DNA from: a virus
Taxonomy: Duplodnaviria > Caudoviricetes
DNA length: 35,401 nt
Reading direction: 5' to 3' (one strand)
Virus record (IMG/VR): IMGVR_UViG_3300012665_000299
Coordinates: 1-35,401 of that record
Shown: in pieces, positions 1-35,401 of the stretch
Layout of the letters: each line of letters begins with the position of its first letter
How positions within the stretch are numbered: the first letter of the stretch is position 1
Made by a program: the position numbers and the translations under genes
Notes under the pieces: generated by a model
Told to the model about the DNA's origin: nothing
What the model saw: the letters and a program-made list of their open reading frames with translations, nothing else
The model's database searches: none

Positions 1-1
1 A

Positions 2-3000
2 GAACGCATGCGCATCACCGCTACAGGTGATGTCGGGATTGGCCTAACTGCGCCCGGTGCAAAATTACAGGTGCAAGGTGACACGTTAATTGGTGGAGAT
101 GGCGTCAGTAACTACAACTTCAAACTACAGCGGCTCAACGGCGGTATCAGGGCTGTACAGAATGATTTTGCTGCTGCGACTAACAGCCCGTGGATACTCC
201 ACGGTGAAAATTTAGTGTGGACAGGCGAACGTGCAGGTACTGTCGAGTCAACACAAGCGTATAGGCCGTACTACGAAGCCTATGCTCCGGCTGTCGGCTA
301 CAAAGAGTTTGGGTTTGTAAACGTAACTTCCGGTTCTTTTACAGGTACTAACTTAATACCGTCTCTCGTTATAACTAATACCGGTAACGTCGGGATTGGT
401 CCTACTGCGCCAGCTGGTATCCTAGATGTACGGGCTTCTAATGCTACCTCGATTAACTCGTATCTTCTTAACACCGTTGCATATGGCGCGGGTAATACTG
501 CGGCGGCAATCCTTAACTTAGGTAAAGTCGAGTCTGGCACGGTGCAGGTCATGGGTGCTGTGTATGCCGCGCCTACCGCAGATACGAGCAGCACTTCAGG
601 GTTCCTGTCTCTCTATACCCGAACGTCTTCCGCAATAACCGAGAAGATGCGCATCACCAGTGTAGGTGAGGTATTTGTAGGTAAAACAGCCGCGAGTGTC
701 GGTACGGATGGCGCGCAGTTCATACCCAGTGGTTTCTCCGCGTTTTCCGCTCCGGGCACGACAGCGCTATTCCTTAACCGCAATACTAACGATGGCACTA
801 TTTTGGAGTTTGGTCGGAACGGTGTCTCCGCCGCCACGATGGGTTTGACGTCGTCAGCACTTACCTTTGGTACCGCAGGCTCAGAACGCATGCGTATCAC
901 CAGCACGGGTAACGTCGGTATCGGGACAGCTACCGTTGGTAGTAGGTTGGATATTGTTGGTGGCGCGACCCAACGGAAAATACAGCTCAACGGAAGCACA
1001 TTTGCTGACGTAACCGCAGATTTGTATATCGGACGCACAGGAACGAGCAGCGCGGCACTCGCACAAGCCCCGTCCATTCAGTTTGGCAATGCCACAGACG
1101 CAAGTGGCGTCATACTTCAGGGTTCTGATATCTTCCAGATTTGGACCAATCTTGCCGGTGCTGGTTGGAACGAACGTATGCGTATCACCAGTTTAGGTGA
1201 CGTTCTCATCAACACCACAGCCAGCCTATACGGTTATGCCAGCAACCCAAGCCTTGAGATAAACGGCGCTGCGGCGGCTGTACTAGGGCTTAAAGTAGCG
1301 GGTGCTGCTGGCTCTTACATCCAGCACTCAGGCGATTTAGTGATAGCCAATACTACCGCAAACAACATGCGGTTGTTCACAAACAACACTGAAAAAATGC
1401 GCATCACCAGCGGTGGCGACGTCGGGATCGGCACGAGTGCGCCACTCGCTCCTCTGGCAATCGTTCAGTCCGGCGCAAGCTACGGCGCTCAAGCGACCAA
1501 TAAGGGGACAATACAGATTGCTGCTGGTCCAGCCAGCCTTAATGCTGGTGGTGGCCTTGAATTTCTAACATCGACATTCTCTAATGGCTACGGTTGGAAA
1601 ATATCTTCGATTGATAGCACGGGCGTCCATTTGGTTTTTGGCAACCGGTCAGATAGTGCCACTTGGACAGAACGCATGCGTATCGACAGCAGCGGCAACG
1701 TCGGTATCGGAACAGCAAGCCCCGGCGCAAAGCTAGACGTTTCAGGGAATATACGGCTTTCGGCAGCGTCTCCGAACATCGAGTTCAACAACGGCGGTGG
1801 CATGGTTTACGGCCCCGCCGGAAACACTCTCGCTTTTGCTACGGGCGGTGGTCCGTCTAGTCCTACCGAGCGCATGCGCATCACCAGCGCGGGTTTTGTG
1901 GGCGTTGGTACGAGTTCCCCCGGTTCGCAGTTTGAGAATGTGGGTCAAACCCGGTTAGGCGCGAACGTGTCGGCGGTGGCTCCGTCTGCTACGGATATTT
2001 TGTCCACCGCCCACACAGCTATGAGCGGTAACGGTGGTAACTACCTTACTATAGGTCAGTATCCGAGCGGGCAAGGCTTCGCTCAATGGATACAATCATC
2101 ATTCTCAAACCCTACAACGGCTACATACAACCTTATACTTCAACCTCTTGGCGGCAACGTCGGGATTGGTGTGGCTTCGCCCGGAGCTAGCACTCGGTTG
2201 AACGTTGCTGGCCGTGGATTATTTACCAGTGGCTCTTACGACCCTAGTGATGGAACTGCGTCTGGTGTTAGTATTTCATACGATACCGGTAATAACGTAG
2301 GCATCATCGGGGCTGTTCAGACTGGTGTTAGCGAACGTGAAATGCGGATGCGTGGAAACACGTTGACGTTCTTCACCAACGGTGCGAACGAGCGCATGCG
2401 CATCACCAGCACGGGTGACGTCGGGATCGGCACGAGTTCGCCCGGTGCGCGGCTTGAGCTTAGCAAGGCTTCTGGCGCAGCGGACTTGCGCCTATCTGTA
2501 GCTGGGACGCTTTACGCGAACATCTATGCGTCTGCGAGTGACACAAACCTAATCAGCGTACAGAATTTACCCCTTATTTTCGGGACAAGTAACGCGGAGC
2601 GCATGCGGATAAGCGGCAGTGGGCTTGTTGGTATTGCTACGACCACACCTTCTACCACTCTCGAAGTCAACGGCGGTCTTATCGCTGGATCAGAGAACAG
2701 GCAGACACACCCACCAACTGGCCCTGTCGGCTTTAAGGCGCAGTGGAACTTCACAGGTGGTTTTGGTGAGACAGATTTCTATAACCTCTATAGCTCCGCA
2801 AGTGACAGCTTCCGTTTCTACCAGACGACGGGTAGTGGCACAGCACAGCTTCTGTACGACATCCAACCATCTAACCACCAGTTCTATACTGGCGGCTCTG
2901 AGCGTGTCCGTATAGACAGCAGCGGCAACGTCGGGATTGGTACGAGTTCACCCACATATAGGTTTGAGGTCAAGGGTAACCCCTCATGGTTCCGTAACTT

Positions 3001-3280
3001 CAATGGCACGCCCGCATCCCCGACCGAAGCACAGGACTGGCCTGTAGCAGCCCTTAACATTGCGTCCTTTGGCGACTACAGCTTACAGACTATGTTGGCG
3101 TTTACATTGCCTAATGATGGTAATTACTTCACGGACTTCAGTGTCTGGAACTTCAAACTCGACCAGACCGCAAGCTCGACCACTTCGTCGGGTGTCGCAG
3201 GTATGCTGTTTGGTGGCCCCGGCTATCTGGCGTTCACACCCGGCGGTAGTGAGAAGTTTCGTATTGCTAGCACAGGCGCT
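2..3280 (+). repeat. Dispersed ~45-60 bp repeats encoding the ERMRITSxGNVGIG fibre motif
   Basis: Units start at 2, 641, 884, 1172, 1391, 1670, 1868, 2390, 2597, 2900 and 3251, with partial units near 386 and 2156. Identical blocks: GAGCGCATGCGCATCACCAGC (1868, 2390), GACGTCGGGATCGGCACGAGT (1418, 2417), AACGTCGGGATTGGT (386, 2156, 2927). Confidence 0.9.
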
Positions 3281-3625
3281 ATCACATCCTCCGCACTCGC
3301 TGACGCCGTGGGCTACAAAGGTCTGCCACAGAACAGCCAGACATCCTCATACACGCTTGCGCTCACCGACATGGGTAAGCACATCAGCATCACTACAGGC
3401 GGTGTTGTGATCCCAGCAAACGGCAGTGTGGCATTCCCAATCGGGTCTGCGATATCTATATTCAACAATAGCGGTAGCAACCAGACGATCAGTATCACAA
3501 CCGATACGCTACGATTAGCTGGAACCGCCACTACGGGGTCTCGCACACTGGCCCAGTATGGTGTCGCTACATGCCTTAAAGTAACCTCAACAGTGTGGGT
3601 AATCTCAGGCGCAGGAGTAACATAA
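2..3625 (+). CDS. Long modular tail fibre protein (5'-truncated by window edge)
   Basis: Frame is open from base 2 (GAA CGC ATG = ERM). About 13 repeats of (E-R/K-M-R-I)-x-S-x-G-N/D-V-G-I-G are separated by variable Gly/Ser/Thr-rich modules. The C-terminal ~100-aa domain ending ISGAGVT is homologous to that of 8019..10325. Confidence 0.85.
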   Translation, partial: ERMRITATGDVGIGLTAPGAKLQVQGDTLIGGDGVSNYNFKLQRLNGGIRAVQNDFAAATNSPWILHGENLVWTGERAGTVESTQAYRPYYEAYAPAVGYKEFGFVNVTSGSFTGTNLIPSLVITNTGNVGIGPTAPAGILDVRASNATSINSYLLNTVAYGAGNTAAAILNLGKVESGTVQVMGAVYAAPTADTSSTSGFLSLYTRTSSAITEKMRITSVGEVFVGKTAASVGTDGAQFIPSGFSAFSAPGTTALFLNRNTNDGTILEFGRNGVSAATMGLTSSALTFGTAGSERMRITSTGNVGIGTATVGSRLDIVGGATQRKIQLNGSTFADVTADLYIGRTGTSSAALAQAPSIQFGNATDASGVILQGSDIFQIWTNLAGAGWNERMRITSLGDVLINTTASLYGYASNPSLEINGAAAAVLGLKVAGAAGSYIQHSGDLVIANTTANNMRLFTNNTEKMRITSGGDVGIGTSAPLAPLAIVQSGASYGAQATNKGTIQIAAGPASLNAGGGLEFLTSTFSNGYGWKISSIDSTGVHLVFGNRSDSATWTERMRIDSSGNVGIGTASPGAKLDVSGNIRLSAASPNIEFNNGGGMVYGPAGNTLAFATGGGPSSPTERMRITSAGFVGVGTSSPGSQFENVGQTRLGANVSAVAPSATDILSTAHTAMSGNGGNYLTIGQYPSGQGFAQWIQSSFSNPTTATYNLILQPLGGNVGIGVASPGASTRLNVAGRGLFTSGSYDPSDGTASGVSISYDTGNNVGIIGAVQTGVSEREMRMRGNTLTFFTNGANERMRITSTGDVGIGTSSPGARLELSKASGAADLRLSVAGTLYANIYASASDTNLISVQNLPLIFGTSNAERMRISGSGLVGIATTTPSTTLEVNGGLIAGSENRQTHPPTGPVGFKAQWNFTGGFGETDFYNLYSSASDSFRFYQTTGSGTAQLLYDIQPSNHQFYTGGSERVRIDSSGNVGIGTSSPTYRFEVKGNPSWFRNFNGTPASPTEAQDWPVAALNIASFGDYSLQTMLAFTLPNDGNYFTDFSVWNFKLDQTASSTTSSGVAGMLFGGPGYLAFTPGGSEKFRIASTGAITSSALADAVGYKGLPQNSQTSSYTLALTDMGKHISITTGGVVIPANGSVAFPIGSAISIFNNSGSNQTISITTDTLRLAGTATTGSRTLAQYGVATCLKVTSTVWVISGAGVT

Positions 3626-3954
3626 TGCCAATCACAAACACATGGAACGTAGTTCAGATGGATGCCTATCCAGAAGAAGACGGCGAAACCGATGTAGTCT
3701 TCAATGTCCACTGGACGTTGACCGGCACGGACGGAACATACGCAGGTGGCGTATATGGGACGCAAGGCGTTACCGTTGACCCTGCTGAACCATTCACCCC
3801 TTACGAAGACTTGACGTTGGCGCAGGTAGTCGGCTGGGTACAAGACGCTATGGGTGCTGAACAAGTAGCAGCCTACGAAGCAAACGTAGCTCAGCAGATT
3901 GCTGACCAGATTGATCCACCCGTGGTAACACCACCACTACCTTGGAGCGCATAA
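3625..3954 (+). CDS. Fibre-associated protein, possible tail-fibre assembly chaperone (MPITNTW...LPWSA)
   Basis: Start re-assigned to the TAATG overlap at 3623-3627, with AGGAG upstream. Acidic 109-aa protein ending LPW, a type commonly seen after phage fibre genes. Function is inferred from position. Confidence 0.6.
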   Translation: MPITNTWNVVQMDAYPEEDGETDVVFNVHWTLTGTDGTYAGGVYGTQGVTVDPAEPFTPYEDLTLAQVVGWVQDAMGAEQVAAYEANVAQQIADQIDPPVVTPPLPWSA

Positions 3955-4115
3955 TGGAACTCAACCTTACACTTAACATCGAAGAAGTTAACGCCGTCCT
4001 CCAGACGCTTGGCAATCTGCCGACGTCTTCCGGTGCATTCCCTCTTCTTATGAAAATCAAGCAGCAGGCTGAAGCGCAAGTACCAGCACAAGAAGCTGCG
4101 GTCGAGCAGGACTAA
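3954..4115 (+). CDS. Small hypothetical protein, 53 aa (MELNLTLNIEEVNAVLQTLGNLPTSSGAFPLLMKIKQQAEAQVPAQEAAVEQD), absent from the ORF track
   Basis: TAATG stop/start overlap at 3952-3956, GGAG upstream, stop TAA at 4113-4115. It fills the gap between neighbouring genes. Confidence 0.75.
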   Translation: MELNLTLNIEEVNAVLQTLGNLPTSSGAFPLLMKIKQQAEAQVPAQEAAVEQD

Positions 4116-4118
4116 ACC

Positions 4119-4301
4119 GTGCGGGTAGCTAGTCTACTATTGGTCTTGGTAGTCCTCACAGGTTGCCAAGACCGCTTCCGTTATGATTGCCAAGACCCAG
4201 ATAACTGGAATGTCGAAGAGTGCAAAAAGCCTAAGTGCGTGGCGTCTGGGTACTGCACGGAGTACCTGATAACAACGGACGAAGAGCATGAAGCCCACTA
4301 G
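4119..4301 (+). CDS. Small Cys-rich lipoprotein
   Basis: Basic N-terminus, hydrophobic stretch and lipobox LTGC; four more Cys in the mature part; AGGA upstream of the GTG start. Confidence 0.75.
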   Translation: MRVASLLLVLVVLTGCQDRFRYDCQDPDNWNVEECKKPKCVASGYCTEYLITTDEEHEAH

Positions 4302-4575
4302 GGAATGGTCGCCGGAAGAACTCCTACGCTTCATCGTCGGCGTTGTGCTGTCCTTGACGTTGACGTTCATCGTGGCGACTGTTCTGTATTCGCTCGTATT
4401 CGTGTCGCAGCCGATGGATGGGCAGGCACCAAATGACGCAGAGTTTTTTAAGCTGATTAACCCGATTGCGACATTTATCGTTGGGGCACTAGCAGGACTT
4501 ATGGCTGGACAGGGTAGCGGTGAGATGCCGTCCAAGAAACTGAAAGAAGGAGAAGAAGATGAGCTTCCTGAATAG
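4288..4575 (+). CDS. Two-TM membrane protein, holin/antiholin candidate
   Basis: Two hydrophobic segments (FIVGVVLSLTLTFIVATVLYSLVFV; PIATFIVGALAGLMAG) and a charged C-tail; lies upstream of the endolysin. Confidence 0.55.
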   Translation: MKPTREWSPEELLRFIVGVVLSLTLTFIVATVLYSLVFVSQPMDGQAPNDAEFFKLINPIATFIVGALAGLMAGQGSGEMPSKKLKEGEEDELPE

Positions 4576-5059
4576 TTTTGAAAGTAAGAAGGATGGGATC
4601 GAAGATACCGTTGAGTTCACCATCCGCACTGCTGTTGTGACGTTAGCTTGCGTTGTGCTTGTCGTCGTAGCTGCTTTGGTCATCGGTCTGTTTGCGCCTA
4701 ATAACGTAGTAGACAGCGACAAGGTGTTCGAGATCGTCGGCCCTGCCTTTAACATGGTGATTGGCGCATTCGTCGGCTTGCTTGGTGGTCTAAGCCTTAA
4801 CGCTAATGCACGGAATAAAGAACCGGAGCCTGCGCCAGAGCCAGAAGCGCCGCTCGAACTAACACCAGAAATGCAAGCTGCACCACCTAAGCCATACGAC
4901 GATCCGCAGGGCACCGTGTTTATCGACACACCTGAAGAGGACGATGATGACGACATGGAGCCGTGGGAGAAGTACCGCAACGACCTGCGCTATGACGCAA
5001 ACGGCGACGGCGTGGTTGACGAGAATGACTTTCCTGATTGGCGGAGTGCTGGCAAATGA
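4559..5059 (+). CDS. Two-TM holin-like protein with Pro/acidic tail and EF-hand-like DxNxDG motif
   Basis: Two TM segments, a PEPAPEP linker, EEDDDDD and DANGDGVVDENDF; ATGA overlap with the endolysin gene. Confidence 0.55.
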   Translation: MSFLNSFESKKDGIEDTVEFTIRTAVVTLACVVLVVVAALVIGLFAPNNVVDSDKVFEIVGPAFNMVIGAFVGLLGGLSLNANARNKEPEPAPEPEAPLELTPEMQAAPPKPYDDPQGTVFIDTPEEDDDDDMEPWEKYRNDLRYDANGDGVVDENDFPDWRSAGK

Positions 5060-5667
5060 GCATGATTGAACTTCAGAAAAAGATTGGGGTAGCCGCTGAT
5101 GGCGCGTTTGGTCCGGGTACATTTAAGACGGCTGCGGCTTTTTATAAGCTATCACCTGATCGGGCTGCACATTTCTTTGCTCAAACGGCGCACGAAAGCG
5201 GTGGCTTCAAGGCGTTCTCGGAGAATTTAAATTATGGCGCAAAAGGTCTACGCGGTATTTTCGGTAAGTACTTCCCTACTGATGCAATGGCTAAAGCGTA
5301 TGAACGCCAGCCAAAAAAGATTGCTAATCGGGTATATGCAAACCGCATGGGTAATGGTGATGAAGCGTCTGGGGATGGTTGGAAGTTCCGTGGACGTGGC
5401 GCTCTCCAACTTACTGGCAAAGCAAATTACCAAGCTTTCGCAACCTACATCGGACGACCCGAAGTAATGGATAACCCAGACCTTGTGGCTGGCGAACTCT
5501 GTTTTGAGAGCGCACTGTGGTTCTTCGACCGCAATAAGCTATGGGGTATCTGCGACCAAGGTACAGGCGATGCTGCAATCCTCGCGCTGACAAAACGGAT
5601 CAACGGTGGTACACATGGCCTTGACGACCGCAAAGCCAAGACAAGGAAGTATGCGACATGGTTATGA
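5056..5667 (+). CDS. Endolysin, glycoside hydrolase family 19, with short N-terminal peptidoglycan-binding-like segment
   Basis: GH19 phage-lysin motifs AHFFAQTAHESGGF, ENLNY, GDGWKFRGRGALQLTGKANY and TKRINGG; N-terminal LQKKIGVAADGAFGPGT. Start re-assigned to the ATGA overlap at 5056 (GGAG at 5043). Confidence 0.92.
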   Translation: MSMIELQKKIGVAADGAFGPGTFKTAAAFYKLSPDRAAHFFAQTAHESGGFKAFSENLNYGAKGLRGIFGKYFPTDAMAKAYERQPKKIANRVYANRMGNGDEASGDGWKFRGRGALQLTGKANYQAFATYIGRPEVMDNPDLVAGELCFESALWFFDRNKLWGICDQGTGDAAILALTKRINGGTHGLDDRKAKTRKYATWL

Positions 5668-6059
5668 TGCCTAACCCAGTAATGCTTTATGCGCTGGGCG
5701 GTGCGCTTATTATCGGTGTAGCCTCTGGCTACAAAGTCCGTGATTGGCAGTGCGATGCAGCATATGCAAAGGCGCTAGAGAAGGCTGAGAAGCTACGGGT
5801 TAAAAAGCAAGAGGTAGTAGATAATGTTTCGCAAACCTATGAAGCCGAACGAGATCAGGCCAATGTCGTGGCAACCGAACGAACCAACACCATTCGTGAA
5901 ATATACAAAACGACTCCTGCCGTTCCTGTTGATTGTGCTGCTCCTGATGCTCTGCGCAGGCTGCTCGAAAGCAGTGTCCGTGACGCCAATGCCGCTGCCA
6001 CCGGCAAACCTAACATCGAAGTGTCCAACACTTCAGAACCCACCACTGGAGATGATTGA
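5658..6059 (+). CDS. i-spanin (Rz-like)
   Basis: N-terminal TM helix, coiled-coil periplasmic region, C-terminal Cys; directly after the endolysin; overlaps a lipoprotein gene in the +1 frame. Start could alternatively be 5664. Confidence 0.8.
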   Translation: MVMMPNPVMLYALGGALIIGVASGYKVRDWQCDAAYAKALEKAEKLRVKKQEVVDNVSQTYEAERDQANVVATERTNTIREIYKTTPAVPVDCAAPDALRRLLESSVRDANAAATGKPNIEVSNTSEPTTGDD

Positions 6060-6168
6060 CCCTGAGCGCGCACTCTGGGAAGCTGATATCATTGCAAAAT
6101 ACACGGATTGTAGTGTAAAACATCGCTTGACGGTTAAGGCATGGATCGATGCGATAACTGTAGAATAA
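5896..6168 (+). CDS. o-spanin (Rz1-like lipoprotein), overlapped architecture
   Basis: GTG at 5896 gives (M)KYTKRLLPFLLIVLLLMLCAG-C, a signal peptide with lipobox. The mature part is Pro-rich with two further Cys. Starts inside the i-spanin gene in the +1 frame. Confidence 0.8.
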   Translation: MKYTKRLLPFLLIVLLLMLCAGCSKAVSVTPMPLPPANLTSKCPTLQNPPLEMIDPERALWEADIIAKYTDCSVKHRLTVKAWIDAITVE

Positions 6169-6194
6169 CCTAACCGGAAGAGGGGGGCTTACAC

Positions 6195-8009
6195 ATGTTT
6201 GGTTTTACCCCCTTTGCGACTACACCCTTTGCCGCGATTGTATCTAATTCGTCCGTAGCGGTTACCGGTGTCTCAGCTACTGGTTCAGTCGGCACCGTTA
6301 CAGTTGTTGCCAAAGCCAACGTAGCACTCACAGGTGTTACCGGCGCTACCGCTGTCGGGGACACAACCGAAACCGGCAAAGCCAACGTAACGCTTACAGG
6401 CGTCTCTGCTTCTGGCGTTGTGGGTACAGCCACAGTTGCTGCCAAAGCTAACACCACACTTACCGGTGTTTCGGCCACTGGGTCTATTGGCACGGCTACC
6501 GTAGCTGCTAAAGCTAACACCACGCTTACTGGTGTATCGGCCACTGGCTCAATCGGCACAGCTACTGTAGCTGCCAAGGCTAACACCACTCTCACAGGCG
6601 TCTCTGCTACTGGGTCTATCGGCGACACAACTGAGACTGGCAAAGCTAACGTAACACTCACGGGCGTCTCAGCCACTGGGTCTATCGGCACAGCTACGGT
6701 ATCTGCTAAATCCAGCACGGCGGTTACAGGCGTCTCGGCCACGATATCCATCGGGGTAGAAACAGTCGTTGCCAAAGCCAACGTATTTCTAACTGGGGTA
6801 ACAGGCGCAGCTGCCGTCGGTACAGTTACCGCTGGGACGGTCACCCCCGTAATTGTCACCGGAGTATCGGCATCTGGGTCCATCGGCGTCGTCATGGTCG
6901 TCGGTCGGCAGAATACTAACGTCAATGGTGTAGTAGCTTCCGCCGCTGTCGGTACAGTCACTGTATCTGCCAAGTCTAACTTCGCTGTAACTGGTGTCTC
7001 GGCTACTGGGTCTATTGGTACAGTTACCGTAGCTGCCAAGGCTAACACTACGCTTACGGGGGTAACAGGCGCTGCTGCAATCGGCACGGCCACTGTATCT
7101 GCTAAATCTAACTTCTCCGTAACCGGCGTATCAGCGACCGGGTCTATCGGTACAGCTACGGTATCCGCCAAGGCTAACACTACGCTTACTGGTGTCTCGG
7201 CTACTGGGGCTATCGGCACGGCTACTGTAGCTGCTAAAGCTAACACAACACTTACCGGCGTTTCGGCTACTGGGGCTATCGGGGATACAACCGAGACCGG
7301 CAAAGCCAACGTAACTCCTACAGGCGTCTCGGCTACTGGAGCTATTGGTACAGTCACGACATCCAGCAAAGCCAACGTAACTCTCACGGGCGTTTCGGCT
7401 TCTGGGGTTATAGGCACTGCTACCGTATCCGGCAAAGCTAACTTCTCTGTAACCGGTGTTTCAGCCACTGGGGCTATCGGCACAGCTACCGTATCTGCCC
7501 GAGCCAACGTAGTTCCGGCTGGGGTCACAGGTGCGTCGGCCCTTGGTACGGCTACTGTAGAGGCTAAAGCTAACACCACCCTCACAGGTGTTTCGGCTAC
7601 CGGAGTTATTGGAACGGCCACAGTTGCTGCCAAGGGTAGCGTAATATTAACGGGCGTCTCTGCTTCTGGAGCCATAGGCACTGTAGCTGTTTCACTACCT
7701 AAGGTTGTGCTTGCCACTGGTGTTTCGGCCACTGGATTTATAGGTACTACTAGCGTAAGACTTGGCGCTACGGTATTCCCCACCGGAGTTTCAGCTACTG
7801 GTATTGTCGGTTATGCACTTGTCTGGGGCGAGATTAATGATAACCAGACAGCTAATTGGCAAGATGTAAATGACTCGCAAAGTGTAACTTGGTCTGCTAT
7901 AAATGATACTCAGACACCTAGCTGGCAGGCAGTTGATGACGCCCAAGCAGTAACATGGGTACAGGTTAACGATGGAAATACTGTAGTCTGGACTCAGATA
8001 CCGACGTAA
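6195..8009 (+). CDS. Repetitive fibre-like structural protein (22-aa tandem repeats, C-terminal 11-aa Trp repeats)
   Basis: About 24 units of KANTTLTGVSATGAIGTATVAA; C-terminal Trp every 11 residues (six times); purine-rich RBS GAGGGGGG upstream. Confidence 0.75.
   Translation: MFGFTPFATTPFAAIVSNSSVAVTGVSATGSVGTVTVVAKANVALTGVTGATAVGDTTETGKANVTLTGVSASGVVGTATVAAKANTTLTGVSATGSIGTATVAAKANTTLTGVSATGSIGTATVAAKANTTLTGVSATGSIGDTTETGKANVTLTGVSATGSIGTATVSAKSSTAVTGVSATISIGVETVVAKANVFLTGVTGAAAVGTVTAGTVTPVIVTGVSASGSIGVVMVVGRQNTNVNGVVASAAVGTVTVSAKSNFAVTGVSATGSIGTVTVAAKANTTLTGVTGAAAIGTATVSAKSNFSVTGVSATGSIGTATVSAKANTTLTGVSATGAIGTATVAAKANTTLTGVSATGAIGDTTETGKANVTPTGVSATGAIGTVTTSSKANVTLTGVSASGVIGTATVSGKANFSVTGVSATGAIGTATVSARANVVPAGVTGASALGTATVEAKANTTLTGVSATGVIGTATVAAKGSVILTGVSASGAIGTVAVSLPKVVLATGVSATGFIGTTSVRLGATVFPTGVSATGIVGYALVWGEINDNQTANWQDVNDSQSVTWSAINDTQTPSWQAVDDAQAVTWVQVNDGNTVVWTQIPT
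6250..7815 (+). repeat. Degenerate 66-bp tandem repeat array
   Basis: Recurrent gcYaaRgctaacacYacNctYacNggYgtNtcNgcYactgg with 66-nt period. Confidence 0.9.
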
Positions 8010-8018
8010 GGAACGAAG

Positions 8019-10325
8019 ATGGCAAGTACATACAGCAACCTTAAAATCCAGTTGATGGCCACAGGCGAGAACAGCGCCACTTGGGGCAACGTCACCAACA
8101 CCAACATGGGCACCGCGCTTGAGGAAGCTATTGCTGGAACGGCTGATGTCCCTTTCTCCAATGCCAACGTCACACTTACGTTGACGGATGCTAACACCAC
8201 CCAGACGGCGCGTAACATGCGCCTTAACCTTACCGGCACTGCCACTGCGGGCTACAACCTCATCGTCCCTGCGATTGAGAAGGCGTATATAGTCAACAAC
8301 GGTACTGACGGCACGATCACGGTTAAGAACGCGACAGGCACCGGTATCGCCATACCTGCGGGTAAGACTACATGGGTTTTCAATAATGCGACAAACGTCG
8401 TTGATGTCGTCACCCACCTTACGTCGTTATCGGTAGCAGGGGCACTGTCGGTAACAGGGACACTGCAAGGTACCGCGGCGAATTTCTCAGGTACCGTTAA
8501 TACGGGCGGGCAGATTGTAACGGGGACAGGAGTTAGTACAGGCGACTGCGCCATTGAGATTGGCGGAAACCGTACCGGTTCAGGCCCTGCGTACATTGAT
8601 TTTCATAGTGTTACTGGCAGCGATTTTGAAGCGCGCTTCATGCGCTACGCTGGCGCTAATGGTGGTTTGGATGTCATCAATAACGGTACTGGGGGCATGG
8701 TGCTTTCGGTCGAAGGTGCGGGGGATATGGTCCTCAGAACCACGGCTACAGAGCGTGTGCGTATTCTTAGTAGCGGCAACGTCGGGATCGGTGCAAGTTC
8801 TCCCGGCGCAAAGCTAGACGTAGCTGGCAATATTCTGCTTTCTTCCGCAACGCCTACCATCACGTTTAACAGCGGGGGCGGCGCTATCAGCAATGCTGGT
8901 GCTGCAAATACGATTGCCATATCTACTTCTAGTACTGAACGGTTCCGCATCGCAGCGGCTGGACAATGGGGTCTGGGTGGTGCAAACTATGGTACGTCTG
9001 GGCAGGTACTTACTTCACAAGGTTCTGGCTCTGCACCTATCTGGACTAATGCGGGTACTGTTACTTCAGTAGCTATGTCTGTCCCCGGGTTTCTTTCCAT
9101 CGCGGGTTCGCCAATCACGGGTTCTGGCACACTTGCAGTTACCTATTCTGGCACTGCACTACCTATTGCAAACGGTGGTACTGGGTCCACTGCCACTGCT
9201 TATTGCAGCCTCACGGCTAACGTATCGGGTACGCTCCCTGTCGGCAACGGTGGTACTGGCGCGGCAACCCTCACAGGCGTCCTAAAGGGTAACGGTACAG
9301 CGGCATTTACTGCCGCTACCGCAGGTACTGATTTCGTCGCACCCGGCGGCGCACTTGGTACGCCTTCGTCTGGTAACTTAGCGAACTGCACATTCCCAAC
9401 GCTCAACCAGAATACGACTGGTAGCTCTGGTTCTTGCACAGGTAACGCAGCTACGGCTACATCAGCTACTACGGCTGGGTCTGCTACTACGGCTGGGTCT
9501 GTCACCAACGCGGTTACATTCAACAACGGTGGCGCAGGCGCGGGTTCAGGCACTACCTACAACGGCTCGGCTGCACAGACGATCAGCTACAACACCATAG
9601 GTGCATACGCTGCTTCCAACCCATCTGGATACACCAACAACACCGGCACGGTCACTTCGGTTGCTACCACAGGCACAGTCAATGGTATCACACTCACCGG
9701 TACAGTTACTTCGTCGGGCACGCTTACTCTTGGTGGCGCGCTCTCTGGTGTCAGCCTTACCTCTCAGGTCTCTGGCACACTCCCTATCGGCAACGGTGGT
9801 ACTAACGCCACTACGGCAGCAGGTGCTCTCACTTCGCTCGGTGCGTATCCAGCGACTAACCCCAACGGCTACACATCAAACGTAGGTACGGTCACTTCGG
9901 TTGCTACTTCAGGTTCGGCTAACGGACTTACCCTTTCGGGCGGTACAATCACTACAACCGGCACAATTACTCTTGGCGGCTCAGTCACTTCGGTTGCATC
10001 AGGCGCAACCATCGACAGTGTAGTCATTGGCTACAGGAACATCCCACGTTCAACGACAACCACCACTGCTGTCGTAGCAGACGTTGGTAAATGTATCGCT
10101 GTCTCGGCTGGTATCACGATCCCGAACAGCACGTTTGCTGCGGGTGACGCGGTTTCGATTTATAACGACAGTGCCTCGGCAATCACAATTACGGCAGGTG
10201 TTGCAACGCTCCGCCAAGCTGGCACAGCGAATACCGGCAACCGCACACTGGCTGCGCGGGGTATGGCCACCATCTGGTTCAACAGCGCAACCGAAGCTAT
10301 AATTTCAGGTGCAGGAGTAACTTAA
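8019..10325 (+). CDS. Second tail fibre protein with N-terminal virion-attachment domain
   Basis: N-terminus MASTYSNLKIQLMATGENSATWG is typical of fibre anchors in aquatic podoviruses. Contains the ERVRILSSGNVGIG repeat, GTLPxGNGGT and GTVTSVA repeats, and a C-terminal domain ending ISGAGVT. Confidence 0.85.
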   Translation: MASTYSNLKIQLMATGENSATWGNVTNTNMGTALEEAIAGTADVPFSNANVTLTLTDANTTQTARNMRLNLTGTATAGYNLIVPAIEKAYIVNNGTDGTITVKNATGTGIAIPAGKTTWVFNNATNVVDVVTHLTSLSVAGALSVTGTLQGTAANFSGTVNTGGQIVTGTGVSTGDCAIEIGGNRTGSGPAYIDFHSVTGSDFEARFMRYAGANGGLDVINNGTGGMVLSVEGAGDMVLRTTATERVRILSSGNVGIGASSPGAKLDVAGNILLSSATPTITFNSGGGAISNAGAANTIAISTSSTERFRIAAAGQWGLGGANYGTSGQVLTSQGSGSAPIWTNAGTVTSVAMSVPGFLSIAGSPITGSGTLAVTYSGTALPIANGGTGSTATAYCSLTANVSGTLPVGNGGTGAATLTGVLKGNGTAAFTAATAGTDFVAPGGALGTPSSGNLANCTFPTLNQNTTGSSGSCTGNAATATSATTAGSATTAGSVTNAVTFNNGGAGAGSGTTYNGSAAQTISYNTIGAYAASNPSGYTNNTGTVTSVATTGTVNGITLTGTVTSSGTLTLGGALSGVSLTSQVSGTLPIGNGGTNATTAAGALTSLGAYPATNPNGYTSNVGTVTSVATSGSANGLTLSGGTITTTGTITLGGSVTSVASGATIDSVVIGYRNIPRSTTTTTAVVADVGKCIAVSAGITIPNSTFAAGDAVSIYNDSASAITITAGVATLRQAGTANTGNRTLAARGMATIWFNSATEAIISGAGVT

Positions 10326-10666
10326 TGAGCGGTATTCAGATGGCTTTACTAGGGGCCGCTGGCAACGCCCCTCTATCTATAATTATATCTCCCGCAAGTA
10401 CGTACACCACTCGCGTAGGTGCCGGTAGTATAACCTCGTCTACTTCTACTGGATCAGCATCAGGCGGTGCGGGTGGGTACTCATATGCGTGGACTTACGT
10501 ATCGGGGGACTCATTTACAATAAATTCGCCCTCATCGGCGGCAACTACATTCACTACAACACTTGGTGCTAACATATTTAAGTCGGGGACATACCGCTGC
10601 ACCGTTACAGATAGCTTGAGTGCTACCGCTTCTACAACGACACTCATAGAGTTAGAGTCCATATAA
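10325..10666 (+). CDS. Small Ser/Thr-rich Ig-like protein, candidate fibre-tip adhesin
   Basis: TAATG overlap with the fibre gene; GGAGGYSYAW...GTYRCTVTDS resembles an Ig/PKD-like beta sandwich. Confidence 0.55.
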   Translation: MSGIQMALLGAAGNAPLSIIISPASTYTTRVGAGSITSSTSTGSASGGAGGYSYAWTYVSGDSFTINSPSSAATTFTTTLGANIFKSGTYRCTVTDSLSATASTTTLIELESI

Positions 10667-12591
10667 TGCCGTTCATCAAGCTCCAGTTTAAGCCCGGTGT
10701 AAACCGCGACCAGACCGACTATTCTGGTGAGGGCGGCTGGTATGCTTGTGACAAAATTAGGTTCCGTTCGGGATATCCTGAGAAGATCGGTGGCTGGACT
10801 AAAAACACTTCCTCGTCGTTCCTTGGCGCTTGCCGCCAGATGTGGAGTTGGATAACCACATACAGCGATGACTTCTTGTCGCTGGGTACGAACGTTAAGC
10901 TGTATATCCAGAACGGCCCCGGCGGTGACTTTGCCGACATCACCCCATTACGCACTTTAAACCCGACATACACTGGGGCTAATACCACCAACTCGATCTA
11001 TACTACGAATGGGTCGAACATCGTAACAGTTACGCTCGCCGTAAACCCCAGTGCTTCTGAAGGTAACTACGTCAATATATCTGGTGCTACGGCGGTAGGC
11101 GGTATCCCCGCCGCTGAGATTAATGCTTCGCAACTTATTAAGACTGCGGGCACGCCTACTAACTCGTTTACGTTCCAGACATCCACGAACGCTACTTCGA
11201 CGGTGACCGGTGGCGGCGGTTCAGGCATTACGATTAGCTTTGAGATTGACACTGGATATGCCAGCGCGACCTTGGGTTATGGTTGGGGTACAGGCGCATG
11301 GGGTCGCGGTGCATGGGGTTCTAGCTCTACCAGCCCGATTATTCTACCACAGCGTGACTGGTGGATGGACAACTTCGACAACGACCTAGTGGCCAACATC
11401 CGCAACGGTGCACCATATTACTGGGAACGTGGGGCTACGGTTAGCCCTGTGACTGCGCTTGCCACTCGGGCTATTACGCTACAGACATATGCTACGAACC
11501 AAGGGTACAGCGCTAACGACGTCCCGATTAGGGTCATGCAGCTTCTAGTCTCGCAGCAGGATAAGCACCTGTTAGCTTTTGGCGCTGTGCCTTTTGGTAG
11601 CGTAAACCCAGATGATTTTGATCCGCTTCTTATTCGCTGGGCATCGCAAGACAGCCCCGGTGAGTGGGGGCCAACTGTTACCAATAGCGCTGGTTTCCTA
11701 CGTGTTTCCCGTGGTTCTCGTATTGTCCGTGCACTGCCAACTCGTCAGGAAATCTTGGTTTGGACTGATAGCAACCTCTATACGCTTCAGTTCCTTGGTA
11801 CGACTGACGTCTTTGGGGTTCAGGAATACGCAGACAATATCTCGGTTGCCTCACCTCGGTGCATGATAACTGCTGCCAACATCGTCTACTGGATGGGACA
11901 AGATAAGTTCTACGCCTACACCGGTCGTGTCGAGACGCTACCCTGCACCTTGCGTAACCATGTCTTCATGAACATCAACTTCGACCAGTCCGACCAGATT
12001 ATCTGCGGGACCAATGAGCAATGGAACGAAGTGTGGTGGTTCTACCCAACTGCGGACTCCAACTGGAACAACGCCTACGTAGTATACAACTACCTCGACC
12101 AAGTCTGGTACTACGGCAGCATCGAGCGTACGGCTTGGCTTGACACACCGCTGCGCCACTTCCCGCAGGCGGCAGCTACAGGGCAGAATGCTACTTCTGG
12201 GTTTGTTTACAACCACGAAGATGGTGTCAATGACGACGCCGCACCGATGACAGCTTACATCCAGTCAAACGATTTCGACATTGAGGACGGTGAGCAGTTC
12301 ATGCTTACACGGCGTATGATCCCTGACATCGACTTCTCTGGGTCTGCTACTTCACCAACACCTGAAGTCACGCTGGAGATTAAGAGCCGCAACTTCCCCG
12401 GCAATGCGTTCAATACCAACACGGATGACACCGCAAAGGTAATCCAGACTTCGGTCGGTGCCTACACAGGGCAGGTCTTCATGCGCATACGTGCGCGGCA
12501 GATGGCACTTAAGGTTATCTCGGACAAGCTTGGCACTCAATGGCAACTTGGTTCACCGCGTCTTGATGCACGGACGGATGGTAAACGCTAA
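10666..12591 (+). CDS. Tail tube/nozzle or DNA-stabilisation protein (P22 gp10 / T7 gp12-like role)
   Basis: 641 aa, beta-rich, with motifs typical of podovirus nozzle proteins (KIRFRSGYPEKIGGW, LIRWASQD, VYWMGQDKFY, EVWWFYP, RIRARQMALK); lies between the fibres and the internal proteins. Confidence 0.65.
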   Translation: MPFIKLQFKPGVNRDQTDYSGEGGWYACDKIRFRSGYPEKIGGWTKNTSSSFLGACRQMWSWITTYSDDFLSLGTNVKLYIQNGPGGDFADITPLRTLNPTYTGANTTNSIYTTNGSNIVTVTLAVNPSASEGNYVNISGATAVGGIPAAEINASQLIKTAGTPTNSFTFQTSTNATSTVTGGGGSGITISFEIDTGYASATLGYGWGTGAWGRGAWGSSSTSPIILPQRDWWMDNFDNDLVANIRNGAPYYWERGATVSPVTALATRAITLQTYATNQGYSANDVPIRVMQLLVSQQDKHLLAFGAVPFGSVNPDDFDPLLIRWASQDSPGEWGPTVTNSAGFLRVSRGSRIVRALPTRQEILVWTDSNLYTLQFLGTTDVFGVQEYADNISVASPRCMITAANIVYWMGQDKFYAYTGRVETLPCTLRNHVFMNINFDQSDQIICGTNEQWNEVWWFYPTADSNWNNAYVVYNYLDQVWYYGSIERTAWLDTPLRHFPQAAATGQNATSGFVYNHEDGVNDDAAPMTAYIQSNDFDIEDGEQFMLTRRMIPDIDFSGSATSPTPEVTLEIKSRNFPGNAFNTNTDDTAKVIQTSVGAYTGQVFMRIRARQMALKVISDKLGTQWQLGSPRLDARTDGKR

Positions 12592-13289
12592 TGGCTCTCG
12601 ACCTCTTCAACGCTCCTCCGCTCCCTAATCCACCAAGGGAATATGATGCGCAGTATATACGGCAGCTACTGCGGGTAATTGAAATCTATTTTGCGCAGCT
12701 TGACTCGCGCACGCCTAACAACGCGCAGAAATATACAGCAGATGAGTTTGTTGGTGGTACGTTTACTGGTACGTTTAGTGGTACAGGTTTAGATATTACG
12801 GTACCGTACGGGCAGTTTCAGAGTAATGCTGACCAGACTGCTGCCGCCATTGATACAGCTTACGCGGTTACGTACACTCAGTCAGATTTTACTGGTGGGA
12901 TCACGCTCAGCAGTGGATCACGACTCACGGTACCCTCTGCGGGTATTTATATTGTTAATTTTAGTATCCAGTTCAAAAACACGACCAACGATGTGCAAGA
13001 TGTTGACATCTGGTTACGCAAGAATGGGGCTGACATCGCTGATACTAATAGCCGGTTTTCTCTTTCACCGCGTAAAAACGCAGGCAACCCATCGCACTTA
13101 ATCGCTACAACACCCATCATGGTTCAGCTAGCTGCGAATGACTATGTCCAAGTTATGTGGCATGTTACAAATACAGGTGTGAGCATAGAGCATTTCCCAG
13201 CGGTTACATACTCAGCGGGCGTAACTCCTGCGCATCCAGCCACACCTTCGGCTATCGTGCAGGTTGATTTTATGTCTAAGGTTGTATGA
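12591..13289 (+). CDS. Tail-associated protein with C1q/TNF-like C-terminal domain
   Basis: TAATG overlap; LTVPSAGIYIVNFSIQF...IWLRKNG...VQLAANDYVQV is a C1q/BclA-CTD-like strand pattern. Confidence 0.6.
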   Translation: MALDLFNAPPLPNPPREYDAQYIRQLLRVIEIYFAQLDSRTPNNAQKYTADEFVGGTFTGTFSGTGLDITVPYGQFQSNADQTAAAIDTAYAVTYTQSDFTGGITLSSGSRLTVPSAGIYIVNFSIQFKNTTNDVQDVDIWLRKNGADIADTNSRFSLSPRKNAGNPSHLIATTPIMVQLAANDYVQVMWHVTNTGVSIEHFPAVTYSAGVTPAHPATPSAIVQVDFMSKVV

Positions 13290-13293
13290 TGCG

Positions 13294-13329
13294 TAAGGGC
13301 TTTAGTTCTCAACAGATTTACACTATAGA
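13294..13329 (+). promoter_or_regulatory. Putative late promoter TAAGGGCTTTA-N19-TATAGA
   Basis: Lies in the 65-bp intergenic gap before the ejection-protein genes; TTTAGT-17-TATAGA spacing; same motif and spacing as 22810-22845 on the minus strand. Confidence 0.55.
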
Positions 13330-13354
13330 AGTAGCGGCAAGGTAGGAAATAACG

Positions 13355-14869
13355 ATGGACCCTCAGCAGATAGCGCAACCATATGGTGGTACAATGGGAG
13401 GCGGTGTTCCTATCCATACTAACCCATTAGCGCAGCAGCTTCAGTCGAAGGGCCGTGGCGAAGATACTATGCTTGTCCACATGACCCCCAATGAGGTTAA
13501 CAGCCTTCAGGGTCTGGCTATGGCGCACGGTGGTTCGCTTACGATCAATCCAGAAACAGGTCTACCCGAAGCAGGCTGGCTCGGCAAACTACTCCCGACT
13601 ATTCTTGGTGCAGCCCTAGCGGCTACTGGTGTCGGTGCCCCTCTTGCTGCTGGTCTCGTCGCTGCTGGCTCCGTCGCTAAGACAGGTAGCCTCAAGAAAG
13701 GTCTGATGGCCGGTCTCCAAGCTTTTGGTGGTGCGGGTCTTGCCGGTGTGGCTGGTCTTGGTGGGGCTATCTCCAGTAACGCTGGTGGTATATTAGGTAA
13801 TAGTCCGGGCCTATTTGGTGCTAACATGGGTCTAGGTGCAGCGGCTGCGCCGGGTGTTGCTAGCGCCGCAGCGCCTGCTGTTACTACAGCGGCACCTCCT
13901 GCTGCCATGACGGGTGGGGTTCAAACAGTAACCGCTGGCGCAGCGATACCAACGGCACCGGGCGGACTTACGGCAAGCCTCGGTGGGGTTACAGCCCCTA
14001 CCTCTGGCCTCGTACCAAGTGCAATGCAAGGTGGCGGTGCACAGTTCACAGGTGGTTTGGGTTCGCGCTTTGGCCAAGCGGTACGCGCCGGTCTCCCTGA
14101 AGGTACTCCGGGGATTGTCTCTAAAATGGCACCTATGATGGCTGCTCAAGGGGCTGTGAGTGGTATCGGTGGCGCTCTATCCTCCGTTGGTAGGGGCGGC
14201 ACAGCAGGGCCAGATGGTCAGATTGATAACTCATATCAAGGACCATATTACGCGCAGGACAGGCAGCAGATCAAAGACCCAGAGGGTCCTCTGTCATCTA
14301 AGCAGCGCCGCCACTTTGCTATCGACATGCCTGAAACATATAACACTATGGGTCAGGTAGTACAGCCGGGTTCCCATACGGTCCGTGGAACGCAAATCAT
14401 GCAGCCAGTGTTGAACCCGAAAGCCAAGAAGGGCCAACCGATGTACAACTTTGTACCGGTTACATATCAGGGCGGTATTGACCCTAACGAAGAAGACTCC
14501 GGCTACGCTCGTGGCGGTGAGGTCCAGTTGGCCGATGGAGCCTTTGTGCTTGACGCCCGCACGGTATCCGAAATCGGTAACGGTAGCAGCAACGCTGGTA
14601 TGGAAGCTCTTCGTCGTATGGGTGGCCAGCCAGTGCAAGGTCCGGGTGATGGGGTTAGTGATAGTGTACCTGCCCGTATCGGTAAGGACCAGCCTGCCCG
14701 TGTCGCCCGCGATGAAGTAATTATGCCTGCGAATGTGGTTCGCCGCATTGGTAAAGGTAACCCTCAACGGGGTGCAGATAAGCTATACGCGCTTATGGAC
14801 AAGGCGCACAAGGCACGTAAGAAGGCAGGGCGTGGTCACGATACCAAGCTAGCCCGTGGGTTAGGATAA
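13355..14869 (+). CDS. Putative internal virion / DNA-ejection protein
   Basis: Gly/Ala-rich hydrophobic segments; GRGEDTMLVHMTP and GPGDGVSDSVPARI blocks; first gene of the post-tail cluster. Confidence 0.55.
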   Translation: MDPQQIAQPYGGTMGGGVPIHTNPLAQQLQSKGRGEDTMLVHMTPNEVNSLQGLAMAHGGSLTINPETGLPEAGWLGKLLPTILGAALAATGVGAPLAAGLVAAGSVAKTGSLKKGLMAGLQAFGGAGLAGVAGLGGAISSNAGGILGNSPGLFGANMGLGAAAAPGVASAAAPAVTTAAPPAAMTGGVQTVTAGAAIPTAPGGLTASLGGVTAPTSGLVPSAMQGGGAQFTGGLGSRFGQAVRAGLPEGTPGIVSKMAPMMAAQGAVSGIGGALSSVGRGGTAGPDGQIDNSYQGPYYAQDRQQIKDPEGPLSSKQRRHFAIDMPETYNTMGQVVQPGSHTVRGTQIMQPVLNPKAKKGQPMYNFVPVTYQGGIDPNEEDSGYARGGEVQLADGAFVLDARTVSEIGNGSSNAGMEALRRMGGQPVQGPGDGVSDSVPARIGKDQPARVARDEVIMPANVVRRIGKGNPQRGADKLYALMDKAHKARKKAGRGHDTKLARGLG

Positions 14870-14875
14870 TTTATC

Positions 14876-16870
14876 ATGGGTAAGACTACTACACAGAACG
14901 TCGTTCAGACCACATCGAATATCGGTGCGGCGCAGCTTCCGTATTACAACACGGCGATGCAGGGTGCCCAGTCCCTGCTTACTGCCCAGACACCTATATA
15001 CGACCGTGAGCGCCTCGAAGGGTTTACGCCCCAACAGCAAAAGCTTCAGGGCGAAGTCGCAGGGATGCAGACACCGGGCCAGTTTGGTCAGGCGTCTAAT
15101 CTTGCGGCAACCGCCGGTCTCGGTGCGCTTCAAGCAGGTCAGTACAGCACAGGCCAGTTTAACTCCCAGCAGATCGGCCAGCCGAACCTACAGCAATATT
15201 CCATGTTTGGTCCGGGCAATGTGCAGGCTCAGCAATATGGTACGCCCCAGATGGGGACTGCCCAGACGGGATATAATCCGAGTCTGAATAACTACCAGAT
15301 GCAGCAGCCGGGTAATGTACAGGGTAACAATGTGCAGTCGCAGGATATGCAGGCAGCGCAGACGGGTTACAAACCCAACCTCAACGCATTCCAGTTTGGT
15401 CCTACTCAGCAGGTATCCGCAGGACAGATAAACGCCCCCACTATGGAAGGCGCTCAAACCTCGTACGGCCAAGGACCACTTGAGCAGTTTCGTATGGATG
15501 CCCCACAGCAGTTCGGTGGGGTGCAGGCGCAGCAGTATATGTCGCCGTATACGCAAAACGTCATCGACGTACAGAAGAGCGAAGCCATCCGCGATGCGCA
15601 GAAAGGGCAGCTTGCCCAGAACCTTGGCGCTGTGCGGCAGGGGACTTATGGTGGTGCCCGCCAGCTTCTCGCTGGTACGGAGCGTGAGCGTAACCTAGGT
15701 AGCCAGCTTGGGCAAATTCAGGCACAGGGTCAGCAAGCTGCGTACGAGAATGCGCAGCAACAGTTTGAGCGTGACCGCGCAGCGGGCATGACTGCGGGTA
15801 GGGAAAACTTACAGGCGGCTCTCGGCCAGCAGCAGCTTGGCGTAAGCACAGGCATGCAGTCGGCTTTAGCTAACTTGTCGAACGAACAGCAGGCACGTGT
15901 AAACAACCAAGCTACCCAGTTCCAAGCACAGGGTATGAACCAAGAGCAGGCCATGCGCGCTGCGCTTGCTAACCAAGGTGTGGATGTCACTCGGGCACAG
16001 CAGAACTTGGCTTCACAGCTAAGCACTCAGGAGCTTGGCGCTAACATCGGTACACAGACTGCACTGGCTAACCTCTCGAATGAGCAGCAGGCTGCGGTTA
16101 ACAATCAGGCTCAGCAATTCCAAGCTCAGGGTATGAACGCCCAGCAGGCCATGCAGGCTGCACTGGCTAACCAGCAGGCAGGACTCACCACCGGCCAACA
16201 GAACCTACAGGCTAATCTACAAACGCAGCAGCTTGGTACTGAGACTGGGTTACGGTCTGCATTGGCTAACCTCGACTCCGCTTCACAGGCTAATGTCCAG
16301 AATTTGGCGGCGCAGCTGCAAACACAAGGTCTCAACTCCGAGCAGGCTATGCGCGCTGCGTTGGCTAACCAGCAGGCGCAACTAACCACAGGTCAACAGA
16401 ACCTTAGCGCCGCGCTCGATACACAGCGCCTTGGTGCCCAGACGGGTCTGGCTGCATTGCAGTCTAACCAACAGGCTGACCTCGATAGGCAGCGTATGGC
16501 TGAGCAGTCTCGTCAGTTTGGTGCGACACAGGGTCTTGCAGGTTTGGCACAGGCCAACCAGTCGGCCCAGACATTGGGTAACCTCGGCAGTGCGCAGCAG
16601 CAAGCAGATGCCCAGCGTATTGGGTTGCAGCAGACAACGGCTGCGCAAGAGCAGGCACTTAACCAACAGATGCGTGACCTTGACTATGCAGACTTCCAAG
16701 CCCAAGCTAATGATCCGTACAAACGGCTTCAACAATATATGAGCCTTATGAGCGGTGTGCCGCAGGCTACACAGACTACGCAGACTACATCCGCGCCAAC
16801 GATGTCGGTAGGTGAACGGCTTCTAGGTGCAGGACTAGGTGCGTACAGCACGTACAAGATGGGGACTTAA
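14876..16870 (+). CDS. Gln-rich putative ejection (DNA-transfer) protein
   Basis: Very Q/A-rich, predicted helical, YMSPY...GGARQ core, hydrophobic LLGAGLGAY C-terminus, internal 32-aa and 66-aa repeats. Confidence 0.6.
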   Translation: MGKTTTQNVVQTTSNIGAAQLPYYNTAMQGAQSLLTAQTPIYDRERLEGFTPQQQKLQGEVAGMQTPGQFGQASNLAATAGLGALQAGQYSTGQFNSQQIGQPNLQQYSMFGPGNVQAQQYGTPQMGTAQTGYNPSLNNYQMQQPGNVQGNNVQSQDMQAAQTGYKPNLNAFQFGPTQQVSAGQINAPTMEGAQTSYGQGPLEQFRMDAPQQFGGVQAQQYMSPYTQNVIDVQKSEAIRDAQKGQLAQNLGAVRQGTYGGARQLLAGTERERNLGSQLGQIQAQGQQAAYENAQQQFERDRAAGMTAGRENLQAALGQQQLGVSTGMQSALANLSNEQQARVNNQATQFQAQGMNQEQAMRAALANQGVDVTRAQQNLASQLSTQELGANIGTQTALANLSNEQQAAVNNQAQQFQAQGMNAQQAMQAALANQQAGLTTGQQNLQANLQTQQLGTETGLRSALANLDSASQANVQNLAAQLQTQGLNSEQAMRAALANQQAQLTTGQQNLSAALDTQRLGAQTGLAALQSNQQADLDRQRMAEQSRQFGATQGLAGLAQANQSAQTLGNLGSAQQQADAQRIGLQQTTAAQEQALNQQMRDLDYADFQAQANDPYKRLQQYMSLMSGVPQATQTTQTTSAPTMSVGERLLGAGLGAYSTYKMGT

Positions 16871-16876
16871 TAAGTT

Positions 16877-18457
16877 ATGGAAACGAAACCATATAACATC
16901 CAGTCCCCTGAGCAGATTGCCAAGGACTACGGCGGTAACAAGCAGAAGATTGCTGAAGCCATGCAGATGGGTGTCGTTGACCCCACAGCTGGCACATTAG
17001 CGGGTATGTTTATCGACCGCATGCGGTCGGCTGCGCAAGCAGAACAAGCTCCTCAGCAGACGGTAGCCCAGCAAGTATTCGCACCTCCTGCGCCTCCTGC
17101 ACCCATGGGTGGGATTGGCGCTCCTTCCCCGATGCCAGCACCGGGTGCCCCGGCTGGTCTTGGTGCTACACCAGAAGCTGCACAGATGCCTGCGCCTGAA
17201 ATGCCTATGCCAGAAGCTGCGCCTGAAATGCCGATGGAAGAAGCACCTATGGGTATGGCTGAGGGTGGCCTTACTGCGCTCCCTCTACCTGACACTATGT
17301 TCGATGAACCCAACAACGGTGGGTATGCTGGCGGTGGTATTGTTGCGTTTGCTGGCGGCGGTCCTCTTACTGACGAAGAAGCATGGAACCGTATCAAACG
17401 TATCGAAGGTGGCCTCGGCCCCAAGGGCGAAATGCGTGTAAGCTCCGCAGGTGCTGTTGGTCCTTCGCAACTAATGCCCGCCACTGCACCAGAAGCAGCA
17501 CGGCTTGCAGGTCTCCCATGGGATGAGAAGCGTTACCGCACTGACCCAGCCTATAACGAGGCACTAGGAAAAGCTTACTATTTGTCCCGCGTCGCTGCAC
17601 GTAAGGGCGATTACAACAAAGCTGCGCTCGACTACCACTCAGGTATGGGTAACGTAGACAAGGGTAAGATCGGTCCAGCGGGCCGTGACTATGCGCGTAA
17701 GTTCAGCGGAGCAGAAGTACCAGAGCGCAACACTCGTACGGCTGAAGGCTTTACCTCTAACCTTGGCGACATCACCGATTATGTCGAACGTCGTTTTGGT
17801 AAGACCGCCGAAGAAAAAGCCAACGACGAAGCGCTAACCGCCCGAGCCAAGGAAATGGCCTCGCCTGAGTATGCAGCCAAGGAAGCTCAGGACTCTATAT
17901 GGAGAACGCTAGCGGCTGTCGGGTTTAAAACGGCAGCTTCCGATGCTCCTGATCTAGCTTCGGCCTTTTTCAAATCTGCGGAAGCGGAGTTTGGTAATTA
18001 CGTTGCTGATAAGAAAGAACGCAAACAGCTTAAGGATAAAGCGCTTAACCTTATGGTTGCCAACGGTGCTAAGAACCGCAAGGACGCTATGGAGCGGTTT
18101 GACATGGCCCTTAAAATCCAACAGCTACAACTTGGTGAGAAGCTATCCGGCGAGAAGTTGCAGCTTGAACGAGACTCGCTTGCACAGGACAAAGATATCA
18201 AAACGCGTCAGTTAGATATTGAGGACTATAAGGCTAAGCACCCGAATATGAGCGACTTGGAGAGCGGCGTTAACTACTTCCTCGAAGAAAATCCCAAACT
18301 TACGCCTACGCAAGCACTTGAAGCATACCTTAAACTTAAACAAACATATGCTCCGGCTGCGTCAACGACGGGTATGTCACCCGAAGAAGTTGCGGCGCTT
18401 GGTCGTAAGGGTGGCGGTGCGAACCCACAAGTGATAAACGTCGGTACTATGCAATAG
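16877..18457 (+). CDS. Putative ejection protein with lytic transglycosylase (SLT-like) domain
   Basis: RIEGG (candidate catalytic Glu), SSAGAVGPSQLMPATA, and NEALGKAYY...AALDYHSG correspond to SLT motifs; coiled-coil C-terminal half. Confidence 0.7.
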   Translation: METKPYNIQSPEQIAKDYGGNKQKIAEAMQMGVVDPTAGTLAGMFIDRMRSAAQAEQAPQQTVAQQVFAPPAPPAPMGGIGAPSPMPAPGAPAGLGATPEAAQMPAPEMPMPEAAPEMPMEEAPMGMAEGGLTALPLPDTMFDEPNNGGYAGGGIVAFAGGGPLTDEEAWNRIKRIEGGLGPKGEMRVSSAGAVGPSQLMPATAPEAARLAGLPWDEKRYRTDPAYNEALGKAYYLSRVAARKGDYNKAALDYHSGMGNVDKGKIGPAGRDYARKFSGAEVPERNTRTAEGFTSNLGDITDYVERRFGKTAEEKANDEALTARAKEMASPEYAAKEAQDSIWRTLAAVGFKTAASDAPDLASAFFKSAEAEFGNYVADKKERKQLKDKALNLMVANGAKNRKDAMERFDMALKIQQLQLGEKLSGEKLQLERDSLAQDKDIKTRQLDIEDYKAKHPNMSDLESGVNYFLEENPKLTPTQALEAYLKLKQTYAPAASTTGMSPEEVAALGRKGGGANPQVINVGTMQ

Positions 18458-18466
18458 CGAGGCCCT

Positions 18467-21400
18467 ATGCCCATATATCAAATGACTGGTAAGGATGGTA
18501 ATACCTACCAGATTACCGGCCCAGCGGGACTCGACGCTAAAGCGGTGCAAGCCGAAATCCTTAAACGTGCGCCACAGGCAGGCGTACCTAAGAAGGAAAA
18601 TGCTGGCTTTTTTGGTTCTCTGTTCGAGGGTGCCCAGACTTCTGGTCTAGCTGATGAGGCTGCTGCGTACGCAGCAAACCAGAACGACGAAACTCGCCGT
18701 GCGCTTATCAAGGCTGGTGAGTCCAAGTATCGGCAGGTTGGCTTCGGTGAAGGTGAGAACTTTGAAGCGTTTAAACAGTTGGCAGGCGGATCGTTGGGTC
18801 AACTTGCAGCCCCAGTTGCTGCGGGTCTTGTCGGGTCTTTAGCTACCCCTGTAACTGGTCTCGCTGCGGCAAGCGCAGTTTCGGGTGCCCAGTACACATC
18901 CCAAAACCTTCTACGTCAGGCACAGGAACAAGAACGAGCTATAGCGGAGGGTAAAAAGCCTGAGGATACTTCGGTAGGTAAAGCTATCTTAGCAGCTACC
19001 GGGCAGACCGCGCTTGATTTGGCTGGTGGTCGGGTCTTCTCTGGTATCGCCAAAGCCTTCCCATTCATGCGTCCTCTACTGGGTAACGCTGGTGGTAGGG
19101 CTGCGCAAAATGCCGGGGAAGTTCTGGCTGACGCAGCAGAGAACGGTACGATTAAGTTCGCCAAGGGTATCGCATATGGCGTCGGCAAGGGCGTAGCCTT
19201 TGAAGTCCCGCAAGAAGTTGCGCAGCAGGGACTTGAGCGTTGGCAGGCGGGTATGTCGCTAACAGACAAAGAAGCTCAGAGTGAATACGGGCAGGCTGCA
19301 ATCGGCGCGCTGCTTCTTGGTGGTAGTGTTGGTGGTGTCTTCGGTGCTATATCCTCACGCAATAGAGAAGCTGCCCCCGAAGAGGAAGTTGAGCCAGAGG
19401 CTCCTGAGCCTAATATCACCCCTACCACCCCGGTCGAACGTGAAGATGTCCTAGCCCGACTAACTGATGTCGCTGGTACTGATCTCTCCCGTGGGGCGAC
19501 CGCAGCCATTGAGGCGCTCGAACGTCGTGTATCCAACGACCTATCGATTAACACTCCAGAAAGTCTGGCTGAAACACGCGCTTACATAGTTAGCCAAGAA
19601 GACCAGATTGCCGCAGGGCAGTTTCCCGAAGACACGGCTGACCCACTGGTGAGGGCTTTGGGTGAAGCGAAGCTCATGGTGGAAGAAGCTGCGCCAGCAG
19701 CACCGGTGGAAGAAGCTGCGCCAGCAGCACCGGTGGAAGAAGCTGCGCCAGCGGCGCAGGAGGGAGAGACGGATGCAGGAGGAGTTGGAGCAGCTACAGC
19801 ACCTATCGGTGACGAGCTTGGAACAAGCGTTCCGCCTAGTAGAGAACCGGGACCTACCGGAGATACTGCCGGAAGAGTTGAACAACCTGACTCAGAAACA
19901 GTGGGAGTCGATAGTGTACCTCCTGTTTCTCCTTCGGTCAGCCCAGATGCGCAGCCTGATACATTAGCCCGGACAGAAGAAATCCCTGCTCCTACGCAAG
20001 CAGGACAAGTATCCGAGCTTAAGCCTGCGCCAAACTGGATGGTAAATCTGGTTGATAAGTTCGGAATGTCTGGGCCGCTAGACGCGTGGGCGAAAAGCAC
20101 CCTCGGTTACGAAGTGTTACCAGAGCAGCTGGGGACCGAAAGCAAGCTGAAGATGGCAGCATCTAAGCAGGCAGGTCAAGAACGACTCCTCCAGCGCAAT
20201 TATTTCAACCCTATCGTAGAGACTGCGGCTAAGCTTAAGGTAGATATAGGCGACCTAGGTATGTACCTGTGGGCACGCGGTGCTGCGGATCGCAACCGTA
20301 TTGTGGCTGAACAGAACGTAGACTTTCCTGAAGGTGGTTCGGGTCTCACTACTGCGCAAGCAGCAGAGACCATGCAGAGGTTTAGGGATGAAGGATTGCT
20401 GCCCAAGTTGAACCAGCTTGCGCGTAAGGCTGACGCCATTGTGGACTTCACACTCAACGAGAAGGTCAGGGCTGGCCTTATGACCACAGAGGAAGCCACG
20501 CAGCTACGTGAGACACAGCCATACTATATGCCGCTTAAAGGCTTTGCCTCCAACGGGGACATGCTGACAGCGGATATTGGTGAAGATGCCCATAGTCCTG
20601 ACCGCCGCGCTGAAGCTGCGCGAGCGCTTCGCACCTCCGTACCTACTGGTAGTATCAACGAATACCGTAAGGCGTTCGGTCGTGGGTCCATGCCTTTCCA
20701 TCCGCTATTTAATCTGTTCCAAGATGCAGAGCAGGCGGTGCGTCGCAACATCACCAATGAAGCCATCAAGCCGGTACTCAAGACGTTTCAGGCAAACCCT
20801 AGTGCTTTCGAAGGTATCATGAACGTCTACACCGACGCAAACCCCAAGAAGGTTATGATGGGTCGGGACATTCCCGGTGGGCGCTTCGAGCCTGTGGACA
20901 TGAAGCAGGAATACTACGGCAACCAGAGTAAGTATTATCTCGTCAAGGATGACGGTGTCGCACACTATATTGAGTTTAATGACAAGGGCGTAGGTGCTGA
21001 CCTAAACCGTATGTTCGCCAACATGAACCCTAAGGATATGGAAGGCGCGATGCAGCAGCTTGCTAACGTCAACAACTTCCTCAAGGGTATGCTGACATAT
21101 AAGAACCCGCTGTATCTAACGTTTGTGGCTCCGTTCCGCGACGTTTCGGATGCGGTTGCTACAGCCATGCTCCGCCAGAATACCAAGGGTGACGCCGCCT
21201 TCGGTAAAAATCTGGCAGCTAAGACGTTCTTTTACGCCATCAACCCAACCACATGGAGTACCATTGGCCGCTTCGTGTTCAGCAAGAGGGCTATGAACAA
21301 TGAGACGGGCAGGCTTCTCGAAGCCATGATACGTGACGGTGGTACACCGCTACAGACGCGCTTCCTCAATACGCAGGAAAAGGCTGATGCCGCCAACAAG

Positions 21401-22738
21401 GCAATCAAGCAGCTACGTGGTTTGGACGGTATGGACCCTAAAGCCCGCGCAGGAAGCCTATTAACTGGTCTGAACACTTGGGTTGACGGGCTTGCCGACA
21501 TCATGGATATGGCTGCACGTTTTGCTACGTATCGTGCTGCTACTGACTTAGGTATAAACGGAACTGCTGCCGCTGACCTTGCGCTTGACTCGTCGCTGAA
21601 CCTTACCCGTCGCGGTGAGATGGCGCGTGGCATCGACCTTGTCATTCCGTTCTTCGGTGCCAGTGTCGAAGGTAGCCGTAAGACGCTACGTATTCTGTCG
21701 AACCCTAGGACTGCGGTGAAAATCATCGGTGGTCTTATCGCCTATGGTGCGATGGAGTCTGTGTGGAATGCCATGCAGAGTGGCGACAGCGACGATGACG
21801 GGCAGGAAGATTATCTTGACCTCGACCAAGGTGCTAGCCTGCGTATGTCTCGCGCTACGTTGTATTACGGTAGCGGCCCAGACGACTACATCAAGGTGCC
21901 AATCGGCCAGATGTTGGGCTACTTTAAGTTCTTCGGGAATAAGATTGGCGACGTAATGGCTGGTGCCAGTACAACAGGAGAGGCAACCAAGGGTCTCGTA
22001 CCCGGCTTCTTCAGCTTGATGTCTCCGCTGCGCATCCCAAGCGGTGACCTTTCCAGCTTTGCTGGTGCTATTACGCCACTGGTGGGTAAGCCGTTTGTCA
22101 ACGCCGCGTTCAACAAAAACTTCTTCGGGTCGCCTATCTATACCGAGTCGTTTCCCGGCGGTGCGCCTAAATCCGAGCTTGGCCGTCCTAGTACTGCCGA
22201 GCCGTGGAAGGAAGTCGCCAAGGCTGTCAACTACGCTACGGGTGGTTCGGAAGCTGTCAGCGGCACTGTGGATTTCCAGCCTGAAGTGTATCGCTACTTC
22301 ATTGAGAGCTACTTCGGTGGGCCTTACCAGTTGGCAAAGCAGATGGTGGGCCTCAAGGAAGCCGAGGGTATGTCGGACGTCCCGGGCATTAAAAGCTTTG
22401 TTGGTACTGGCGCGCAGTATGCACCACAGACCAAGTACTTCGAAAACACCGAAACCACACGCCAGATCATGAACCGCCTGAGCAAATTGACGCCAGAGCA
22501 GCAAATGGCACAAGGTGAGCGGTACTTCTTGGATACTGACCCCCGCGTCATAGAAGCGTACAAAGCTGTGGAAGCCAGCCTCGACCGTATCGGTAAAGAC
22601 CAGAAAGAAACCTTCAGGCTCAATCCGGACATGTCCGGTAAGGAAAAACAGGCGGTTCTCGACCATTACCGCGCTGAGAAAAACAAGTATTATAGCGCGT
22701 TTAACGCTGTCTATAACGCAGCTAAGAAGGGCGAATAA
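18467..22738 (+). CDS. Large internal virion protein (1423 aa), LPD38-like C-terminal region
   Basis: Last and largest late gene. C-terminal LNLTRRGE...PFFGASVEG...YIKVPIG...NKNFFGSPIY resembles large polyvalent protein domains of phage ejection proteins. Confidence 0.65.
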   Translation: MPIYQMTGKDGNTYQITGPAGLDAKAVQAEILKRAPQAGVPKKENAGFFGSLFEGAQTSGLADEAAAYAANQNDETRRALIKAGESKYRQVGFGEGENFEAFKQLAGGSLGQLAAPVAAGLVGSLATPVTGLAAASAVSGAQYTSQNLLRQAQEQERAIAEGKKPEDTSVGKAILAATGQTALDLAGGRVFSGIAKAFPFMRPLLGNAGGRAAQNAGEVLADAAENGTIKFAKGIAYGVGKGVAFEVPQEVAQQGLERWQAGMSLTDKEAQSEYGQAAIGALLLGGSVGGVFGAISSRNREAAPEEEVEPEAPEPNITPTTPVEREDVLARLTDVAGTDLSRGATAAIEALERRVSNDLSINTPESLAETRAYIVSQEDQIAAGQFPEDTADPLVRALGEAKLMVEEAAPAAPVEEAAPAAPVEEAAPAAQEGETDAGGVGAATAPIGDELGTSVPPSREPGPTGDTAGRVEQPDSETVGVDSVPPVSPSVSPDAQPDTLARTEEIPAPTQAGQVSELKPAPNWMVNLVDKFGMSGPLDAWAKSTLGYEVLPEQLGTESKLKMAASKQAGQERLLQRNYFNPIVETAAKLKVDIGDLGMYLWARGAADRNRIVAEQNVDFPEGGSGLTTAQAAETMQRFRDEGLLPKLNQLARKADAIVDFTLNEKVRAGLMTTEEATQLRETQPYYMPLKGFASNGDMLTADIGEDAHSPDRRAEAARALRTSVPTGSINEYRKAFGRGSMPFHPLFNLFQDAEQAVRRNITNEAIKPVLKTFQANPSAFEGIMNVYTDANPKKVMMGRDIPGGRFEPVDMKQEYYGNQSKYYLVKDDGVAHYIEFNDKGVGADLNRMFANMNPKDMEGAMQQLANVNNFLKGMLTYKNPLYLTFVAPFRDVSDAVATAMLRQNTKGDAAFGKNLAAKTFFYAINPTTWSTIGRFVFSKRAMNNETGRLLEAMIRDGGTPLQTRFLNTQEKADAANKAIKQLRGLDGMDPKARAGSLLTGLNTWVDGLADIMDMAARFATYRAATDLGINGTAAADLALDSSLNLTRRGEMARGIDLVIPFFGASVEGSRKTLRILSNPRTAVKIIGGLIAYGAMESVWNAMQSGDSDDDGQEDYLDLDQGASLRMSRATLYYGSGPDDYIKVPIGQMLGYFKFFGNKIGDVMAGASTTGEATKGLVPGFFSLMSPLRIPSGDLSSFAGAITPLVGKPFVNAAFNKNFFGSPIYTESFPGGAPKSELGRPSTAEPWKEVAKAVNYATGGSEAVSGTVDFQPEVYRYFIESYFGGPYQLAKQMVGLKEAEGMSDVPGIKSFVGTGAQYAPQTKYFENTETTRQIMNRLSKLTPEQQMAQGERYFLDTDPRVIEAYKAVEASLDRIGKDQKETFRLNPDMSGKEKQAVLDHYRAEKNKYYSAFNAVYNAAKKGE
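19678..19752 (+). repeat. Perfect 27-bp tandem repeat (x2.8) encoding VEEAAPAAP
   Basis: GGTGGAAGAAGCTGCGCCAGCAGCACC at 19678 and 19705; third copy partial at 19732. Confidence 0.95.
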
Positions 22739-22771
22739 AAAAGCCCCCAACCGCGAACGACTGGGGGCTTT
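22737..22771 (-). terminator. Intrinsic terminator of minus-strand transcription (possibly weakly bidirectional)
   Basis: Minus-strand RNA AAGCCCCCAGUCG-UUCG-CGGUUGGGGGCUUUUUU: continuous stem with two G:U pairs, UUCG loop, U6 tail. On the plus strand the G:U pairs become A/C mismatches and the U-tract is only 3 nt. Confidence 0.9.
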
Positions 22772-22805
22772 GAGTGATGTAATGGAGGAAGGAGCAAACT
22801 TCCGC
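22737..22805 (-). ncRNA. Candidate ~70-nt multi-target antisense small RNA
   Basis: GCGGAAGUUUGCUCCUUCCUCCAUUACAUCACUCAAAGCCCCCAGUCGUUCGCGGUUGGGGGCUUUUUU. Flanked by a promoter-like element and a terminator; 22789-22800 is complementary to five RBSs; 22771-22784 is complementary to the primase start region. Confidence 0.7.
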
Positions 22806-22809
22806 AGCC

Positions 22810-22845
22810 TGTATACTCACATTCGCCAGACTCGTAAACCCCTTA
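22810..22845 (-). promoter_or_regulatory. Putative promoter of the sRNA, TAAGGGGTTTA-N19-TATACA
   Basis: TTTACG (22838-22833), 17-nt spacer, TATACA (22815-22810); same motif as 13294-13329; overlaps the 3' end of CDS 22817..23011. Confidence 0.5.
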
Positions 22846-23011
22846 TCCCATCTTCTATGGTCATATATATCAACACCTTGACCTTCAGACGGTTGGTGAC
22901 CACTAGCAGTTGTGCTTTGGCACGGGCGTAGTCGAGGCACGGGAAGAAAACGGAGGTCCCCTTTTTGAACCTCCGCCAGTTTAATTCATAGGTTACGCCC
23001 TCAATCAACAT
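22817..23011 (-). CDS. Small basic protein (64 aa), probably nucleic-acid binding
   Basis: Start re-assigned to MLIEGV, overlapping the primase stop. The GTSVFFP...GLRVWR pattern is seen in small phage DNA-binding proteins. Confidence 0.65.
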   Translation of the reverse strand: MLIEGVTYELNWRRFKKGTSVFFPCLDYARAKAQLLVVTNRLKVKVLIYMTIEDGIRGLRVWRM

Positions 23012-25832
23012 CGACCTTTTCAGTCTCTTCGTATTGCGAAGTATCCACGAAATCGTCGTCATCAACCTTGAACCACAGGCAGTGGATTGGGTCACCGCTC
23101 ACCGCAGTTCCCTTGGACAAGCGGACACCACCCTTCTTGATGAGGCGTCCTTCCGTCTCCAGCTTGGCAATCGTGTCGTTGTAGTTAATCTGGAACTTCA
23201 CGCAGTAGTCCTTGAACGACTTAGCGATGATGTACATGCGCTTGGTATCTGGCTCAATCCGCACCAGCAACTCACCGCGTGGTTCGCGCTTTGGCAGCGC
23301 TTGCATATTGGTCCGCCTGTCAGCTTCACCATTAACCACAAGGATGTGCTGCATGTGGCGGTACAGATAGTCAGCAACAACCTGACGTACGCTGTCCACG
23401 GGAGCTATAATGTTCCTACGTAGGTCGTTAATCATCCCGCAGGAGTAGTGGTAGATACGGTCCATATCCCAATCCATGAGGCCGCAGTTGGTAGCCGTTA
23501 AACCACCTGCTATATTGCTGGCGACAGTCGCAGACCAGAAGCGCTCCTTAGGTTCAAGCTGGAGTTCGCGGTCAATCTTAAGCTGCAAAGCGTCAGCCAT
23601 GCGCTGGGTGCGCTCCATATTCTCAAGCACATAACGTATATAGATAGGACCGGCGTGGCCGTAGTTCTTGAATAAATCACGGTCGAACATCTGCTTGGCT
23701 TCCGTGGTGTTAAGCCCCGCGACCTTGTTGATTGGGTACTCAATCAGGCGCATCAGTTCGCCTTCTGGATTGTTCTTGATGACCGACAGCTTTTCCGCAA
23801 ACGAGGCATTTGATGTAGATACACTAATTGACTGCCACGTGGTGTTGTTCTCACGAAGCTCGTTGGTACCAGCCTGCATACGCTCCTTACCCTTACCGTT
23901 AGACAAGGCGTACAGGAACTCGGAATATTCTATCGGGGTCATGTTGGTCAGTTCGTCCATCGTCGGCGGGATATTGTTGAGAATACCCACCCACTGCAAA
24001 CGCCCATTGAGCGTGTCGTTCTGCTTCAAGCGCAGTTCCTTGGGGTGGCCGTAGACGCTATTCACCATATTAAGGATGGTGGTCTTACCAGTTCCGGAGT
24101 TAGCGTTGAACAGGTTGATGACCGCCCCTGTCTGGTCGAGGAACCGCAGCAGCGGTGACCCAAAGGCGCTGAGCGCCGCAAAGGCGTGGGGTTCCATTCC
24201 CGGCGTGTCATAAAGTGCCCAGATTTTCTTCCACTCTTCGAGCGACCCTACTGGCCCCATGAATTTAGCCAGTGGGCGTGTTGTCTTTGATGGCGGCGAA
24301 TGAGCCACACCATCGATATGGATTTCCTGACTGCCTATGATAAACTTGCTGCCGTTGTCGGCCCAGCCAAATTGTTGACGCATGATTTGCTCCTTGTCGC
24401 GGTATTGAATGTCTTTCATCATCAGCGAGATGAACTCCATCAGATGGGTAAATTTCTTCCCCATGCAAATGACACCTTTAGACGAGAGCGCTTTGCGAAG
24501 CTCTTCGGGGCTGGTGATTTTGAACAGGGGTATGTGGAACTCTTTGGTGTTGTTGTGCGGTAGATGTAGCCGGAACATCACGACGTTACCGTCGATGCTG
24601 TCGTCCATAATCTTGGTCGGGTACAAATCGAACTCGTAGACCAACGTAGGCTCTGCTTCTTCGGCATCCTTAGGTGGCTTCTTCCAGATACCGCCGCCTT
24701 CGCCACGGTAGAACGGGAAGGGGTACTTCGATATCACGTGGCTTTCGGTTACGCCGTTGATTGTTTCGACCACAACGTGGTCTTCTTCGGCTTCACGTGC
24801 TTTTTTGCCGAGGTCCTTAGGCCCCATGATAGTACCAAGATGCGGACAGCCCTCGCATAGCTCTGGGTTGACGCTCTTGAATTTAGCGCAGCTAGTCGCC
24901 TTTCGGATGGTAGCTACCTTCTTGTCTATGGTATCCGGCTCATAGTCTGGGTGACCCTTCGACATCATGTGGACTGCTGTGTCAGCATCCTCACACATAG
25001 CCGCCACGGACAGCGCATAGAACCACTCATAGTAGCCAATGGTAGCTTGGTTCTTATAGGCATGTAGAAGCTGGTTACACCCATCCCCCTTAGCCGTACG
25101 CTGCATGATTTGCTTGAAGTTGAAGCCGATACCATTGTGCCGTGCCAGTTCCCGTGGCGATGGCTGGTAGTCATCGTCAAAGATTGTCGGCTTCGTCTTG
25201 ACCCCAAAGATGGAGCGCATTTCCTCAAAGGAGATAGGCTTACCGACATGGATAAACTCGACCGGACGCGGCTCTTCCTGCTTATAGTTAAAGGTATTGG
25301 GCACACGCAAGATACGCGCCGCTTCAAACACCTTGTCATCCACGTAGAAGTTCTGGGTGCGGCACACTTCCTTAATGCGCTCTGCCACAGGCTCCCAGTC
25401 TCGACGGGATACTTCTTCCTCAAGAGGCCAGTAGGCATGGATGCCCCCTCCTGAGTTTACTAGCGTAGGGGGAGGAAGACCCACTGATCCGCAGAAAGTG
25501 CGAAGCGCCCCTAACCCAGTTTGTTGGTCTATGTACCCGTCCGGCCTACCAGTTTCCGCATTGATTTCGGCTTTGCTAGGGCCGCAGTCGATGTCTAACC
25601 AGAATGCCTTTAGGGCTTTTACGTTTTCCTTCGTCCGGTTTGCGCCGGTCTCATATTTAGCTACGCCAAAGAACACATTACGTTGCTGCTGCATAAACGT
25701 CTGGATGCACTCATCTGCTTCCTCGCGTGTGGCTACAAGCTCCTGTCTGACGTCCTTTGGCCCTTTGATACCTACGATTGCAAACCAGCCTGAGGCTGGC
25801 TGCACGAGGTCTAGGAGGTCTGGTTGCTGCAT
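23001..25832 (-). CDS. Primase-helicase (RepB/AEP-type primase + Cys cluster + DUF927-type helicase)
   Basis: WLDIDC, VNSGGGIHAYW and RILRVP primase motifs; SC...CEGCPH; QFGW; Walker A NSGTGKTT; Walker B MDE. Start is ATG 25832 or GTG 25844. Confidence 0.85.
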   Translation of the reverse strand: MQQPDLLDLVQPASGWFAIVGIKGPKDVRQELVATREEADECIQTFMQQQRNVFFGVAKYETGANRTKENVKALKAFWLDIDCGPSKAEINAETGRPDGYIDQQTGLGALRTFCGSVGLPPPTLVNSGGGIHAYWPLEEEVSRRDWEPVAERIKEVCRTQNFYVDDKVFEAARILRVPNTFNYKQEEPRPVEFIHVGKPISFEEMRSIFGVKTKPTIFDDDYQPSPRELARHNGIGFNFKQIMQRTAKGDGCNQLLHAYKNQATIGYYEWFYALSVAAMCEDADTAVHMMSKGHPDYEPDTIDKKVATIRKATSCAKFKSVNPELCEGCPHLGTIMGPKDLGKKAREAEEDHVVVETINGVTESHVISKYPFPFYRGEGGGIWKKPPKDAEEAEPTLVYEFDLYPTKIMDDSIDGNVVMFRLHLPHNNTKEFHIPLFKITSPEELRKALSSKGVICMGKKFTHLMEFISLMMKDIQYRDKEQIMRQQFGWADNGSKFIIGSQEIHIDGVAHSPPSKTTRPLAKFMGPVGSLEEWKKIWALYDTPGMEPHAFAALSAFGSPLLRFLDQTGAVINLFNANSGTGKTTILNMVNSVYGHPKELRLKQNDTLNGRLQWVGILNNIPPTMDELTNMTPIEYSEFLYALSNGKGKERMQAGTNELRENNTTWQSISVSTSNASFAEKLSVIKNNPEGELMRLIEYPINKVAGLNTTEAKQMFDRDLFKNYGHAGPIYIRYVLENMERTQRMADALQLKIDRELQLEPKERFWSATVASNIAGGLTATNCGLMDWDMDRIYHYSCGMINDLRRNIIAPVDSVRQVVADYLYRHMQHILVVNGEADRRTNMQALPKREPRGELLVRIEPDTKRMYIIAKSFKDYCVKFQINYNDTIAKLETEGRLIKKGGVRLSKGTAVSGDPIHCLWFKVDDDDFVDTSQYEETEKVDVD

Positions 25833-25843
25833 TACATCACTCA
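25830..25843 (-). promoter_or_regulatory. Primase translation-initiation region; 14-nt perfect target of the candidate sRNA
   Basis: mRNA UGAGUGAUGUAAUG is identical to + strand 22771-22784, so it is complementary to the minus-strand RNA from that locus. Confidence 0.7.
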
Positions 25844-25889
25844 CCGTCGCGGGGTATACCCGCCATATTATTAGTTGTGCCGACGATTA

Positions 25890-26126
25890 TTATGTACGGT
25901 CGTGAATTTTATCCATCCACACCCTAATCTCACTTTCGTGAGAAGGGCGGGGCGACGTAGTCCCACTGAACCAACCGTAAATTGTCTGACGGGTAACCCT
26001 CAAGGTGGATGCTATCTCTGCGACAGGGATGTCGCGTTCGAGGCATAAACGTCCGAGTTGGACACCAAGAAGATTACCGTCAGCGCTTTTTATCGCTTCG
26101 GCTATACGGATGCTATAGCCTTGCAT
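25890..26126 (-). CDS. XRE/Cro-like helix-turn-helix protein
   Basis: IPVAEIASTLRVTRQTIYGWFSG is an HTH pattern. Confidence 0.8.
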   Translation of the reverse strand: MQGYSIRIAEAIKSADGNLLGVQLGRLCLERDIPVAEIASTLRVTRQTIYGWFSGTTSPRPSHESEIRVWMDKIHDRT

Positions 26127-26129
26127 AAA

Positions 26130-27071
26130 TCAATCCTCGTCATCGTTATCAAGCCACTCACCCAGCACGGATGCCAGTTCGGGCTTCACTTCAGTCACAG
26201 TAGCCTTAGGCTTACTGGCGCGCTTTGCAGGCGCAGCTTGCACGACTTCCTCTTCGTCCTCGTCGTCATCACCAAACGGATTGACAGGAGGCTGAGCGGG
26301 CGGAGGAGCGATAGCTGCTGCTTTAGTAGGAGCAGAAAGGGCAGGAGCACCGCTAACGGCAGCAACCGACAACATGGTGTACTTCTCAGTCGCTGGGTCA
26401 TCCTGCGCTGCGTCAACCAAATCGGACTCAATCGGGGTCAAGTGACGGATAGCCTTGAAGCCTACCTTGGCGGTATCTGCTTCGGCATCATAGATGATGC
26501 GCGTGACAACCGTATCCAGACCTTCGCCATTGGCGAGGAGGAACTTCTTGTAGCCCTCGAAGCCATAGATGCTACCGTCGTTGGCACTAAACAGCGAAGC
26601 GCCGGGAACTGCGATTTGGTATACGTCACCTGATGGGTCACCAGCAACAAGAGCGGCGAGGCGGCGTTCGTAACGACAAGCCTTACCCTTACCGTTGGAG
26701 CCGGAACCCTTCACGTTCTTAGGGCAGACAGCGCAGGAAGCGGATTGCTTACCCTTGGCAGTTGCTTCTGGGGTAATGCCATCGTTCGACCAGCAGTCAG
26801 GTAGCGTTGCTTTTGCGTCCTTGTCGTACGCAGCCGCGTAGAACTTACGCGATGGTTCCATGAGCCAGTCAACGACGATGACGTCGAGTTGGTTGCTGAC
26901 AGACTTACCAATCTGCTCACCGTTAACTACGCGCTTGAAGACGCGGCCATTGCTAAGCTGGATACGGCGCATGCTGCTACCGCTGCCATTGGACATACGG
27001 TCCATACGACGCGACTCACGGCGTACGGTGGGGACATCGCTCTGCTCTTCGAAGATTGTAATGTTGCTCAT
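26130..27071 (-). CDS. Putative ssDNA-binding/annealing protein with Zn-binding Cys and acidic tail
   Basis: CWSNDG, CAVC and KAC motifs; Pro/Ala linker; acidic C-terminus WLDNDDED; replication context. Start taken as MSNIT. Confidence 0.6.
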   Translation of the reverse strand: MSNITIFEEQSDVPTVRRESRRMDRMSNGSGSSMRRIQLSNGRVFKRVVNGEQIGKSVSNQLDVIVVDWLMEPSRKFYAAAYDKDAKATLPDCWSNDGITPEATAKGKQSASCAVCPKNVKGSGSNGKGKACRYERRLAALVAGDPSGDVYQIAVPGASLFSANDGSIYGFEGYKKFLLANGEGLDTVVTRIIYDAEADTAKVGFKAIRHLTPIESDLVDAAQDDPATEKYTMLSVAAVSGAPALSAPTKAAAIAPPPAQPPVNPFGDDDEDEEEVVQAAPAKRASKPKATVTEVKPELASVLGEWLDNDDED

Positions 27072-27079
27072 AGGTATTC

Positions 27080-27484
27080 TCACTTTTCTGTGGGTTTGCG
27101 GACTTGGATTACGTACTTATTATCGGTCTGTAGGCCGATAGGGAGGATGTCCGGATTTTCCTCCATGAACTGCTTCATGTTACCGTTATGAATGCGCTTC
27201 TCAAGTATAAAAGCCGCATCATGTTCAGCGATGAACTGGTACATACGTTCCCAGTCCGTGGTCCAGTAGCGGGTCTGAACACGGCGGGACACGGTGCCCG
27301 ATGGTGTCTTGACGCTATCAAGATTTTGCTCGTTACAGAACTTCAGAAGCTCGGATGATACAAGCTCCAGCTTCTCTTTGAGACCAGACACACGGGCTTC
27401 GTGTGCCTCTTCCTCTGTCGTTATGGCAGCGCGTAGTTTACGATACGCAGCCACAAGGGTTTCAATAGGTATTGCTTCTTCCAT
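27080..27484 (-). CDS. Conserved phage replication-module protein (N-terminal coiled coil; Gam-like architecture possible)
   Basis: Coiled coil followed by SVKTPSGTV...DWERMYQFI...LEKRI; strong RBS AAGGAG. Confidence 0.55.
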   Translation of the reverse strand: MEEAIPIETLVAAYRKLRAAITTEEEAHEARVSGLKEKLELVSSELLKFCNEQNLDSVKTPSGTVSRRVQTRYWTTDWERMYQFIAEHDAAFILEKRIHNGNMKQFMEENPDILPIGLQTDNKYVIQVRKPTEK

Positions 27485-27496
27485 AGTTTGCTCCTT
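27485..27496 (-). promoter_or_regulatory. Conserved RBS motif AAGGAGCAAACT (sRNA target)
   Basis: Abuts ATG 27484; 12/12 complementary to sRNA seed 1. Confidence 0.8.
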
Positions 27497-27518
27497 AGGT
27501 AGTCGTTGCTACAAACCC

Positions 27519-27547
27519 CTCCTATTCCTTACGTTATACAATGTCAA
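27519..27547 (-). promoter_or_regulatory. Putative sigma70-type promoter TTGACA-17-TAGGAG
   Basis: Perfect -35 at 27547-27542, 17-nt spacer, -10-like TAGGAG at 27524-27519; upstream of the SSB/primase sub-operon. Confidence 0.5.
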
Positions 27548-29078
27548 GTTCTTGATTGTATAGGTCGATAATTTTTAGGTGGTTTGCAATGTTGCCTTGC
27601 AGCATAGAGTACAGCCGCTCTTCCACTGGGCTTCCTTTGATATGCACAATGGTCATGGCGTTCTTCTGTCCTGCACGGTCGATACGGGCGTTTGCCTGTA
27701 GGTAGGTTTCCACGCTCGTCGTAGGCGCGTACCAGATAATGGTATCCGCTGCCGTAAGAGTAAGTCCATGCGATGCAGCCTTAGGCTGGATAAGCAGGAC
27801 ACGGGGGTTCGGGTCTGTCTGGAAGCGGTTCACAATCTCTGTGCGCTTGTTGACCGGAACCTTACCATTGATGACGTCGCAGGTTATCTTCTCCTTGTCC
27901 ATCAAGGCACGTAGTAGCTCAATGGTATGGGTGAACGGCACGAAGACCAGCACTTTGTTGCTGGCTTCCTCAATGACTTCCAACACCACCTTAAGGCGGT
28001 TGGATACGTCGAACTCTAGGACTTCTCCAGTATCCGTGTAGACTGCACCCCCGCTAATCTGAAGCAGCTTGTTGAGCTTGGTCGCTGCGTTTACCGCGCT
28101 GACCTCTTCACCTTGGGCTTCGAACAACATCTGGTTTTTAAGCTGGGCGTAGAACTTGCGCTGCTGCGGGGTGAGCGGCGCTTCGCGTTCGATGTGGGTT
28201 ACAGACGGTAGGTCGAGACAGTCCTTCTTCTCGAACCGGATAGCCGGTTGTAAAACTTTATGGACGATGGCGTCCGCACTGGGCCTCGGTGCCCATTTGA
28301 ACTGGGTCACCTTCATCATCACGCTGTCGCGGAACGCGCCGTAATACTTCGGACATCCCGGCCCTCCTGCCATACGGGCCAGCCCGTAAGCATCGATAGG
28401 GCTTTGTGCTGCTGGCGTACCAGTAAGCATCCACATCCGGGGATTAGTCTCACGCACAATCCGGTCTAGGATTTTCCAGCGGTTGGTCATGGGGTTCTTG
28501 TACGCGTTAGCTTCGTCAATCACGATAAGGTCGAAGCCACCCTTGGCGATGGCGTCCTTGACTACGGCCACACCATCGAAATTTATGATGACGAAGTCGG
28601 AACCTGCGTTGATGATCTTCTCACGCTGCTTAGCCGCCCCATGTGCCACGCTGCACGAACGGTGCATGGCGAACTTAAACAGGTCCTGCTGCCATGCGGA
28701 CTTCATGATGGATAGCGGACAAAGGACAAGGACGCGCTTCACGATGCCACGCTTCATAAGATAGTCTGCTGCCCAGATAACACTGGCGGTCTTGCCTGTG
28801 CCCTGCTCGTTGAAGCAGAAGGCGCGCCTACGCAGCGATAGGAATGACGCTGTGGTTTTCTGGTGGTCGAACGGCTTGAACTTACCCGTCCATTCGTAGG
28901 ACTTTAGGATAGGTGAGGGGACATTATCAAAGCCAAGGTCTGTTAGTATCTCAGCTTCGGTGTGTCCCCATTTGACAAGGACGCCTTCCTTAACGGCGGC
29001 GCTCTTATGTATATGGTCCGTGATGGCAGACGGGTCCTGAGCGTTGATGAGCAACGCCTTATTCTCGATGATTTCCAC
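27534..29078 (-). CDS. SNF2-family (SF2) helicase
   Basis: EQGTGKT, IVIDEAN, LTGTP, GLTLTAA and QANARIDRAGQ motifs; GTG start. Confidence 0.92.
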   Translation of the reverse strand: MEIIENKALLINAQDPSAITDHIHKSAAVKEGVLVKWGHTEAEILTDLGFDNVPSPILKSYEWTGKFKPFDHQKTTASFLSLRRRAFCFNEQGTGKTASVIWAADYLMKRGIVKRVLVLCPLSIMKSAWQQDLFKFAMHRSCSVAHGAAKQREKIINAGSDFVIINFDGVAVVKDAIAKGGFDLIVIDEANAYKNPMTNRWKILDRIVRETNPRMWMLTGTPAAQSPIDAYGLARMAGGPGCPKYYGAFRDSVMMKVTQFKWAPRPSADAIVHKVLQPAIRFEKKDCLDLPSVTHIEREAPLTPQQRKFYAQLKNQMLFEAQGEEVSAVNAATKLNKLLQISGGAVYTDTGEVLEFDVSNRLKVVLEVIEEASNKVLVFVPFTHTIELLRALMDKEKITCDVINGKVPVNKRTEIVNRFQTDPNPRVLLIQPKAASHGLTLTAADTIIWYAPTTSVETYLQANARIDRAGQKNAMTIVHIKGSPVEERLYSMLQGNIANHLKIIDLYNQELDIV

Positions 29079-29090
29079 AGTTTGCTCCTT
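29079..29090 (-). promoter_or_regulatory. Conserved RBS motif AAGGAGCAAACT (sRNA target)
   Basis: Abuts GTG 29078; 12/12 complementary to seed 1. Confidence 0.8.
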
Positions 29091-29098
29091 GCGGGGGG

Positions 29099-29383
29099 TT
29101 ACTTCTTTTTCTTGCGTTCCCGTGTGCTGGTTTCCGACACTAGGTTGCGCTTGCTGTCGCGCTTGAATGAGCGGTTGGCCGATGCGCTCTCGACGCGCAG
29201 TCCGGTCTTGTTATTACCGCCCTTATCGAATGCCTTTACGTGAGCAACGTCTTTACCGTCGCCCTTGCTGACTTTGCCAGCCTTCATCATCTTGGCACGG
29301 GCAGCGTTACGCGCAGCGCGGTTCTTCTTCTGCTCCGCTGTACCTTGGTACTTCGCGTACTCTGCCTTGTAATCTCTGGCCAT
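29099..29383 (-). CDS. Small basic HNH-like protein
   Basis: Start re-assigned to MARDYKAEY (TGATG overlap, GGAGG RBS). GDGKDVAH...GG...LRV...ANR is an HNH-like pattern. Confidence 0.65.
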   Translation of the reverse strand: MARDYKAEYAKYQGTAEQKKNRAARNAARAKMMKAGKVSKGDGKDVAHVKAFDKGGNNKTGLRVESASANRSFKRDSKRNLVSETSTRERKKKK

Positions 29384-30057
29384 CACCGCCTCCGTGGGGG
29401 TTTGTAATGTTCGCAACTTACCACAGGACACCACCCGCATAAAGGGCTTGTCTTGGCATTCCATACACCGTTCCCAATGGCGGCATCCAACTGGTCTAAC
29501 TGGTCATCGAACACGGAGAAGTATTGGTCCAGCTTCTCCCGTACGTGTACCTTCTTAGGGAACTCGTTGCTAACCACGAAGGCCAGCGCCGACTTAATCT
29601 TCTGCACCTCTGGGAAGTGTACGAAGATTGCCCCCGCCATAAGGTCAAGCTGCTTCATGTCCGCGTACTTGGCGCTCTTACCTGTCTTGTAGTCAATCAT
29701 GAAAGCCGTGTGGCCATCCACGATTAGCAAATCGACGATGCCGCGCCACCACACATCCTTAGCGAAGAAGGTGGTAGGCTCGTAGCCAGTATCCGTCTTG
29801 GCGACACCTAGCCGTAACTCGGTGTGCTTCGTGCCCTGCTTCGCAGCCAGTGGTTCCACGATGGGTCGCATGTAGGCAAACTTCTCAGGGATAGGTGTGC
29901 CATCCTTGATGAACAACTCGGCAGCTTCATGGACTGCGGTCCCATAGTCAGCAGCTTCCCCCGGAATATCCTTGACGTCCTTCGCCACCTTAAGGTGGTA
30001 ATACTTCTTCGGACATTGGTCGAAGGTCTTGATGCTGCTATAGGACCACGCTGTCAT
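29383..30057 (-). CDS. Cas4-like PD-(D/E)XK exonuclease
   Basis: WSYSS...CP, GTAVH, GIVDLL, IDYKTG, QL and CGWC...C (four-Cys Fe-S staple). Start taken as MTAWSYS. Confidence 0.88.
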   Translation of the reverse strand: MTAWSYSSIKTFDQCPKKYYHLKVAKDVKDIPGEAADYGTAVHEAAELFIKDGTPIPEKFAYMRPIVEPLAAKQGTKHTELRLGVAKTDTGYEPTTFFAKDVWWRGIVDLLIVDGHTAFMIDYKTGKSAKYADMKQLDLMAGAIFVHFPEVQKIKSALAFVVSNEFPKKVHVREKLDQYFSVFDDQLDQLDAAIGNGVWNAKTSPLCGWCPVVSCEHYKPPRRR

Positions 30058-30058
30058 G

Positions 30059-30637
30059 TTATCTGATTTTCCCTTGGAGACGGTCGGCCACCAACGTAGC
30101 ATATCCGGCAATGTCTAGCCAGCTATCTATATAGTGTGAGTCGCCGGTGATGATACGCGCAATCTTACTCGCTATCATATCAAGTGCTTCCTGATGGTCT
30201 GCTTGTAGGGTTACATTTTGTTCGTCTAGGGCGCTACGGATGACTTCTTTCATATCCTGCGCAAAAAGCGCTACGTTAATGAAGCTACCGTAAGTGGAAG
30301 CACGGGCATTAAGGATTGCGTCCACCTCTTGGGCAGACTTGGCCCCCTCGACTACGACATACTCACCGGCTTCGGCCTTAATAGCTTCCTCGCGGCGCTT
30401 CTGCCTACCCTGCGACAGGGAGAAGGCAAACTCCGGGGTTATGTTAGGGTATACGTTCGTGTCTACGCTAAGTATGGTTGTCTTAGGTTCCACCTCAGCT
30501 TCTACTCCCGCTTCCATCAGTTTCTTCAGCTTCCATGCGTAGTTGTAGCTTGCATCCATACGCTGGGTAACTTCCCTAGGCGAGTAGCCCTGCTTTAGTA
30601 GTTTCATGATTGCCTTTGCTTTAGCTGTCTTATTCAT
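30059..30637 (-). CDS. HTH + DUF6378-like domain protein
   Basis: N-terminal GYSPREVTQRMDASYNYAW HTH-like segment; C-terminal R..TYG.F...KIARI...DSWLDIAGYA signature. Confidence 0.7.
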   Translation of the reverse strand: MNKTAKAKAIMKLLKQGYSPREVTQRMDASYNYAWKLKKLMEAGVEAEVEPKTTILSVDTNVYPNITPEFAFSLSQGRQKRREEAIKAEAGEYVVVEGAKSAQEVDAILNARASTYGSFINVALFAQDMKEVIRSALDEQNVTLQADHQEALDMIASKIARIITGDSHYIDSWLDIAGYATLVADRLQGKIR

Positions 30638-30640
30638 TTC

Positions 30641-30651
30641 GTTTGCTCCTT
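30641..30651 (-). promoter_or_regulatory. Conserved RBS motif AAGGAGCAAAC (sRNA target)
   Basis: 3 nt before ATG 30637; 11 contiguous complementary bases; overlaps the upstream stop codon. Confidence 0.8.
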
Positions 30652-31405
30652 ACTTTAGGTTCCCGCCCGATTTCAAAATGTCCCCGTTGTAGACGTAGGT
30701 CCCAACATGGTCCAACTTCACGAAGGGGTGGGCGTATATCTTCCCCCCGTGCTTGCGAAACAGTTCGCAAAAGTGGTAGTCCTCCGATAGCAGTGCGCCA
30801 GTATGGTCAATGCTGGTAGCGAAAAACTCGTGCGTCAGTGGCTTGTCGTACTCACCATCTGGTTTGATGAATGAGGATGTCCGGTAGGTCGGCACATGTG
30901 GCGCAAGGTGGTCGAACACCCCCCGCCTGATAAGCATAAAGCCTGTACCACCATGCCGCACTTCTATTGTACCGCGCTCGTCAGTCTCGACATGTGCTTC
31001 ATCCACCATGTTGAACACGAACGCACCTGCATGGTCTTCAAGGTCTTCTTTGCCAGCGGCGGCTGCGCGTTTGACGCTATCCCAGTTCACTTCTTTCTTA
31101 GGGTAGATACCGCACACGATGTCATCGTCCACGGCCAACAGGTGAGCGATAGCCTGCCCGTCGAAACCGATGTCGGCGTCGATGAACATTAGGTAGTCAC
31201 AGTCTGTTGCTAAGAAAGTACGAGCAAGCTCGTTACGTGCTCGCGTAATTAAACTCTCGTTCGTCATGTGTGCCCAGCGTACCTCGACACCTAGTTCACG
31301 CATCGTAGCCATAGTGTTGAGCAAACCCATCACATACATGCCCGTGCACATGCCCCCGTACATGGGGGTGGCAATCATAATCTTAGGACGTTTCTCTTTG
31401 GTCAT
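30650..31405 (-). CDS. GT-A fold glycosyltransferase-like protein
   Basis: IMIATP, ITRARN, LMFIDAD (DxD), GTGFMLI, SEDYHFC and LDHVG motifs. Confidence 0.8.
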   Translation of the reverse strand: MTKEKRPKIMIATPMYGGMCTGMYVMGLLNTMATMRELGVEVRWAHMTNESLITRARNELARTFLATDCDYLMFIDADIGFDGQAIAHLLAVDDDIVCGIYPKKEVNWDSVKRAAAAGKEDLEDHAGAFVFNMVDEAHVETDERGTIEVRHGGTGFMLIRRGVFDHLAPHVPTYRTSSFIKPDGEYDKPLTHEFFATSIDHTGALLSEDYHFCELFRKHGGKIYAHPFVKLDHVGTYVYNGDILKSGGNLK

Positions 31406-31556
31406 TGCTCTGTTCTTTCTTTAATCTTCTGTATCGACACTCCACGGCAGCAACCGTTAGGCCCATTTGCTCCGCCATATACGCTGGCCTTAGGCCATGC
31501 TGATAATACTCCAGTAACTGTGCGTCTTTCTCAGGTGTCCATACTCGTTTAGGCAT
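31383..31556 (-). CDS. GcrA/Myb-like HTH mini-protein (57 aa), absent from the ORF track
   Basis: MPKRVWTPEKDAQLLEYYQHGLRPAYMAEQMGLTVAAVECRYRRLKKEQSNDQRETS; TAATG overlap with the upstream gene; AAGGA RBS. Confidence 0.7.
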   Translation of the reverse strand: MPKRVWTPEKDAQLLEYYQHGLRPAYMAEQMGLTVAAVECRYRRLKKEQSNDQRETS

Positions 31557-31765
31557 TATTTTTCCTTGGTGAACAGTTCGACTTCGCTACGTCTGGAAGT
31601 CCCTTGGTTTGTCCGGCGTGTACCAAGTTTAAGAAGTTCCCGTGACAGGCGGGTATTTTCATCCCGTAACTGGTGGATACGGATTGTGTTTACGATGGTA
31701 GCGGCAACGGCAGCGAGGGAACCGCCAATAAAAAACCCAACGGTAAAACTTAATGGGTCGAACAT
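31556..31765 (-). CDS. Small membrane-anchored coiled-coil protein
   Basis: N-terminal hydrophobic helix followed by LRDENTRLSRELLKL; AAAGGA RBS. Confidence 0.65.
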   Translation of the reverse strand: MFDPLSFTVGFFIGGSLAAVAATIVNTIRIHQLRDENTRLSRELLKLGTRRTNQGTSRRSEVELFTKEK

Positions 31766-31769
31766 AATC

Positions 31770-32372
31770 TTATCCTTTCTTACGTACTACTAATTGATAT
31801 CCAACGTGGACAATCTCTGCTGTCTCGCCAAAGATGTTGGTGAAAGCGTCGATTGCAATCTTAGGGCGGTGCAGCGCATCGCGGGGGTTGCCCCACATAT
31901 AATCATCAAACACCATCAAACCTTCAAGCTTGAGCAACGGCCAAGCCATACACGCATCGGTTAGCACATCCTTAGCTACATGGCTTCCGTCGATGTAGAT
32001 GAAGTCGAAATATGCGTGGTCTTCGGGGGTTTCCACCAACCAGTGCGCAAGGTGCTGGGTAGATGTACCTTTAAGTTTGTGTATGTAGACTACGTTTTCT
32101 TCCTCTGCGATGTTGGTATTGTGGTCAAACCGCTTCTCCACCTCGCTCATGTTCTCTTCGCCGTGTTCTTCGCCGCCCATCCATGTGTCGATACAGTAAA
32201 TATCCGCAGGGGTTTCGCCAGAAATCATATTCTCAGCAATCCAGACGGTGCTACGCCCTTCGAACGAACCGATTTCAAGGAAGTTCTGCCGCGCAGGTAG
32301 CATAGGGATAAGCTGCGTCCAGACTTCCGGTGCCCAGTTGAACCAGTCTTTTGTGTATTGGTACTCGCTCAT
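31770..32372 (-). CDS. Class I SAM-dependent methyltransferase (Methyltransf_24-like)
   Basis: LEIGSFEGRS, CIDTW, FDFIYIDGSH and GLMVFDDY motifs. Confidence 0.88.
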   Translation of the reverse strand: MSEYQYTKDWFNWAPEVWTQLIPMLPARQNFLEIGSFEGRSTVWIAENMISGETPADIYCIDTWMGGEEHGEENMSEVEKRFDHNTNIAEEENVVYIHKLKGTSTQHLAHWLVETPEDHAYFDFIYIDGSHVAKDVLTDACMAWPLLKLEGLMVFDDYMWGNPRDALHRPKIAIDAFTNIFGETAEIVHVGYQLVVRKKG

Positions 32373-32785
32373 TTTAATACCTTCCTTATTGAATTGAGTA
32401 CGCCAGATGAAACATCTAGCTTCGTACTTGGTGACTTCGTACCGACACCGACCATCTTATCGAGGTCATAGTCGTAAGCTTGTTTCGTAAGCGTGAGTGA
32501 CTTGGACAGGTTACGCTCATACTCATACTCTTCCCGTTCCGTGCGGCGGCGTTCGGGGCCGTTAAGTAGTTCATCCAGTACCTCTCCGTGGAGTTCGTCC
32601 ATTAAGATACCCCGCAGCTTCACGGTTATCGCAGCCTTGTCAGCCTCGCTTCCGTGGTCCTGTATTATGTCTATGTGGTGGGACCAGCGTTGGTGGAATA
32701 TCCCTTCCCCAATCCTAAACTCTTCGGGATGGCTCTCCATCCGTGCGACCAGTAGTTTGACTACATCATGTGGCTCACCCGCCAT
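32369..32785 (-). CDS. Hypothetical protein
   Basis: Start re-assigned to MAGEPH behind AAGGAGCAAGCT; overlaps both neighbouring genes. Confidence 0.7.
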   Translation of the reverse strand: MAGEPHDVVKLLVARMESHPEEFRIGEGIFHQRWSHHIDIIQDHGSEADKAAITVKLRGILMDELHGEVLDELLNGPERRRTEREEYEYERNLSKSLTLTKQAYDYDLDKMVGVGTKSPSTKLDVSSGVLNSIRKVLK

Positions 32786-34592
32786 AGCTTGCTCCTTTCT
32801 TGCTTTCACAGTTTAGCGGCAGTGCCGTTGCCCACTTCGGGCGTATACGCATACAGGACTCAACGAACCGCTGTGCCTCCTCTGCTTTTTCAGTAGGGGC
32901 GATTGCTCCTACTGCGTCATGGACAGTCATCACCACGCGCAGGCGTCGTGCAACCATCAACATCTGTTCCCCGATAATGATACGGGCTAGGGCTTGACAG
33001 ATATTCTCGACAGCCTTCCCGCCATAGATGCGGGTTGGTATAACTGCGCGGCCCTTCTTCTGGTCGTAGACCATCTCGGACTTACCATCGCGCATTATGT
33101 AACGCAGGTTCGGGTATTTAAGGCTCAGCCCATTAGGCAGCTTGATACCGTCCGCTCCGCACACCGTCAGCACACCGTCCAGACCTATCGGTGCTGTCTG
33201 GTTGTTGGCTATAGCCTCCAGTGCCTCCCCAGTCTGACGCCATAGAAGTGGGATCATGGGATAGGTCTCTCTGTATACGCTAATAATACGTTTACATTCA
33301 TCCGCGTGCATATCAAAACCAAAGGTCTTTAGCTGCGCTTGGAACTTAACCGCACCCATCCCATAACCACAGCCAAGGATGGTGGTCTTACCCACGAACC
33401 GCTGGTCATCCGTCACCTCATCGACAGGCACACCGTAGATGGAGCTTGCCATAATCTTATAGACGTCCTCACCTTGGTCAAACGCAGCGACAAGGTCATC
33501 CTGTCCAGCCAGCCAAGCCAAGGTCCGCGCTTCAATCTGGCTGCTATCGCAGTCGATAAAGGTATAACCCTCTGGTGCCAGCATGGCCTTCTTCAATGGC
33601 GACTTGCGCGGTAGGTTCTGAAGATTAACCTTGTCGTCACCACCCCAGCGTCCGGTATGCGCAGCATAATAGCGTAAGGGGACGGGTAATGTCCCTCGGT
33701 CTGCAATCTTAATGAACCGCTCGGTGCGTGTCTCTTCCAACGTAGACTTAACGCCTAGCCGCGCAGCCACAATGGCTTGCACCACGGCGTTCTTATGCTC
33801 CAGTAATGCCTTAAACTCTTCGTCGGTCTTGGCAAAGGCATAGGTCTCTTTGCCTGTAGCGGGACTAATCTTCATCGGCGGCTCGACGCCTAAGCTGCGT
33901 AGCGTCTCGGCCAACTGCGGGTTGGACATCAGGTTCTCTTTAGTGATGAGCGACTTACCCAGTAGGTCATTCTTCATGCGCTTCACCCTGCCCAAGTGTT
34001 CCTCTAGGGCTTGCTTGTTTATGGTCAGCACTGGCTCGGTGAACATACGGATAGTCAGGTCAATCAACCGGAACTCAACCGCCGGAAAGCCCACAGCAAT
34101 ACGCTGGAACAGGTCATAGGTCAGGTCCGCATCATTGCAGCAGTATGTGCCGTAACGAGCCATCTCCTCCGGCGTGAAGTCCACGCGCATCTTACCCAGT
34201 GCGTTGATAACCTCATCGCCCTTCTTACCCAGCCCGTAGCGTTCGGCTGCTTTGGCTAGGCTGTTACCCGCATCAGGCCCATCAATGGCGCGAAGCATGG
34301 AGAGCGTGTCCACAATCCGCTTGGGTCGGATGTCGAAGTGCCAGTTAAGGATAGCCATATCGAACACAGCGTTGTGCGCCACAGCGATAGCGTTGTCCCA
34401 GTCAAACTGGTCAAGCCACACCTTGGTCTTCGCCTTAGTCCCGCTGAACCATTGAGCTTCCCCGGAGTCAACCTTTACTGATACGCCGATAACCTCAAAG
34501 ATTTCATCGCGGATATACTCCTCCGTTGTCACCTTGGACAGCGAGTAGCTTCGGTCGTAGTAGGTCTCGAAGTCGATTGTGATTACGTGCAT
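32775..34592 (-). CDS. polA: Family A DNA polymerase with 3'-5' exonuclease domain
   Basis: Exo motifs DFETY, AHNAVFD, YCCND; polymerase motif A DSSQIEAR, motif B RFVGKTTILGCGYG, motif C VHD. Confidence 0.95.
   Translation of the reverse strand: MHVITIDFETYYDRSYSLSKVTTEEYIRDEIFEVIGVSVKVDSGEAQWFSGTKAKTKVWLDQFDWDNAIAVAHNAVFDMAILNWHFDIRPKRIVDTLSMLRAIDGPDAGNSLAKAAERYGLGKKGDEVINALGKMRVDFTPEEMARYGTYCCNDADLTYDLFQRIAVGFPAVEFRLIDLTIRMFTEPVLTINKQALEEHLGRVKRMKNDLLGKSLITKENLMSNPQLAETLRSLGVEPPMKISPATGKETYAFAKTDEEFKALLEHKNAVVQAIVAARLGVKSTLEETRTERFIKIADRGTLPVPLRYYAAHTGRWGGDDKVNLQNLPRKSPLKKAMLAPEGYTFIDCDSSQIEARTLAWLAGQDDLVAAFDQGEDVYKIMASSIYGVPVDEVTDDQRFVGKTTILGCGYGMGAVKFQAQLKTFGFDMHADECKRIISVYRETYPMIPLLWRQTGEALEAIANNQTAPIGLDGVLTVCGADGIKLPNGLSLKYPNLRYIMRDGKSEMVYDQKKGRAVIPTRIYGGKAVENICQALARIIIGEQMLMVARRLRVVMTVHDAVGAIAPTEKAEEAQRFVESCMRIRPKWATALPLNCESKKGASYGG
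32786..32797 (-). promoter_or_regulatory. RBS motif variant AAGGAGCAAGCT (sRNA target, one G:U)
   Basis: Embedded in the last codons of the polymerase gene; abuts ATG 32785. Confidence 0.7.
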
Positions 34593-34909
34593 GGCGATAC
34601 CTTATATATACCTGCGCGCATTACCCGTTGGTTACGTCCGGAAGGGCCGGTGCGTTTGTCAGGGCCACATGTGATAAAACGCTTGCGTTCCAACGCAGAA
34701 AAACGGGCGGTCACACTTGAGTATGGAAGGTAGGGAAACTTCGCCAGCAAGTCTGCGGCGATACACCCGCTATGCCCTGTCGCTTCGATGGCTTCATGCA
34801 CCATCTTCTCCAGCTTTGTAGTGTCTACACTATGTGCAGCTTCTGCGCTCGTGTCAGGGTCTTCGCTCCGATACAACTCTATCGGGTCAGTTCCATATAT
34901 GTCGGTCAT
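34583..34909 (-). CDS. Winged-helix-like DNA-binding protein
   Basis: DPDTSAEAA...SVTARFSALERKRFI...SGRNQRV pattern; start MTDIYG with AAGGA upstream. Confidence 0.65.
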   Translation of the reverse strand: MTDIYGTDPIELYRSEDPDTSAEAAHSVDTTKLEKMVHEAIEATGHSGCIAADLLAKFPYLPYSSVTARFSALERKRFITCGPDKRTGPSGRNQRVMRAGIYKVSPCT

Positions 34910-34974
34910 TGGTCGCAATCCTTTTTTCCTTCAGCCAATCGGGCTATAATCCAGTCGATGATACGGCGTGTCAT
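34906..34974 (-). CDS. 22-aa mini-ORF MTRRIIDWIIARLAEGKKDCDQ
   Basis: ATGA overlaps at both ends; GGAG upstream. Confidence 0.45.
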   Translation of the reverse strand: MTRRIIDWIIARLAEGKKDCDQ

Positions 34975-35288
34975 GCCGCTTCTCCCATGATAGTTCCCTT
35001 AAGTTTGCGCACGATGTCGCGCACCATATCCCAGTTGTCCTCGTTGGCCACGACAGCCACCCCACCGCTGCGGCGGATGTGTTCAATCTCGCGCACCTGC
35101 AAAGCAGTCAGCTTGCCACCGCCTGCCTTGCACTCAATGGCGAGGAAGTGTCCGTTTACACATGCTATGATATCAGGAACGCCGCTGCGTCCGTAACCGT
35201 GCGTTGCGGGGAAGAAGTAGTAGACCTCCTCTGACTTGAGGATGGACACGACCTTATCCTTGACGACTTTCTCAGGTGTTTTAGCCAT
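34971..35288 (-). CDS. VRR-NUC domain nuclease (probable Holliday junction resolvase)
   Basis: PEKVV, GVPDII, AIECKA and LTALQ...I...GG motifs. Confidence 0.88.
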   Translation of the reverse strand: MAKTPEKVVKDKVVSILKSEEVYYFFPATHGYGRSGVPDIIACVNGHFLAIECKAGGGKLTALQVREIEHIRRSGGVAVVANEDNWDMVRDIVRKLKGTIMGEAA

Positions 35289-35400
35289 TGATTTGCTCCT
35301 TGGCTTCCATGAAGGCTTCGATAAACGCAGGGTATGTCACGGCACTCCCGTCCTTTACCATCATCTTGGGTTCGGGCGGTAAACCCTCATCCTCTGGGGC
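35281..35400 (-). CDS. 3' end of a hypothetical protein (truncated by window edge)
   Basis: Open frame ...APEDEGLPPEPKMMVKDGSAVTYPAFIEAFMEAKEQING*, overlapping the VRR-NUC start. Confidence 0.55.
   Translation of the reverse strand, partial: APEDEGLPPEPKMMVKDGSAVTYPAFIEAFMEAKEQING
35291..35301 (-). promoter_or_regulatory. RBS motif variant AAGGAGCAAAT (sRNA target, one G:U)
   Basis: Embedded in the upstream CDS; 2 nt before ATG 35288. Confidence 0.7.
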
Positions 35401-35401
35401 C

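Follow-up and report, generated by a model that had tools for sequence, protein, structure and literature searches.

A short element at the junction of two convergent gene arms in an uncultured tailed phage probably encodes a trans-acting small RNA (sRNA) of ∼67 nt that would keep the genes of the phage's early/replication arm from being translated, and this is the best reading of the sequence comparisons described below. The starts of early genes in the same genome bear a tag that the element complements. Among some hundred relatives, element and tag vary in concert, and the element is therefore likely to specify a small RNA that would silence the tagged genes by pairing.

The window, i.e. 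the whole stretch of DNA analysed (35.4 kb, from a virus record), is part of a genome whose near-complete relatives measure 58–64 kb. Structural and lysis genes occupy the plus strand up to 22738, and an arm on the minus strand stops at 22817; the terms 'early' (minus arm) and 'late' (plus arm) were assigned from gene content. The minus arm encodes VRR-NUC, DNA polymerase A, methyltransferase, PD-(D/E)XK exonuclease, SNF2 helicase, 134-residue, 313-residue, HTH, 943-residue primase–helicase and 64-residue proteins. The last of these was considered as a partner of the element and set aside: its structure model is confident (pLDDT of 89), yet a fold search against the PDB and viral libraries returned no match at an E value of 0.001 and there was no Pfam match. 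A search of 50 697 phage records also gave no match to this protein.

Organization of the element

The sequence, 5' hairpin and intrinsic terminator described in the first-pass annotation are all present at the junction (minus strand, 22805–22737), where RNAfold returns exactly two hairpins with an energy of −26.5 kcal/mol and a z score of −2.6. The order on the minus strand (22803–22737) is promoter-like site, 5 bp hairpin (hairpin 1), linker and intrinsic terminator. The assignment to the minus strand stands, and the 5' end shifts: the predicted +1 lies at approximately 22803, two bases inside the end annotated previously. Among 16 terminator-like sites in 22300–35401, that of the element is the strongest. 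The features are listed in Table 1.

Table 1. Features of the predicted sRNA locus and its complementary sites in the window
Feature	Position	Strand	Remarks
−35 box TTTACG	22833..22838	minus	Within Gly-Leu-Arg codons of the 64-residue protein gene
−10 box TATACA	22810..22815	minus	17 nt past the −35 box; 6 nt ahead of hairpin 1
64-residue basic protein gene	22817..23011	minus	Last gene of the arm; contains the −35 box
Predicted small RNA, ∼67 nt	22737..22803	minus	+1 predicted from −10 spacing
Hairpin 1, GGAAG-UUUGCUC-CUUCC	22787..22803	minus	RNAfold; compensatory stem types in relatives
Seed 1, AGUUUGCUCCUU	22789..22800	minus	Loop and part of both arms
Seed 2, CAUUACAUCACUCA	22771..22784	minus	Single-stranded linker
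Intrinsic terminator stem and U6 tail	22737..22771	minus	Overlaps stop codon of the convergent 1423-residue late gene
Seed-1 site, 10 nt	35292..35301	minus	Before VRR-NUC nuclease gene, ATG 35288
Seed-1 site, 9 nt	32789..32797	minus	Before 138-residue protein gene, ATG 32785
Seed-1 site, 11 nt	30641..30651	minus	Before 192-residue DUF6378 gene, ATG 30637
Seed-1 site, 12 nt	29079..29090	minus	Before SNF2 helicase gene, GTG 29078
Seed-1 site, 12 nt	27485..27496	minus	Before 134-residue protein gene, ATG 27484; most conserved target
Seed-2 site, 14 nt	25830..25843	minus	Spans SD and ATG 25832 of primase–helicase
Seed-1 site, 10 nt	24386..24395	minus	Before internal in-frame ATG 24383 of primase–helicase; 460-residue product predicted

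Complementarity to start regions in the window

Six copies of the 9-mer AAGGAGCAA are found on the minus strand, all 2–3 or 0 bases ahead of a start codon (those of five genes and one in-frame ATG inside the primase–helicase gene), and the plus strand has it at the element alone. Seed 1 had been proposed to complement the ribosome-binding sites of five minus-strand genes and seed 2 to be a 14 nt complement of the primase–helicase start; complements of 9–12 nt are indeed found before the five starts and the seed-2 match is as described. All six sites counted previously are thus present, and the internal ATG brings the total to seven. The gene with the most conserved target encodes a 134-residue protein with weak Mu Gam-like/DUF7307 matches.

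The seven sites take ranks 1–6 and 8 among 36 starts when ordered by hybridization and opening energy in our own approximation of IntaRNA, in line with the ranking anticipated in the first-pass annotation; rank 7 is a late gene (4559). When 69 nt windows were taken from both strands, leaving out those that overlap a start, only windows at the element complemented (by at least 9 nt) more than three of 35 start regions (seven, with three for the next best). The targets lie 1.6–12.5 kb from the element on the same strand. A cis-encoded antisense RNA of the Sar or OOP type was considered and rejected, as the element is not opposite its targets; Sar, OOP and aQ overlap their targets in cis. The putative RNA carries the short seed complementary to start regions elsewhere that is expected of an sRNA.

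Promoter-like site, strand and source of the predicted RNA

The promoter-like element noted upstream of the hairpin (TTTACG, 17 nt, TATACA) is backed by conservation. It was not listed by a consensus promoter scanner because its −10 box lacks the last T; boxes of similar type that also miss this T are present close to the heads of the arms in two relatives. Of 108 Leu codons at the −35 box, 107 are TTA or TTG, compared with 24% in the primase and 28% in the rest of the small gene, and the third base of the Arg codon that follows varies freely; this marks the −35 box as selected within coding sequence. The TT of the −35 box is gone in seven of the nine loci that lack the element. The best −10 box, which was chosen among five spacers and shares the TA letters of the stop codon, precedes hairpin 1 by 6–7 nt in 65 of 98 loci and by 30–40 nt in 19 loci with a longer 5' part. 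At the shorter spacing the RNA would begin at the foot of the hairpin.

The terminator stems contain 66 G–U and three A–C pairs when read on the strand of the element. The opposite (late) strand has no conserved U-tract, with a run of at least five A in only two of 112 elements. The folding energy of the whole element gave no strand preference (58 of 112), and there is no sign of a late-class promoter, sites of the TTTACG type not being enriched on late strands. Judged from sequence conservation, the predicted RNA would have its own promoter and an intrinsic terminator with a U tail. Of the two sources suggested previously, independent transcription and release from the operon 3' UTR, the sequence pattern favours a promoter of its own and argues less for 3' processing. 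Primary-transcript and processed sources of an RNA can coexist.

Conservation of the element in relatives

Relatives were gathered with the 64-residue protein as the anchor and hence blind to the RNA. Several hundred further loci (583 confirmed) lie beyond the set compared here. The gene is held by 172 of 176 stored sequences, 160 of which have at least 110 nt downstream and 149 of which have the terminator. The remaining 11 comprise two detector misses (L086 and L087) and nine loci without the element, in which the late gene abuts directly. The 149 loci reduce to 112 distinct elements, with hairpin 1 in 98 and not in 14, and the primases of these relatives are 38–94% identical to that of the window. 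The gap downstream of the primase–helicase gene, for which a comparison of related phages had been proposed, is therefore conserved.

The stem of hairpin 1 is found as GGAAG/CTTCC (61), GAGAG/CTCTC (11), GCAAG/CTTGC (7), GACAG/CTGTC (5), GAAAG/CTTTC (3) and GTAAG/CTTAC (3). These six main types differ on both sides, yet the loop retains GCUC and is identical in 51 of the 98. Two-sided change of the stem was found in 14 cells (0 of 500 shuffles). A DNA pattern search gave 64 matches; 62 of these had sufficient flanking sequence, and every one follows the 64-residue protein gene, with a primase upstream. In the cultured phages with the closest primases (Pseudomonas phage Rollin and the Rhizobium RHph_TM phages, 25–28% identity), the junction lacks an element of this kind.

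Covariation of seed 1 with its tag

The gene for the 134-residue protein has a complement of at least 8 nt to its own seed in 94 of 97 orthologues. The own-seed tag is also found at the genes for the 192-residue protein (26/30), the SNF2 helicase (32/62) and the 313-residue protein (15/98), and is nearly absent from the HTH (1/97), exonuclease (0/72) and 64-residue protein (0/98) genes; the DNA polymerase, exonuclease and SSB-position genes are mostly not direct targets. Over the four bases after GGAG in 94 rows (after removal of three that lack GGAG), 351 of 376 bases agree between the loop and the tag of the 134-residue protein gene, compared with 286 ± 5 under permutation. The second of these positions, the most variable, agrees in 90 of 94 rows (A:A 64, T:T 17, G:G 9, mismatched 4). 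Loop UUAGCUC occurs with tag AGGAGCTAA, loop AAUCGCUC with GGAGCGAT/C, loop UUGCUC with AGGAGCAAC and loop UUUUGCUC with AGGAGCAAAA in four of five cases.

A primase tree of 92 rows (FastTree), read by parsimony, requires at least two concerted changes at position 2 and at least five at position 4; these are clade-level changes with few independent events, and kinship is removed only in part. With 50 representatives below 85% primase identity, the duplex with the own target has an energy of −17.0, compared with −14.0 ± 0.3 for permuted partners (a difference of ∼3 kcal/mol), and none of 10 000 permutations reached this value. Seed 1 thus varies with the tag of each genome, as the first-pass annotation had anticipated, albeit through few independent events. 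Mismatches in seed 1 show no excess of G–U over A–C (37 versus 34).

The tag is confined to one arm and one orientation. At start-like sites, which were called mechanically, the own 8-mer has 169 occurrences on early strands (844 kb) and none on late strands (638 kb), while plain AGGAG occurs 486 times on early and 91 times on late strands; the tag is found 189 times on the sense and twice on the antisense strand. The five larger genomes have 7–8 forward copies of the 9-mer, nearly all in the early arm, and 1–2 reverse copies, one of which is the element (control, 0). In near-complete relatives the tag heads genes along the whole early arm, including an ATPase and several genes of unknown function. 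Since early genes outside the replication module are also tagged, the regulon would be the early arm and not just the replication genes.

A few loci depart from this pattern: three keep a CAAA seed with the tag CTAA (L122, L124 and L084), four have an A–C mismatch at the edge (L134, L162, L164 and L167), one has lost hairpin 1 and kept the tag (L063), and two without the element keep a tag-like start (L157 and L163).

A lineage-specific second seed

The linker varies fast among relatives. It complements the own primase start over 8–17 nt in 23 of 98 elements, compared with a mean of 1.1 and a maximum of 6 for shuffled linkers, and the other 75 have less than 8 nt of such complementarity. Among 27 held-out loci from the pattern search, one has at least 9 nt to the primase start. 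The paired variants (linker/primase start) are CAUUACAUCACUC/GAGTGATGTAATG in the clade of the window, UGCAUUGCAUCACUC/GAGTGATGCAATGCA in L030 and L053, UGCAUCACAUC/GATGTGATGCA in L049, GGCAUCACUC/GAGTGATGCC in L056 and GGCACACU/AGTGTGCC in L021, with a further paired variant in L138. In L102 and L111 a 12 nt complement is located 26 nt inside the primase gene, and the linker of L061 lengthens the pairing at the 134-residue protein gene. L005 and L067 have a seed-2-like linker and a primase start without a match. Seed 2 is thus a lineage-specific, accessory module. The terminator loop gave a weak signal as a third seed (14 versus 3 matches of at least 9 nt), which we do not claim; in three loci a terminator-loop match lies ∼118 nt upstream of the primase gene.

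Proposed mechanism and alternatives

We propose that the RNA would be transcribed from its own predicted host-type promoter and that its loop UUUGCUC would nucleate on GAGCAAA. The weak 5 bp stem would then open, and 9–12 bp would mask the SD sequence and spacer. Pairing over the SD sequence and spacer normally blocks initiation, and the masked starts would be silenced in this way. The tagged starts are mostly those separated from an upstream stop (gaps near 55 nt for the 134-residue protein and primase genes), and untagged genes mostly begin less than ∼10 nt from one (median gaps of 1 nt for the exonuclease, 9 nt for the 313-residue protein and 2 nt for the HTH gene). As the untagged genes follow upstream stops so closely, blocks of coupled genes could be controlled from a small number of tagged entry points, and the exonuclease, HNH, SSB-position and HTH genes would fall too through translational coupling. 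The linker would act as a fast-changing second seed, which in the lineage of the window covers the primase–helicase start.

The purpose is the weakest step of the explanation: most likely, the RNA would accumulate during infection and shut off early translation, which would free ribosomes for late genes and cap the replication proteins. None of five near-complete relatives has a tyrosine integrase (PF00589; serine recombinases and partition genes were outside the search), and no prophage was found in the genome of a named isolate, the matches being MAG contigs only. Both results speak for a shut-off or a feedback brake during lytic growth rather than for immunity. We suggest tentatively, with slightly less than even confidence, that in this widespread, apparently lytic clade of ∼60 kb genomes one small RNA times the early-to-late switch together with a private tag, placed in the ribosome-binding sites of early gene blocks and kept out of late genes; an exchangeable second seed would bring in further targets, among them the primase–helicase.

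Four other explanations were weighed against translational silencing by an independent RNA. It is unlikely that the same pairing is made not by a primary transcript but by the terminal 3' part of the long early mRNA, either processed for feedback, as OppZ and CarZ are in Vibrio (excerpts of PMC7398697), or folded in cis onto the starts that lie upstream. The element does terminate the operon that it complements, with a shared terminator; however, the codon bias at the −35 box, the fixed spacing from the −10 box to the hairpin and the loss of the −35 box along with the element point to a promoter, and in whole genomes the distance from a tagged start down to the element reaches ∼20 kb. We regard as quite unlikely an RNA that pairs without simple silencing, whether for superinfection immunity or a carrier state in the manner of c4 or CI, or for tuning or activating translation. 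Coverage of the SD sequence and spacer, which normally blocks initiation, speaks against this. Immunity has precedents in the trans-antisense RNAs c4 (excerpts of PMC12197685 and PMC5320573) and P4 CI (excerpt of PMC4825925), the seed variants differ by clade as immunity groups do, and a host-type promoter could be active from entry; against it stand the integrase and prophage results and the single seed of most relatives (51 of 98 loops identical), which would serve immunity groups poorly.

A very unlikely alternative is that the tag is a site of protein binding or cleavage of the RegA/RegB kind, its reversed copy being a decoy from late read-through or a DNA operator. Such a site would also covary genome-wide, the lack of a conserved U-tract on the late strand would permit read-through, the neighbouring 64-residue basic protein is always linked, and T4 RegB cleaves the GGAG of early mRNAs and requires an additional conserved 11 nt context (excerpt of PMC1702504). 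This explanation conflicts with a promoter and terminator that face the minus strand, the strand also favoured by the G–U pairs (66 to 3), and with the near absence of the tag from the antisense strand (189 versus 2); it leaves unexplained the second, unrelated 10–17 nt complement of one start, which covaries, and the 64-residue protein gene remains in loci without the element and tag. That the element is a mere terminator, with complementarity left by an inverted duplication or arising as a chance anti-SD sequence, is highly improbable and already refuted for the most part. C-rich anti-SD-like runs are common by terminators and nine relatives lack the element wholly, but the loop is kept and the stem compensated across the full range of primase identity, and the co-change of seed and target and the shuffle, early/late and window controls all speak against it. 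Silencing by a trans-acting sRNA therefore remains our preferred reading.

If this reading is correct, developmental timing in phages would gain a layer of RNA control, in which one RNA acts in trans on all genes of a temporal class in its own phage and its seed co-evolves with their tag. It would explain why one extended ribosome-binding site is repeated in many uncultured phages. The system is a ready test case, as the RNA has 67 nt and seven predicted sites and the compensatory pairs already exist as natural variants of seed and tag; it could also supply a compact orthogonal repressor/ribosome-binding-site set for synthetic biology.

Comparison with known systems

The first-pass annotation did not recognize the element as a described family, and Rfam agrees: nothing reached the gathering score in the window or in eight related loci, and the nine sub-threshold matches (best E value 0.14) were all far below gathering. 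The C4 model gave no row up to an E value of 10. Membership of C4 was also rejected on structure (two hairpins, one of them a terminator, versus a fold of three stem-loops) and on targets (nuclease, helicase, primase and early genes of unknown function, not the icd/ant antirepressor operon). The literature searched, which left most subscription papers outside, gave no account of the element. The seed words and six contig numbers are absent from the searched supplement tables of the catalogue of viral structured RNAs of Fremin et al. (2023; PMC10690425), and the motif may be listed without a function in its alignments.

OppZ and CarZ of Vibrio cholerae each have a few sites within their own operon, and the element resembles them in its position at the 3' end of the operon that it complements. 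Both are operon 3'-end RNAs that pair with starts of their own transcript and inhibit translation, and differ in being bacterial and RNase E-processed (excerpts of PMC7398697), whereas the element belongs to a phage, its promoter-like site is conserved and tagged starts are numerous. In the literature covered here, phage sRNAs act on one phage gene, in immunity or on host RNAs: PreS (lambda) and VpdS (VP882) act mainly on host RNAs or Hfq, and Sar, OOP and aQ on one phage gene each (excerpts of PMC12197685). The c4 RNA of P1/P7 acts in trans on a phage ribosome-binding-site region through its loops and has two pairing segments, but folds into three stem-loops, is released from its precursor by RNase P and regulates an antirepressor for immunity (excerpts of PMC12197685 and PMC5320573); the element consists of hairpin, linker and terminator and complements a tag repeated at 7–10 early starts. 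By analogy, the element would act like P1 c4 RNA without being a C4 member. The CI RNA of satellite phage P4 likewise curbs the phage's own replication genes by pairing inside the same transcription unit, but arises by processing of the leader and makes transcription end prematurely at two sites (excerpt of PMC4825925), whereas the element lies at the far 3' end of the operon and complements start regions. The functional analogue is T4 RegB, which shuts down early phage mRNA through GGAG and a neighbouring conserved sequence (excerpt of PMC1702504). RegB is a protein nuclease that works with S1, whereas the specificity of the element would reside in RNA pairing, and an early-to-late timer of this kind would be the RNA counterpart of T4 RegB.

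Variation in the element and in the primase gene

In three related loci (L143, L147 and L168) the SD of the 134-aa gene, the most conserved seed-1 target, reads AGAGGT, and its complement TACCTCT lies in the 5' part of the predicted sRNA element, upstream of a variant hairpin; TACCTCT is possibly a shifted seed. In about 20 elements (those of L095, L108, L114, L121, L132, L135, L155 and their kin) hairpin 1 is preceded by an additional 5' hairpin, 25-35 nt long, whose loops are rich in C and U.

The primase leader contains a GC-rich hairpin immediately 5' of the seed-2 site, and a similar one is found in most relatives; it may be an attenuator, a processing site or a translation control element. 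The lineage that lost seed 2 at the primase start has 9-10-nt complements to hairpin 1 or the linker within the coding region of the primase gene, and L013 differs from L014 by one paired change; these complements may be due to chance.

Coordinates of features in the window and in relatives
Feature	Position	Strand	Locus or remark
64-aa basic protein	22817-23011	minus	window
Primase-helicase Met484	24383	minus	window
Primase-leader hairpin	25849-25863		window
Complement inside primase gene	primase +85		L006, L016, L022
Complement inside primase gene	primase +295		L013, L014
Shared late start context	3610-3627 and 10310-10327	plus	window
57-aa protein	31383-31556	minus	window; weak GcrA/Myb-like HTH matches, below curated cut-offs
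GroES-like co-chaperonin gene	17967-18407	minus	L177, a complete relative

Other genes

The 64-aa protein belongs to a phage-only family of several hundred members. Its confidently modeled structure is predicted to be β-α-β-β, with no named fold match at E 0.001 in the PDB and viral libraries; among the weak matches are R3H-containing and ribosomal S8 proteins. The start context GCAGGAGTAAC(A/T)TAATG is common to two late genes and may represent another tag or result from a duplication. GcrA/Myb-like HTH proteins and -10 boxes lacking the last T are associated with alphaproteobacterial hosts; the weak matches of the 57-aa protein, together with such boxes in the promoter-like sites, hint at a host of this kind. 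In L177, the GroES-like gene lies amid head genes.

Possible internal start in the primase-helicase

Met484 is kept in 108 of 108 primases and is preceded by purine-rich, SD-like codons; the seed-1 tag occurs there only in about ten loci, all of the window's clade. The invariance may reflect a structural role of the residue. Together with the SD-like context it also suggests a possible start for a second, helicase-side product of 460 aa, which would resemble the T7 gp4A/4B pair.

Follow-up and report, generated by a model that had tools for sequence, protein, structure and literature searches.

An extended ribosome binding site shared by early genes

Several unrelated genes on one strand of an uncultured freshwater phage start behind the same extended ribosome binding site (RBS), which raises the question of what recognizes this shared tag. 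The window, by which we mean the whole stretch of 35,401 nucleotides (nt) that was analyzed, contained seven matches to AAGGAGCAAAC with at most one mismatch, compared to a mean of 0.61 in shuffled sequences, and none of 100 shuffles reached seven; a preliminary description of this DNA had called for such a count. The five tag sites that it listed were all recovered (Table 1), as were their contexts: two intergenic, one across a TAA stop codon, and two inside upstream coding sequences (CDSs) in different frames (GGA GCA AGC in the polymerase and AAG GAG CAA in the other ORF). All five tagged starts, which belong to the Gam-like, SNF2 helicase, DUF6378, 138-amino-acid (aa), and VRR-NUC/Hjc genes, are used by homologues. 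The list was one same-strand copy short, with a sixth inside the primase CDS that is confined to part of the family and may mark an internal primase start. The sole match on the opposite strand (22789-22799) lies in the predicted small RNA locus, as had been reported.

TABLE 1 Tag sites and features of the predicted small RNA locus in the window
Positions	Strand	Feature	Remark
22737..22804	-	Predicted small RNA, about 68 nt	Ends inferred from promoter spacing and U tract
22737..22768	-	Intrinsic terminator	GC-rich stem, six U
22771..22784	-	Seed 2, CAUUACAUCACUCA	Mostly single-stranded; complement of primase start
22787..22803	-	5' hairpin GGAAG-UUUGCUC-CUUCC	Seed 1 (22800-22789) is the tag complement
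22810..22838	-	Promoter-like TTTACG-N17-TATACA	
22817..23011	-	64-aa ORF, no known family	Last early-operon gene, directly upstream of the RNA
24385..24395	-	Sixth tag copy, within primase CDS	2 nt upstream of in-frame ATG 24383 (Met484)
25830..25843	-	Predicted second target, 14 nt over RBS and ATG (25832) of primase-DUF927 gene	Exact seed 2 complement
27485..27496	-	Tag AAGGAGCAAACT over RBS of Gam-like gene (ATG 27484)	Most conserved target
29079..29090	-	Tag over RBS of SNF2 helicase gene (GTG 29078)	
30641..30651	-	Tag spanning upstream stop codon, RBS of DUF6378 gene (ATG 30637)	
32786..32797	-	Tag variant AAGGAGCAAGCT in last DNA polymerase A codons, RBS of 138-aa ORF (ATG 32785)	
35291..35301	-	Tag variant AAGGAGCAAAT within upstream CDS, RBS of VRR-NUC/Hjc gene (ATG 35288)	

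The tagged genes had been described as a replication module. Five genes do carry the tag, but the polymerase, SSB-like, exonuclease, and HTH genes have none at their starts, and "early genes" is therefore the better term. The statement that late genes lack the motif held for GGAGCAA, which does not occur at any of 14 listed gene starts on the late strand, but not for the related AGGAGTAAC, which is present at two late genes (3625 and 10325). The duplex energy of two late starts (10325 and 4559) was within the range of the tagged genes.

Equal frequency at late genes, which would be the mark of a generic RBS, was not found among relatives. In the main class, there were 195 tag sites in 511 kb of early DNA versus 16 in 398 kb of late DNA (3.8 versus 0.4 per 10 kb), and four near-complete relatives had 10, 12, 13, and 13 tagged starts on the early strand versus 1, 1, 0, and 2 on the late strand. 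No early excess was seen for class B loci by 9-mer count (1.63 versus 1.51 per 10 kb).

The inverted tag copy is the loop of a predicted small RNA

The inverted copy, an exact complement of the tag, forms the loop of the hairpin with which a predicted 68-nt RNA begins. The terminator of this RNA abuts the stop codon of the convergent late LPD38 gene, and its -35 element sits within the last codons of a 64-aa ORF. This ORF served as the anchor for finding relatives. Protein-based searches gave 115 distinct relatives, of which 101 have a terminator-ended unit at the locus. A further 88 loci came from a seed-pattern scan; being seed selected, they were excluded from all counts unless the same contig was also a protein-search match. 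One of the 101 units (L301), with a "terminator" 180 nt away, was removed before the pairing test. No such loop was found in 18 of 100 units, and these had few matching starts. The possibility that the inverted copy is itself the RBS of a plus-strand ORF was rejected, as no start codon follows it.

Across loci, the -35 element is formed by the rare Leu codon TTA in 62 of 77 cases (6.7% background), and the hairpin starts 28 to 30 nt past it in 52 of 61. At the sequence level, the locus has what a trans-acting base-pairing small RNA (sRNA) would be expected to have, a promoter-like element of its own and an intrinsic terminator. An alternative is pairing in cis, in which the long early mRNA ends in the element, which then folds onto RBSs of that mRNA or is cut from it. 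The element does lie on the early strand and has its terminator in common with the operon, but promoter-like hexamers are conserved at a fixed distance, and one seed cannot serve at least 10 sites 5 to 35 kb upstream on a single molecule; we regard cis pairing as highly improbable.

The strand from which the element is read matters for a second alternative, namely, that the tag is a protein site, bound by a translational repressor or cut by a RegB-like nuclease acting on GGA and an A-rich tail. The inverted copy would then be a sense decoy on the late strand, with the hairpin loop GGAAG-GAGCAAA-CUUCC supplied by read-through from the late operon. Hairpin 1 folds equally well on the opposite strand (whole unit, -26.5 versus -26.0), and mean folding energy favored neither strand (50 of 100). 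Read as a terminator on the late strand, the element has few U residues (0 to 3 in 60 of 68), and read-through from the late operon is therefore possible. The promoter-like element, the U tract, and the G.U pairs indicate the early strand instead, although the G.U count in terminator stems (44 for the early strand versus 2 for the late strand) and the U-tract count are partly circular, the early strand having been used to define the units.

In the window, no Rfam family matched at gathering score; nine weak matches at an E value of ≤10 were driven by the terminator, and the model of the c4 antisense RNA was not among them. No contigs of one poly-A metatranscriptome matched positions 22300 to 23300, a result that has no bearing on expression.

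Loop and tag change together in related phages

The preliminary description took G:U-compatible tag variants as evidence for pairing. Among 39 tag deviations, 25 were wobble compatible, but the changes that keep a wobble pair coincide with A>G and C>T, which as transitions are the commonest mutations. This argument is therefore confounded by transition bias and does not discriminate. Pairing with the predicted RNA at 22737-22804 is nonetheless the best explanation, on other grounds: compensatory change of loop and tag, a covarying stem, a second seed, and the orientation of promoter and terminator. We rejected a DNA operator because the targets lack the palindrome around the inverted copy and lie at a fixed distance from their start codons.

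Both partners had changed in four of the five stem pairs (14 cells; 0 of 500 shuffles). The RBS of the Gam-like gene paired better with the RNA of its own phage (-23.6 kcal/mol) than with those of others (-20.3 kcal/mol; n = 77; 0 of 5,000 permutations), with at least 8 contiguous Watson-Crick pairs in 70 of 77. A cognate advantage was also found for the helicase (n = 61) and primase (n = 99) starts and was absent for SSB, HTH, exonuclease, DUF6378, polymerase, HNH, methyltransferase, glycosyltransferase, and small ORF starts (P = 0.10 to 1.0). When 76 loci were placed on a tree of their primases, the loop and the Gam tag changed together in at least four separate lineages (GGAGCGA, GGAGCTA, GGAGCAAC, GGAGCAAAA, and a GAGGTA pair as a replacement), and four loci without this loop had a plain RBS. 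Single-base insertions and deletions were mirrored in loop and tag. In at least 7 of the 76 rows (L008, L191, L243, L278, L286, L304, and L314), the Gam tag and the seed disagree right beside the core. A short seed against distant target sites, with compensatory change, is the pattern of a trans-acting base-pairing sRNA. Among cultured relatives, the best helicase identity was about 40%, and none was close enough for testing.

Seed 2 paired with the primase start over 8 to 17 nt in 15 of 99 loci, with matched changes. A changed protein specificity would also make tag and copy change together, but a gene-specific seed of 14 to 17 nt with matched changes requires base pairing rather than one protein motif, and the mirrored indels likewise speak against a protein reader. 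A known precedent is T4 RegB, which is phage encoded, targets 11-nt sites of GGA and an A-rich stretch in early mRNAs, and shuts these off, as is predicted here; RegB is a protein nuclease (PMC1702504), however, whereas the predicted reader of our tag is an RNA. A search for RegB matched none of five genomes, and its control search matched nowhere either. We consider a protein site quite unlikely.

In a third alternative, the tag is a strong RBS adapted to the host (Shine-Dalgarno core and A-rich spacer), and the hairpin belongs to an anti-Shine-Dalgarno sRNA against host mRNAs, with the phage match a by-product. The core CUCCU is a generic anti-Shine-Dalgarno sequence, and a similar 10-mer serves bacterial alphaR8 sRNAs against many host mRNAs (PMC12559287). 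Moreover, the targets considered are phage genes alone; the six bacterial assemblies that contain relatives come from unrelated phyla and look mis-binned, and no host was assigned from them. On the other hand, the tag is not used by the highly expressed late genes, it follows changes in the loop, and a phage attacking host RBSs should avoid a perfect site on its own genes rather than keep it. AAGGAGCAAAC was also rare in three of the relative-holding assemblies (1, 2, and 0 copies), which may not be the hosts. This alternative is very unlikely in our judgment, although the RNA may target host mRNAs in addition.

A candidate repressor of the early genes and its relation to known RNAs

The tag, the lone inverted copy in a loop, the promoter-like and terminator elements, their conservation, and the co-change of loop and tag are all present, as read from sequence. 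Because loop and tag change together in related phages, one RNA likely silences the tagged genes jointly. We think it probable that the locus encodes an sRNA acting in trans, with which the phage represses its own early regulon, probably as a timer of the early-to-late switch. The tag would be the shared target site of this RNA, which is encoded where the early operon ends and would be transcribed from its own sigma-70-type promoter with its 5' end at the hairpin. Pairing would nucleate in the loop UUUGCUC and grow into the stem, giving a helix of 11 to 12 bp that would cover the Shine-Dalgarno core and spacer and would likely block translation of many early genes together, while the second, linker seed would address the primase start. 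The direction and timing of the effect are suggested by analogy. Most tentatively, the RNA might build up with time and genome copy number in a phage without integrase, and an early-to-late shut-off may be its purpose.

The same RNA and pairing could instead serve dormancy or superinfection immunity, with a resident phage, nonintegrated or stalled, silencing its own early genes and those of incoming kin, and with seed variants acting as immunity types like c4 in P1 and P7. This differs from the explanation that we prefer in purpose only, and we judge it, separately, to be unlikely. The predicted host-type promoter would be independent of late transcription, seed/tag pairs are lineage specific, the very first early genes are tagged, and c4 is a precedent (PMC12197685). 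However, none of four near-complete relatives had a tyrosine integrase, serine recombinase, or ParA, and the commonest seed spans phages with only about 45 to 50% primase identity, which is poor for immunity specificity.

As is predicted for the early timer, c4 is a phage-encoded trans-acting RNA whose loop-exposed sequences pair near the RBS of phage mRNA and block translation, and its specificity differs among related phages; c4 acts on a single operon, ant, of a temperate phage (PMC12197685), whereas here one predicted seed would address 5 to 13 dispersed early genes and a second the primase, in phages without integrase. The predicted targets are Gam-like, helicase, DUF6378, VRR-NUC, and primase genes rather than an antirepressor mRNA. 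The alphaR8 sRNAs of Alphaproteobacteria (MmgR, SisA-D) are similarly short, with an anti-Shine-Dalgarno seed (UUUCCUCCCU, resembling UUUGCUCCUU) and an intrinsic terminator, and repress many mRNAs, as predicted here, but they are host encoded, have host targets, and carry the seed single-stranded after a weak hairpin (PMC12559287). In the window, the 10-mer UUUCCUCCCU was absent, the seed UUUGCUC lies in a loop, and there was no Rfam match. The literature searched, which included few subscription papers, gave no report of a multitarget phage sRNA against its own early RBSs; Table S1 of PMC12197685 lists 38 phage sRNAs without a function.

A similar layout in cluster K mycobacteriophages

The closest published system is the start-associated sequence (SAS) of cluster K mycobacteriophages, an asymmetric extended RBS tag with an AGGAG core in 11 to 19 copies before nonstructural genes, half of them carrying ESAS promoters, with one copy in reverse orientation remote from any start; its role was stated as unexplained in 2011 and 2024 (PMC3203893; PMC11373665). 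In Adephagia, we found a strong hairpin (z, -4.9) separating genes 92 and 93, with the reverse copy as its loop; according to the 2024 paper, late transcription starts in this interval (PMC11373665). The likeness to our phage is one of layout, with repeated extended RBSs at nonstructural genes and one reverse copy in a hairpin loop, and we claim no sequence homology: the SAS 13-mer is GGGATAGGAGCCC versus AAGGAGCAAAC here, the host phylum and genome type differ, and the Adephagia hairpin has a long stem and, within the stretch read, lacks a U-tract terminator next to it. Covariation was not found in cluster K, where the loop has lost one base in Hammy and Ekdilam and the SAS is unchanged.

To our knowledge, each phage small RNA has as its target a single phage mRNA, the opposite strand of a gene, or host genes. 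We give a little less than even weight to the broader proposition that lytic phages can build an RNA-addressed regulon, in which a private RBS barcode on dozens of unrelated early genes, even recoding the end of DNA polymerase, is silenced by a single 68-nt RNA, barcode and loop co-evolving. Independent evolution of such a system would also explain the cluster K SAS, and this would amount to a widespread, overlooked, protein-free early-to-late switch. If true, one RNA controlling a co-evolved tag on 5 to 13 of its own early genes would be developmental control without a regulator protein, and the seed/tag variants would be natural orthogonal pairs for translational control. The reader of the cluster K SAS, a question since 2011, would then become directly testable in cultured phages.

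Genome setting and distribution of the tag

The window is the entire 35.4-kb virus record, which is estimated to be 56% complete; near-complete relatives have genomes of 58 to 64 kb. No cultured phage is close (helicase identity, about 40%). The early strand encodes VRR-NUC/Hjc, DNA polymerase A, a methyltransferase, DUF6378, a PD-(D/E)XK nuclease, an SNF2 helicase, Gam-like and SSB-like proteins (the latter label is inferred from position and an acidic tail, without a family match), an HTH protein, a primase-DUF927 protein, and a 64-aa ORF. A 57-aa D5-like HTH protein (PHROG 323), which we take to resemble GcrA-type regulators, has a partial tag, GGAGCAAA, ahead of an internal ATG.

The extended ribosome-binding-site (RBS) motif of GGAGCAA type (the tag) was found at all five sites claimed for it, before the Gam-like, helicase, DUF6378, 138-aa ORF, and VRR-NUC/Hjc genes, each ahead of the start that homologues use. 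Counted across the window with up to one mismatch, the motif had 7 matches versus 0.61 expected, a number reached in 0 of 100 shuffles. The two additional matches were a copy within the primase, before in-frame Met484, that the preliminary description had overlooked, and the single opposite-orientation copy that it had reported. The polymerase, SSB-like, nuclease, and HTH starts in the window had no tag. As claimed, GGAGCAA precedes none of the 14 listed late starts; the related AGGAGTAAC is found at two. These two late genes share CAGGAGTAAC ahead of the ATG, which could pair with seed 1 (the tag complement in the hairpin described below) via one G.U and one bulge. The primase-internal site, exact in 7 loci, encodes KEQIM (KAEIM-type in most relatives) and may be the source of a shorter DUF927/helicase product. 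Access to the RBS may depend on small hairpins, one immediately ahead of the primase start and one that overlaps the helicase tag.

Coordinates of features in the window and in Adephagia
Feature	Position	Strand	Genome
Late genes: tail fibre, lysis, virion proteins, LPD38 protein	up to 22738	plus	window
Early genes, VRR-NUC/Hjc to 64-aa ORF	35288 to 22817	minus	window
57-aa D5-like HTH protein	31383-31556	minus	window
Primase-internal tag copy	24395-24385	minus	window
Primase-internal tag with in-frame ATG	24383-24395	minus	window
Single inverted copy	22789-22799		window
CAGGAGTAAC at two late genes	3610-3625; 10310-10325	plus	window
Hairpin upstream of primase start	25849-25863		window
Hairpin overlapping helicase tag	29084-29099		window
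Polymerase A C terminus	32775-32810	minus	window
Reverse SAS hairpin, 10-nt loop, strong	L337:33662-33712; JF704105 about 58,660-58,710	mRNA strand	Adephagia

Early genes outside the window were also checked, and the tag was found on early genes broadly, beyond replication genes. In four near-complete relatives, early-strand counts of AGGAGCAAA were 8, 7, 9, and 8, against opposite-strand counts of 1, 2, 1, and 1 (reversed control, 0 to 1), and GGAGCA[AG][AG] preceded 10, 12, 13, and 13 early-strand starts versus 1, 1, 0, and 2 late-strand starts. GGAGCAA was found on 11 of 87 called ORFs in relative G003, every one on the early strand, from the first early genes onward. Across loci, the main class (53 loci) had 195 sites in 511 kb of early strand versus 16 in 398 kb of late strand, and class B had no early-strand excess. 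The tag appears to be written into polymerase coding sequence as well, since the C terminus is mostly ESK-x-GASYGG* (coded GGA GCA AG) in tagged lineages versus ESG-x-G-x-SYG-x-C in others. The polymerase A C terminus, shortened and recoded in tagged lineages, overlaps the next start.

A predicted RNA gene at the inverted copy

Read on the early strand, the inverted copy forms a 5-bp hairpin (GGAAG-UUUGCUC-CUUCC) and is preceded by promoter-like TTTACG-N17-TATACA. Next come a 15-nt linker and a GC-rich, six-U terminator; the fold z is -4.0. Relatives were gathered by protein searches with the helicase, primase C terminus, and small ORF (best 80 loci per search). Among the matches listed, 151 merged loci had the small ORF and 150 nt past it; 131 were of protein-search origin, 115 of them distinct. 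A terminator-ended unit was present in 101 of these 115 (again among the matches listed), with TTGCTCC in 62 and TCGCTCC in 8. It was not found in the other 14, mostly the most distant relatives (primase, 36 to 46%); one of them, L138, had the hairpin but was excluded by the terminator rule. The two stem arms varied together (GGAAG/CTTCC in 41, GACAG/CTGTC, GCAAG/CTTGC, GAGAG/CTCTC, and others). Of 36 hairpin variants, 33 were aligned without gaps (the stemless three were left out); both sides changed in 4 of 5 pairs (14 cells; 0 of 500 shuffles, a control inflated by relatedness, with 6- or 8-nt loops out of register).

The most plausible reading of the unit is an early-strand RNA gene, given the promoter-like element, the TTA codon at the -35, the hairpin spacing, and the terminator G.U asymmetry. 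The -35 overlies Gly-Leu-Arg codons, with TTA as the Leu codon in 62 of 77 loci versus 6.7% of 6,177 primase Leu codons. In 52 of 61 loci, the hairpin begins 28 to 30 nt past the -35, which would place the predicted 5′ end at the hairpin; the predicted RNA has a median length of 69 nt. Read on the early strand, terminator stems contained 44 G.U pairs, versus 2 when read on the late strand, a partly circular count; mean folding energy by itself gave no strand preference.

Terminator loops (loci L125/L190, L112/L191; L013, L016, L021) carry a second seed-1 copy, TTTGCTCCCTCT, in one lineage and a recurring CTCACTCAG loop in others, a possible third seed. Six loci (L231, L232, L240, L306, L320, and L321) have a different predicted RNA, pyrimidine rich (TGCCTCTCCTT-type), after the small ORF, with few matching phage starts, which may be directed at host mRNAs.

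Joint change of loop and tag

The tag and its inverted copy are a real, conserved feature, and comparative evidence points to RNA-RNA pairing. We compared duplex energies of 100 distinct predicted RNAs with start regions of their own and other phages. At the Gam-like start (n = 77), these were -23.6 versus -20.3 kcal/mol (0 of 5,000 permutations), with at least 8 contiguous Watson-Crick pairs in 70 of 77. A cognate effect was also present for the helicase (n = 61) and primase (n = 99), weak for VRR-NUC (P = 0.018), and borderline for the 138-aa ORF (P = 0.06); duplex-energy permutation gave none for nine other genes. Duplex energy alone is a weak discriminator: the six predicted targets ranked 1, 2, 3, 5, 6, and 11 of 33 windows, and late genes 10325 and 4559 ranked among them. 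Nor do G:U-compatible variants, previously taken as a sign of RNA pairing, discriminate it from mutation bias; at Gam, helicase, and DUF6378 starts anchored by homology, 25 of 39 deviations were wobble compatible, a count that is uninformative because such changes amount to A>G and C>T transitions.

A primase tree was built with FastTree (midpoint root; weak deep-node support) from the 76 loci for which both a Gam start and a long primase match were available. Separate lineages had the loop/tag pairs UCGCUCC/GGAGCGA, UAGCUCC/GGAGCUA, GUUGCUCC/GGAGCAAC, and UUUUGCUCC/GGAGCAAAA (2 of 3). Loop and tag were both replaced in one clade (GUUACCUC/GAGGUA, plus UUGACUCC/GGAGUCAA farther upstream), and four loop-less loci had a plain RBS, GGAGA or GGAT. 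The match was broken beside the core in at least 7 rows of this tree.

In the window, a linker stretch (seed 2) is complementary to 14 nt spanning the RBS and ATG of the primase. Pairing of 8 to 17 nt was present in 15 of 99 relatives, with matched two-sided changes (GATGTAATG, GATGCAATG, GATGTGATG, and GTGTGCC). Seed 2 was not found in the other 84 and is thus an add-on in some lineages. At locus L173, the RNA has seed 2 of one lineage but the primase start is that of another, which suggests recombination between the RNA gene and primase.

Proposed role and relation to known systems

The RNA would pair over the Shine-Dalgarno (SD) core and spacer of tagged starts, so that repression of initiation would be the simplest outcome. 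Such repression is established for anti-SD small RNAs (sRNAs), including SisA (PMC12559287). From a host-type promoter, the RNA would accumulate with time and template number. Tyrosine integrase, serine recombinase, and ParA were each found in 0 of 4 near-complete relatives, in searches whose controls gave matches. An accumulating RNA in a phage without lysogeny genes would fit shut-off of early genes as its probable purpose. Less likely alternatives are immunity or dormancy served by the same RNA, a protein that reads the tag together with a late-strand decoy (RegB-like; PMC1702504), a generic RBS alongside an RNA directed at the host, and folding in cis.

The predicted RNA matches no Rfam family and belongs to no curated family. 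The main text of a 2025 review (PMC12197685) covers c4, sar, OOP, aQ, VpdS, PreS, and other phage sRNAs; as described there, none acts on early genes of the phage itself that share a tag. The start-associated sequences (SAS) of cluster K mycobacteriophages have the same layout as in this phage, including a single reverse copy; in the sections available, Pope et al. 2011 (PMC3203893) left an RNA or protein partner open, and a 2024 paper on the cluster K phage Adephagia (PMC11373665) still called the SAS role unknown and put the onset of late transcription in the interval from gene 92 to gene 93. We found that the reverse SAS copy lies in this interval and forms a hairpin loop there (z, -4.9); 141 Mycobacterium phage records match the stretch that contains it. 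The loop was kept while stems varied in 6 of 8 phages examined; covariation between SAS and loop was not shown in these 8, because in Hammy and Ekdilam the loop was one base shorter while the SAS was unchanged.

Judging from these comparisons, the predicted RNA would resemble both c4 and multi-target anti-SD sRNAs in its mode of action.
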